From contig VJWM01000063.1 of NCBI GenBank assembly GCA_010909165.1, positions 1,302,001 to 1,366,000 of the forward strand: DNA of 64,000 nucleotides, in the 5' to 3' direction. Origin of the DNA: Anthoceros angustus. Lineage: Eukaryota > Plantae > Anthocerotophyta. Position numbers and translations under genes: made by a program. Positions 1-64,000 of this stretch are shown one piece after another; positions within the stretch are counted from its first letter, which is position 1; each line of letters opens with the position of its first letter. The notes beneath the pieces are model-generated. The model did no database searches. It saw only the letters and a list, made by a program, of their open reading frames with translations, and was not told the origin of the DNA.

Positions 1-859
1 AAGGTTAGCTAACCCCACATAAATGCTGCCTCCCGCGCCTCTTCCGTAGCACAGCCACAAGTGCAACGCAGCCCCTGCACTGCACTGAACGCCACAGACT
101 TCGCCGAGACTTCACGCTCGGCCAGTCAAGCGCGTTTTATTACGCTACGCTCGGCTGTGGTACATAAACGCGCAGGCCGGGAATCCACAGTATGAGCTAG
201 AAGTGAAGTGGAAGTGGAATACATGAGAACCGCAATGTGGAAGAATGAAGACGGATTCGACTTAAGATGGGGTAAGCTAGTACGACACGGCACATAGGTT
301 AGCAAGGCTAAAGATTGTGTGGACAAGTGATGGGAGGGCAGCGGTGCACCCAATCTCACCAGAAAATGAAAACGGGCATAGAAAGCTTCACCGGCGAGCG
401 GCGAGTGGGAGGTGCGCAGCCAGAGTGATGACTCAATGCGGGCTGCGAGGCAAAGGACAAAGCCAACAGGAGCAACTACATCAAACACGGAGATATGGGT
501 CAACGGTTCAAGAGAAGTGCAGAGTGAGATCGCTACCAGCCTACTCCCAACCACCTACAGACACTTACCGCTGCCCTTCACTCTCAAACCCCAGCTGCCC
601 AGAAGAAAACAAGGGGAGGCGGAGAGGGCGGTCCGCCCCCGGTCCCGCCTCGAAAACGATGGTAATCGAACTGGAGCCCAAGGTTAGCTAACCCCACATA
701 AATGCTGCCTCCCGCGCCTCTTCCGTAGCACAGCCACAAGTGCAACGCAGCCCCCTGCACTGCACTGAACGCCACAGACTTCGCCGAGACTTCACGCTCG
801 GCCAGTCAAGCGCGTTTTTATTACGCTACGCTCGGCTGTGGTACATAAACGCGCAGGCC
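1..859 (+). repeat. Direct repeat of the GPAT promoter-proximal segment (1-178 is repeated at 680-859)
   Basis: The two copies match except for homopolymer lengths (cccc/ccccc, tttt/ttttt). They include TATA-like TACATAAA about 65 bp upstream of the GPAT ATG. The left copy runs off the window edge. Confidence 0.85.
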
Positions 860-910
860 CGGGGAGGCGAAGGCGAAGGCGAAGGCGAGGAGAGCGCGGG
901 AGCGGGGAGG

Positions 911-2664
911 ATGGAGACGCAATGCAATTGCCCGTTTCCCGTGGTGGCCAAATGCAGCTCGGTGGACAGGGAGAAGCAGACGGTGATCTCGGATCTGGAC
1001 GGGACGCTGCTGCGCGGGAGGAGCTCGTTTCCTTATTTCATGCTGGTGGCGTTCGAGGCGGGCGGGGTTTTGCGAGCGGCCGCGCTGCTCATGGCCGCGC
1101 CGCTGGCCTGGCTGCTCTACCATTTCGTGTCGGAGGCGGCGGAATTCAGGTGCTCGTCTACGTCACGTTCGCGGGGCTCAGAGTCGCGGACATCGAGTCT
1201 GTGGCGCGGGCGGTGTTGCCGAAATTCTACACGGAGGATCTGCACGCTGAGACGTGGCGGGTGTTCTCCGCCTTCGGGAAGAGGTGTGTTTGTGTAGCGT
1301 GTTGGGAATGAGAGACGTTCTGAGATGGTGCATGCAGTGGCAGGCCTGATTCGGAACATTCGTTCTGCAGGTATGTCCTGACCGCGAATCCCCGCATCAT
1401 GATCGAGCCCTTCGCCAAGGAGTATCTGCAGGCGGACGCGGTGCTGGGAACGGAGATTGAGGTGACGCGCGGGGGCAGAGCCACCGGGTTTGTGAAGAGG
1501 CCCGGCGTGCTGGTGGACGCGCTCAAGGCGCAGGCCATGGTGAAGGCGTTCGGGGCCAGCACGCCTGATGTCGGGCTCGGGGACCGCAGGACTGATTTTC
1601 CGTTCATGGCGCTCTGTAAGGTACTGTTCCTCAAGCACGACACGGTGGAGTGGTGGAGCCTGTGCTCTGCCATCCGCTCGGTGCGGTATCGAATCCGTTT
1701 CTCGCTTCACGCGATGTAAATGAATTGCAGTTCGTCGGATTGCACTCAACCGTGCGGATGTGTGGTGTCACAGGAAGGGTACGTTGTGCCGAGCGATGTT
1801 AGAGTGCAGGCGGTTGCGAAGGACGGCCTTCCGAAGCCCATGGTGTTCCACGACGGGCGGCTGGTGCGTAGGCCGACCCCGCTGGTGGCTCTCTTGACGC
1901 TGCTCTGGTTTCCCATCGGGTTCGCGCTGGCGGTGGCCCGCATCGCGGCAGGTTCCCTGCTACCGATGCCCCTGGTTTACTACGCCTTCCGGTGCCTGGG
2001 AGTCCGCGTGGTGGTGAAAGGGACCCCGCCGGCGGCCGTGGGAAAGGGGAAGGGGGAGAACCAGTTAGGCGTGCTGTTCGTGTGCTCGCACCGCACGCTC
2101 CTGGACCCCATCTTCCTGTCCACCGCGCTGGGCCGACCGGTGACCGCGGTCACCTACTCCATCTCCCGGCTGTCGGAGGTGCTGTCTCCCATCCGCACCG
2201 TGCCGCTCACGCGGGACCGGCAGGCGGACGCCGCCAACATCCGGAAGCTGCTGGAGGAGGGAGACCTGGCCATCTGCCCTGAGGGGACCACCTGCCGCGA
2301 GCCCTTCCTGCTCCGCTTCAGTGCGCTCTTCGCGGAGCTGGCGGATCGTATCGTGCCCGTGGCCATGGTGAACCGCATGTCCATGTTCCACGGCACCACG
2401 GCGCGGGGATGGAAGGGCATGGATCCCTTCTACTTCTTCATGAACCCTTCCCCGGTCTACGAGGTCACCTTCCTGGAGCAGCTGCCGCTGGAGCTCACTT
2501 GCGCCGGCGGCAAGACCTCGCACCAGGTTGCCAACCACATCCAGCGCCTCCTGGCTTCCACTCTCTCCTTCGAGTGCACTGAATTCACTCGCAAGGACAA
2601 GTACCGAGTGTTGGCTGGCAATGACGGATCTGTAGCTGTCAAGAAGGCCACCACCGGATGCTAG
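911..2664 (+). CDS. GPAT: sn-2 glycerol-3-phosphate acyltransferase, GPAT4/6/8-type bifunctional acyltransferase/phosphatase; exons 911-1283, 1371-1620, 1774-2664
   Basis: HAD motifs DLDGTLL and GLGDRRTD; acyltransferase motifs [12 protein letters not shown] and [16 protein letters not shown]; GT-AG introns. There is a single -1 frameshift at about 1140 (GCG GCG GAA TT where GCG GCG GGA ATT is expected), in a G run and probably a sequencing error. Confidence 0.93.
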
Positions 2665-4559
2665 CTTGCTCACCACCGCTCTTTAACCTATTCATCGAAC
2701 GTTTACGCACCTCTGTGAGCCGGAGGCAAGCGATGCGTCTGCCTGCTCATTTTGTATGATTACCACAGCCTCTTCACCAACATGAGATTATAAACCAACA
2801 ACTTTCAAGCGACTGGTTGGGATGCCTCTGCTCGATAGGAAGTTGAGTTAGTCTACTAGGGACACCTTCTTCAGGACATGAGGGATGTCCGAGTCGAAGG
2901 GGCGCGTGGCTGTGCATACCTCACTTCCTTCCGACGGTGCCTCACCTCTCGGCTACACAGAGCTTCTATGACAGAGCGCATGTGTACGTGGTCCTTCAAT
3001 TGTAAACTTGGTTAAAACGATGTTTTCATTCAAAACTAAACTAACCTTTATACCTTTAGGGGAGCTTTCATCTATGGCGAGCTCTTAGGAACTCACTTGG
3101 GGTGGCCGATTCTCATTTGCTGCCTGGGCAAAGAAACACTTCGGACTATATGCCATGCTGATGCATTGTAAGATCAATCCATCAATGAGTAGGCCAAGAT
3201 CGTTATATATAATTAAAAAATAGTAATTAACATACATAAATAAAGCTGGTATAGCTACATGGGATTCCACATCCATTTGGAATTGGAAGCTGCAGCAAAG
3301 GGATGCGGATCATTTCTAAATATCTTCTCTATAAGAAAGCCTCGTTATATAAGGATGGGATAGCCTAGAGAGTCATTCCCTACTAGAATATTTTTGAAGG
3401 ACGACTATGTGAAAGGGCTAGTAGATAACTAATATTGGAGTTTTAATTTTGTCAACATCTTCAATTATATACGCTTACAGAGCAAGGAAAGTGGTGTGGC
3501 TATTATACAAGTTCAATGTGCAGTGCCTAGGAACGCATATTATTAATATGTATTATTTATCAGATTTAGGGCGTTTGGAAAGACATTGGGAGAAGTGGAA
3601 TCGTCTAACTGCTTTTATACTTCTGCCAAATTATGAGACATTAAAGTGTTTGCTTAAGCTAGCATTGAAGTATGCTTATCGCGAGGTGCGGTTAGGAGCA
3701 GCAATTAAAAAATTGGCCCCGCGGTTAAATCGGGGAACGGGTGCTGAGTGGGTTCCCTTAGAGATCAATGCATTCTTTATGATGAATCTCATGGTAACGT
3801 CATTGATAAGACAACTTCTTTTTCATAAAAATTTACAATTTTTCTTGCAATAATTAATATGTTGTAAATGAGCAAAGCACAATTTGGTATGTCATTCTAG
3901 CAATGAAAAACAAAGATTTGATGTCTTTCAAACAATTATGAACTCTCAAAAACTAGTAAAAAAAACTAGAAAAGTTTCTTAACTTCAACTTGTGAAAGAT
4001 ACAATTACTCAACAAATATGAAATTCAAAATTTAAAAACTCCTATTATAGACAAGCTAGAGCACAACTATCACCAAATACTAAACTCCACAAGTAGACTA
4101 GTTCCTAAACCCTCTTGTCATAAAAAGTAAACACCCAAACGTACTTCCATTCAAATGTTTAATTTTTGAATTATGAAAAAACATTTAGAAGCTCAAAATG
4201 AGCCGCAACATTTTTGGGTCGGCTTTTAGTCTGTAGTGAATTTTATAACACTCTATACTTGGTTTATAGTAAACTTTAAAATGCTACTCTTATAGTTAGT
4301 TATTAAGAACTGTCCTAATGATAAAATTTGAATCAATATTGAAATACATGTGGAGGATGTTGAGGTCTATAGAGCTTCCACGAGAACCTCTCGCGGAAGC
4401 TCTTTTGCTCATGGCATACCGGGAGTCAACAATGCTTCAAAGCACAAAGAGAAGCAGATCTTCCAATGCCCATAACATACAAATACCTCAGCGAGAAAAA
4501 GTTGGGATGCCTGCATTTCTTTTCCATAGCATCTCCTTTCTCTACGATAAGGTGAAGGT

Positions 4560-4960
4560 TAAGATCCGCACTCTCCATGTTGCTTTTGACCTTTTGGATT
4601 TGATTTGCAATATGGGAGTGGGGCAGGGAGATCCATCTTCTCCTAACTTATTTGGCCTGTATATTGATGAGCAACAATCGTGGATTACAGAGGAGTCTTG
4701 TGATCCTGGATTACGGAGGAGTTTTGTGATCTTGGATCATAGAGAAGTCTTGTGATCCTGGATTACGGAGGAGTCTTGTGATCCTGGATTACGGAGAAGT
4801 CTTGTGATCCTGGATTACGGAGAAGTCTTGTGATCCTGGATTAGGGAGGAGTCTTGTGATCCTGGATTATGGAGGATTCTTGTGATTATGGTTACCTCTT
4901 CTCTTTGCATGCAAATGACATCGTGCTTATGATAGAGAATACTTTTACATTGATTAAGAA
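4560..4960 (+). mobile_element. Degenerate non-LTR (LINE) reverse transcriptase remnant
   Basis: GVGQGDPSSPNLFGLYID resembles the LINE RT motif GVxQGDPLSPxLF. SLHANDIVL resembles a decayed YADD motif. Confidence 0.65.
4680..4886 (+). repeat. 26-bp minisatellite, about 8 copies (TGGATTACGGAGGAGTCTTGTGATCC)
   Basis: Directly visible tandem units with small variants, lying inside the LINE RT remnant. Confidence 0.9.
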
Positions 4961-5653
4961 TATTTGTACTCATATAATAGATTGGGTCTATACAATCGAT
5001 GTTTATAGTGAGATATCTTGTAGCAAATATCTCAAAATCTATCGGAGTCAAAAACACCAAGAGAAATAATTCAATCATTTTTAGACAGGTTTTCTTAGTG
5101 AGAAATTATTTGAAAAATCTGGGAATGGGCTCCTAAATGGAGAGAGGTACATGATTTTCTGAAATCTACTATCAAAGCATCTTATTCCCCGCACCTACAC
5201 AAGCAAATTCCCGAAACCCGTTTTTGTGTACCATTTTTGTTATGGAGTTAATAAATGGAGAATACTATTCGGTATTAGGAGAAGATCTTTTCAATTTGCT
5301 AGATTGGTTAAAAATAATAATCAAAAAGTCTAAGATTTAAGGTTATTTAAAACTGTTATAAGTTTTAATTTTATGTTATAAAATCTATTTTATATGTGAG
5401 CTAAGAATCAACTTATTTGAAATAGTGATTATGAATGGAAGGTGAGCAATCACGAACAAGTCACCAAGGACGGAGAAGATGAATGGACATCGATATCTAG
5501 GTGGACTAGGTAGTCTTGATCCAAGAGTGTTCAAATAATCCTTAGCCCATGGCGATCCAACCAAATACAAGAGTACCAGTGATCGATTTTTTAGGGACAA
5601 CGGCAATGTATGATCTCTATTCGAAAACGTGGGAGAGAGCGAGAGCAGAGAGG

Positions 5654-7487
5654 ATGGAGTCGGAGCGCAATCGGCCCGTCCCGGAGGTGGCCAAGTGCAG
5701 CACTCTGCACAGGGAGAAGCAGACGGTGATCTCGAACCTTGCCGGGACGCTGCTGCGCGACACAAGCTCCTTCCCCTACTACATGCTTGTCGCGTTCGAG
5801 GCGGGCGGGGCGTGGCGCGCCGCGACGCTCCTGGCGGCCGCGCCTCTGGTCTGGTTGCTCTGCAATTTCGTGTCGGAGACGGCGGCGATCAAGCTGCTCA
5901 TCTACATCAGCTTCTCGGGGCTCGAAGTACAAAAAATCGAGTCGGTGGCGCGCGCCGTGCTGCCTAAATTCTACATCGAGGATCTGCATTCCGAGACCTG
6001 GCGCGTCTTCTCCGCCTTCGGCAAGAGGTGTGTGTAGTAACTGCGAGTAGCGCTTGCTTGCGATTGCATCTGCCACTTGCTGTCCCTGGCATTTAGGTCG
6101 TTCAATTCTGCAATGCGCTTGGTTGCGGTGATGGCAGGTATGTCGTGACCGCGAACCCTCGCATCATGGTCGAGCACTTCGCCAAGGAGTATCTGAAGGC
6201 GGACGAGGTGCTGGGAACCGAGATCGAGGTGAAGCTCCGCAGAAAAGCCACCGGGTTCGTGCAGAAGCCCGGCGTGCTGGTCGGCAAGCTCAAGGCGCTG
6301 GCTATGGTGAAGGTGTTCGGGGCTTTCGGGCACATAGTTAGGGACCTCAGTTTGAGGGTGCACGCCATAGCGCAGAGGTTCGGGGCCGTGCAGCCCGACG
6401 TCGGGCTCGGGGACCGCAGGATGGACTCGTACTTCATGTCTTTCTGCAAGGTATTTTTTCTGATGCACGCTGCCCTGCAGTGGTTGAGACTGTGCTCTGC
6501 CATCCGCACGGCGCAGGATCGAATTTGCTTCACGTCGCATTGCATTTGAATCGGTGTGCTCTGACCGTGCTCATGTCATGTCATGCCGTGGCGCAGGAAA
6601 CGTACTTGGTGCCAAGCAATGTTAGAGTGCCGGCGGTGGCGAAGGAGAAGCTCCCCAAGCCCTTGGTGTTCCACGACGGGCGCCTGGTGCGCAGGCCGAC
6701 CCCGCTGGTGTCTCTCTTCACGCTGCTCTGGGCTCCCTTCGGGTTCTCGCTGGCCGTGACCCGCATGGCGGTCGGCTGCCTGCTGCCCATGTCCCTGGTT
6801 TACTACGCCTACAGGTGGTTGGGGATCCGGGTTGTGGTGAAAGGGAGGCCCCCGGCGGCCGTGGGAAAGAGGAGCGGCGAGAACAAGTTAGGCGTGCTGT
6901 TCGTGTGTTCACACCGAACCCTGTTGGATCCCATCTTCCTGTCCGTGGCGCTGGGCCGACCGGTCACCGCGGTCACCTACTCCATCTCTCGGCTGTCAGA
7001 GTTCCTGTCTCCCATCCGCACCATGGCGCTCACCCGCGACCGTGAATCCGACGCCGCCAAAATCCGGAAGCTGCTGGAGGAGGGAGACCTGGCCATCTGC
7101 CCTGAAGGAACCACCTGCCGCGAGCCCTTCCTGCTGCGCTTCAGTTCGCTCTTTGCGGAACTGGCCGATCGCATCGTGCCCGTGGCTATGGTGAACCGAA
7201 TGTCTATGTTCCACGGCACCACGGCGCGGGGCTGGAAGTGCATGGATCCCTTCTTCTTCTTCATGAACCCCTTCCTCGTCTACGAGGTCACCTTCCTGGA
7301 GCAGCTGCCGCCGGAGCTCACCTGCGCTGGCGGCAAAACCGCCCACCAGGTTGCCAACCATATCCAGCACCTCCTGGCTACTGCGCTCTCCTTCGAGTGC
7401 ACCCAATTCACTCGCACTGACAAGTACCAAGCGCTGGCTGGCAATGACGGATCTGTGGCTGTCCAAACGGCCACCACCGGAAGCTAG
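5654..7487 (+). CDS. GPAT: Tandem GPAT paralog with degenerate HAD phosphatase motif I; exons 5654-6027, 6138-6450, 6597-7487
   Basis: Colinear with copy 1 and has the same intron positions. Acyltransferase motifs are intact. DLDGT is replaced by NLAGT, and exon 2 has a 63-bp in-frame insertion. Confidence 0.9.
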
Positions 7488-8283
7488 CTTGCTCACCACC
7501 ACACTTTAACCTTACTCATGAAACTTTTACATTGTTGTGTGGGCGGGCGGCAACGGCAATCGTCGCATCAGCCTCCTCTTTTTGTGTGATTTTAGTGTCG
7601 TCTTCACCAAAAGGTACGAGATAATAAAGCAATAATTTCCGATCTCTGTTTCATCCCTGCTCCAGAAAAGGTCATTTTCTGCTACTGGAATTGAGATGCC
7701 TGTGCTCAACAGGAAGTTGAGTTAGCCTACGCCAAACCACAGATAAAAAAGCATTTATGACACACAGGGCACAACCTTGTGAACAGAAATCTGAAAAGCG
7801 CTCAGATGGAGGCCATTGAAAAGGCTATAACATAGGAGAGAGCCACGGGGATACAACTGAGATTTCATTACACTCTTTGCAGCCGCCTCACTCTCCTTTC
7901 CGATTCACCTGTGCATCATAGCATGCGGTAACATTCTGAAGTAGCTGCTGTGGAGAGACAGCAAGACAGCAGGCACAAGAATGCCAATCCAGTGAATGAA
8001 AATGTACAGCTTACCAAGTGAGTGTGAGCTGCAAGCTGCATTATGCTGCTGATGTGGGACATTCCCCTCCAAATGAAAAGTTTTGTCGACTGCTCTGGGA
8101 TCTCCCTATCCTCACATCTAAGCACAACCAACCTACGTGTAACCGACGTGGACACACTTTCCGATGCTTAAGCCCGCTAACAGGATGAACACGGTCTGAG
8201 ACAATTAGTCATATGGAACATATAGGCAGTCTAAGCCTAAATCAGTTTCTAGCCTACCCTTTAAATATGGGGGGACAGTCCAG

Positions 8284-9811
8284 CTACAACCTCTTCAAGC
8301 TTTTCTTTCTTACATCATTCTTCTTCTTATCCACAAGGACCTTGGCAGACCCCAAATCTCCCTTTGGCTTTTTGGCAGTAGGCGAGATGCTAGCATTCAT
8401 AGCCTCATTGCCCAGAGCTGTCAAAGCTGAATCCATATTCATGTTATCCTTGTTGCCAGTACTGTGGGTCAAAGGAGCATGCACAACCTTCTCTGAGTCT
8501 GGTGCTGAGGTATTCACACTTGTTGACTCAGCAATCGCCACTTTGCTTTTCTGTTTGGGCTTCAAGGCATGTATGCTCGTCATAAGCCTGCAAGCACAAG
8601 CACATGAGGACCGACCATACTCCCTTACATGTACACCACCAGAAAAACCATGACAGTAGACACAGTGAGTGTGTTACCTAGCATGCTTGGCATAACCTGC
8701 ATAGTCTTCCATCAACATCTTTCCAGCTTCTTCATTGAGAGCTGACTCTGGGAACGGTTCTATAAGCAGACACCTTACTACCTGCAAATGACAGGGACCC
8801 CCACAGTTACCAGCCTTGGCCAGAAATGGCAGGTATACCTGCCTGGAGTCTCACAAGAATTTGAGGATCTCAGAACTAGGACTTCGAAACTTCACACACT
8901 ACAACAGTCCCCATGAATCAGCAGGATGCGCACCAAAAGGACATGTCGAAGACCAAGCGTTGGCTTCCAATCCTTCTTGAGTGTGTTGACACAAATCTCC
9001 CCATTTTTGGCTATGTTTGGGTGGAAAATTCTGGTGACGAAATACCCTGCACACAACCAATGTCTTAGTCACAACGTCCACATCATGGTACCAGGGCACC
9101 TTCTCCAAGGGATGGGGGATGCTCGAACTAAACAACCGCTTGCTGCTGGGAGTGCATACCTTTCGGGGGTGTTTGAGGAAAGTCTTGATTCAAAATAAGC
9201 TTCATCCTAAACACGCCACCTTCATAAGGGGTGCCATCTGCACAGAATCCAAGACAGGTCACTTCCTGCCAACAGTGCTCTCAGCACTTGGACAAGACAG
9301 AGCTTCCATGACAGGGCACATACTTGGTCCTTCAATATCTGCAAAGATGGTGGAAAAGTTGTCTTCATTGACAAGAACCCTTATATCTTCAGGAGGGCTT
9401 TCATCCAAGCTTTTCAACTCTCTGGCGAGCTCCTTAATCACTTTCGGTGGCAGATTCTCATTTGTTGCCTAGGCAAGGAAAGAGCACGTGAGAAAAACTT
9501 CGGGCAATATCCCAGGCTGACACAGTGCAAGATCAATCAGCAGCCCTAAGCCTGGATGCCTGGTTCTATCCGTCACCCCCCACTGAACCCCGAATCCGTG
9601 AGGATAATTGAGCACAGCGTTTCCACAAAAACGCTCTCCAAAGCCCATCCTCATACGCATACACCCATTAATGCAACCAGGAACCCAACCCGCTTTCTGG
9701 CCCAACCCGCTGCTCGCTCCACCGACGATCAACCACAAACCTACCTACGCACCACATTTACCAGCGGGCCTGAGTGCAGGGAAAGCGGCAGGACGGGGGA
9801 CGGCTCACCAT
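8284..9811 (-). CDS. UBC22: Ubiquitin-conjugating enzyme E2, UBC22/UBE2S type (5 coding exons; the ATG is alone at 9809-9811)
   Basis: M|[27 protein letters not shown]..., TKIFHPNI...[12 protein letters not shown] with the catalytic Cys, and C-terminal KKSLKRL*. ATG|GTGAG donor and TAG acceptor at 9469. Confidence 0.92.
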
Positions 9812-11344
9812 GTGCAGGAATGCTGTGGCTAGGCTGCTTAAACCCTCTTCTCGCAACCCCTGACCCAGCCCCTGCCCCGTGCCCTCGCCCTTGCCCCCGG
9901 GTGTACAGCTTCGCTCAAACGCGATCCCCTGAGCTTCGCACCAGCAGAGTCGACGAGAAGCGCATACCCAAGCAGCAGAGCTGCGTGCCACACCTGCACC
10001 CCGCGCCTCCTGCTTTCAGTGCTCCGACCTGCTCCGCCTCATTCCCACCAGGCCCCTGGGGCATGCCCACCCGGTCGGACCAGCACCCGCCGAGGAGCAG
10101 CAATGCGAGAGAGCGCAAGCGACCGCAGAGGCGATGCCGAGCGGACGTGATGTGCGCCGCGAACACAGATTTGAAGACGACTCGTCCCGGCGCGGGGAAA
10201 GGCAAGGGTGCGGAAGCCGATCGATCTGTCGCAAAGAGGCGAGGCGAAGGGAGGGCACGCCCAGCAAGCAAGTCAGAAAGTGCGACAAGCAAGAGGAGAG
10301 AGGAAATACGAAAGAGAGAGAACAACAAGGACAGGGGAAAAGGTGGAGGTAACCGTGCCCGAGACCCGGGTTAAACTCACCTGTGGTTAATTTGCGGCCG
10401 TGTCGGAGTCTTGAACTATAAAAGTCAGGTGTAAACGGTCCCTTGGGACGTCCTGACTCATGTTAAGCCTCTAACGGTACATTTCATGAAACGGACAAAT
10501 TCTCGTGCACACAATCCCAGCCCACCCCCAGGGCTCATGATGCTACCACGCATAGGAGAGGCATTTTCATCTGACAATCTGGTTACCTACACAGCTGGTG
10601 ATGACAGGCAGGAAATCGCAATAGTTGCTTTCGCCAGTCCTCTCGTACTGTGCTCCAGTGGCAACGGGAGGTTGAGTTGTCCAAAGCATCCAGGCCAGAT
10701 ATGTAATTGGAAGACATCATCACCAAAGTGTGATCAGGAGGAGGCACACGACAAGAGGGAGCTTGGGGACTGGGACGATGAGGAGAGAGTATGAGAGCAA
10801 GCCTGGTTGCATTGCACTGGGTGGAGCTTCGGAGAGGCCTGGCACATGGATGACTGATTCTGTATTGACGCCCATCTCGTCTTCGGCTTGTGGCCCCAGC
10901 TGCAAGATGCGTATAGTACACAGGCCAATCTGCACTCAACGGGGAGGGAGAAACACATTGTGGGGTCAGATCTGCTGTGTCCAGCAAGGTCAAGGCCGCC
11001 TTTCAAAATGCCGAGGAGAGACGAGCAGAGTTGGATCGAAGTGGGCCCGAGAAATGCTGAGTGTCGGCAGTTCAAGTAGAGTACTGTGGATTCAAAGGGA
11101 GAAATTCACCCAACAAGGATGCCCAAGCCCAGGACGTGGAGTGGCACCTGAATCTTTTACTGTTGTGCTGAAAGCCACACAGAAGCTGAGGTAGGGACTC
11201 TCAACAACTCATTACTGCGAGGCCAGGTCCGCAGCAACAACCGACAGGACAGCTCAAGTAACATGAAGCTAGCCAACAAGTGGGAGAAGTTAAGAAAACT
11301 GGTTAACATATCTGGTCAGTGTGGCAAACATGATTGCCACAAGG

Positions 11345-12633
11345 CTATTTTTTGGCGTAAGTGATTTGCATTGCGTGCGTGGGATTGATCTTGAAGTTTT
11401 GCAAGGCCCGCAGTGCATCCGTAGCTTGCATGTCATCGCCAAACTCGACGAAGGCGATGCCTGGTTTGGCCTCAATCATCCTTACTTCTTTGAAGCCTGG
11501 AAACTGCTGGAATAAGATCTGCAGCATCATAGTGTTGGCCTCATGCGGTAGATTCTGCACAAAAAGGATGTTGTTTGGCGGGGCTGGGGCCTCTTGTAGA
11601 GGTGGCCGCTGGAACTGTGATTGAGAAACCTGGAACGAGGTGATGGGTCAGAAAGGGAGCGCACATGGCCCTGTAGATACTATGCACGTAGCCTTAGCAG
11701 GACACAACTCCAAAGCACGCATCACACAAGAAAACGACTGCTTGAGACTTTACCGGAGCTCCTCCTCCGTAAGCAGGGTAGCCTCCATGACCTTGTCCAC
11801 CGTGTGAGGAATCCTGTTGTGCCTCCCTCCTCTTTCTCTCGGCTGAAAACATGAGACACACAGCACAGCCAAACGATGAGATATGCGGACATTCAAGAGA
11901 AGTATTTCGGGAAGTACACAGCACTTGACTTACCCTTCTCCTCTTGTTTCTTACGCTTCTCTTTAGGCACGTAAGTTCCGTCGGCCTTGGCTATTGCGTC
12001 GGATTTTGCTTTTGCATATTGTATCCTCTGTAGAGACCAACAACCAGTGTGTTAGCACACATAACAGACTAGAAAAGGTTGACAAAACCTGAAACTCCCG
12101 ACTAGAGCCCTAGCCTTCTAAGAAGGGCCTGTGCAGAAGGCAGCATTCAGAATCATCAAACAGCCCGTACAAGTCATCGACCTCTGCTGGCAAGGGAAAA
12201 AGCGCAGCTACCAAACGGCACAGACAAGCAGCGGGCAAATGGGAAGAAGAAACAGGTGGCTAGGGAAGAAGCAAATACCATGGGCTTGTCATAGAAGGGG
12301 AAGTCTTGCATCTGGCGCAAGGCATTCGTGGAAGCAGTGACTTCATCGAACACAACCCACGCCTGTCCCCTCAGCTTCAACGTCTTGCATGCGACAATAT
12401 CAACTATCTTCCCGAACTGAGAAAAAACTGCGTACAGCGACTTCTTCAGCTCTGTACGCAATTTCAAACCGTCAGCAGGGATGAGTGTGAAGGGCGGCGA
12501 GAAGCATTCACGTTGGACACCAACAAATACAAGCTCGGAATCCTAGCAAACCTTCTTTCTTCACTTTCTCGTTGAGATTGTTGATGTAAATCGTCTGGTT
12601 GGGTGGTACGTCCACATGCATCTGCTGCATCAT
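11345..12633 (-). CDS. U2B'': U2 snRNP B'' / U1A-family two-RRM spliceosomal protein (5 exons)
   Basis: [32 protein letters not shown]...[11 protein letters not shown], and RRM2 [12 protein letters not shown]...PGIAFVEF...ITYAKK*. GT-AG introns. Confidence 0.92.
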
Positions 12634-13076
12634 GGCGCCTCGGTGAAAAACTTCCCCCTCGCACCCGACACCAAATTTCCCGGGGCGCGTAGACGATGGC
12701 CACCTACCTCCTCCTGCGCTAAACCCTGGCACCCTGGCACCAAGAAATCCCAGTTCATGCCCTAAAAAATGGTCCAAAGGGTTTTCGCAGCGGGTACTTT
12801 GAATTTCTGCTACGATCTATGAGATAAAACCTATTCTATCTTTAAGTCCCGTAAGAATGGTCCATCGTCCAGTGCACGTAGAGGCGATAGGTATTCATCT
12901 TGGTGCACCTAGCGGCTTCATACATAACTTTGTGCGTGGAAGGCAAGGGACAGGTTTGTTCAAGGATAATTGTGTCAAAAATTAAATAATTAATTAGTAT
13001 TACATATAAATAATGTGAAAATTATTTGAAGTAAGTTCATCATCGTACAGGTACTTGAGTTTTATAATCGTTCATT

Positions 13077-13410
13077 TCATGTAGATAAGATGTCAAACAT
13101 CTCTTCAATGGGATCTTGCCGACTTGGTGCCACTGCTCTGTCTGCACTAATTTCTACGCAGCTTGAACTGCTACTCACTCCAGGTCCTCCAGATGTGCCA
13201 CTCAACAACCTCGCCTTGTGCTCCCGATAGCACGCCAATTCTTCGACCCCCAAGTACTTCGGCATTTGAGTGAAGCCATATCGCTTTGTGTATCCGGTCT
13301 TCAATTCCATCTCCGTACACACCACATCGTACTTCTTGTTAAAGTCCTCCAGTGGCAAGGTGCCCGCTTGTCCCGTGAACAACTCCATTCGATCCTTGTC
13401 TCCTCCCATC
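13077..13410 (-). pseudogene. Inverted N-terminal gag fragment of the old MTase-Gypsy element (element A)
   Basis: ELFTGQAGTLPLEDFNKKY...MPKYLGVEELACYREHK...EEMFDILST aligns by eye with the young-element gag DVFTGRHGSMSLADFEEKF...MSTFLAGEALTCYRDCK...DEMFSKF (48711-49109). Its continuation FPASMDEKI is on the plus strand at about 24480. Confidence 0.7.
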
Positions 13411-13954
13411 TTGACAACTCCTAGACACAAGTCCTCTTCGCTATCACTTTTACTGAGTTGTCTTAACGGCAACGACGTGTCTCTTATGTTGCCACTCACA
13501 GATCCTTCAAAGATTGTTGATTGAGTCGCTAGGTTCCTTTGCATCCTTTGCTAGTACCAAAATCGATGTGTACATATTTCTCTCTCTTGGTTGGAACTTT
13601 GAATTCGCTCCCATGGACTGGCTGGTTGGTAGCTCCGTCCGGATCAAGTATGTCTAGGCATGCACTCCAAAGTGGTTGGTGGCTAAGTCACAACCCTCGT
13701 GGCGTGTCTAAACACCATACAAATACTCTTCAATTTCCATGTAAGACAAGGATTTGAGATGGTGAGTTGGATACCATTTCCATAAGAACTCTACGGTTTA
13801 ACATCCCGAGTGCGGATCAGTACTGGGGTGGGGTGATAACTGACCTTGGAGTTTTGAATACATAGTAAAACGATTAGATGGATAACTTACCAAATGCTAT
13901 CCTCTTCATTCTTATCCCTTGAAATCCGGCTTCCAGGTGCTCAAAGGTATTTTA

Positions 13955-14252
13955 CTCTTCTTTCTCCCTTGGCTGATTGGCCTTAAAAGGCCAAACTCCC
14001 TTCTTTCTCCCTTGGCTGATTGGCCTTAAAAGGCCAAACTCCCTTCTTTCTCCCTTGTCTGATAATGAGGCCTCCACGAAGGAGTTTGGCCTAGGGAGAA
14101 AGAGGGAGTTTTGAGGCCAAACTCCCTTCTTTCTTCCAAGGCCAAACTCCTTTGTGGAGGCCTCATTATCAGCCAAGGGAGAAAGACGGGAGTTTGGCCT
14201 TTTGAGGCCAATCAGCCAAGGGAGAAAGAAGAGAGTTTGGCCTTTTAAGGCT
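13955..14252. repeat. About 270-bp fold-back palindrome built of 43-bp modules
   Basis: GCCTTAAAAGGCCAAACTCCCTTCTTTCTCCCTTGGCTGATT modules on the left are mirrored as reverse complements on the right, centred near 14113. Confidence 0.85.
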
Positions 14253-14624
14253 AACATAGAAGCACAAAAGCCTTGGCATCATCCTCAAAAAGTGACATTC
14301 ACAATCTGTGACTTTTGCTCTAACAAATCTTGCTATGAGCTCTTGCATCCTCTTCTCCACACATAAGAAATACGCCCAGTGGTACCAATTTAATTCGCTT
14401 ACCAATTTTCTTCTCTACTAGAAACCCAAGTGTCAGGTGCCTCTCTCCACCAGCGGCCTCCACCGTACATTGCCTACATAAAATGAGTCTTTCAATTCAG
14501 CAAACTGCTCTAACTTTAGCTCCCTACTAGTTGGTACTTTTCCATAACTAGTTAAAAAAGAGACTCTATGCTCTCTCTCATTCAAAGGCTGCCATTTGAT
14601 TCCAAAAGGATTTGATGTGGCTTT

Positions 14625-14900
14625 TGATGAAATATGACCTATTTAGGGCACTCTTCACTAGGGCACCTAAGGCTATTAATTAATTTAGTTCTTAGGGCTT
14701 TAGGTAGTTTAATGAGTAGTTAGTTGTTACAACCACTTAGAGGTTAGAACTACTTATGGTTACAACCACCTTATGGTTATAACCACCTAGCCTATATAAA
14801 GGCTTTGTACTTTCTATTATAATCAATGCATACAACTTTTGTGCAAAGCTTTCTACTATCGCTTGCTATGTTTTGCTACCTAGAGCTATGATTCTCATCA
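14625..14900 (+). repeat. Copia 5' LTR
   Basis: TGATGA...TCATCA with an internal TATATAAA; matches 24186-24466. Confidence 0.95.
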
Positions 14901-15779
14901 TGGTATCGAGCATTGCTGCTCTCTATTTGCATTGGACAACTTGACATGCTGATCTACTCTTCTTCTTCATCTTCTTCTTCATTTCTTTTTAGAAGATGCA
15001 TAGATTCTTTAGATTGCATGTCATAGATTGTCATCATGTTTGCCTTCCTTAATCTTCAATAATGCACACTGCATCCAATCCTTGCTTCAATGCGATGGAC
15101 CCTTCAATCCTCAAGCAAGGCTATTGGAAGAAGATTAAGGCTGCAAGACAAGAGATAGAATATAGGAATGCAAAGATTAGAATTGCTAGGAAGTCTAGTA
15201 AGATAGTAGGAGATTCCATACTTATTGCTAACTTCATTGGCTCTATTCTAATCAAAGTAGAAGATCAAGGGAGGCATAGAAATTGCTAGAAGAAACTTGC
15301 TTACTATCTTTAGTTTAAGTCAAGTGAAAGCAATTGAACTCGCTCTTGATCATATCCCAAATCTACAAGCGGTCCTCTTCCTCCTCTCCAATGCGGGTTT
15401 ACAACAACACAAGCAAGAAACTTCCGATTCGATAAAGACTCTCGCCAGAGAACCACGCCGTCAACACACCCTACGCAACAAGCATAGAGGAGTTAGCAAG
15501 AGAAGTGCGTGATCTCAATAAGCGCCTCCTTGAGCATCTTGATCCAAACATCTTGTGTCTTCATCACAAACTTTCCCTTCTGCTCGTCATCCCGACAAAC
15601 ACGCTGAGAAAAGGTTTCTTCTTGTTTTGCTCCTTGCGCCCGATTTCTGCATGATGATGAGGAAATGCGGCGCTCAGCTCTAAGGCGCAATAGTGACCAC
15701 CGCAATGGCTGGTTCCGACGTGGACGATCGAGAGGAGGCGGATCCACCCAAAGATGAAGTACGACCTTCCGTGGTGAAT

Positions 15780-18700
15780 CACAACTATGGTGACAGTTTA
15801 AGGAAAAGGAGATTCAATGGGCGGTGATGTTTGGCGCTGCGAATCGTGCACTTTTCCGCAATCGAGACCTATGGGACGTTGTAAGTGGGTCCACACCCAA
15901 ACCACGGTGGGGCTCAGAGCAAGAAACACAGGGCCGAGGATGAAAAAGCTCAAGACCTCGATCGGTGGACTAGCCCTTAATATGGTAAGACAATGCGTCA
16001 AGCAAAAACTTCTAAGCAGATGTGGGATCACCTTGCTCGATTATATTCTTCAAGAGATGTGATGAGTATGATGACCGCGATGCAACTTCTTCAATCAAGA
16101 TGAAGGAATCGACTCTCGAACACCATATCAACACTTTTCCGAAGCGGATCTCAATATGAAGCGCCACCAACACCTCCGTCTCGAACTTGTTGTATTCCTT
16201 GTTCTCTTGATATCCCTCCCACCCTCCTACAGACCATTTCTCACCACACAGAACGCTGTGGTTAGACAAGCCCAAAAGAATTCGGGCGGCTTCGATGCAG
16301 ACAACGACCTCGACATCAGTGTCGCAGAACTCATCGGAGCCATGATTCAGGAGGAGTCCAATCGACGCCATGAGCCCAAGTCCAGTCGACAGCAGGTGAT
16401 GTATGCTGGAAGAGGCAGAGGAAGAGGACGCGGCAAAAGTTCTCCTTCCAATAGACCTGCTTATTCCACACCAAACAAATATCATGGCGAATCCAGCTCT
16501 TCCACACCTTCCAGGGGTAACAAAAGGAGTGGAATTATTTGTAATTGGTGCATTCCTAATCACATGGAAAAGGATGTAGAAAGAAGAAGAATGGGAACCT
16601 AGATCGAGGCCCGCCGCTCATGTTGCTTCAAGAAACACTCTTCATCAACAACACGTGTGCTCACTATTTGCCTTGCATCCTCTAAGCCGCAACCGCTTAT
16701 TGGTACAGACGGTGGAGCAACATCACATATCTGCTACAACAAAGACTCCTTGAGTCATACACCCCACCAGGACATCCGATTGTTCTCCGGGCGATGATCA
16801 CACCTTCCATAGCGGGCCTAGGTTGTTGTACTCATGTGATTCGGTCGACTCTTCATCTTCATCAAGTCCTCCATGTTCCCGCCATGTGCAAAACCTAGTG
16901 TCACCGCTAGTCTTTGCAAAGAACATACCATGCAGTCCTTTTATATGCCGATAGCTGTTCCTTTCCTACCTCAAGAATAGAACACACAATATCTGCGGCA
17001 TCTTAGAAGATGGACTCTATAGATTGTCAGTCAAAGTAGGAGCCACACATTCCGTCAATGTAGCCTCCCAACATTCTGCACAACCAACACACACGATGCT
17101 CTGGCATTGTAGATTAGGTCATCCTAATAGTCAGAAGTTACTCCAAATGTCTAGAGACAACCTGTATAGAACACCTGTCTCTCCAAGGTTCACAACTTAG
17201 ATTGGTGCGAAACCTGTGTCCTCACAAAACGTCACCAGGAACCTTTCAAAAATCCATCTCCTCAAAGGGCCAAGTCACCTTTAGAGATAGTATACACAGA
17301 CATTTGTGGACCCTCTCTACACCCTCCTTGGTGGTAGTAGATACTTCTTAACTTTTACCGACGACTATTCCCGTTTCTGCCTCTCCTACATCCTCACACA
17401 AAGAGTGAAACTTATCGGTTTTCAAGGATTACATGGCATGGCGAAAGGCTTACGATCACAAACTCAAGACCTTACGTTCCGACAACGGTGGAGAGTTTAC
17501 ATCTCATAGATTTGCTGAATTTTGTCGAGCAAGGCGTAGCTCAACAATTAAGTGTAGTATACACTCCTCAAAGAAAATGGCGTGAAAATAAGAATCTCCG
17601 CCTCCAAGAGATTACAGTTGCTGTTAACACAAGCTAACTTATCCAAAAGCTTATTGGTGAGGCCCTCCTTACGACAACCTATCTCATGAATCGCCGACTT
17701 CCTCGTTCAAGGTATGACTCCATATGAAGCATTCACGGCAACAAGCCTTCCATAGATCACCTTGAATTTTTGGCTCTCCGCATATGTCTTTATCCCTAAA
17801 GTACAACGCAGAAGTTAGATCCAAAAGCTGCCAAATATCTATTTATTGGCTACACCAAGGCATCAAAGGTTACAAGCTATTTGAACCCACACGGAAGCTT
17901 ATATATGCCGAGTGTTACTTTTCATGAGTCTTACCTCTTTTCCCCAGTGGGGGCTGGTACATCCGCCCCGAGGTCTCTTAAGAGCCCTCGGATACCTCCT
18001 CATTTGATGATACCGATTATATCACTCAATTTCCAGTTCACCTCCTGTAGTGGTTGAACCTCTTGCGGAGGAGGAGGAGTTAGCATCTATTCCACGAAAC
18101 ACCACGGATGGCGACAACATTCAAGTCGAGGAGCCAGACACTCTTTATGAAGAGCATGATGACCCTCCGTGAATGACATGGAGCACCATGATCCTATTGA
18201 TGTTCTGCTCCATGGAAGATGCACCGGAACCTACACAAAGGTACAACTTAAGAACCCGTCACGCAATCCCGGACCCGCAGGATGGAAGGAACCTCCTTTA
18301 GGATATCTAGCTGTTTTTGATGATCCTCTTCCTGTCACTTTACTCACAAGTCGTATACAAGGCAACCATAGATCCGGAAGAACCTCTTACCTTAAAACAA
18401 GCTTTCTCTTCTCGAAAAAGCCTTATGGAAGGTAGTCAGATTCGAATATAACTCTCTCATTAGTAACTCTACATGGGAATTGGTTAAGCCACCTAAGGGT
18501 AGGAAGATAGTCACCAGCAAATGGGTATTCAAAATTAAGAGAAAAGGAGATGGTTCCATTGAGAGATACAAAGCACGCCTTGTGGCTGTGGGATTCACCC
18601 GGATACGGGTTTAGATTACCTCCCATGGGCCACATTCGCTGATAAAAGTTTGCTTCCCTTAGAATAATCTTAATATGACCCATCATGATCTTGAGCTCCA

Positions 18701-20295
18701 TATGATGGATGTGAAGACAACATATCTCTATGGCCGTCTTCAAGAAGAAATCTACATGAAACAGCCAAGGTTATGAGGTTAAAGGCAAGGAAGATTGGGT
18801 ATGCAGACTAATTAAAGGCTTGTATGGCCTTAAGCAATCTGGTAAAATTGGAATATGGACATACATGTGAAACTCATCAAAGAGGCTTAGGCAAAGTGAT
18901 GCCGATGCATGCATGTATATCCTAATATCGTGCAATGATACCTTTTACTTATTGCTCTCGTCGACGTATTCATGGCCACAAACTCCCTTACTCTCCTAGC
19001 CGAGATCAAAAGCTGGCTCAAGACTTTTTATGAAATGTCTGATTTAGGAGAAATGACATATGCACTTGGTGTCAACATTATTAGAGATCGAGCAAACAAG
19101 ACTCTGAGTATTGTTCAAACCAAGTACATTAAAGAGAGTTTAACCAAGTTTGGACTTGAAGATGCGAAACCTGCCCCTACACCTTTTGCTAGCGGGGTCA
19201 GGCTTACCATGGATATGAGTCCAAAGACAGCACAAGATAAGTTGGAAATGTCAGCAGTCCCATATCGACATGCTGTTGGCACACTTATATATTTATCCAA
19301 CTTCACTCGACCAGATATATCTTTGATCGGCTCCATTCACAATTCACGAGAACCACGGGCGTGAACCGGATGTCAACTAAGCGCATATTCGGATACCTCA
19401 AGGGTACCATGCACAGGATTGACATTCAAGTATACACCGAGCATAAAGGCGTTGACATTAACGACTTACCGACGCCGATCTTTGGTGACCCCACGCAGAT
19501 CCGTATCGAGTGCGTCGCTATTGGGGAGCACCGATATCCTGGTCAAGTAAGAAACAACCAACCATAGCCTTGTCCAAAGACCGAGTCGAGTATAGAGTAC
19601 TAACCTCGGTTGCTAAAGACATAGTATGGACTAGGCTAACCTTGAGTGAACTTCATCACAAGCGGAAAAGCCCACCTTGTTGTTGAGTGATAGTCGTGAG
19701 CTATAGCCTTGTCAAGGAACCCTGCCACTCTAGAACTAAACATATTCGAGATACCTCAAGGGTACCATGCACATTGACATTCAAGTATACACCGAGCATA
19801 AAAGGCGTTGACATTAACGACTTGGCGCCGACTATCTTTGGTGACACCGCAGATCCGTATCGAGTGCGTCGCTATTGGGGAGCACCGATATCCTGGTCAA
19901 GTAAGAAACAACCAACCATAGCCTTGTCCAGCACTGAGTCAGAGTATAGAGTACTAACCTCAGTTGCTAAAGACATAGTATGGACTAGGCTAACCTTGAG
20001 TGAACTTCATCACAAGCAGGAAAAGCCCACCTTGTTGTTGAGTGATAGTCAGGGAGCTATAGCCTTGTCAAGGAACCCTGTCTTCCACTCTAGAACTAAA
20101 CATATTGCTGTCGAATATCATTATATCAGAGAGAAAATAGAGGATAAAACTATAGATATTAGTTATGTTCAAACTTTAGAAAATGCAGCTGATTTATTAA
20201 CAAAGTCACTAGGCATTGAACTGCACAGTAAACATATGAAATGTTTAGGTATATTGGACACACTGTCTAAGCCTCCAGCCTATAGTTCATCCTAG
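15780..20295 (+). pseudogene. Copia gag-pol (gag, PR, INT, RT, RNase H), frameshifted in this sequence
   Basis: DGGATSHIC (PR), LWHCRLGHPN (GAG-pre-INT), RYFLTFTDDYSR (INT), YEMSDLGE...LG (RT), ISWSSKKQPTIALSSTESEY and DSQGAIALSRNPVFHSRTKHI (RH), in Copia order. Confidence 0.9.
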
Positions 20296-23200
20296 CAGCT
20301 AAATTGGTCTACTTAAGATAACCTTAGTAATCCAATATTCTATTCTAAGTCTTCTGAACAATCATCCTCAATCTTAACATAGGCTTAGCTCCATCCTCTC
20401 CTTCATACATAGTTGAGGTGCTCTCTAGAAAATAATATTAAAATATTAAATAATATTTTGCTAATTAAAACTTTTCATATTTTCTTAACTCAAGAATACT
20501 CACGATAGACATGGATCATATGCGGAAATTCTTCACAAACAGATACATAACCCGTATCATATGTATCTTAGTTTCACAGCAAACATAGGAGCATGGAGGT
20601 TCGTCAATTCCCCTTTCATATTAGTGATTATATAGATGAGCTTCACATCATCACCCTTGGGATATATGCGGGTTTCAATCCTATGTTTCCTATTCTATGT
20701 CTTTCTTGAGGCGGAAAAGAAACCTAAAATGGGCAAGATTTTAGCAAGAGAAAATAAGTTAGAACACCTTTTAGAGTCACAAAAGCATGTCTACCTTTTC
20801 ATTTTTCTCATTTTCTTCATTTTCCATTTCATTTTCCTTTTTCCCATAATTTTCCATACATAAATCTGCGAAAATAGTATCAGAAAATTCATCACAATTA
20901 ATATTTTTGAAACTGGAAAATGGTCATTTGAAGATGCCCACAAACGGGCTTACAACTAGGTGCCTCTCCTCATGACAAAGGGGGCATCTGCCAAGGTGCC
21001 TCCCTTCACGACAAGGGGAATGCCTTGCTATACCATGCTATCTTACTTGAGATTTCAGCCTCCCTTCATCGGCGAAGCCCTTCAATGAAGATTCTTCCGA
21101 GGCACTTGTATCGATAAGAGAACAATCTCGGCGATTTCTTCCTCACAGAGCTTTGAGAAATCTTCCTCGACGATCTCTCACCGCACACTGGTGACGACAT
21201 GCCGATTGGGCAGTGTTGGCTTGGGATTAGCGGCAGCACTTTTGAGACATTGAGACAAGACATGCGAAGATCGGTTTCTTTAATCTCCGGCTTGGGTGAG
21301 ACACTCCGCATATGGCGGCACTCACACATCAATGGCGATCTTCAGACCGAGAACAAATTCCACCTCTCCCGGTGACTTCAACCTCTACACGAGCTCGGAC
21401 CACTTCATCCCACGAAACGTGGTGGGCTCTCCACAAAGGTTGGAATCCATTTAGATGCGGTGGAGGATCACAGGCCGCACAAGTGGGCGTCTGCTCCTCG
21501 AGGCGCGGTCCCTCCCAGGTACCTCTTCTTTCTTTTTCCACCGCAGTTGGCACACACCTACTTGCGAATCGGCGCCGCACCACCGGTGATCCGAGCACAT
21601 GGGCGGGCGCGCCCCGCCGATGGCCGCGCGCTCCTCGGCGGCGCGCGCCACCCCCACCTTTTGCTAGTGGGCTTACCATGGATATGAGTCCAAAGACAAG
21701 ACAAGATAAGTTGGAAATGTCGGCGGTCCCATATCGACATCTGTTGGCACACTTATATATTTATCCAACTTCACCGACCGGATATATCTTTGTCGCTCTG
21801 CTCACAATTCACGAGAACCACGGCGTGAACACGGATGTCAACTAAGCGCATATTCGAGATACCTCAAGGGTACCATGCACAGGATTGACATTCAAGTATA
21901 CACCGAGCATAAAGGCGTTGACATTAACACGGCGCCGACTATCTTTGGTGACCCGACTCGCAGATCCGTATCGAGGATCGCTATTGGGGAGCACCAATAT
22001 CTGGTCAAGTAAGAAACAACCAACCATAGCCTTGTCCAGAGTCGAGTATAGAGTACTAACCTCGGTTGCTAAAGACATAGTATGGACTAGGCTAACCTTG
22101 AGTGAACTTCATCAGCGAAAAGCCCACCTTGTTGTTGAGTGATAGTCGTGAGCTATAGCCTTGTCAAGGAACCCTGTCTTCCACTCTAGAACTAAACATA
22201 TTGTCGAATATCATTATATCGGAGAGAAAATAGAGGATAAAACTATAGATATTAGTTATGTTCAAACTTTAGATAATGCGATTTATTAACAAAGTCACTA
22301 GGCATTGAACGCAGAAACATATGAAATGTTTAGGTATATTGGACACATCTAAGCCTCCACTATAGTTCATCCTAGCACTAAATTGGTCTACTTAAGATAA
22401 CCTTAGTAATCCAATATTCTATTCTAAGTCTTGAACAATCATCCTCAATCTTAACATAGGCCGTGCATCCTCTCCTTCATACATAGTTGAGGTGCTCTCT
22501 AGAAAATAATATTAAAATATTAAATAATATTTTGCTAATTAAAACTTTTCATATTCTCTTAACATCAAGAATACTCACGATAGACATGGATCATATGCGG
22601 AAATTCTTCACAAACAGATACATAACCCGTATCATATGTATCTTAGTTTCACGGCAAACATAGGAGCATGGAGGTACGTCTGGCAATTCCCCTTTCATAT
22701 TAGTGATTATATAGATGAGCTTCACATCATCACCCTTGGGATATATGCCGGGTTTCAAATCCTATGTTTCCTATTCTATGTCTTTCTTGAGGCGGAAAAG
22801 AAACCTAAAATGGGCAAGATTTTAGCAAGAAAATAAGTTAGAACACCTTTTAGAGTCACAAAAGCATGTCTACCTTTTCATTTTTCTCATTTTCTTCATT
22901 TTCCATTTCATTTTCCTTTTTCCCATAATTTTCCATACATAAATCTGCGAAAATAGTATCAGAAAATTCATCACAATTAATATTTTTGAAACTGGAAAAT
23001 GGTCATTTGAAGATGCCCACAAACGGGCTTACAACTAGGTGCCTCTCCTCATGACAAAGGGGGCATCTGCCAAGGTGCCTCCCTTCACGACAAGGGGAAT
23101 GCCTTGCTATACCATGCTATCTTACTTGAGATTTCAGCCTCCCTTCATCGGCGAAGCCCTTCAATGAAGATTCTTCCGAGGCACTTGTATCGATAAGAGA

Positions 23201-23742
23201 ACAATCTCGGCGATTTCTTCCTCACAGAGCTTTGAGAAATCTTCCTCGACGATCTCTCACCGCACACTGGTGACGACATGCCGATTGGGCAGTGTTGGCT
23301 TGGGATTAGCGGCAGCACTTTTGAGACATTGAGACAAGACATGCGAAGATCGGTTTCTTTAATCTCCGGCTTGGGTGAGACACTCCGCATATGGCGGCAC
23401 TCACACATCAATGGCGATCTTCAGACCGAGAACAAATTCCACCTCTCCCGGTGACTTCAACCTCTACACGAGCTCGGACCACTTCATCCCACGAAACGTG
23501 GTGGGCTCTCCACAAAGGTTGGAATCCATTTAGATGCGGTGGAGGATCACAGGCCGCACAAGTGGGCGTCTGCTCCTCGAGGCGCGGTCCCTCCCAGGTA
23601 CCTCTTCTTTCTTTTTCCACCGCAGTTGGCACACACCTACTTGCGAATCGGCGCCGCACCACCGGTGATCCGAGCACATGGGCGGGCGCGCCCCGCCGAT
23701 GGCCGCGCGCTCCTCGGCGGCGCGCGCCACCCCCACCTTTTG
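19180..23742 (+). repeat. Tandem duplication inside the Copia (about 19180-21663 repeated as about 21656-23742), plus a nested 360-bp duplication (about 19385-19745 / 19741-20105)
   Basis: Long identical stretches (e.g. ORFs 21066-21332 and 23145-23411 are identical). Junction microhomologies are ACCTTTTG and CATATT. Confidence 0.85.
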
Positions 23743-24185
23743 TCAGGCGCCATGGCAAGTTCTTTGTGTTTCATGAGCGGGAGGAGGAATAAAACCGTAT
23801 GAGGGGGGAGGGTACATAACGGTATGCCCCCCCCCATGGGCATACGGACGGCCATCATATGGCCCGGGCCGTTGCTCATTAAATAAACCTTTTCACCTTT
23901 TTTACCCCTTTTAAGTTTTCGTTTAACTTTTACCTATAGTTTTTACTAAGATTAACCTAGTTTAAGTTTTACTTTTATCTTTTTACCTTGTTTAGGAATT
24001 TACCATTTCCTAATTAAGTTTTTGGTAATTAATTTTGATTACATTAAATTCTGCTTAAATGTAACTTAAGCCAGTTTTAATTGTTTTCTTAGTTAGCGGA
24101 TAGCTTTCAAGTTAGTGGGAGCTAACTAGCCTTTTAGTCTCATTTTGAAGCTGATTCTTCACACCTAGTTCATAGTGAGTGGGAG

Positions 24186-24466
24186 TGATGAAATATGACC
24201 TATTTAGGGCACTCTTCACTAGGGCACCTAAGGCTATTAATTAATTTAGTTCTTAGGGCTTTAGGTAGTTTAATGAGTAGTTAGTTGTTACAACCACTTA
24301 GAGGTTAGAACTACTTATGGTTACAACCACCTTATGGTTATAACCACCTAGCCTATATAAAGGCTTTGTACTTTCTATTATAATCAATGCATACAACTTT
24401 TTGTGCAAAGCTTTCTACTATCTGCTTGCTATGTTTTGCTACCTAGAGCAGCTATGATTCTCATCA
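24186..24466 (+). repeat. Copia 3' LTR
   Basis: Matches the 5' LTR and is followed by TSD GCTTT. Confidence 0.95.
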
Positions 24467-24479
24467 GCTTTTGCTATAG

Positions 24480-25183
24480 TTTCCTGCAAGCATGGATGAG
24501 AAGATCTCTAAGTTGACACACTTCAAGCTGAAGTCAAGCGAGACTGCGAAGATGGCTTACCGAAGAATCGACCAGTGGGTAGGTGACACTAAGACCATGA
24601 GTGATCGATTGGCTATCGAGAAGTACTTGCAGGCATTGTCATATGTGTTGCGCATGAAGGTGCAACGAGCGGTGCACAGCACGAAGGGGCAACACTACAT
24701 CCTCAAGGAAGTATACGAGATAACTGACAAGATAGGCCCCGCTGACACTTTCTCTTGTGCTATTGCAAGTAATCACTTCAACCTAAGCAGTAGTGGTGGA
24801 CGACATGACAAACGCGGAGGTCAAAGTGGAGGAGCTTGGCGAGACAAGCCAGCCCACAAAGCCCAAGTGATGAGCCCCTGTGTGAGGTGCCGAGGGACGG
24901 CTCATTCCCCTCATGAGTGCGAGCATGCATTCGGAGGAGTTAAGGGTGAGGAGTCGTGCCCTGGTTGTGGGAGGTACGAGCACAATGAAGTGGCGTATTG
25001 GGAGAAGCATCCGGAATTACGGCCTACGGGTTGCCGAGCAGCAACCCCAGCCAATTCATCTACTTCAACCTCGTCCACAAAATCAGCAAAGAGCAAAGGC
25101 ACTGTGGAGGAGGCACAAGCGAAGTCTCGAGGACAGAAGAAACGGGAAGCATCAAAGAAGACAATGGACAGCTACATGGCACG
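24480..25183 (+). pseudogene. gag of the old MTase-Gypsy element A, interrupted at 25184; resumes at 50086
   Basis: Knuckle-like CVRCRGTAHSPHEC and CPGCGRYEH; homologous to the young gag (47992-48778). Removing 25184-50085 gives the in-frame ...DSYMAR|LVKLEKLMRKAK.... Confidence 0.85.
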
Positions 25184-25203
25184 TGTCGCGCCATAGCTGC
25201 ATA

Positions 25204-27488
25204 CGCCCGGACAGATCTGCCTTATTCACCAAATGTTTGAGCGCGAAGTGGTCAACATAAAACACAAACTCGTTGGGCAGAAGGTAGTGTCTGAATTTCT
25301 TAACCGCGTATACCATTCCCAACGCCTCTCACTCCGTAGTAGTGTACCTCCGTTCCTCATGCGTGAGCTGTCTTCCGGCGTAGTAGATTGGATGATCCCT
25401 CCGCTTGTCGTCCTTTTGGCTGAGCACTACTCCGATGGCGAAGGCCGACACATACACATACACATGGAATCGCTTTCCCCAGTCCGGACCTTTCAATACT
25501 GGGGCACTGATCAGGGTAGTCTGTAGATCTCTAAATGACGCCTCCCTTTCTGGTGTCCAGGTCCACTCCTCCTCCTTTCTGAGTAACTCCGTTAGCTTGG
25601 CGGCCCGTTTTGCGAAGTCCTGGATGAAACGCCTGTAGTAACCCACCATGCCCAGGAACCCCCGCAACTCCTTCAAATTCGTAGGCGGCTGCAGGGACTG
25701 GATGACCTTGACCTTATCTTGGTCCACCTCTATCCCCCGCGCCGACACACGATGTCCCAGCAGGATCCCTTCCGTCATTCCAAAGTAGCATTTCTCCGGA
25801 TGTAGGCATAGCTGGGTTTCCTTACAACGCTCCAAGCACTTCCGCAGGTGCCCAACGTGCTTGTCTTCCTCTCCATGTACGCAAAAGTCATCCAGAAATA
25901 CCTCCATGAAGTCCCTCAGAAACTCCCTGAAGACGTTAGTCACCATCCGCATAAATGATCCGGGTGCTCCTGTCATCCCGAAGGCGCTTCGCTTGTAGGC
26001 GAACGTCCCCACTCCGTGGTGAACGTTGTCTTATCCCAGTCCGACTCCCTTAGGTGCAGTTGGTTGTAGCCGGAGTATCCATCCAAGAAGGAGTAGGTAC
26101 TCCGTCCTGCCACCTTGTCCAGTATGTCGTCCACGAAGGGCATGGGAAAATGGTCCTTCTCGGTGGCGGCGTTGAGTTTCCTCCGATCCACACGGATACA
26201 TCGCTTGCATTTCTTGGGCACAACGACAATGGGTGCTACCCATTCGCTGTTTACGATTGGGAAGATGATGTCCGCCTCCAGATATTTATCCAGGACCTCC
26301 TTGACCTTGAGCGAGTGCTTGGGATTCAATTTATATTGTCGAATCCGAATAGGCACCGCTCCTGGCTTTAGATCTATCCGGTGTTCGCCCCACTGTTTCG
26401 GAATGCCTTTCATGTTCGTGACCTTGAAAGCAAACACCTCACTAAATTCTCCTAACAGCTGGGTGAGGCCGCGCTTCAACTCCGCTGGCATGCCTTTGCG
26501 GAATTTTAGGAATTTGCCCGGGCGGACCTCCACGTCTTCCACATCGTCAGGATTGACCGTCTCCCTTTCCCTCGCCGCTTCGCTACGCCCAAAGCCATCA
26601 TCCTCCATCCGGGGTTCATCCTCACGCATTCCCCACTCTCGGAAAAGCTCGTCTGAGGTAAACCGGATTACTTCTTCTGGGTCCTCCCCTTCCTCGATCG
26701 GTGGGCCCCCTCCTTTGCCCTCGTCCTCCGGGTCTGGCGCGGCCTCCACTTGGAAACAACTGACCACCTCCGCTCCGAAGGTGTCCCTCCGGTAGTCCAT
26801 CTCTTCTTCGGACCACGAGATTTTTGGGAAGGGGTAGTCCTCATTCGTATCCTCGCGCTCATCGTCCCCACTGTCTTCGGCGGAGGTGTACCCCTCTGTG
26901 GTGCTTACGGTTTCACCACAGTATGTGTCCTTGCTCCAGGTGATCGCTACCCGTCCTTCCCTTACCTTCGGATCCCAGTCTACTGGTTTGAAGTGGATCT
27001 CCTTCCTTCCGAAGTGTAGTTTTGTCTGAGCGAGTCCCAGCCAGGGACGCCCCAACAGTACCTCGTACCCCAGAGGTCCGGCGGGCTTGATGACCACGAA
27101 GTCCAATGTGTAGGGTGCCCCTGCTATGGTTGCTTGGACTCCGGACAACTCCCCCGCCGGCGCGCGTCGTGACATGTCCGCCATCCTGAGGGTTTTGGTG
27201 GATGGCTCAAATGCTGTGAACCCTAACCGCCTTGCGGTGGCCTCCGTGATGAGGTTCACTCCTGACCCGGTGTCCAGGGGTACGTTTTTAATCACGCACC
27301 CAGCGATTTCTACCTGAACCACCGGCGCCCGGGTCCGTATGAGATACCACTCTTACCTCCACGTTCTTGGCCCTACGGCAGGAGGAGTTTCGGCGTGGTT
27401 GTGTCTCCCTGACGGCCCTCCGGACTTCCTGCCGATACTTCGGGTTGTCTCTTAACAACTGTCTAAGTGACACCAAGTGTTGTTGGTC
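25204..27488 (-). mobile_element. Fragment of a different, conventional Gypsy (PR-RT-RNaseH, no methyltransferase)
   Basis: VPLDTGSGVNLI (PR), FLDGYSGYNQ and FLDDFCVH (RT), HPIYYAGRQL...DHFALKHLVNKADLSGR (RH). Truncated by the 20-bp left terminus. Possibly related gag-pol linker pieces occur at about 32650-32955 and 40593-41060. Confidence 0.88.
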
Positions 27489-30400
27489 CCCTACTAGAAA
27501 AGGGCACCCTATGTTACAGTGGATGTTGCAATTTTTTGTTACACTTCCACATTGCAACATGTTTTGGAGGGTTGGTATTAAGTTTGTTAGTTCTGTCCCC
27601 GTTTGGTGCAGCCATCTTAACACGAACCTGGCACTCTCTCTTCTCACCTCCCCTTCCGGGTACACCCCTCTCTCACAAGCATTGTTAATAATTTCCACCG
27701 CAAGCTGTGTTGCAATTTTATGTACCACTTCCAACTTCCATGGTTTGATGGCTTGGTGTTAAGTTGGTCCATTCTTTCTCTTCCATCTCCCACCATCCTA
27801 ACACAATGCTTGGTCTCTCACTTCATGTACCACTTCAAAATTGCAACACTTTATGGTGGCTTGGTGTTCAAGGTGTCCTTTTCTTATCCACCTTCTCACC
27901 CCATCTTAACACAATACTTGGTCTCTCTCCTCTCACCTCACCCTGCTATTTATTGCCCCCCTTATCACACCCTTTTTATACTCTTTCACTTCTCCTCCTC
28001 CTTCATGACTGTGAGAAGGACCTCCCCTATCACAGCCATTTTATACTCTTCCACTATTCCTCTTTCAACTTGCTTGTTACAATGACCTCTCTCTTAGGCT
28101 GTCCTTCCTTCCTTTTACCTCCTTTGCATATACTCAATATACATATATATGTTTTGTAGGCTTCAAGACATAAGTATGTGTACGTTTATATGTACACATC
28201 CATCTGTTATACTTCTATTATATTAGTGTATTTACATGCCTCTTTGTATACGTATATACGTACGTATATAGGCATCAAGACTTGTTTATATAATAATATA
28301 TATGTGCTAACCCTTACGTCACTCTCATACCTTACATATCTAAGTGTTTGATTTTATTGACAATTTAAATCAAATTTTTTGGACACTTCAATCGTCCTCT
28401 ATCCCTTGCAGCTTTGTTTCCACTGATGCAATACGAACTCCACGTGATATGGGCATATGCGTCTGGCGTGCACCACCAACATGTGCCTCTGAACTGAAGC
28501 GACGCGACGTCACTTGGTGACTCTTCAGACCAACACCAATGGTTTCAGGGTTCCTCCACATCTTCCTACACCTATCCAGCGACCTCTATAACCACTTTCA
28601 CAATTACAGACGGCTATGTCAATGCCAGGCTACAAAGGTGGGCAGACCAATTCCCTCTTGTTTGTTGCTAATTGACCATCACCGGTCCACCCATGCACTG
28701 GCGACTCCATCGTCCGCGGAAAACATCTCGACCATTTACATTCCCCTCCACAAACGGCCCCCCTACCCATAGATCGGTACCAACCATTCCTATGTCACTT
28801 GCGCCTACACCCTTCGCCACCGTCCGACTCGAGACTCCTCTTGCAGCTTCAACACCCGTTGTCTTTTGCTTGACCCTCTTCGCTCAGCACCTCCTCGTTT
28901 CGTCTGGTGTGGTCCACCTTACGTGGCATGACCCACTAGCCTCAATGGCTAGCCCTTCACTCCGGCCCCATAGGCTGCCAAATCACCACTTCCACAATTA
29001 CAGACGGCAAACGAATAGCATTCAATCTCTCGATGTCGGGTTGCCACCCTACTCACGCTTTTGACACGGATCGTGTGATACGCCTTGTTGGCACCCATCA
29101 CACCTCCGTGATCCCCACCATCCACGTTGCCTCCGGCATCACTTGACGGTGACGCCCCTGCTTGGCACCTTCCTCCATCTTCCTTCTCTCCACCGGGTTC
29201 TGTGCCTTCCTTCACGACTGGCCTTCACCTTCCACCGTTTCCTTCCTTCTTCCTGCGGTCATGCACACGCATCACTTACTCACGTCCTACATAGCGAAAC
29301 CTACATATCACAACCAAGCATTCCATTAACCGTCAACGACTATTTTACCACTCCGATTACTCGGCATCTTGTCCAATCCATGCCTTGCTGCCCACTTCAA
29401 CTCATCCAGGTTGCGCTCCTCCCAGCGTTGGACATACTGTTTCGAACTCCTTTGCTCCTCTTGGACCAAAGGGATTCGTCCCATGCTCGTGCTTGCCGTT
29501 GCGGCGCTTCGTGGTGTTGGCCACACACCCCATGCTTGCGTCACCACGGCTTGCGCATGCCTTTCTCCATGCCTTCGTGCTCACATTAGGCGGATGCAAC
29601 CATTTTGCATCCTTCCTTCTCCCTCCATGAATTGCGCTTGCCGCACCTTCTTGCCCACATTGTGGTTCCTTGTCCGCGATGCACCGCAAACCGGCCACAA
29701 TATCCTCGCTCTATACTTGCAAACTCATACTCTACCTTCCTCACCGCCTTTCTCGCAAACTTCGTGGCTCGACCATGGCACCATCACTCCATTTTGCACA
29801 CACTAGCTCCAACACACGCGGTGGAAGGCCTTCCTCGTCCTTCCTCATGGACGACTCTTCATCCTCCTCCTCATTCTCTATCCACCCTCCATCGCATAAC
29901 CGCTGGCCCATGTACACGCCACCACGCCCATGTAGCTGACAACACGGCTATGACATCGTCTAATGGCTTACCGCCGTGCTCCGTCAATTCTCCAATTTCA
30001 TGTGCTGGCAATGTAGTCGGCATGTCTTCCTCGACCTCGATCCGCCATCTCCACATCTTCCTCCTCGCTCCCGCTCCCCCATCCTCGCGGTGTCCTCCTC
30101 CTCACCGCCCTCCTCACCATCATAGGCATGCGCTCCTTGGCCCTCCTCCGCAACCGCCCACCAGCACGGGCCCACTCCCACCGCAGGAGTCCTCCCCTCC
30201 AAAGGCTCCCTCCCGCCACGTTGTTGGGGTTGTCCGCCGCCACCGGCGAAGGTCCACAAACGTATGCCATCTCTCGGCAGCCACGGTCACCCTCTTGTGC
30301 ACCACCACCATGCTCCTCAAGTTGGACATTCAAGCTCCGGACTAAGGCCAATGTCCTCGTTCCTCCGGATGTCGCCGCCGCATCCCTCCTCCAGCACTTT

Positions 30401-32500
30401 GGAATCTCTCCAGAAAGCAAGCGTTAGCTCCCCACATTGGAGACACCACTCCACTTCCCGCGAGCATCGCCCGCCTCTTGGACTCCACTCCTGTATGAAG
30501 GTTCTCCTCCGGCACCTCCACCTCGCCGCCGCTTCCACGCCATGGGCATCCACCCTCTCCCTTGGGTGGAATCGGCTTTCTCCACGCGCCCACCTCACTT
30601 GCCCGCGCTTCCACCATCCGCGTGCTTCCATCCAGTTGGGCCGCCTCGCTCCTGCGCCAAGTCCCTTGCATGGACCATTTTCCGGCTTCGGCCTCTCCTC
30701 TCGGACGGCGCGCCGTCGATGGGCCCCATCCTCCTTCCCGGGCGGCGTTATGGGCACGGACATCCGCCCGGATTGGCGGCGTTGTTCCGCTTAAGCGGCT
30801 TGAAATCCTCAAAGTCAACGTCCCAAACCATGGTCGAAGGCCAATGCACATACTGGCACAATGCGACAAAGTGAGCAGGAACTCCGGTGGCGATGGCCGA
30901 GGGGCGGTGAGGTAACCACAGTGATGGGGAAGAGGGCAAGAGGAGAAGGCGGCGCAAGTCCTAGGGCATGCCGGTGGCTCATGTGCCATGCATGCCGATT
31001 TCGCGGGCACAAACTCGGAGTTTGCCCACCACCTATATGTACATGTGGCATTCACATGCCTAAAACACCGCGCAACTTGCGATTGTCCACCACACCATTC
31101 TGCACATATGGCATCCATGCATGTTTGGCATATATAGGCATCCGTGTTTATACGATTTTCGTCATCCAAGGACAAATTTAGCCCATTATGGATTACCATA
31201 TATCGCATCGAAGGAAAATAATTTCCCTTTGCTCATGCGCATTTCGTGGTCCAAGGACAAAACATTCCTGTATGGTCATTTCGTGAAGGACAAATGTTCC
31301 TCATTGTCATGACCATGCCTTGGCCTCAGTCAATTTTGGCCATTCGATGACCATTTCGAAAGCCAAGGACAAATGTTTCCATTATGGAAGATCATTTTCG
31401 ATCGACGGACACTAATTTGCCATTGTTCATTACTACGTGGTCCAAGGACAATACATTCCCATCATGCATGATCACTTCGTGACCCAAGGACAAATGTTCC
31501 TCATTCGTCATGACCATGTCTTTGCCTCATGTCAATTTTGGCCATTCGGATGACCATTTGGAGAGCCAAGGGGAATTTGCCCTTGTGGATGAATTTAAAT
31601 CGTTGGTGCCCGCAGATGTAATGCCATTTCAAGGCAAGACCGACTTAGAACTGCCATGCTCCACGGACCATGCATGTGTTAATTTGCTATTTTTATGCTT
31701 TGCCCGTTCTAGCATACCACATTGCCTACCGATCCAGCCGATGCGGCGATGTCGCGACCACATTCGACCGTGGTGGTGTATGTGGTGGTGTGGGGAGTGG
31801 TGTGTGGGGCGTGGCGGCGTGCGGTGGGGAGGGAGGAGGAGGAGAGGAGGGACTTCGTGGCGTGCTGCCACCGCAATGGCTTGCCATTCCTCCATGCATG
31901 CCATGTATGGTCCCCTATGTTGAAGGCCATGACAATGTCATGGCCTTGACAACTGCCATGAACCAAAGACAATGGCTCCTATCTCTCATAAACTTGTCTT
32001 CTCCACCGTTGTCCAAGAAAGGTGTGGTGAAGCCATTTTAATATTTGAAAAGCCGGGGCATGGTAGAAAACATGCCATGAAAGGTTGCATTGAATGGACT
32101 GTTCTCTATTTCGTATCCGCTTCTTCTACACCATTGTGCAAGGTGGGTGCACGTGAGAGCCATTCAAGCAAACTAAATGCCCCATTCATTATGCCATGAA
32201 TGAAGGATGGCCGTGTGAATTTGCCATATATGCCCGCGTTCTCCCATATAATGATGTGCATCGTTCGAGACTCCGTTGCGATCCACCAATCAAACGTCAC
32301 ATGGCGTAACGTGTCATGTATTCACACCTTCGGCGGGGCGCCATGTGCTCGGCGTCACTCTGGCGTCACTGCCGCAAAGGATATCCGGACCTTGGGAGAC
32401 ATGACATCTACCTTCGTGTTCCGCCCTTTTGCCCCCCTCCATGAATTTACCGCCAACCGTCACGATGGCGCCATGCCGACACCGCCATGTCTCCTTTCTC
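27489..32500 (-). mobile_element. Probable degenerate CACTA/En-Spm-derived segment
   Basis: Begins CCCTACTAGAAAAG, resembling CACTACTAG, followed by TTGCAACA-type subterminal repeats. Minus-strand HPPNVSTKAW...RRNGKHEHGTNPFGPRG resembles the Ptta/En-Spm accessory transposase pattern. The second end was not found and the boundaries are approximate. Confidence 0.4.
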
Positions 32501-32954
32501 ACATGTAAGGAACGGAAATTCAAGATCCTCTCATCCGCAACCCGATGTGGCCTGGAGGACAAGAGGCTGCCTAAGGTCGTCGTGTTCCGCTTTAAATGTC
32601 ACCACCTTGCCCTCGCTTCACGCTACTACCTTTGTTTTGGTCATCTTCGCAGAGCTGCCTGATTTAACTCGCCTTCCTTAGCTGGAGCTGCCTCCTTCGC
32701 GGGTGTCCCGTCCTCCGTATCCGTTGGACTATCCCCATTTTTCTTCCTCTTCAATTGTCTCCTCTCCTTTCGCTCCTTCGGCGGCTTCGGGTTGACACTT
32801 CCAGTACCTCCAGGTCTACCTTCTCCTCCTTAGCCGAACTCGCCTCGTACCACTCTGTCCCAAGTTCCTTCGGCGCCTCTTCCCACTCCGCCAGCTGTGC
32901 ATCTTCAATCTGTAGCACCGGCGCAGTCTTAGGGAGAGGGGGCGTAGGTTTTTG

Positions 32955-33623
32955 CTTAGCATAGGACATTGTCGTTATGGTGTGTTTTGAGGAGAGTGTG
33001 TGAGGGTAAATTGAGGTTTAGAGGTGGACTCGATCAGAGAGAGGGGTAAACACCAAAATGGCAAGCAAAACTCGTTCGGCGTCTCTCGCAGGCACACACC
33101 CGCACGATCGCCTTCCAAGCACTCTCACCAGTATCCTTCTCACTCCCAAAGCCCCACATCCACCGCCCACATGGGAACTGTATGGCTGTCCTGTCTACGA
33201 ACAAACATCAGCAATCCGTCTCTTCTCGCGGATTGCTGCCCCTTTTATCCCCTTTCGCTTGGCACCGTGCACCACCAATCGCGGGCAACTTGCTTGGGGC
33301 GCGCGACGTCATCCGTGATCCCGGCGGAAACCATAATCTTGCCGTGATTACAGTTCGGCTCCTCAAGCTTGGGCCATTATGCCCGCTCATGGCGGGGTGG
33401 GTTTATGCATACCCATCACCCCCATGCCTATGCACATGAGCATGCGCTCACAATCATCCGCATGCACTCATAGGCATCGTGTGTCAAGATCCTACTTGCC
33501 ATGACAGCTGTCGCGCCATAGCTGCATAGTGGGCATGGCACTGATCGAGTCCACCTCTAAACCTCAATTTACCCTCACACACTCTCCTCAAAACACACCA
33601 TAACGACAATGTCCTATGCTAAG
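32955..33623. repeat. 83-bp perfect inverted repeat (32955-33037 / 33541-33623) enclosing the terminal junction; repeated at about 41060-41141 / 41640-41722
   Basis: CTTAGCATAGGACATTG...GACTCGATCAG versus CTGATCGAGTC...CAATGTCCTATGCTAAG. Each arm is followed by the direct repeat AGAGAGGGGTAAACACCAAAATGGC. Confidence 0.93.
33067..33506 (-). repeat. About 440-bp terminal repeat 'A' of the young element (also about 41168-41605 and 49641-50081)
   Basis: Three near-identical copies, each ending on the plus strand in ...CTTGCCATGACA (TGTCATGGCAAG on the coding strand). Confidence 0.9.
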
Positions 33624-33709
33624 AAAAAAGAGAGGGGTAAACACCAAAATGGCCCCCCTGCCGAAGTCGCTGCCACCAATTGTGCGACGTGTGGTAGCAC
33701 TTGGGCATG

Positions 33710-34839
33710 TCAGATACCGTAAAATCGCCGATAGAATCGTCTAAACATACTATCACGCAATTGAGGCTCTGATGGTTTCTCGTGCTCCAAAGCTCCTGTG
33801 GCTAAAAGGGCTGCCACCCGCCGTTCCTCAGGGTCAAAGTATTCATCAACTTGAGCTTTGCTCAACCGCTGCCTCTCCTTAGCACGATGTCGAGCCATGA
33901 TTTCCTCTTCTTCGTCACTGTCCAACTCAGTTTTGACCCTAGGAAGTTGTGGCCCATTCAAACCGTTGACGTAAAATTGTTTCTCAATGCACTGAGCACG
34001 CAAGAACTCCCCCACGTTGTCGTTAAGCAAATACCAACATTCAGCTGTTGGTTCATCCCACTCCAGAATGCCAGTCCGCAAGCATGCAAATAGCTTGTAA
34101 AATGCCCTAGGGTAACCGATGGCATACCGTCCCGCCTTCTCCCGGTGAAAATGGCTGAGCCAGACTTTCAAACTGCGCACATCCGCTGGCTTCTCCTGCT
34201 GCTTGTACATCAAAAACCCTTCTTTGGGCCAGTGGTCAAAGATCTGATGCATAAACAAGTGATGCTCCAACTTTCGAAAGGCACCTTCACAATAACTTGT
34301 CCAAACAAAGTCATACTTTCATACCCCGCAAGCTCAAAGAGGTCCTTGTGGTCATATGGGAAGTTTTCAACTGAGCATGTTTCATGGTGTGACTCCATGT
34401 AAAGCAAGAAGGCCTGCAACTCCAGGAAGGTCTCCGGCCGTTCAGGCTTGCTAGGTTGATACTTAGTATCAAAGTGCGCCACTTGTCCTCCCACGGCGGT
34501 CGAAATTGCGGAACACAGCGATGCACCGCTGCGTTTTGCAAGTATGGTCCGCCTCGGATCCATGTTGTCCGGCCGCCATCGGGTTAGCGTGCCATGAGAA
34601 GTACCTTGCACAAACCACCGTAGCAGTAGTCAATGACGCGGATTGGATGGCTCGGCGATCGTGCGGCTTGGTGATGATCCAGCGATTCGTCCTTAAGTCG
34701 CGGTGACCACCCCTACGGATGTGATGGTGGTGAGAGCTCGCAACCCCCCCGCCGTCGAGAGTAAATAGGTCTTCATCCTACTGCGTAGTGGAACTGGTTA
34801 GGCCGCTTTGCTCGGCTGCTGCAACCCATCATGATCCAT
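33710..34839 (-). CDS. Extra ORF of unknown function downstream of pol in B1, frameshifted here (B2 copy about 41810-42942)
   Basis: ORF pieces 34210-34611 and 33710-34270 are conserved in both young copies (PETFLELQAFLLYMESHHETCSVENFPYDH; EWDEPTAECWYLLNDNVGEFLRAQC). An ATG lies 3 nt after an upstream TAA in both copies. Confidence 0.6.
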
Positions 34840-35011
34840 GTTTTACTTACGAGGCTTTTGATTATCCCGCCTCCGCATGTGTTCGCTACCGCCACGCTTG
34901 ATACCTTCGCCCCTACGCTCCGCCTTCTCTACGGTGCTGTCTGATGAGCCGGGGCACGCGCAGTTTACCCTAAAAGGTCCTTTATCCTTCCTTGACCTCT
35001 TCGCGGCGGAG

Positions 35012-36589
35012 TCATCCAACCCCAGCCCTTGTGCTGAGTCGCGGAAAAGCACATTGATGATAGTACCATTCGCCATCGGGTATCACCGTGAGAGGGGGTC
35101 GTAGGCAAAACACATGATACCCCCAATTGCACTTGTTGCAAAGAATCATGAGCTTCGGGTCCGTGATGTGACCACAAAGTTTGCAAGGCAAGTCAATCGA
35201 TGGTTTCCATGCCTGTGGCTGAGTCCTCGTGTCCAAGTTCGGCAGGTGGCATGGTGCCAAGTGACGCATGTGTTCCTTGCAACGTCGTCCGTCCTGCCCT
35301 TCTAATTCGATGACACCCTGCTCACCCACATTCACCACCCACAAAATCAAGCGCCCAGTGCTTACATCCAACGTGCCTAATGGTCGGTGTTGTAAGTACA
35401 CAAAGTCCCCCACTTCAAATTTCCTCGCCTTGGGTTTCCACGAGCCACCTCGCGCAAAGGCATATCGGAGTTGGTCCCGATGTTGGGCAATGGCTAAGTT
35501 ATCCATGGCCATGGGAATAACCCGCTGAAACAACTTGGCGCGGTTCTGCAATTCTACGAAACACTCTTCTGGATTCTGTGCCCAATCTACTAGTTTAGAA
35601 TAGGCATCTGCCACGATATTTGGCATGACAGCATTCCGCCCAAACATGATGTAATATGGGCTGAAGTTGCCCAAAGCAGCCTGCACACTGATCCTATATC
35701 CTAGTGCAACATATGGGAACAGCTCATCCCAGCAGCTGGTCTCAACCTCAGTGCAATATTTGCGAAGAGCGTCCTTAAAAGTTTGCACTAACCGTTCTGC
35801 CAATCCGTCAGCTTGAGGATGATCCCGAGATGTGCGACGTTGATCTATCAAGCTTCGATCCAGCAACGCTTGGAATTCACCGCGGAACTCATTGCCTTGG
35901 TCCGTCAACACCTCCGCGCAACTTCCATATCTGCTGAGAACACACTGCAAAAATGCGCGGGCTGTATACGTGGAGCTTCTGATTGGGAGAAAGGCCAATT
36001 CCACCCACTTTGAAAAGTGCTCTATCATCAACATGCAATGCTTGTTGCCTTGCTTGGTCACTGGCAATTCAGGCATCAAGTCAAGTGACCATCGAAAAAA
36101 TAATCCCTTGATGGGCAGCGAATGTAGCACCACATCCTGGCTGTTGAACCTCGCCTTCACTGCATCGCATGCAGCACATCGCGCCACCACTTGCTCTACA
36201 TCTGCATACATACCTGACCAAAAGTATGTACTCTTCAACATGTGATGTGTTCTCTTGACGCCAAAATGCCCCAACATTTTGTGTACCTTGGTCACTAGTA
36301 GTCTTCGCTCCTCCACGGGCGGCACCTCCTTGCTCACCCCTCGATCAACCACATACACCTTGCCATCTTTGTATGTATAGCGAGCAATTAAATCGCTGCA
36401 CACGGAGGACATTGTGTCCACACCACCACATGCCCATCCCTTAATTTGAATGGCATGCTCGAGCTTCCATATGTCTCGACCTCCTTCGTTGATCCTTTGC
36501 TGGTTCAAGGACGGCATCGCCAAATACACTGGGCAAATGTTGCATGATCCAAGTCTTGTCTCGCCCCAATGATGTCTTCTGCCCCACAC
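35012..36589 (-). CDS. Gypsy integrase with C-terminal PHD finger (B1)
   Basis: Open 525-codon frame with HHCC and DDE motifs, then CKLC...LMILCNKCNWGYHVFCLRPPLTVIPDGEWYYHQC (PHD at about 35040-35190). Confidence 0.9.
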   Translation of the reverse strand: MWGRRHHWGETRLGSCNICPVYLAMPSLNQQRINEGGRDIWKLEHAIQIKGWACGGVDTMSSVCSDLIARYTYKDGKVYVVDRGVSKEVPPVEERRLLVTKVHKMLGHFGVKRTHHMLKSTYFWSGMYADVEQVVARCAACDAVKARFNSQDVVLHSLPIKGLFFRWSLDLMPELPVTKQGNKHCMLMIEHFSKWVELAFLPIRSSTYTARAFLQCVLSRYGSCAEVLTDQGNEFRGEFQALLDRSLIDQRRTSRDHPQADGLAERLVQTFKDALRKYCTEVETSCWDELFPYVALGYRISVQAALGNFSPYYIMFGRNAVMPNIVADAYSKLVDWAQNPEECFVELQNRAKLFQRVIPMAMDNLAIAQHRDQLRYAFARGGSWKPKARKFEVGDFVYLQHRPLGTLDVSTGRLILWVVNVGEQGVIELEGQDGRRCKEHMRHLAPCHLPNLDTRTQPQAWKPSIDLPCKLCGHITDPKLMILCNKCNWGYHVFCLRPPLTVIPDGEWYYHQCAFPRLSTRAGVG

Positions 36590-38119
36590 ATCGGGTTCCT
36601 ACTGAGCCCATCGGCATTGAGATGTACTTTTCGGTATGATGATTTGCATATCATACTCGGATAGCAAGAGCCCACCTAGCAAGCTTCCGCTTAGCTTCAT
36701 GTTGGTCATCGGCCCGGTGTAGTGGCGTGATCCGTGACCAATTGAAAACTTGACCAAATAGGTATACTCTAAAGTGGGACCGCCGGTGACAAGACCTCCC
36801 TTCATAAGGCGAATAATTGGCCTCCGTGTTGTATCTGCTGCATCGCCACAACCCGCTCTCTCCCTTCCTCGTCTGCTTGGGCAAGCACGGCGCCAATGCC
36901 TATAGCACTCCAATCCGTGTACAGGACGAAGGGCCTGTCGAAGTTGGGCCTCTTAAGCATTGGCCTCTCTGCCAACTGCTCTTTCAACTCCTGCCACGCT
37001 TGCTCTTGCTCCTGCTCCCAGTGCCAATGAGTTTCCTTTTGAGTAGCTCATATAGTGGCTTGCAGGTTCTGCTCATGTCTCTTATAAACCGACGATAATA
37101 GTTCACGGTGAACGCCCTCAAGGCGGCCACATCCTTTAGTGCGGGCATGAGACTCATCGCCGCACTTTGGCCAATTGTGGCAGCACGCCTCCTGGCACAA
37201 TCTTGTGCCCTAGGTATTCTATCTCCCTATATGCGAACTTGCATTTCTTGTGGTGGGCCTTCAATCCAGATTTGGCCAAGCGTTGCAATAGCACCTCTAA
37301 GTGCTCAATGTGTTCCTCCAGGTTATTGCTGAACACCAGAATGTCATCGATGTAACACTTGACAAATGCCAGCCCTTGCAGTTCCAAGTCAGCCACGCGT
37401 TGAAAATATATGGATGCATTCTTCAATTTGAACGGCATGGTCTCCCATTCCCACAGCTGCTCTTTGCCCCAAAACGCTGTCTTGCACTTGTCCTGCTCCT
37501 CAATTACAATCTGATTGAACCCAAATCGAAAATCAAGGGTGGTGAAGTACTTGGCTTCACCAATAGCGTCAAAGATCTCATCAGGCGTGGGCATGGGATA
37601 CCGTTCCATGGGCGTTATTTCATTCAGAGCTCGGTAATCTGCACACATTCTCCTATCCTTCCATTCCCCACGTTCATCCTTCTTGAGTGGCAGCACGGTG
37701 GCTGCAGCATATTGCGATGTTGATTTCCTGATCAGCCCAGCCGCAGCTAGTTCCTTGCACCGCTTGTCTACGATGTCTCATTCCATGGGACTCAGTTTGT
37801 GCCTTCTTCGAAACACAGGTTCATTGGTGGTAGTAGTGATCTTGAACTTGATACGATCATATCGCCCTAACTCGGCCCAACTGAACGCGAAGGTGCCACG
37901 ATTTCTGAGTAGCATGTCTCGGATCCTTTGCCGTTCAGCCGGTTGCAAATCTTCACATATTTGCCAATCATCGACCGGATTCTCATAGTTCCTTTCTTGT
38001 GGCGAGGTAACAGAGGCTGCTGTGTTGGCGGCACGTTCTTGCTTCTCCGACGCAGATGTAAGTTCATCTTTACAGATCGTCAGACGCTCCTCTCCATTCT
38101 CTCGACCCATGGCTATCTG

Positions 38120-39050
38120 TATAGCCAAGCCTGCAGTTATCAACCATTGCATGCAAGTTATGTCGAAAGCTTGCCCGATCAACCTGCATCGGGCCGATTC
38201 CGACACACCAGGCGTGTAAGTGCCACCTGCACCAAATCCCATGGCTTGTTCTCGCTCTGTTATCGTTGGCTCCCCTACTTCATTTCCCTTTGTGTCCAGC
38301 ACCATGCCTTCTCCCCCTTTCCTAAACGCATAAGATTGCACGGTCTTGACGAGTGTGGGCCACGCCCTTCTTGGCTTTCCCACCTCGTTCACTGGATAAT
38401 GGGGTACTTTATCTCCCTTGCATACCGGTTGTGGCAGTCGTCCCGAACCCAGAATGTCCTCGACATACGGTCTTGCATGAGCAGCGGTGATGCCTCGGGG
38501 TTGTCTGCGCCACATTGGTCCAGAAGCTTCGCACTCGATGTGCATATGAACCGGTCTGCACGGCATCCACAATAAATTCTTCTCCCAGCCGGTCTACGGG
38601 TTGCCCGTCTTGTTAGGACATCTTCACGTCATCGAACGCACCACACACGTTTCGGTAGGTACCCAGCGGGATGGGTTGGTCGCACTTCCTCGAAAATCCG
38701 GATGCCTTCCGCTGCTAGTTCCATGCCATTGCCTGAGCCACGGCCAGCTCTAGAAAAAGTCCTACATTCCCACCCTGCAATCAACATATCCACCTTGCAC
38801 CCAATGGCATAAATTTGACGCTTTCCTACCAACAAGATGTCTGCAGGCAACCGGCTTTGGCATCCCTTGACTGCTTCTCTGCTTATCAATGCGGAGTGTT
38901 CCCTTTGCATCCGCATGATTCTGGTCCTGGCTACCGCACGCGCCCTTTCATCCAGTTCGACACATGTGTATTTTTTTATCCGAATGCCGCTTCTCAACAC
39001 TGCCTCCAACCCGCTGTTGATCCCGGAGCAAGTTCCATGAGATGAATGCC
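38120..39050 (-). CDS. C5 DNA cytosine methyltransferase domain inside pol (B1)
   Basis: Motif I CSGINSGLEA; II YTCVELD; III ADI; IV VDMLIAGWECRTFSRAG; VII/VIII FIVDAVQTGSYAHRVRSFWTN; IX PTITEREQAMGF; X RLIGQAFD. Lies between PR and RT. Confidence 0.9.
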
Positions 39051-41607
39051 CCGTCTTCCCACCTTCCACCAAATCACCTTACTGTTGACCCGCACAGCGA
39101 TTCAAAACCAGCGTTTGATCAACGGGCACTCGCGGGTTAAGGACAATCTAACCACTCCTGCGGAGATGTTCTCGTGTCAGCGCTTGCATCAATTACCTTG
39201 TGTTCCTGACATACAGACAAGCATCCGTCTCTTCGCCATCCGGAATTTCCTCCCTCGTTAGTTCTTCGGTTTCTTCCCACACCTCAGCCCTGTGGACGCT
39301 TCCCGCTCCACATGCGGTCACTGCTAATGTGGTGCCTGTGTTTTCCCCAGTTCTCCTCATGCTAAGCGGATTCTGGCTGTGTGTGAGAAGTCCCCGTCTC
39401 GCCACCGCGGGCTGTAGAATGCCACCGAGTGCAGTGGATCTACTCCCATTGCTGGTCCATGTGTGCCGTCAGTGCCAAGCAGCACATCGTAGTTTCTTGC
39501 GTTGGACACCAAGCAATGAACTTCAAGGATCGTCGCGTCCTTGGTGCCTGGCTTGAGCTCTATGCGAACCGGATCCCTCGTGATCCCCATCACTTGCTCC
39601 TTGGTACCCACGGACGTGGTGATGCGTACCTCACATGGCCTCAATCAGCCATCGTCTGGTGCCATACACACGGACTGTATTGGATGCTCGTGTCCACCAA
39701 GACACATTCCGGGGCGAAACCATTCACGGTGACTTCTCGGCCTCGATTGTCCACCATGGCGACTCCCCCTTTTCCCCGAGCCGCTGGTTTCAAATGTTCC
39801 CCGCATAGGCTGGTGAAACCAGACATCGCGTCAGCTTCTGTGGAGGCACATTTCATCCATGCCTGCATTGCCTGTTTGAATGGCTGCAGCTTCACTCCCA
39901 GATCACGCAGGCTGACCATGGGCACATCCATTGCCTTCTCCAGTAAGAGCTCCATATTGGGCGGCTTCCCTTCTGCGGAGTTCATGTGCTCAGGATCCTC
40001 CACCTGCTTGAAGGATCTGGGCATCTTGGGTTGACTCCTTGTCCCAATCTTTTTGCCTTTGACAGCTTCCCCCATATCAGCATCACCTTGGGTCACCCCC
40101 ACGGTCATCAACGCGTACACTTCTTGGTCCGAGTCGTACTCTTCCAGGGCAGCGTCGGGGCCCTTGATGTGTTTACACTCATCGCCAATTGCTCCTGCAA
40201 CCGGTGCACCTCACTGAGAAGCGCCTTCCGTGTGTAACCGATGGCCACTGTCGCCCACTCGCCTCCAACCCCTTTGGGTCCGAACTCGGGTGAGCTTGCC
40301 AACATCGCCTCCGTATGGCCCGTCTTGGCGCAGTCCTACACACCTCCTTTTCCTTGGCTCCACCGACGCCGAAACTCACATTCAAAGGCTTTGTGAACCC
40401 TCGCACCGCAGCATTTGTGATTTGTGTTGATTGCACTATTGGTGGCGCTCCTTGGCGGTGAAGTGTTCTCGCATTCGCCTTGTGTCGGTCACGATGGGAA
40501 CTCCTTCCTTGTGATCTTTCGTGATGTCTGCCTTTGTCCTTTGACAGGTTGTGTTCTTCCCAATACGCCTTGGTCACTGACATCTCCTCTCATGACTCTT
40601 CCAGCGCTCCGCCCCCGCCCTGTGGCGATCGGGCCACCTCCGGGTCCTGTCGGATCTCTTCCTGAAGCATCTCCGCCACTTCTCGAACCACATTCGGTGG
40701 AAACTGGGGTGTTGCCTTGGGTGAGTCCGTTTCCTCTTCTAACGTTTCCGGGGGTTTCTGGTCGGTTGCTTCTTCTGGCAGAGCTGCCCGATTCAACTCA
40801 CCTTCCTTGGCTGGATCTCCCTCCTTCGCGGGTGTCCCGTCCTCCGTATCCGTTGGGCTCTCCCATTTTCTTCCTCTTCCTTTGTCTCCTCTCCTTTCGC
40901 TCCTTCCGGTGCCGGGTTGACACTTCCAGGTGCCTCGTGTCTACCTTCTCCTCCTTAGCCGAACTCGCCTCGTACCACTCTGTCCCAAGTTCCTTGGCGC
41001 CTCTTCCCACTCCTGTGCATCTTCAATCAGCACCGCATCTTAGGGAGAGGCGTGAGTTTTTAGCATAGGACATTGTCGTTATGGTGTGTTTTGAGGAGAG
41101 TGTGTGAGGGTAAATTGAGGTTTAGAGGTGGACTCGATCAGAGAGGGTAAACACCAAAATGGCAAGCAAAACTCGCTTGCGTCTCGCAGCACACCCGCAC
41201 GATCGCCTTCCAAGCACTCTCACTGGTATCCTTCTCACTCCCAAAGCCCCACATCCACCGCCTACATGGAAACTGTATGGCTGTCCTGTCTACGAACAAA
41301 CATCAGCAATCCGTCTCTTCTCGCGGATTGCTGCCCCTTTTATCCTTTTCGCTCGGCACCGTGCACCACCAATCACGGGCAACTTGCTTGGGGCGCGCGA
41401 CGCCACCCGTGATCCCGGCGGAAACCATAATCTTGCCGTGATTACAGCTCGGCTCCTCAAGCTTGGCTGCCATTATGCCCGTTCATGGCGGGGTGGGTTT
41501 ATGCATACCCATCACCCCCCATGCCTATGCACATGAGCATGCGCTCACAATCATCCGCATGCACTCATAGGCATCGTATGTGTCAGCATCCTACTTGCCA
41601 TGACAGC

Positions 41608-44600
41608 TGTCGCGCCATAGCTGCATAGTGGGCATGGCACTGATCGAGTCCACCTCTAAACCTCAATTTACCCTCACACACTCTCCTCAAAACACACCAT
41701 AACGACAATGTCCTATGCTAAGAAAAAAGAGAGGGGTAAACACCAAAATGGCCCCTCAAGTCGCCACCAATTGTGCGGCGTGGTAGCACTTGGGCATGTC
41801 GACATCAGAAATCGCCCGATAGAATCGTCTAAACATACTATCACGCAATTGAGGCTCTGATGGTTTCTCGTGCTCCAAAGCTCTGGCTGGGGCGCCACCT
41901 GCCCTCGTGGTCAAAGTATTCATCAACTTGAGCTTTGCTCAACCGCTGCCTCTCCTTAGCACGATGTCGAGCCATGATTTCCTCTTCTTCGTCACTGTCC
42001 ACCTCAGTTTTGACCCTAGGAAGTTGTGGGCCATTCAAACCATTGACGTAAAATTGTTTCTCAATGCACTGAGCACGCAAGAACTCCCCCACGTTGTCGT
42101 TAAGCAAATACCAACATTCAGCTGTTGGTTCATCCCATTCCGTAATGCCATGCAAGCATAAAATGCCCTAGGGTAGCATGGCATACCGTCCCGCCTTCTC
42201 CCGTGAAAATGAGCTGACTTTCAAAGCTGCGCACATCCGCTGGCTTCTCCTGCTGCTTGTACATCAAAAACCCTTCTTTGGGCCAGTGGTCAAAGATCTG
42301 ATGCATAAACAAGTGATGCTCCAACTTTCGAAAGGCACCTTCACAATAACTTGTCCAAACAAAGGTCTGTCTGTTCATACCCCGCCCTGCAAGCTCAAAG
42401 AGGTCCTTGTGGTCATATGGGAAGTTTTCAACTGAGCATGTTTCATGGTGTGACTCCATGTACAGCAAGAAGGCCTGCAACTCCAGGAAGGTCTCCGGCC
42501 GTTCAGGCTTGCTAGGTTGATACTTCCGTATCAAAGGAGTGCGCCACTTGTCCTCCCACGGCCGGTCAGGAAATTGCGGAACACTGTGATGCAACCTGCG
42601 AAAGCACGTTTTGCAAGTATGGTCCGCCTCCAGATCCATGTTGTCCAGCGGCCTGCTGCCATCGGGTTAGCGTGCCATGAGAAGTACCTTGCACAAATCG
42701 CTCACCAGCGCCGTAGTCAATGACACGCGGATTGGATGGCTCAGCAGTCGTGCAGCTTGGTGATGATCCGCAGTTGCGCTGTCCTTAAGTCGCGAGCTGA
42801 CCACCCCTACAGCGTGACAGGAGTGGTGGTGAGAGCTCGCGCAACCAGCCCCGCCTGTCAATAAATCAATCGAGCCCCATCTTGGCCTGCTGGCCGGAGC
42901 TTAGCACCCGCACCGCACCTGCACAAACCCATCATGATCCATGTTTTACTTACGAGGCTTTGATTATCCCGCCTCCGCATGTGCGCCACACCGCCACGCT
43001 TGATACCTTCGCCCCACGCCCCGCCTTCTCTCACGGTGCTATCCGCCGAATGAGCCGACGGCTTTACGCACCGCTTTTACCCTAAAAGGTCCTTTTATCC
43101 TTCGATGCCTCTTCGGCGGCGCGGCAAATTCTTGAGCCGAGAAAAGCACATTGATGATAGTACCATTCACCATCGGTATCACCGTGAGAGGGGTCGAGGC
43201 AAAACACATGATACCCCAATTGCACTTGTTGCAAAGAATCATGAGCTTGGTCCGTGATGTGACCACAAAGTTTGCAAGGCAAGTCAATCGATGGTTTCCA
43301 TGCCCGTCGAGTCCTCGTGTCCAAGTTCGGGTGGCATGGTGCCAAGTGACGCATGTGTTCCTTGCAACGCCGTCCGTCCGCCTTCTAATTCGACACCGCT
43401 CACCCACATTCACCACCCACAAAATCAAGCGCCCAAGCTTATCCAACGTGCCTAATGGTGGTGTTGTAAATACACAAAGTCCCCACTTCAAATTTCCTCG
43501 CCTTGGGTTTCCATGAGCCACCTCGCGTAAAGGCATATCGAGTTGGTCCGATGTTGGGCAATGGCTAAGTTATCCATGGCCATGGGAATTACCATGAAAC
43601 AACTTGGCGCGATTTTGTAATTCTGAAACACTCTTGGATTACATGCCCCAATCTACTAGTTTAGAATAGGCTACAATATTTGGCATGACAGCATTCCGTC
43701 CAAACATGATGTAATATGGGCTGAAGTTGCCCAAAGCAGCCTGCACACGCGTGATCCTATATCCTAGTGCAACATATGGCAACAACTCATCCCGAATGGT
43801 CTCAACCTCGCAATATTTGCGAAGAGTCCTTGAAAGTTTGCACTAACCGCTCGCCAATCCGTCGACGAGGATGATCCCGAGATGTGCGGCGGTGATCTAT
43901 CAAGCTCGATCCAAGAACGCTTGGAATTCACCGCGAACTCATTGCCTTGGTCCGTCAACACCTCGCGCAACTTCTATCCGCCGAGAACACACTGCAAACG
44001 CCGTCTGTCGTGAGCTCGATTGGGAGAAAGGCCAATTCCACCCACTTTGAAAAGTGCTCTATCATCAACATGCAGTCCTTGTTGCCTTGCTTGGTCACTG
44101 GCAATTCAGGCATCAAAGTCAACTGACCATCGAAAAAATAATCCCTTGATGGGCGTGAATGTAGCACCACATCCCGGCCGTTGAACCTCGCCTTCATCGC
44201 ATCACATGCACATCGCGCCACCACTTGCTCTACATCTCGCATACGACCAAAAGTATGTACTCTTCAACATGTGATGTGTTCTCTTGACGCCAAAATGCCC
44301 CAACATTTTGTGTACCTTGGTCACTAGTAGTCTTCGCTCCTCCACGGGCGGCACCTCCTTGCTCACCCCTCGATCAACCACATACACCTTGCCATCTTTG
44401 TATGTATAGCGAGCAATTCGTCGCTGCAGCTTCTGGAGGGACATTGTGTCCACACCAGCCACATGCCCATCCCTTAACAGCTGAATGGCATGCTCGAGCT
44501 TCCATATGTCTCGACCTCCTTCTGACGGCTGTTAATCACTGCCCGGTTCCAAGGACAGCATCGCCAAATACACACTGGGCAAATGCTGCACAGATCCGAA

Positions 44601-47600
44601 GTCTTGTCTCGCCCCAATGATGTCTTCTGCCCCACACATCGGGTTCCTGCTGAGCCCATCGGCATTGAGATGTACTTTTCTAGCGCGGTGCACAATTTGC
44701 ATATCATACTCGGATAGCAAGAGAGCCCACCTAGCAAGCTTCCCGCTTAGCTTCATATTGGTCATCAGCCAGTGTAGTGGCTGATGATCCGTGACCAATT
44801 GAAAACTTCGACCAAATAGGTATACTCTAAGTGCAAGACCTACCACAAGTAAGACACTCCTTCGTAAGATAATAATTGGCCTCCGCGGTGTTATTCGACC
44901 GCCGCACGCCACAACCCGCTCTCTCCCTTCCTCATGCCTTGGGCAAGCACGGCCAATGCCTACAAAGACTAATCTGCAGGATTAAGGGCTCGGTTGGGCT
45001 TAAGCATTGGCCTCTCGCCACCGCTTTCAACTCCTGCCACGCTTGCTCTTGCTCCCGCCTCCAAGAGTTTCCTTTTGAGTAGCTCATATAGTGGCTTGCA
45101 GGTTCTGCTCATGTCTCTTATAAACCGACGATAATAGTTCACCAAGCCCAGGAACGCCCTCAAGGCGGCCACATCCTTTGGTCTGGGCATGAGACTCATC
45201 GCTTGCACTTTGGCCAATTGTGGCAGCACGCCTCCTGGCACAATCTTGTGCCCTAGGTATTCTATCTCCCTATATGCGAACTTGCATTTCTTGGGGTGGG
45301 CCTTCAATCCAGATTTGGCCAAGCGTTGCAATAGCACCTCTAAGTGCTCAATGTGTTCCTCCAGGTTATTGCTGAACACCAGAATGTCATCGATGTAACA
45401 CTTGACAAATGCCCCTGCCCAAGTCACCACTCGTTGAAAATATATGGATGCATTCTTCAATCCGAACGGCATGGTCTCCCATTCCCACAGCTGCTCTTTG
45501 CCCCAAAATGCTGTCTTGCACTTGTCCTCCTCCTCAATTACAATCTGATTGAACCCAAATCGAAAATCAAGGGTGGTGAAGTACTTGGCTTCACCAATAG
45601 CGTCAAAGATCTCATCAGGCGTGGGCATGGGATACCGTTCCATGGGCGTTATTTCATTCAGAGCTCGGTAATCTGCACACATTCTCCTATCCTTCCATTC
45701 CCCATGTTCATCCTTCTTGAGTGGCGGCACGGCTGCGGCATATTGCGATGTTGATTTCGAGCCCAGCCACTAGTTCCTTGCAGCTTGTCTCGATGTCCCA
45801 TTCCATGGGACTCGGTTTGTCTTCTTGAAACACGGGTTCATTGGTGGTAGTAGTGATCTTGAACTTGATCGATCATATCGCCTAACTCGCCCCAATCGAA
45901 CGCCAAGGTGCCACGATTTCGAGTAGCATGTCTCGGATCCTTTTGTTGCTCACCGGTTGCAAATCTTCACATATTTGCCAATCATCGATGGATTCTCATA
46001 GTTCCTTTCTTGTGGCAGGCCGGCCGTGGTTGGCGGCACGTTCTTGCTTCTCCGACGCAGATGTAAGTTCATCTTCTGCATCGACGCCTCCATTCTCTCG
46101 ACCCATGGCTATCTCATAGCTGCCGCAGCTATCAACCATTGCATGCAAGTTATGTCAAAGCTTGCCCGATCAACTCGCGATTCCGACACCAGCGCAAGTG
46201 CCACCGCACCAAATCCCATGGCTTGTTCTCGCTCTGTTATCGTTGGCTACTTCATTTCCCTTTGTGTCCAAAGACCATGCCTTCTCCCCTTTCCTAAACG
46301 CAGATTGCACGTCTTGACGAGTGGGCCACGCCCTTCTTGGCTTTCCCACCGCTCAATCGGATAATGGGGTACTTTATCTCCCCTTGCATACGGTTGTGGC
46401 GATCGTCCCGACCCGAATGTCCTCGACATACGGCGGCACCAACCGTGATGCCTCGGGGTTGTCACATCGCCACATTGGTCCGAAGCTTCGCTCGATGTGC
46501 ATATGAACCGTCTCGCACGGCATCCACAATAAATTCTTCTCCCACCACCGAGCGTTGTGTTTCCGGACATCTTCACGCTCATCGAACGCACCACACACGT
46601 TTTCGAGTAGGTACCAACAGGATGGGTTGGTCGCTTGCACTTCCCGCAAAATCCGGATGCCTTCCGCTAGTTCCATGCCATTGCACGAGCCACGGCCAGC
46701 TCGAAAAGTTCCACATTCCCACCGCAATCAACATATCCACCTTGCATCCGAGGGCATCAATTTGACGCTTTCCACTAACAAGATGTCCGCAGTAACCGCC
46801 GGCATCCTTGATCGCTTCTCGCCACGCGGGTGTTCCCTTTGCATCCGCATGATTCCGGTCCTGGCCACCGCACGCGCCCTTTCATCCAGTTCGACACATG
46901 TGTATTTTTTATCCGAATGCCGCTTCTCAACACCGCCTCCAACCCGCTGCTGATCCCAGAGCAAAGTTTCATGAGATGAATGCCTCGTCCTCCCACCTTC
47001 CACCAAATCACCTTGTTGTTGACCCGCACCAGGCTGGATTCAAAACCAGCGTGAGGTCGCTCGGGCACAAGGGACAATCCTCCTCACGGAGATGTTCTCG
47101 TGTCAGCGCTTGCATCAATTGCCTTGTGTTCCTGACATACAGACAAGCATCCGCCTCTTCGCCATCCGAATTTCCTCCTCGTTAGTTCTTGGTTTCTTCC
47201 CACACCTCACCAGACGCCCGCCCACATGCGGTCACCGCTAATGTGGTGCCTGTTTTCCCAGTTCTCCTCATACTAAGCGGGATTCGGCCATGTGAGAAGT
47301 CCCTGCCTCGCCATCGCATGGTCAGAATGCCACCGAAAGTGGATCTACTCCCATTGCTGGTCCATGTGCCCGCAAGACATCGTAGTTTCTTGCGTTGGAC
47401 ACCAAGCAATGAACTTCAAGGATCGTCGCGTCCTTGGTGCCTGGCTTGAGCTCTATGCGAACCGGATCCCTCGTGATCCCCATCACTTGCTCCTTGGTAC
47501 CCACGGACGTGGTGATGCGTACCTCACATGGCCTCAATCTGTCGCCGCAAGCTGAAGTGCCTTCTGCACACGGACCCCAAGTAGCACTGGATGCTCGCCT

Positions 47601-50081
47601 GTGTCCACCAAGACACATTCTGGGGCGAAACCATTCACGGTGACTTCTCGGCCTCGATTGTCCACCATGGCGACTCCCCCTTTTCCCCGAGCCGCTGGTT
47701 TCAAATGTTCGATAGGCTGGTGAAACTGACATCGGCCGCCTGGTAGGCACATTTCATCCATGCCTGCATTGCCTGCTTGAATGGTCGCACTTCACTCCTG
47801 TGTCACGCAGTCGACCATGGGCACATCCATTGCCTTCTCCAAGAAGAGCTCCATATTGGGCGGCTTCCCTTCTGCGGAGTTCATGTGCTCAGGATCCTCC
47901 ACCTGCTTGAAGGATCTGGGCATCTTGGGTTGACTTCTTGTCCCAATCTTTTTGCCTTTGACAGCTTCCCCCATATCAGCATCACCTTGGGTCACCCCAC
48001 GGTCATAGCGCATACACTTCTTGGTCCGAGTCGATTCTTCCGTGGCGCCGTCTTTACGGCACTCATCGCCAATTGCTCCTGCAACCGGTGCACCTCACTG
48101 AGAAGCGCCTTCCGTGTGTAACCCGCGGTCTGCTTCACTTTGTCGCCCACTCGCTCTCCAACCCCTTTGGGTCTGAACTCTGGGTGAGCCTGCCAGCATG
48201 CTGCCTCCGTATGGCCCGTCTTGGCGCAGGTCCTACACACCTCCTTTTCCTTGGCTCCACCGACGCGAAACTCACATTCAAAGGCTTTGTGTGAACCCCT
48301 GCACCGCAGGCATTTGACGGCTGCCTTGGTGTTGATTGCACTATTGGCTGAGCGCTCCTTGGCAGGCGAATGCCTTCTCACAACGTTCCCTTGTGTCTGG
48401 TCACGATGGGAACTCCTTCCTTGTGATCTGCGAATGTATGCCGCCTTTTGACGAGGTTGTGTTCTTCCCAATACGTTGGTCACGATCTCCTCTCATGACT
48501 CTTTCCGCCATTTCATAAGCCTGCTCCAGCTCATAGTCTGCGCCATGTAGCATGTGCAGAAAGTTGGCAATTACCCTTCTCTGTCTTCCTGGAAGAGCGG
48601 CTATGTAGATTTGTGTGGCTTCCCGCATGGTCTTCACTCGTGTGTCTTTCACCAGCTGTCTTAGTCTCAGATATGCTGATCTAAGGGGCTCATTGGGCTT
48701 GATGGTGAATCTAGATACCTCGGATCTTCTCGATAGAGGACACCGGGAACATCTCCGCAAACTTGCTGAACATTTCATCCACTAGAAATGTGATGGCAGC
48801 TGCTTGGGTTGCACTGGACGATGTTCCCTCTTCGTCTCCCTTCAAAGTCCTTTTTGCTCTATCTGTCCGTGCTAAGGATCGGGCATCTTGCAAAATTTGA
48901 TCCTTGCAATCACGATAACATGTAAGGGCCTCTCCGGCCAGGAACGTGCTCATCTTCCTCAAAGCCATCTCCGGAGTGAACTCTGACTTGTACTTGAGCA
49001 CCATCTCATCAATAGCCCATCTGAATTTCTCTTCAAAATCAGCGAGCGACATGCTGCCGTGCCGACCTGTGAACACGTCATTCTTGCTTGGTGCTGGCTC
49101 ATACTCCATTCTGACCTCACCACCGTTTTCTTCGAATGCTATGGAGCGGATGGGACTCTGGTTCCACTCAAACTGGCCACCGCTCCTGCGCGCCAGAGGG
49201 TGTTGGATGACAGGGCTACGAGCTTCCTACACCGGAGTACTCTCGTTCGTCCAGCCTGAGCGTAAGAGCACCATTACCGCGTCAATCCCGCCCCCTGCGT
49301 GACACTATGTACGGCATTGTGTCAAAGTCAGTATTGGTCCCTTCGCTAGTCCAATCCGCTAGCCAGGCCAACTTATCAATCACCTCCTCCCACAGCCTTC
49401 GCCACAGGTAGTCAAGCTCTAGCTCTGCCAAGACGACCAACTCAGCAATAGAATGACCAGCATAAAACAGCAGGGAAAAATCCACAGTGTTCTCCTCACG
49501 GTCCACCATTTACTTAGCTTGTTTGGCATCCGTGGGCCCCTTTTGGCTACGTTGGTTGTGGTGCCTGGGCGCTCCGCGGGCCTCACTACGTTGGCAGTTG
49601 CAATGTCGAGCTCCAGAGAAAAGAGGGATTGCTGATGTGCAAAACTCGTTCGGCGTCTCTCGCAGGCACACACCCGCACGATCGCCTTCCAAGCACTCTC
49701 ACCGGTATCCTTCTCACTCCCAAAGCCCCACATCCACCGCCTACATGGAAACTGTATGGCTGTCCTGCTCACGAACAAACATTAAATGGCTTCTTCGTGG
49801 ATTGCTGCCCCTTTTATCCCCTTTCGCTCGGCACCATGCACCACCAATCGCGGGCAACTTGCTTGGGGCGCGCGACGTCATCCGTGATCCCGGCGGAAAC
49901 CATAATTTTGCCGTGATTACAGTTTGGCTCCTCAAGCTTGGCTGCCGTTATGCCCGTTCATGGTGGGGGTGGGTTTATGCATACCCATCACCCCCCATGC
50001 CTATGCACATGAGCATGCGCTCACAATCATCCTCATGCACTCATAGGCATCGTATGTGTCAGCATCCCACTTGCCATGACA
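41608..50081 (-). mobile_element. Young Gypsy-type element copy B2: full gag-PR-C5 MTase-RT-RH-INT-PHD plus extra ORF
   Basis: gag about 49109-48000 with CRTCAKTGHTEAAC; PR VLVDTG; RT 45730-45000 with YIDD; INT about 44460-43400; PHD about 43290-43150. Colinear with B1 but has many small indels. Confidence 0.9.
46110..46985 (-). CDS. C5 DNA methyltransferase domain (B2)
   Basis: IHLMKLCSGISSGLEAV (I), YTCVELD (II), WECGTF-RAG (IV) and WYLLENVC (VI; ENV at 46596-46604). Confidence 0.88.
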
Positions 50082-50401
50082 CACGCCTCGTAAAGCTGGA
50101 GAAGTTGATGCGGAAGGCGAAGATCAAGGAGAGCATCAGTTCATCATCAGAGGACGAAGGAGATGAGCATAAGCTTGGATACATGGCGACAGTAACCAGA
50201 TCTAAGGGCAAGGGGAAGAAACCTATGGTAGCTACAAGAGAAGATAGCTCGGAGGAAGAAAAGGATGTCTTGACACGTGCAATGCGGAAGATGCATAAGG
50301 AAGCTTCGCGATCCTCTTCTCAAACCTATGTCAAGATGCCACAGTCGTTTGAGCCCTTGCCAACAGGAGCAAATGTGGGAGCAACATCAAAGTCCAGAGT
50401 G

Positions 50402-51840
50402 CACTACAAGAATCGCAGGTGTTTTACAACGCATTTTACAACGTAATTTACAACCTCACGTTGTAAAAACGGGCATTTACACGTTTGTAAACTGACAGCT
50501 TAACTAGGTTGTAAAATGGATGACGTGGCAGGCAAGATTGCCACGTCATCAAGTTGCTGACGTGGCGCCGCCACCGACCGGACGGGTAAGTGTCCGTAGC
50601 CGTTTACAACGCATTTACAACCTCATTTACAACCTCATTTACAACGCTATTTACAACGTAATCTACAACAAGGAGCCATGTCATCAATCGCTGTTGTAAA
50701 TGGCCTCCAATCATATTTTTGTGATTAGTGATATTAATAAAGATTTTTAGAAAATAAAGAACAAATTTTGAGAAAAAGGCTTTACAACGTATTTTACAAT
50801 ATACGTTACAACCTCATTTACAACCTTCAAACACCCTTACTTTACAACGTCATTCACAACGTCATTTACAACGTCGTTTGCAACGTGGTTTACAACCTCA
50901 TTTACAACCTCATTTATAACCTCCTTTACAACCTCATTTACAACCACATTTACAACCTCATTTACAACCTCATTTACAACCTCATTTACAACCTCATTTA
51001 CAACCTCATTTACAACCTCAAAAATTCAAAATTTAAAATACCCCTCCCCGCCTCACATTTTGAAGAAAAATGCTTTACAACGTAATCTATAACAAGGGAA
51101 CAACGTCATCAATTGCTGTTGTAAATGGCCTCCTATCATATTTTTTGTGATTAATAACAATAATAAAGAGTTTAAAAAAAATAAAGAACACATTTTGAGA
51201 AAATTACTTTACAACGTAATCTACAACAAGGGAGCCATGTCATCAATCGCTGTTGTAAATGGCCTCCAATCATATTTTTGTGATTAATAATAATAATAAA
51301 GAGTTAGCAAAAAATAAAGAACACATTTTGAGAAAAATGTTTTACAACGTAATCTACAACAAGGAAGCCACGTAATCAATCGCTGTTGTAAATGGCCTCC
51401 AATCATATTTTTGTGATTAATAATAATAATAATAAAGAGTTTAGAAGAAATAATGAACAAATTTTGAGAAAAAGGCTTTTACAACGTAATCTACAATAAG
51501 GGAGCCATGTCATCGCATGCTGTTGTAAATGGCTTCCAATCATATTTTTGTGATTAGTGATATTAATAAAGATTTTTAGAAAAATAAAGATCAAATTTTG
51601 AAAAAAAAGGCTTTTACAACGTAATCTACAACGTGGGAGCCACGTTATCAATCCGTTGTTGTAAATGAGCACCCAAAAGAGTGCCACATCATCCAACTAG
51701 AAACCCCCGTTGTAAACCGAGTCTTAAAACTTGCCACATCAGCGAAACTTAAACCAATTTACAACGGAGGTGTTTAGACATTGTAAATATTGGGGGATTT
51801 GCAAAAGGGGTTTTGTAAAACACCCCTCTCCCTAGTAGTG
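50402..51840. mobile_element. Non-autonomous CACTA DNA transposon inserted in element A
   Basis: CACTACAAGAA... and ...CCTAGTAGTG ends; 3-bp TSD GTG (50399-50401, 51841-51843); dense TTTACAAC subterminal motifs in both orientations. Confidence 0.9.
50810..51670 (+). repeat. CACTA-internal tandem repeats: 12-bp TTTACAACCTCA array (about 50810-51020) and about five 120-bp units (about 51075-51670)
   Basis: Directly visible tandem arrays. Confidence 0.9.
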
Positions 51841-51843
51841 GTG

Positions 51844-54800
51844 AACGATGTGAAGAAACCCATGTGCAAATTGCTAACAGAGACGATGGCACAAAAGCTT
51901 CTGGAGATGCCATGTTTTAGCCTACAAGACATGAGCTGAGCATGAAGGAAGTCAGGGCTTTGACTCGGCGGATGTTGACAAACCTTGAAGACGAAGCAAG
52001 TGTCCACGATGTGCCACAGTAGGTTGACCTCCGAGCCACGCATCTCTGCGGAGAAGCGGAATGTTGCATGAGTGGGGGTGGCTTTGGTGCTCATATGAAT
52101 GCAAGTACTCACCTCGCGCGACAATGACCTGAACTGGTGACTGCAGGAATGAGCCGTGCAAAAGCGGTGGAGGATGGTGCAAGAGGACTAGTGTCCCATG
52201 AGCTAGAGAACAGTTGTAAGTTCTTGCCTAGGGTTGAGCCTGTTTGTGACCTTAACACCCAAGTGATCACATGGTGACCGTATCCACAAGGCCTTTCTTG
52301 CCCTTTCTGGATCAAGCGCAAGATTCTCATTAGGTCATAGAACAATGCTGTTCGTGGGTCCTTCAGACCCTGATCCATGCCTGCAAAGGAGAGTCCTTGA
52401 CACTCCCAACCTACGATGATGAGGTCCATTGGTTGCCAAAGACAGCTCAAATGGGACAACTCTATCATTCGAACATCCATCGGCAGTGCCTTCTAGTAAC
52501 CCTTCATTAACTCCCACGTCAGGAGGTTAGGGTACTCCCCCATCAAGTCCCTCACACGCTTCAATGACACAATCCTCGCTTTCGGATCTGGGTTTCAATG
52601 TACGTATCTTCATACTTTGATGCCACATTTCATTACTACTTCCAAGCCGGTACTGATGCCTCCAAAGAGTTCCACCAGCACTATGTCGTCTTCTCTATGA
52701 GTCAGCATGCGCATGCATGAGCGTGAAAAAGCAAGTCCAGGAGGACTTTGGCACGATCCGAGGAGCGTTGGGTCAAGAGCTGCTGTTGGATACAGCTCAA
52801 TTTGGTTCGAAGGCTCATAGGTTGAGGTCCATGTGGACTAACCTTGCTCCTTTGGAACATATGAAGTTAGTGTGGTCGTTCACCAAGCGACTTGATCTTG
52901 TTTTCAAGGATGTGCTAGCGTCGGGATGGCATGCCCAACAAGTCATCAAGATTGACAAGCTGCCGCACTTCCCTGTGAACACGCCTGGACACCCCATGGC
53001 GGCTTGGCCGACCTTTGTGTCTAAGTCCCAATCTTACGCCTTCAAGAACCATGGCCCTAACAATGTGGTGGAGGGATGGCGAGGCCTTGGAAAAGCCACC
53101 AGCCATAGAGAGGGAGTTGGCTATGGGATTTGTTGCCGTGAGTGACCGAGAAGGAACGGTGTCGATTGCTTGGGCAAGCATTTGACATGAACATGATGAC
53201 CTGGTTGTCCAATACTGGAGTCGCTTACCTACTTCGAAACCAGAAGAAGGCGTGGTTGAAGTAGCGGGTTTGGTTGGCGAAGGACATTCCACCACTTGCA
53301 TCTCAAGAGGAGAACACGAGTTTGGAGGGCAAGGAGAGTGAGTGCATAGAGGAAGCGTGTAAGCCATCTGAGCCAAGGCCACATGAGCGGTTGACAGGCA
53401 TCGAGTTGAAGAGCAATTAATGGCATCAGCTAAAGGAGCTGTTGGGGGCATCGCAACATGTGTTTGCTTTCATACTTGCGGATATGGGGAAGTACACCAA
53501 GGGGAAGTTCCACATAGAATCCCGACCCGCGGAGAACCGTGTTCCGAGGAAACGCGGCTTCAGCAAATGAGTAGGTTGAGAATCGATGCCAAGAGCTTCT
53601 CAAGCTAGGGCTGATTCAACGATCTAACTCGTAGTATGCAGCTGCGACAGTGCTTCCAAAAACAAAGGATGAGAGTGACTTGTGGACGAAGAGGAGAATG
53701 TGTGGTGACTGTAGCCCGTTGAACGAGTGAATCCCAAATGACCATTGTCCCATGCCGACAGCCGAAGAGATCTTCGATACCATTGGGTTTGCCAAGTTCT
53801 TCTCAACATTGGACTTGAGGCTAGGGTTTCACCAAGTGGAGATCGCCGAAGAAGACAAGAAGAAAACGACATTCTGGGGCAGAGATTGCCTATAGAGGGG
53901 AACTACATGCCATTTAAGTTGAAGACATCGCCAATGTAGTTCCAAAGGTACATGGGCAATGAGCTCAAAGACTTGCCTTTCACCAAGTGCTACATTAATG
54001 ATGTCATCATCTTCAACAATACCTTTGAGGAGCATCTACAACATCTTCGGGCAATCTTTGCTAGACTGGCTGTCTGTGGGTTTATGGCCCATATAGGGAA
54101 GTGTCGATTTGCTGAGGACAAAGTGTTAATTTTATTTGGGTTATTGGATCATGCTTGACGGGATCTCGCCGCATGTCGCCAAGATGGAGGCAATTGCGTG
54201 CATTCCCAGGCCAAATGACATCTTGCACAGCCATTGAATGACGTGTTGAAGAAGTTTGGTGACTTGGCGTTGGACTTACGAGGTGGAGTCAGCTTTCATG
54301 GAGTTGAAGGGTAGACCCATGAGCTTGTCAATTCTTGGTCATCCAGACTTCAGTAAGCTATTCGTACTTTACACTGATTGGAGCAAGTACGACATAAGGG
54401 CAGTCTTGGCACAGATTAATGACAAGGAAGAGGAACATGTCATTGCTTACGCAAATCGGAGCAACAACCAGGTGGAGTCCAATTACTCTGCCTATGAGGG
54501 AGAATGTCTTGCAGCGTTGTGGGCAGTCGGACACTTTCGTCCGTACTTGTTTGAATATCAGTTTCAACTGATTATCAACCATCAACCCCTGCATTGGTTA
54601 AGATGGCGAACGCCAAGCTTACAAGAAAGTTGGCGAGGTGGGCTCTCATTCTCAAGAAGTATGACTTTGCCATCGAACACCGGGCAGGTAGAATTCACTC
54701 TAATGCTGACGGGTTGTCAAGGAATCCTTTACCTCGTAACGAAGATGGGTGGAGTATGAATCTCATGCCAGACATGCCGGAGATGCGTATTGGAAACAAG

Positions 54801-55790
54801 CATGTCATGCTAATAGTGGAGCATTTCAGCGAGTAGTGCAAGGTTGCCATCTTACCCAAACGTGACTCTCGGCTTACCAGTAATGCATTCTTGGCTTCCA
54901 TCCTTAGTCAGTATGGAGCATGTGCAGAGGTTCTCACTGACCAAGGCAAAGAATTCCGTGGGGAATTTCAGGACTTGCTTGACAAGAGCTTGATTGATCA
55001 TCGAGGTCGTCGAAAGATCATCCTCAAGCCGATGGACTTGCTGAATGCTTGGTGTAGATCCTCAAGTGAGCCTTGCAGAAGTATTGTCTCATGAATGACC
55101 CGAAGACATGGGACGAAGGGATGCATACCTAGTGCTAGTGTATAGGGTGAGCAATTAAGCAGCCTTGAGCAACTTTTCGCCAAACTATTTGTTGTATGGG
55201 CGACAACCATTTTTGCCAAAAGTGAGGCAAGCAAGGCTACAAGCACCAGTGGATTGGCGCAATCCGGATGATTGCCTACATGACCAGGAAAGGCGAGCAG
55301 AGCTTTTCAGACAGATCATGCCTATGGTACTGGAGAACCTTGCCATAGGGCAACAAAGGGATCAACTGCGCCATGCTTACACAAGAGGAGGGACATGGAA
55401 ACCCAAGGTGCGCAAGTTTGCAGCTGGAGACTATGTCGACCTGAATCGGAAGCCAGCCAACACCTTGGATGTATCCACCTGCAAAGTCATCCAGCGGGTC
55501 GTGCGAGTAGGCAAAGAAGGAGTGCTTGAGCTTGAAGGATCCGATGGTTGAAGATGCAAGGATCACCTCAAGAACTGCGCACTATGCCACTTACCCAATT
55601 TGGACCCTCAACTGTGGCCTACAGTATGGCGTCCACCCAAAGACTTGGAGAGTCAGGTTTGTGGACGTACTGATGATGATGTGATGCTTCTTTGTAATCG
55701 CTGCAATAGGGGATACCATATGTTTTGTGTTCAACCTCCTCTGGACGACATTCCCGAAGAAGATTGGCTTTGTCCACAATGCACTACATG
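51844..55790 (+). pseudogene. Remainder of old element A: PR remnant, MTase, RT, RH, INT and PHD, all decayed
   Basis: YINDVIIF (RT), LYTDWS...YEGECLAALWAVGHFRPYL (RH), VLTDQGKEFRGEF (INT) and [33 protein letters not shown] (PHD). Many stop codons. Confidence 0.88.
52280..52708 (-). pseudogene. Inverted N-terminal half (motifs I-V) of the element A methyltransferase
   Basis: The minus strand reads IVLVELFGGISTGLEV...DLIIVGWECQGLSFAG..GLKDPRTALFYDLMRIL. The C-terminal half (LLLDTAQFGSKAHRLRSMWTNL) continues on the plus strand from about 52717. Confidence 0.88.
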
Positions 55791-58030
55791 AGGTGCGTAC
55801 GTGTGTAGTCCTACTAATGATAATGTTTGACTTGGAGTCTCACATTATCAAGGGATTGTTTGCACCTATACCTGCGTATTAGATTTGTTTTGATTGGTTG
55901 TCTATTGAGGAAGTGCTCATTTGTGCACTTGGGTTTAGTGTTTAATTAGTATTAATAATCTAATTACTTATCTTCAAGTAAGTAATTAGTATTAATTAAT
56001 CTAAAACACTTATGTTAATTACAAGTTGATTAATGTTAATTAAACATGATTAACAATAGCTAAGTGGATAAGCACAAGTAATATGCACAAGCTAAGTGGA
56101 TATGCACAATATGCACAAGCTAAATGGATATGCACAAGTAATATGTATTTAGGACATTCACGGCATATGTCGATGCCAATAAGATATCTTAGGAATATGC
56201 CGATGCTAAGGGTAGTATATATAGACCCTTCATAGAGGACAAGCTCGGATTATAGCTTGTCCTCTAGATATGTGTAATGCAAGAGTGTTGTGAGGAGACC
56301 AAAGCTATGACTCTAAGAGCGATGTGAGGAATTTGAGTGTTATTCTCGTGGGAGAGTGTGTTTGTGCCACGGCAAGAGCTCTCCTAGTGTTATTGGTTTG
56401 CACCTGGTTTGCATATTAGATTTGTTTTGCTTGGTTGTACATTGAAGAAGTGCTTACCTCGACTTGCCCATAATCATATCTCGATTAGCCCCATGAGACA
56501 TCCCTAATGACACACTCACAATTGATCCTCAACATAATCCCGACTTGTCGCTCTCACACGTAAAACTCACATTATCAAAGGGATTGTTTTGCATACCTAG
56601 TGCTAGTGTATAGGGTGAGCAATTAAAGCACCTTGAGCAACTTTTCGCCAAACTATTTGTTGTATGGGCGACAACCATTTTGCCAAAAGTGAGGCAAGCA
56701 AGGCCAACACCGGTGGATTGGCGCAATCGGATGATTGCCTACATGACCCGTGAAAGGCGGCGAGCTTTTGCATCATGCCTATGGTATCGAGAACCTTGCC
56801 ATAGGGCAACAAAGGGATCAAGCTGCGCCATGCTTACACAAGAGGAGGACATGGAAACCCAAGGTGCGCAAGTTTGCATGGAGACTATGTCGACCGAATC
56901 TAAGCCGCCCAACACCTTGGATGTATCCACAAAAGTCATCCGGCAGGTCGTGCAGTAGGCAAAGAAGGAGTGCTTGAGCTTGAAGGATCCGATGGTTGAA
57001 GATGCAAGGATCACCTCAAGAAGCTGCGCATCATGCCACTTACCCAATTTGGACCTCAACTGTGGGCCTCTGATATGGCGTCCACCCAAAGACTTGGAGA
57101 GTCGGGTTTGTGGACGATCGATGATGATGTGATGCTTCTTTATCACCGCATAGGGGATACCATATGTTTTGTGTTCAACCTCCTCTGGACGACATTCCCG
57201 AAGAAGATTGGCTTTGTCCACAATGCACTACATGAGGTGCGTGTAGTCCTACTAATGATAATGTTTGACTTGGAGTCTCACATTATCAAAGGGATTGTTT
57301 TGCACCTATACCGTATTAGATTTGTTTTGATTGGTTGTCTATTGAGGAAGTGCTCATTTGTGCACTTGGGTTTAGTGTTTAATTAGTATTAATAATCTAA
57401 TTACTTATCTTCAAGTAAGTAATTAGTATTAATTAATCTAAAACACTTATGTTAATTACAAGTTGATTAATGTTAATTAAACATGATTAACAATAGCTAA
57501 GTGGATAAGCACAAGTAATATGCACAAGCTAAGTGGATATGCACAAGTAATATGCACAAGCTAAATGGATATGCACAAGTAATATTACAGTGTATTTCTA
57601 GGACATTCCTGGCATATGCTGATGCCAATAAGATATCTTAGGAATATGCCGATGCTAAGGGGTAGTATATATAGACCCTTTCATAGAGGACAAGCTCAGA
57701 TTATAGCTTGTCCTCTAGATATGTAATGCAAGAGTGTTGTGAGGAGACCAAAGCTATGACTCTAAGAGCGATGTGAGGAATTTGAGTGTTATTCTCGTGG
57801 GGAGAGTGTGTTTGTGCCACGACGTGCGAGCTCTCCTAGTGTTATTGGTTTGCACCTATATTTGCATATTAGATTTGTTTTGCTTGGTTGTCTGTTGAAG
57901 AAGTGCTTACCTCGTGCGACACTGCCCATAACTGTATCTACGATTAGCCGCAGACATCCCTAATGACACACTCACAATTGATCCTCAACATAATCCCCTG
58001 ACTTGTCGCTCTCACACAGAAAACTCACAC
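55135..58030 (+). repeat. About 1.45-kb tandem duplication of the element A INT/PHD end and AT-rich LTR-like 3' region (about 55135-56570 / 56590-58030)
   Basis: Colinear copies differing mainly by indels. They contain TATATATA and a 13-bp-stem hairpin TAGAGGACAAGCT...AGCTTGTCCTCTA. Confidence 0.8.
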
Positions 58031-60158
58031 ATTATCCTTCGTGTGAACAGCTGGTCATTCCAAATTTCATTCCTGCCCTTCATAGGTCTTTGAAGTTATG
58101 TAGCCCATTTTTGAGCCAAGTGATTTATCCTCATAGGATTAAGAGTAGCCTATAGTCGTCTCCCTTCTCTCCCTCTAAAAATTGGCTTGAATTTGCAGTC
58201 AGGTAAATCTTTGAAAGACTTCTTGCAACTTGGATTTGCATTACGGTAAATCTTCCAAAGACTTCTCACAAAAAAGAAAATCTTCGAAAGACTTCTCCCG
58301 GGTAGGTAACCTAGTCGCAGCTCATTCTAACGAATTTTATCTTCATTTCGGGATAAGGAAGCACTAGATAGCCCCCTTCCCTTCAAGCTAATAGGGACTA
58401 CCTAGTCCAAATGGCTTAGGCCAAATGGACACACATTTATAAGAACGCCGTGATTAAGCATCCTGAGCTTGGATTGGTACTTAGATGGGGTGCCTAAAGG
58501 GAGTGGATGCCCTTGGTGCAAGTAGCTTAGGCACACCATGGTACAAGTTGTTGAGTACCAAGTCCCATGACGGAAATCCGTCCTCAATGGACTTAAATAA
58601 AATTCTTCGTCTTCTAGTCGCAGCTGTTTCAAGGGGTACATATATCGTCTCATATTATGTACCCAAAAGGCAGAAGTGCAACAAGTTGATTAGAGTATCC
58701 CAGGAAAGGCGAACACGGCAAGCGCTCTTCTCGATCACGTATACTAGGCAGGGGACAGCAGTTTTCTCTTCCGTTGCCAATCGTGGCCAGTAAGTACGAA
58801 GATAGCTTCAGTGCAAGATGGAAGCGCGGAGCATCTACGGTTGCACGGAATTGTCATGCCTTAGGGGACTCGGAGGAGAAGCAGGACCAAGCGGAGTATC
58901 TTTCTGCGCCAGCACGGTAATCCTTGCTGTGGAAGGTAGTTCGGCAGGGATGCGGGACTTCTTTGGATTAGGGAAGAGCAGGGAGGCGGTCACAGCAGGG
59001 TTCGTGTGCTACCTCGCCTTGCTCAGGGCACTCCATTCTAGCCGCCGGTGAGGACATGGCTTCCAGCTTCCAGTAATTCACTGAACGCCAGGCAAGACAT
59101 CTTCCATCGGTTACCAAATCCATGACCTGCCACACAGAAAAACCGCTCACTAGTACTCTTCTCCTTCCTCACACCCCTAGTACATCCGCCGGAATGATGT
59201 GCTCCAAAACCCGAACCGTGCCTCGAAAAGCATCTCATTGGGAAGGGGTATCCTTCCTTCCAACACAGTACCGGGATGTTCGGGATCCAGCAGCAGTGGC
59301 GTGAGCGTGAAACGTCCGTTCCATGAATCTGCATCGGTGCATCCACCCAAAAGGCGCCATTGTTTTGTTGTGACCCTAAACGCACAAAGCAAGCGCAAGT
59401 GCGGTGCTTAGGTAGTGGGTTGGTGGTGGGCTCTTAATTTAGCGTTGGGGCCCGGCCCCGGCGGCGTGGGCAAGCATGGCACGCACTTGCAGCCTTACAA
59501 CACCCAAAGGCCGAGCCATTCTATGTGCTACGCATGTACATGGGCCATGTCAAGGGGCGTCCTGAGGTGTATGCACATCCATGCACATATCCATCTATAC
59601 TATCTCCCGCCCACAGAACACACAAGGAGCCGTTTATGTGGATACATGGACATTGGGCCATGTCAAGGGGCAGGGGCATCGGAGGTTGCGCCATGTGGGC
59701 GCCGCAAAAGCCTCCTTGCCATGGCGCCAACGTGGAAAAACCAGGCTTGTGAGTCGACTCAGCCGGAAGGGGATAAGTGAAGCGCCGGGCCATGCGAGCC
59801 TTGCTTTGCTCTCCTCTTATCCCGCATCGTCTCCTCCCGTTCCCGTCCCTGCGTCTTCTGCATGCGGCGAGGGAAAGAGCTCGAGGCGGAGCTTGGAGCG
59901 TGAAGCTGGGAAGAAGAAGGTGTGAAGGAAGCGGGTCGTGAAGCTCGACGGATTTGCTGCATGCGATCTCGGGACGGCGCGATTCGGGAGAGCAGCGCTG
60001 GATTTCGCGGTGGGAACGCGGCTCACTCCGCTGTCACGGTGGGGGCATGCGGAATCGAGGGGGCCCTGGGTGAGCGGGATCTGGCATGCGGGAGTGGGGG
60101 GATCGGGCGCCACATCGGGCTTGTTGGAGTCATCGACGCGGCTGCTCTTCGGGCGGCA

Positions 60159-60159
60159 T

Positions 60160-60189
<30 letters not shown>
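60159..60189 (+). repeat. (CAG)10 microsatellite; poly-Gln in the HPPD-upstream frame
   Basis: Directly visible. Confidence 0.9.
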
Positions 60190-60190
<1 letters not shown>

Positions 60191-60369
60191 TCCCCGTCGG
60201 GGGAGCTGTCAGGTCGTCCAGGCTGGGGACCTTTGCGGGGTGGGTGGGGAGCAGCATAGCGGCGGCGTTCTTCAGCTCCCTGGAGCGATCGTCATGCCTG
60301 GCGCTCTCCACCACCGACAGTGACGGGGAGGAGGAGCTGCTGCCGACGCACCACCGGGGGGTGCTGATC

Positions 60370-61790
60370 ATGGACGGGGAGCGGGACAGGGATCGGGATC
60401 TGCCGGAGGCCGTGCCGGCGGTGAGCGGGGACGGGATGGACCTGATAGGGTTCGAGCGCTTCCAGCGGCACAACCCCATGACGGATCTGTTCAAGGTGCT
60501 GCGCTTCCACCATGTGGAGTTCTGGTGCGGGGACGCCACCAACACCTGGAGGAGGTTCGGGTGGGGTCTGGGGATGCATCTCGTGGCCAAGTCCGATCAG
60601 ACCACGGGCAACCAGACGTACTGCAGCTACGTCCTCCGGAGCAACCAGCTGGTGATGGCGTTTTCCGCACCCTACTCCTCCAAGGTGGACCAGAGCGGGA
60701 GCCGGCTCCCGCATCCGGGGTACGACAGCCAGGACGCCAGGCGGTTCAACGTGGCGCACGGGCTTGCGGTGCGGGCGGTGGGGATTCTGGTGGAGGATGC
60801 GGCAGAGGCGTTTCTGCGGAGCGTGGAGAACGGGGCGGTGCCGGTGCTGGAGCCGCAGGAGCTGGTGGACGCGGCGTCCAGGAAGAGGATGGTGATGGCG
60901 GAGGTGAAGCTGTACGGGGACGTGGTGCTGCGGTATGTGAGCACGCCGGACGGGTTTGCTGGGCCCTTTTTGCCCAATTACGAGGCGGTGGAGTCGCTGC
61001 CGCTCACCTACGGGCTGCGGGCGGTGGATCATGCTGTGGGGAATGTGCCTAGCCTGCTCAAGGCCGTCAAGTACATCTCATCTTTTACTGGATTCCACGA
61101 GTTTGCGGAATTCACAGCAGAGGATGTGGGGACGGCTGACAGCGGGCTCAACAGCATGGTGCTGGCCAGCAACAATGAGTGCGTGCTGCTGCCCTTGAAC
61201 GAGCCTACCTATGGCACCAAGCGCAAGTCGCAGATCCAGACCTACTTGGAGCACAATGAGGGCCCCGGGTTGCAGCACCTTGCCCTCATTTGTGATGACA
61301 TTTTCTCCACACTGAAGGAGATGCAGATGCGGTCTGCTGTTGGCGGGTTCGAGTTCATGCCCAAGCCGCCCTCAACTTACTACAGGAACCTTCCCAGGAG
61401 AGTTGGGAACCTGCTGTCCGCCAAGCAGATTAAAGAGTGCGAGGAGCTGGGTATTCTGGTGGACAAGGATGATCAGGGCATTTTGCTGCAGATTTTCACC
61501 AAACCTCTTGGGGACAGGTGCTCTTTTTCTTCCTCTTATGCTCTTCCTGGAATGCTAAGGGATGTGATGTACTGAGGGATGTGGGGATGATGTGTGTGTT
61601 TGTTGTGTGCCTGAGCAGGCCCACTGTGTTCATCGAGATCATCCAGCGGATCGGGTGCATGGCTCGAGATGAGGGAGGCAAGGTGTTTCAGAAGGCTGGT
61701 TGTGGTGGTTTCGGGAAAGGCAACTTCTCTGCACTCTTCAAATCCATTGAGGAGTATGAGAAGACGCTTGATGGCACGCTGAAGAAGTAG
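60370..61790 (+). CDS. HPPD: 4-hydroxyphenylpyruvate dioxygenase; exons 60370(or 60436)-61517 and 61619-61790
   Basis: FHHVEFWCGDA, DHAVGNV, GPGLQHLAL, LLQIFTKPLGDR|PTVFIEIIQR and GCGGFGKGNFSALF; one GT-AG intron. The start codon is uncertain. Confidence 0.95.
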
Positions 61791-61940
61791 ATAGCTTGAG
61801 TTGCAACTGTATATGTAAATTATGGAGAAAACAACTGCTTGGTAGGTGAACCTGGAGGACGCAATCCTACCCATTTTTGCACACCCCGGGAGGGTCTCTA
61901 CTACCTCTTGCTGCTCTCAAGACGATCCTGTTGATAAGAT

Positions 61941-63011
61941 TCAGTTTTACTAGGTACCTCCATAGCAGCTAGGATGTGGCTATATTGCTACCACCAGCAT
62001 CCAGCTGACCCTCTCTGGCAATGCCACTTGTGTCAAGGACAAGGCATCTGTTGGGATCCAATACACCTGTACCGTGGTTCGCTCCTCGGTCCCGTGTAGC
62101 TTGTGACAGTGGACAGAGACAGGACAGGACAGAAGCGGGGGAACGGGCGAAAGTGGTCTCCAGTGGTTCCCCGTTGGTTTGGCTTTGGTCAGTTACACAT
62201 TCAGCGAAGGAGAACATGCATCCGCTACTTTGATTTCTTCTTGACGAATTCCAGCCCTACGCTGAAACGTTGTAAATCATCTACTTGCGTCCGGTTCCGA
62301 TGCACTGACCCTAAACTCTCTTGTGCACAGGCAGGCAGGCCCTGGACTTGCCTGGGCCCTGGCCTGGTTTGGGGGCTGCCACAGTTTGATGTGTATAGAG
62401 TTTGTGCACAGTTTAAAACGTGTTGCTATGCTTGTCCGAGGTGGTGAAAATTGGATATGCTGGGTTGCTTGATAAAAAATCCCCACGCCTCCAAGCAAAG
62501 GATTGGTGGGTTAGCAGTTCTGGTATGATTCAGAACAAGGAGTTTTCTGGCCCCTAGCTGAGCTGTTCAGCTGGAATGATTTGTGAGGAAAGTGGGGTTT
62601 AATGGACCAAGGCTCAGGCAGTGCTGCCTGTGTAGACAAGGTCCTTGTGCTAGGATCACGAGGGGGGTTTAGGGCCAATGCACCTCCACTGTATTGGCAC
62701 GGGTGGCAAGGGAGAAAATTTACAAAGTTTCAACATAGGATTGGAATTCATCAGGTTCTTGAGAAAAAAAACGCGGAATGCGGATGCATATCCTCCTTTC
62801 CTTTGGTGGCACTTAGTCCTGTTCTGTCCTGTCCTGTCTCTGTGTCTGACTCTGTCCGCTGTCACAGGCTAAATGCGACCGAAGAGCGGACCACGGTACA
62901 CGGTACCTGATCTCAACAGATGCCTTCTGCTTGACACAAGTGGCATTGCCAGAGACGTCGAAGCTGGTGATGGGCAAGTCCTAGCTGCTACGGGACCCTT
63001 AGTGAAACTGA
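61941..63011. repeat. About 1.07-kb diverged fold-back with arms at about 61941-62365 and 62600-63011; possible long-TIR non-autonomous DNA transposon
   Basis: TCTCTGGCAATGCCACTTGTGTCAAG versus CTTGACACAAGTGGCATTGCCAGAGA, plus several further mirrored blocks. No clear TSD. Confidence 0.8.
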
Positions 63012-63480
63012 GTCCAACCGACTGCCCCTTCACCAGCTTCTTCTGTTTGGCACATGGATGCTTAGTGCCCCCCTCCCCAAAGTCATGCAGATTAGTGTCC
63101 GGAGGTCGATCGAGTAGCACTGGAGGGAGGTGATTGTGCCAGGCTAAGAGTAAACTAGAATTTGATATTTAGTCTCGATTTCCTGTGAAAAAAAGAAAAG
63201 CATACAAGATCATGTATAGGTAGGTAACTCAAAAGACATCTCGGGCCAATTCAGGCCTTATCCCCAAGGGTGGTTAGGGGAATTCAGGCCACGACCCCTT
63301 CCTGCCAATTTGCGGTTGCTGACTAAGGTACTCTATCAGGGGCAGGATATACGTATGAGGTGCAATGAGGTGGGGCTCGTTTCACCTCTTACCTCAATTC
63401 AATCCCTTCCCCTCGCAGGCTCCAGATGAACTAAATATGGAGTCCTACATAAAAGAATGTCCTACTCCGAAATCTTGGAG

Positions 63481-64000
63481 TCAGGGGTGCTCTACTTGCT
63501 GGTGAGCATCCTTGAGGTCCAGCTCGTTGAGGCAGTCCCTGACTGTGACCCTCACAATGTCTGCGTTCTCATCAAAGAAGAAAAATTCGGCGTCCAGAAA
63601 GTCTGGGTCTTCCTCATAATTCACGTGGCCAGACAGCTCCTCAAGGAACAAAACAATGAGCACTCAAAACTGAGCGACATCCGATGATACCCAACTTCTA
63701 GCAAGATTGCTAGCGAAAACAACCCGGACAGATAGCAATTCACGAACAGGAGGGGGTCGTGCAGGGAGGTGTAGATGGCTCCCATGTCTTCGTATGTCAA
63801 CTCCGGGTCGCCAGTATGGAAATGGACGACGCTGTGGACGTTGTTCTCATAGGTCTTCCGGCCCTGGACGAACACCATCCCGGCGCGCATTGGGTGGGAC
63901 ATGAACTTAGAGTTAGCCTCCTTGACGAGCAAGCGATGCAAGTGCGCGTTATTACGCAGCCGGAGCTCTTCCGGCGTCTTGGCGTACGGAATGCTTCAGT
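63481..64000 (-). other. Possible coding fragment of unknown identity running off the window
   Basis: Protein-like overlapping ORFs 63621-63941 and 63481-63663; no motif recognised. Confidence 0.25.

Follow-up and report, generated by a model that had tools for sequence, protein, structure and literature searches.

Two Ty3/Gypsy lineages that diverged long ago are present as broken copies in a non-seed land plant, probably a hornwort, and carry a DNMT3-type DNA methyltransferase within Pol, between the protease and the reverse transcriptase (RT), and the best explanation, which we regard as moderately probable, is that the enzyme methylates the element's own new cDNA. The window, i.e. the whole 64 kb stretch of DNA that was analysed, holds two young copies, Y1 (33.0-40.6 kb) and Y2 (41.2-50.1 kb), and one old copy, O. 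The identity of the domain, the domain order, the host group, the nesting of the copies and the layout of their split repeats are direct observations, and a single open gag-protease-DNMT-RT-RNase H-integrase frame is observed in relatives; the window copies are dead or unreadable. Embryophyte-specific p-GPAT genes support the land-plant host.

The preliminary description had reported a C5 methyltransferase in both young copies and in the old one, and this is borne out by a family HMM built from 74 natural domains, from which the window copies were excluded although the seeds were gathered with a window query. Against all six frames of the 64 kb the HMM matched at three places only, 38132-39033 (-), 46121-46987 (-) and 52280-52696 (-) plus 52708-53213 (+). 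The best single pieces scored 148, 110 and 93 bits, compared to a top score of 7.8 bits in ten triplet-shuffled control windows, and read-through translations with X at the breaks reached 309 bits for Y1, 145 for Y2 and 280 for O. PF00145, which the same description had suggested as a check, gave a weak signal when used by itself: the N-terminal half of O exceeds the cut-off (28.1 bits against 22; E 1.8e-6), that of Y1 falls under it (16.1 bits), and there was no match in two Y2 pieces or in either of the tested C-terminal halves. Motif reading of the copies confirms the canonical, unpermuted order. The catalytic Cys of motif IV is readable in Y1, Y2 and O, the Glu-Asn-Val of motif VI in Y2 alone (it is lost in O at the inversion break), and the Arg-x-Arg of motif VIII is intact in Y1 and O; each of these residues, like SAM motifs I and X, occurs in at least one copy, and no copy has all in one frame. 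The domains are intronless and none lies in a single open frame, being interrupted by three frameshifts and one stop in Y1, seven and one in Y2, and two and three in O. As had been noted, the plain Gypsy element at 25.2-27.5 kb has protease followed by RT, with zero DNMT match. Pfam scans of the element proteins contained no DUF3444, and Rfam returned 0 matches over 24000-58200.

The DNMT3-type assignment, in preference to a permuted DRM-like enzyme, rests on profile and fold comparisons. The profile matches DNMT3A in the PDB with an E value of 1e-27, DRM2 with 1e-14 to 1e-12, HhaI with 5e-9 and DNMT2 with 3e-6, and the predicted fold of a Closterium relative resembles DNMT3A/B/C (target TM 0.80-0.84 in the top ten). 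Quick and FastTree phylogenies, which lack rows for cellular DNMT3 or DRM, put the window copies on the Closterium/Calypogeia side; Y1 is 40% identical to relative P0004. With E values up to 0.001, the family comprises 482 cluster representatives. Gene models without names from Calypogeia, Sphagnum, Closterium and Spirogloea contain homologues, and of 30 matches checked by name none was a Klebsormidium protein. In a chlorophyte sister group the domain follows RNase H, unlike the pre-RT position of the window copies. The claim that the methyltransferase is part of the Pol polyprotein holds for the error-free relatives P0153 and P0289, each of which is one intact ORF running protease-DNMT-RT-RNase H-integrase, while the frameshifted window copies offer no in-frame example; the protease-DNMT linkage recurs in Calypogeia P0330 and P0374 and in Closterium P0023. 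The catalytic Cys is conserved in all 67 natural rows that span its column, the motif VI Glu in 69 of 69, and the two arginines of Arg-x-Arg in 68 of 70 and 66 of 68. Motif IV of the window copies reads GWEC instead of the customary Pro-Cys, and the same replacement of Pro by Glu is found in 36 of 67 relatives, which was counted against the methylation model. Decay of the window copies was ruled out as the cause of this Glu, since across the family Glu is more frequent here than Pro.

The young copies had been taken for two independent insertions. There is however a single pair of ends (TG...CA) and a single 4-bp target duplication (25180-25183 and 50082-50085), so that Y1 and Y2 belong to one insertion within the gag of O (25184-50081, minus strand). 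This insertion contains an apparent tandem duplication and, in its right repeat, about 7.4 kb of DNA foreign to it. The O gag frame reads through across the empty site, and a contig of DNA run X12 continues beyond 50082 into sequence resembling the left flank. All parts of the insertion lie on the minus strand. The left end is repeat A1 (49637-50081, about 445 nt, starting TG, 92% identical to the other two A copies), followed by the frameshifted Y2 gag (47990-49230), which has two Cys/His knuckle-like motifs and no Pfam match but resembles the N-terminus of Calypogeia P0374 (E 3e-8). Then come the Y2 aspartic protease with its DTG (47373-47674; one frameshift, 40/100 identical to that of P0374), the DNMT3-type domain with motifs I-X (46121-47002), RT-RNase H (44640-45869; PF00078, E 4e-30), a frameshifted integrase with PHD finger (43070-44420) and an extra ORF lacking a Pfam match (41780-42700). 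The putative second unit of the tandem, Y1 (32644-40600), is homologous to 40771-48503 and has neither A1 nor the 5' half of gag. It comprises a protease (39402-39763; one frameshift, 43/118 identical to P0374), the DNMT3-type domain (38105-39068), whose C-terminal half runs in frame through the linker up to the start of RT (ORF 37778-38593), RT-RNase H (36592-37918; PF00078, E 2.5e-28, seven frameshifts and one stop), an open 528-aa integrase with H2C2 and rve domains and a C-terminal PHD finger (35012-36598; PF17921, PF00665, PF00628), and an extra ORF (33710-34629) without a Pfam match above cut-off, for which single-sequence folding was uninformative (pLDDT 41).

Copy O, on the plus strand except where stated, is split by the young insertion into a 5' part of gag (24467-25183) and the remainder of gag with its linker (50086-52280), the latter being split in turn by a CACTA-type element (50402-51840) with a 3-bp duplication. 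Its gag matches Calypogeia P0374 with an E value of 5e-15. The protease-methyltransferase-RT placement that had been described for all copies stands for Y1 and Y2; in O a search found no protease, and DNMT motifs I-IV (52280-52696, minus strand, three stops) are inverted relative to motifs VIII-X (52708-53228, 110 bits, two frameshifts). Decayed RT, RNase H, integrase and PHD sequences follow (53436-55790), and 63-nt direct repeats (55855-55917 and 56392-56454) around a 475-nt segment are likely to be O's own B-A-B end (55855-56454). Contigs of three public DNA runs span parts of the DNMT stretch, and their summed depth over the O gag linker is high, which is not a copy number; one RNA run matched a 35-nt piece and no more.

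The termini of the young element set it apart from canonical LTR elements. Its layout is A1-ORFs-B-A2-B: the internal B repeat (41608-41752) consists of a 24-nt segment b, about 90 nt termed X and a tail to CA, and after 2 nt it is followed by A2 (41162-41605, starting TG), and then by the start of the terminal B (41057-41161), which is disrupted by inversion and foreign DNA, such that b is followed by an inverted X (arms 41057-41141 and 41640-41724, 99% identical). The terminal 20 nt at 25184 are repeated exactly at 33509 and 41608, and Y1 has a corresponding block of B, A (33061-33506), b and inverted X (32949-33652). A canonical LTR element was rejected, as the 5' end is A only, B precedes A2 and no TGG-type primer-binding site follows A1. 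A DIRS/Ngaro tyrosine-recombinase element was excluded by the integrase, the protease and the 4-bp target duplication; the domain order is that of Ty3/Gypsy, PR-RT-RH-INT with a DDE integrase, and the Pfam matches of the 22 window ORFs scanned include no tyrosine recombinase family. A search for Tf1-like self-priming gave complements of 6-7 nt at most, matched by 165-584 of 1000 shuffles, in error-rich sequence where the transcript start is not fixed. The combination of split repeats, integrase and target duplication points to a putative, undescribed route of priming and strand transfer.

As assembled, the catalytic loop is shortened in both young copies. The distance from the Cys to motif VI is 38 residues in Y1 and 37 in Y2, compared to 42-46 in 65 of 67 relatives, and neither has the Gln that follows the Cys in 63 of 67 relatives, or the loop Arg that 56 of 69 possess (His or Lys in 12 more); because of this shortening, the enzyme of the young lineage may be losing activity. 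Selection on the retained domain, which had been suggested from its presence in two subfamilies, is seen between the subfamilies and across the family but not between Y1 and Y2. Y1 and O are 41% identical in DNMT (111/273), 48% in RT-RNase H (196/406) and 56% in integrase (145/257), with third codon positions saturated (0.36, versus 0.56 at first and 0.68 at second positions); this saturation is alike in DNMT, RT-RNase H and integrase, in local alignments that favour conserved blocks. Between Y1 and Y2, synonymous change is in excess in RT and integrase (14 vs 18, p 0.003) and not in DNMT (4 vs 10, p 0.38; 92 codons only). The assembly is error-rich in this region, with 354 indel events against 326 substitutions between Y1 and Y2. 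Sequencing error is not the whole cause of these differences, because the integrase changes concentrate at third positions (13/20); they are compatible with real variation in the family and also with polishing by reads from other copies. CpG depletion, considered as a possible footprint of self-methylation, was no stronger than in controls (observed/expected 0.76-0.88 in the young copies, 0.74-0.85 in neighbouring genes and 0.67 in a Copia element).

Under the preferred reading, the DNMT would enter the particle in the same stoichiometry as Pol, where it would either be freed by the protease or stay attached to RT, and would add 5mC, probably at CG, to double-stranded cDNA ahead of integration. 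Host MET1 would keep the mark on the integrated copy, so that a new copy would arrive pre-marked as heterochromatin, with less damage to the host or a harsher response avoided; the PHD finger of the integrase may read histone H3 and steer insertion. A cDNA-methylation model has already been proposed for related elements (PMC5890265).

Three other readings were weighed against self-methylation. It is unlikely that the domain persists for a non-catalytic role that makes methylation dispensable, be it shielding cDNA ends or RNA by binding, spacing protease and RT, or blocking a host methylase. The Klebsormidium domain, the nearest one to have been assayed, gave no methylation in yeast, a result that its authors judged inconclusive (PMC5890265) and that also counts against self-methylation, and the frequent Glu before the Cys, the shortened loop of Y1 and Y2 and the use of one domain at two different Pol positions all fit such a role; the near-invariance of Cys, Glu and Arg-x-Arg across 73 diverged domains that span chlorophytes to liverworts is hard to square with it in the absence of catalysis. 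Less probable still is a trans-acting enzyme whose targets are host chromatin, or competing elements and viruses, with the host tolerating the family on that account. The DNMT3s of animals and moss methylate de novo (PMC6453930), a defence role has been suggested (PMC6338049), and the high contig depth over the O gag linker agrees with this reading, yet the domain always lies within Pol, lacks any targeting domain of its own and has no stand-alone copy in the window, and the published methylomes of Anthoceros and Klebsormidium look ordinary.

The third reading, in which the fusion is artefactual or was captured only once, with a host DNMT3 gene that happens to sit between protease and RT where the assembly is rich in errors, is most improbable, and as to the fusion it is already refuted. 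The surplus of indels and further tandem near-duplicates in the assembly would suit it, but the position is identical in two lineages just 41-56% identical, the domain is intronless and widespread among the cluster representatives, intact ORFs exist in other organisms, and contigs from three public DNA runs overlap the DNMT stretch in part.

As the preliminary description stated, Dnmt-bearing retrotransposons have been reported from dinoflagellates and Klebsormidium. The closest is KnitGypsy-Dnmt3 of Klebsormidium nitens, a Gypsy element with a Dnmt3 domain in its Pol ORF (de Mendoza et al. 2018), which shares with the window elements an intronless, unpermuted Dnmt3, the integrase-bearing Gypsy backbone and the DIRS-like repeat arrangement A1-ORFs-B-A2-B (PMC5890265). 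The window family differs in its land-plant host, its two subfamilies and the shortened catalytic loop of its young copies; it also has the integrase PHD finger and the extra 3' ORF, which the text on KnitGypsy-Dnmt3 does not mention. SymbioDIRS-Dnmt3 and SymbioLINE-Dnmt likewise carry a C5 methyltransferase, but on a tyrosine-recombinase or LINE backbone, and SymbioDIRS-Dnmt3 domains confer de novo CG methylation in yeast (PMC5890265). The EpiLTRs of Cymbomonas and Euglena are a further case, whose DNMT, unlike that of the window, is sister to DNMT4 and occupies the 3' end of pol along with a DAM and a chromodomain (bioRxiv 10.64898/2026.05.21.726589). Among cellular enzymes, PpDNMT3a/b share the DNMT3-type catalytic domain but are host genes with DUF3444, whereas DRM is permuted (PMC6453930). 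The Gypsy domain order is shared with the REXdb clades Phygy, Selgy, Chlamyvir and Tcn1, and a target duplication of 4 bp is of ordinary length for such elements; the word methyltransferase is absent from the main text of that source (PMC6317226).

The design has been published since 2018; what is new is a wider range, and therefore the gain lies in range and testability. A literature search turned up no description from land plants, in keeping with the earlier statement that such elements are not known as characterised there, and transposon-encoded DNA methylases have been stated to be absent from land-plant genomes such as those of tracheophytes (PMC6338049). Contrary to that statement, the window together with the Calypogeia and Sphagnum gene models shows that they persist in non-seed land plants. 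As a tentative proposal, somewhat short of probable, Gypsy-DNMT3 elements could form an ancient green-lineage clade, rather than a peculiarity of Klebsormidium, that goes back to one DNMT3 capture. The domain would have been retained at two places in Pol, behind RNase H in chlorophytes and ahead of RT in streptophytes, and the elements would have passed by descent to hornworts, liverworts and mosses. They would replicate through split repeats with both cDNA ends set at one internal CA-GC-TG junction, and would write their own silencing mark. If this reading is true, self-methylating retrotransposons were already present in early land plants. The family supplies intact natural domains and informative contrasts, namely Pro-Cys versus Glu-Cys, two Pol positions and one lineage whose loop is shortened, and the question why a transposon keeps its own silencing enzyme is now approachable in transformable plants with mapped methylomes.

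Six-frame translation revealed C5-methyltransferase motifs at the sites of the two young copies (Y1 at 33.0-40.6 kb and Y2 at 41.2-50.1 kb, both minus strand) and the old copy (O, plus strand) of the Gypsy-type elements, as the preliminary description had claimed. Against a profile of 74 domains from relatives found with the C-terminal half of Y1, the copies' translations, joined across frameshifts and stops with X at the breaks, scored 309 (Y1), 145 (Y2) and 280 bits (O); the profile matched three loci only across the whole 64-kb window, and the maximum in shuffled windows was 7.8 bits (n = 10). The plain Gypsy at 25.2-27.5 kb gave no match to this profile, in keeping with its earlier description as lacking a methyltransferase insert. 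The Pfam family PF00145 gave a divided answer, matching two of 22 scanned ORFs: the N-terminal half of O passed the cut-off (28.1 bits), but that of Y1 stayed under it (16.1 bits). The motif order is canonical. O contains motifs I-IV and VIII-X, but the former lie on the minus strand and the latter on the plus strand, with motif VI missing at the break. A protease was sought in O and not found. The DNMT frame is open in none of the three copies (0/3), which are broken by three frameshifts and one stop (Y1), seven frameshifts and one stop (Y2), and two frameshifts and three stops (O). Y1 and Y2 differ over 7.5 kb by 326 substitutions and 354 indel events whereas the host genes adjoining the element retain long open exons, and we therefore infer that most of the Y1 and Y2 breaks are probably long-read errors in unpolished repeats.

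The assignment to the DNMT3 type was upheld by two comparisons. A profile of 40 relatives ranked DNMT3A first among solved structures (E = 1e-27), followed by DNMT3B/C and, at lower ranks, DRM2 (1e-14 to 1e-12), HhaI (5e-9) and DNMT2 (3e-6). An AlphaFold2 model of the Closterium relative P0088, standing in for the window's own domains, placed 297 domain residues at pLDDT >= 90, and every row among the Foldseek matches listed was DNMT3A, B or C. Within a 73-domain set, the natural domains covering the respective columns invariably kept the catalytic cysteine (67/67) and the motif VI glutamate (69/69). The cysteine is preceded by glutamate in 36, proline in 27 and another residue in four, so the GWEC of the window copies is a family trait. 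The O domain is canonical wherever readable. In Y1 and Y2 the loop from the cysteine to motif VI spans 37-38 residues, against 42-46 in 65 of 67 relatives, and both are without the conserved glutamine and the loop arginine.

Searching 1.84 billion cluster representatives with the C-terminal half of Y1 returned 482 proteins at E <= 0.001 (best 150 of 482 listed). Among 24 fetched proteins with full DNMT and RT-RNase H, the methyltransferase precedes RT in five and follows RNase H in 19. The RT tree sets these 19 apart (support 100), with Y1 and O as sisters (96) on the opposite side, where the plain Gypsy also falls, on a long branch. The DNMT tree repeats this split (26 versus 50 rows, support 98), and Y1 and O are not sisters there, with weak support. 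Two relatives, P0153 and P0289, carry knuckle, protease, DNMT, RT, RNase H and integrase in a single ORF. Organism names, available for 12 of the 30 hits looked up, were Closterium (five), Calypogeia fissa (three), Sphagnum troendelagicum, Spirogloea, Cymbomonas and Chlamydomonas eustigma; no vascular plant was among these 12 (7997 candidates scored, 81-739 aa). In Calypogeia P0330 and P0374 the protease is followed by DNMT, while C. eustigma P0375 reads RT-RH-DNMT-integrase. BLASTP identity of the window domains to fetched proteins is at most 39%. A large green-algal group with RT-RNaseH-DNMT3-integrase order, often with PHD (P0028, P0045, P0068, P0080, P0087, P0102, P0375 and others), is named in C. 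eustigma, and no description of it was found in the literature searched; Cymbomonas P0027 has DNMT, then integrase.

The young element is organised around two repeats. Repeat A (~445 nt) lies at 49637-50081, 41162-41605 and 33061-33506; repeat B, ending in CA, precedes the second and third A, two bases before the initial TG of A, and its start recurs after both. Since the 20-nt B end is repeated exactly at 25184, identical 4-base sequences flank 25184 and 50081, the O gag frame reads on across the empty site and this site is visible in a contig from the public DNA sequencing run X12, 25184-50081 represents a single insertion, bounded by TG...CA, in the O gag (layout A1-ORFs-B-A2-B). An inversion of ~90 nt and foreign DNA, which includes the plain Gypsy fragment, interrupt its terminal B. 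Y1 corresponds to the 3' 7.7 kb of Y2, broken end included, and is without A1, which rejects a separate insertion; the remaining options are tandem duplication, recombination or duplication by the assembly. Replication through split repeats would place both primers at the internal B-A2 junction: minus strong-stop DNA would copy B and reach the 3' end of the RNA by a jump through the 24-nt b repeat, while plus strong-stop DNA would copy A2, rebuilding A1. No self-priming complement exceeding chance was found in the young element. O resumes beyond a non-autonomous CACTA-type element (50402-51840; 3-bp target duplication, arrays of 12-nt and 134-nt repeats) and ends with its own pair of 63-nt repeats.

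Several further features accompany the young element. An 85-89-nt segment occurs in four copies, 99% alike, as inverted pairs around A (32949-33037, 33541-33629, 41057-41141, 41640-41728). The B repeats of Y1 and Y2 show no substitution at 234 sites while A and flank differ by 3-5%, which constraint, local polishing or an artefact of rearrangement could each explain. The terminal B contains the plain, DNMT-less Gypsy fragment with protease-RT-RNaseH (25206-27488, minus strand) and a Glu/Lys-rich coding-like stretch (32644-32948 / 40600-41050), both possibly captured by template switching. Between integrase-PHD and B lies an extra minus-strand ORF (33710-34629 and 41780-42700), conserved between Y1 and Y2 (three synonymous and three non-synonymous changes in 105 codons), with no Pfam match, no counterpart among the fetched proteins and none in O.

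The window also holds two tandem RAM2/GPAT6-like p-GPAT genes with a HAD motif (910-2664 and 5654-7487, plus strand), 84% identical in the last exon. Introns measure ~90-150 nt. The first shares 72-80% identity with its 120 best hits (one outlier at 59%), all named proteins among them being land-plant; such p-GPATs are confined to embryophytes according to the available text of 10.64898/2026.08.14.744897. A 44-row tree places both beside Marchantia, outside the seed-plant branch (support 100). The host is thus probably a hornwort; Selaginella or a liverwort or moss of small genome size is less likely. The phosphatase domain of the second may be dead because Asn-Leu-Ala replaces the Asp-Leu-Asp HAD motif of the first. 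A 4-hydroxyphenylpyruvate dioxygenase (HPPD) gene with one 3' intron (60370-61790, plus strand) follows a long open reading frame that contains a CAG repeat. A Copia-type element (14622-24466; 281-nt LTR copies at 14625 and 24186) contains indel-rich tandem duplicates (19741-21663 / 21849-23742), which, like those at 55122-56576 / 56590-58036, may be assembly duplicates. A near-perfect 278-nt palindrome (13955-14254; 137-nt arms, 91%) and a tandem array of a 26-nt unit (4651-4910) were also observed.

The claim of selection on the methyltransferase holds for the deeper comparison. In the Y1-O comparison, third codon positions have reached saturation (0.33-0.36 in DNMT, RT and integrase), but conservation persists at the first and second (DNMT 0.56, 0.68; RT 0.74, 0.76; integrase 0.65, 0.73), and the DNMT domain was therefore under long-standing constraint. 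Away from indels, Y1 and Y2 differ in RT plus integrase with pS 0.049 and pN 0.017 (p = 0.003), but the 92 DNMT codons (pS 0.065, pN 0.047, p = 0.38) show no excess of synonymous change in the young lineage.

We lean towards a Pol-borne enzyme that would methylate the element's cDNA in cis, a mark that host MET1 would maintain after integration. Cis methylation is favoured by where the domain sits in Pol, by its catalytic residues, which are invariant, and by the report that SymbioDIRS-Dnmt3 methylates CG in yeast (PMC5890265, available text). Counting against it are the lack of activity recorded for the Klebsormidium domain in the same assay (same source), the residue and loop deviations of Y1 and Y2, and a CpG signature of self-methylation that was sought in the copies and not found. 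A non-catalytic role of the domain is set against the same invariant residues and appears unlikely, and action of the enzyme in trans seems less likely still.

In the text available from PMC5890265, the Klebsormidium nitens element KnitGypsy-Dnmt3 has DIRS-like repeats, a Ka/Ks < 0.2 and, like the window elements, an unpermuted Dnmt3 in a Gypsy Pol. Land plants such as tracheophytes were stated to lack elements with transposon-encoded methylases (PMC6338049), and the accessible portions of PMC12344493 and of bioRxiv 10.64898/2026.05.21.726589 mention streptophytes only, citing 2018 work. Searching by element name yielded PMC5890265 (2018) and the bioRxiv preprint alone, and no description of a land-plant Gypsy-DNMT3 element was found in the literature, where the 2018 supplementary figures and the sequence tables of the 2025 tree could include bryophyte copies. 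The window elements are real and belong to the Gypsy-DNMT3 kind; their host is a land plant, and the range of these elements is much wider than published.
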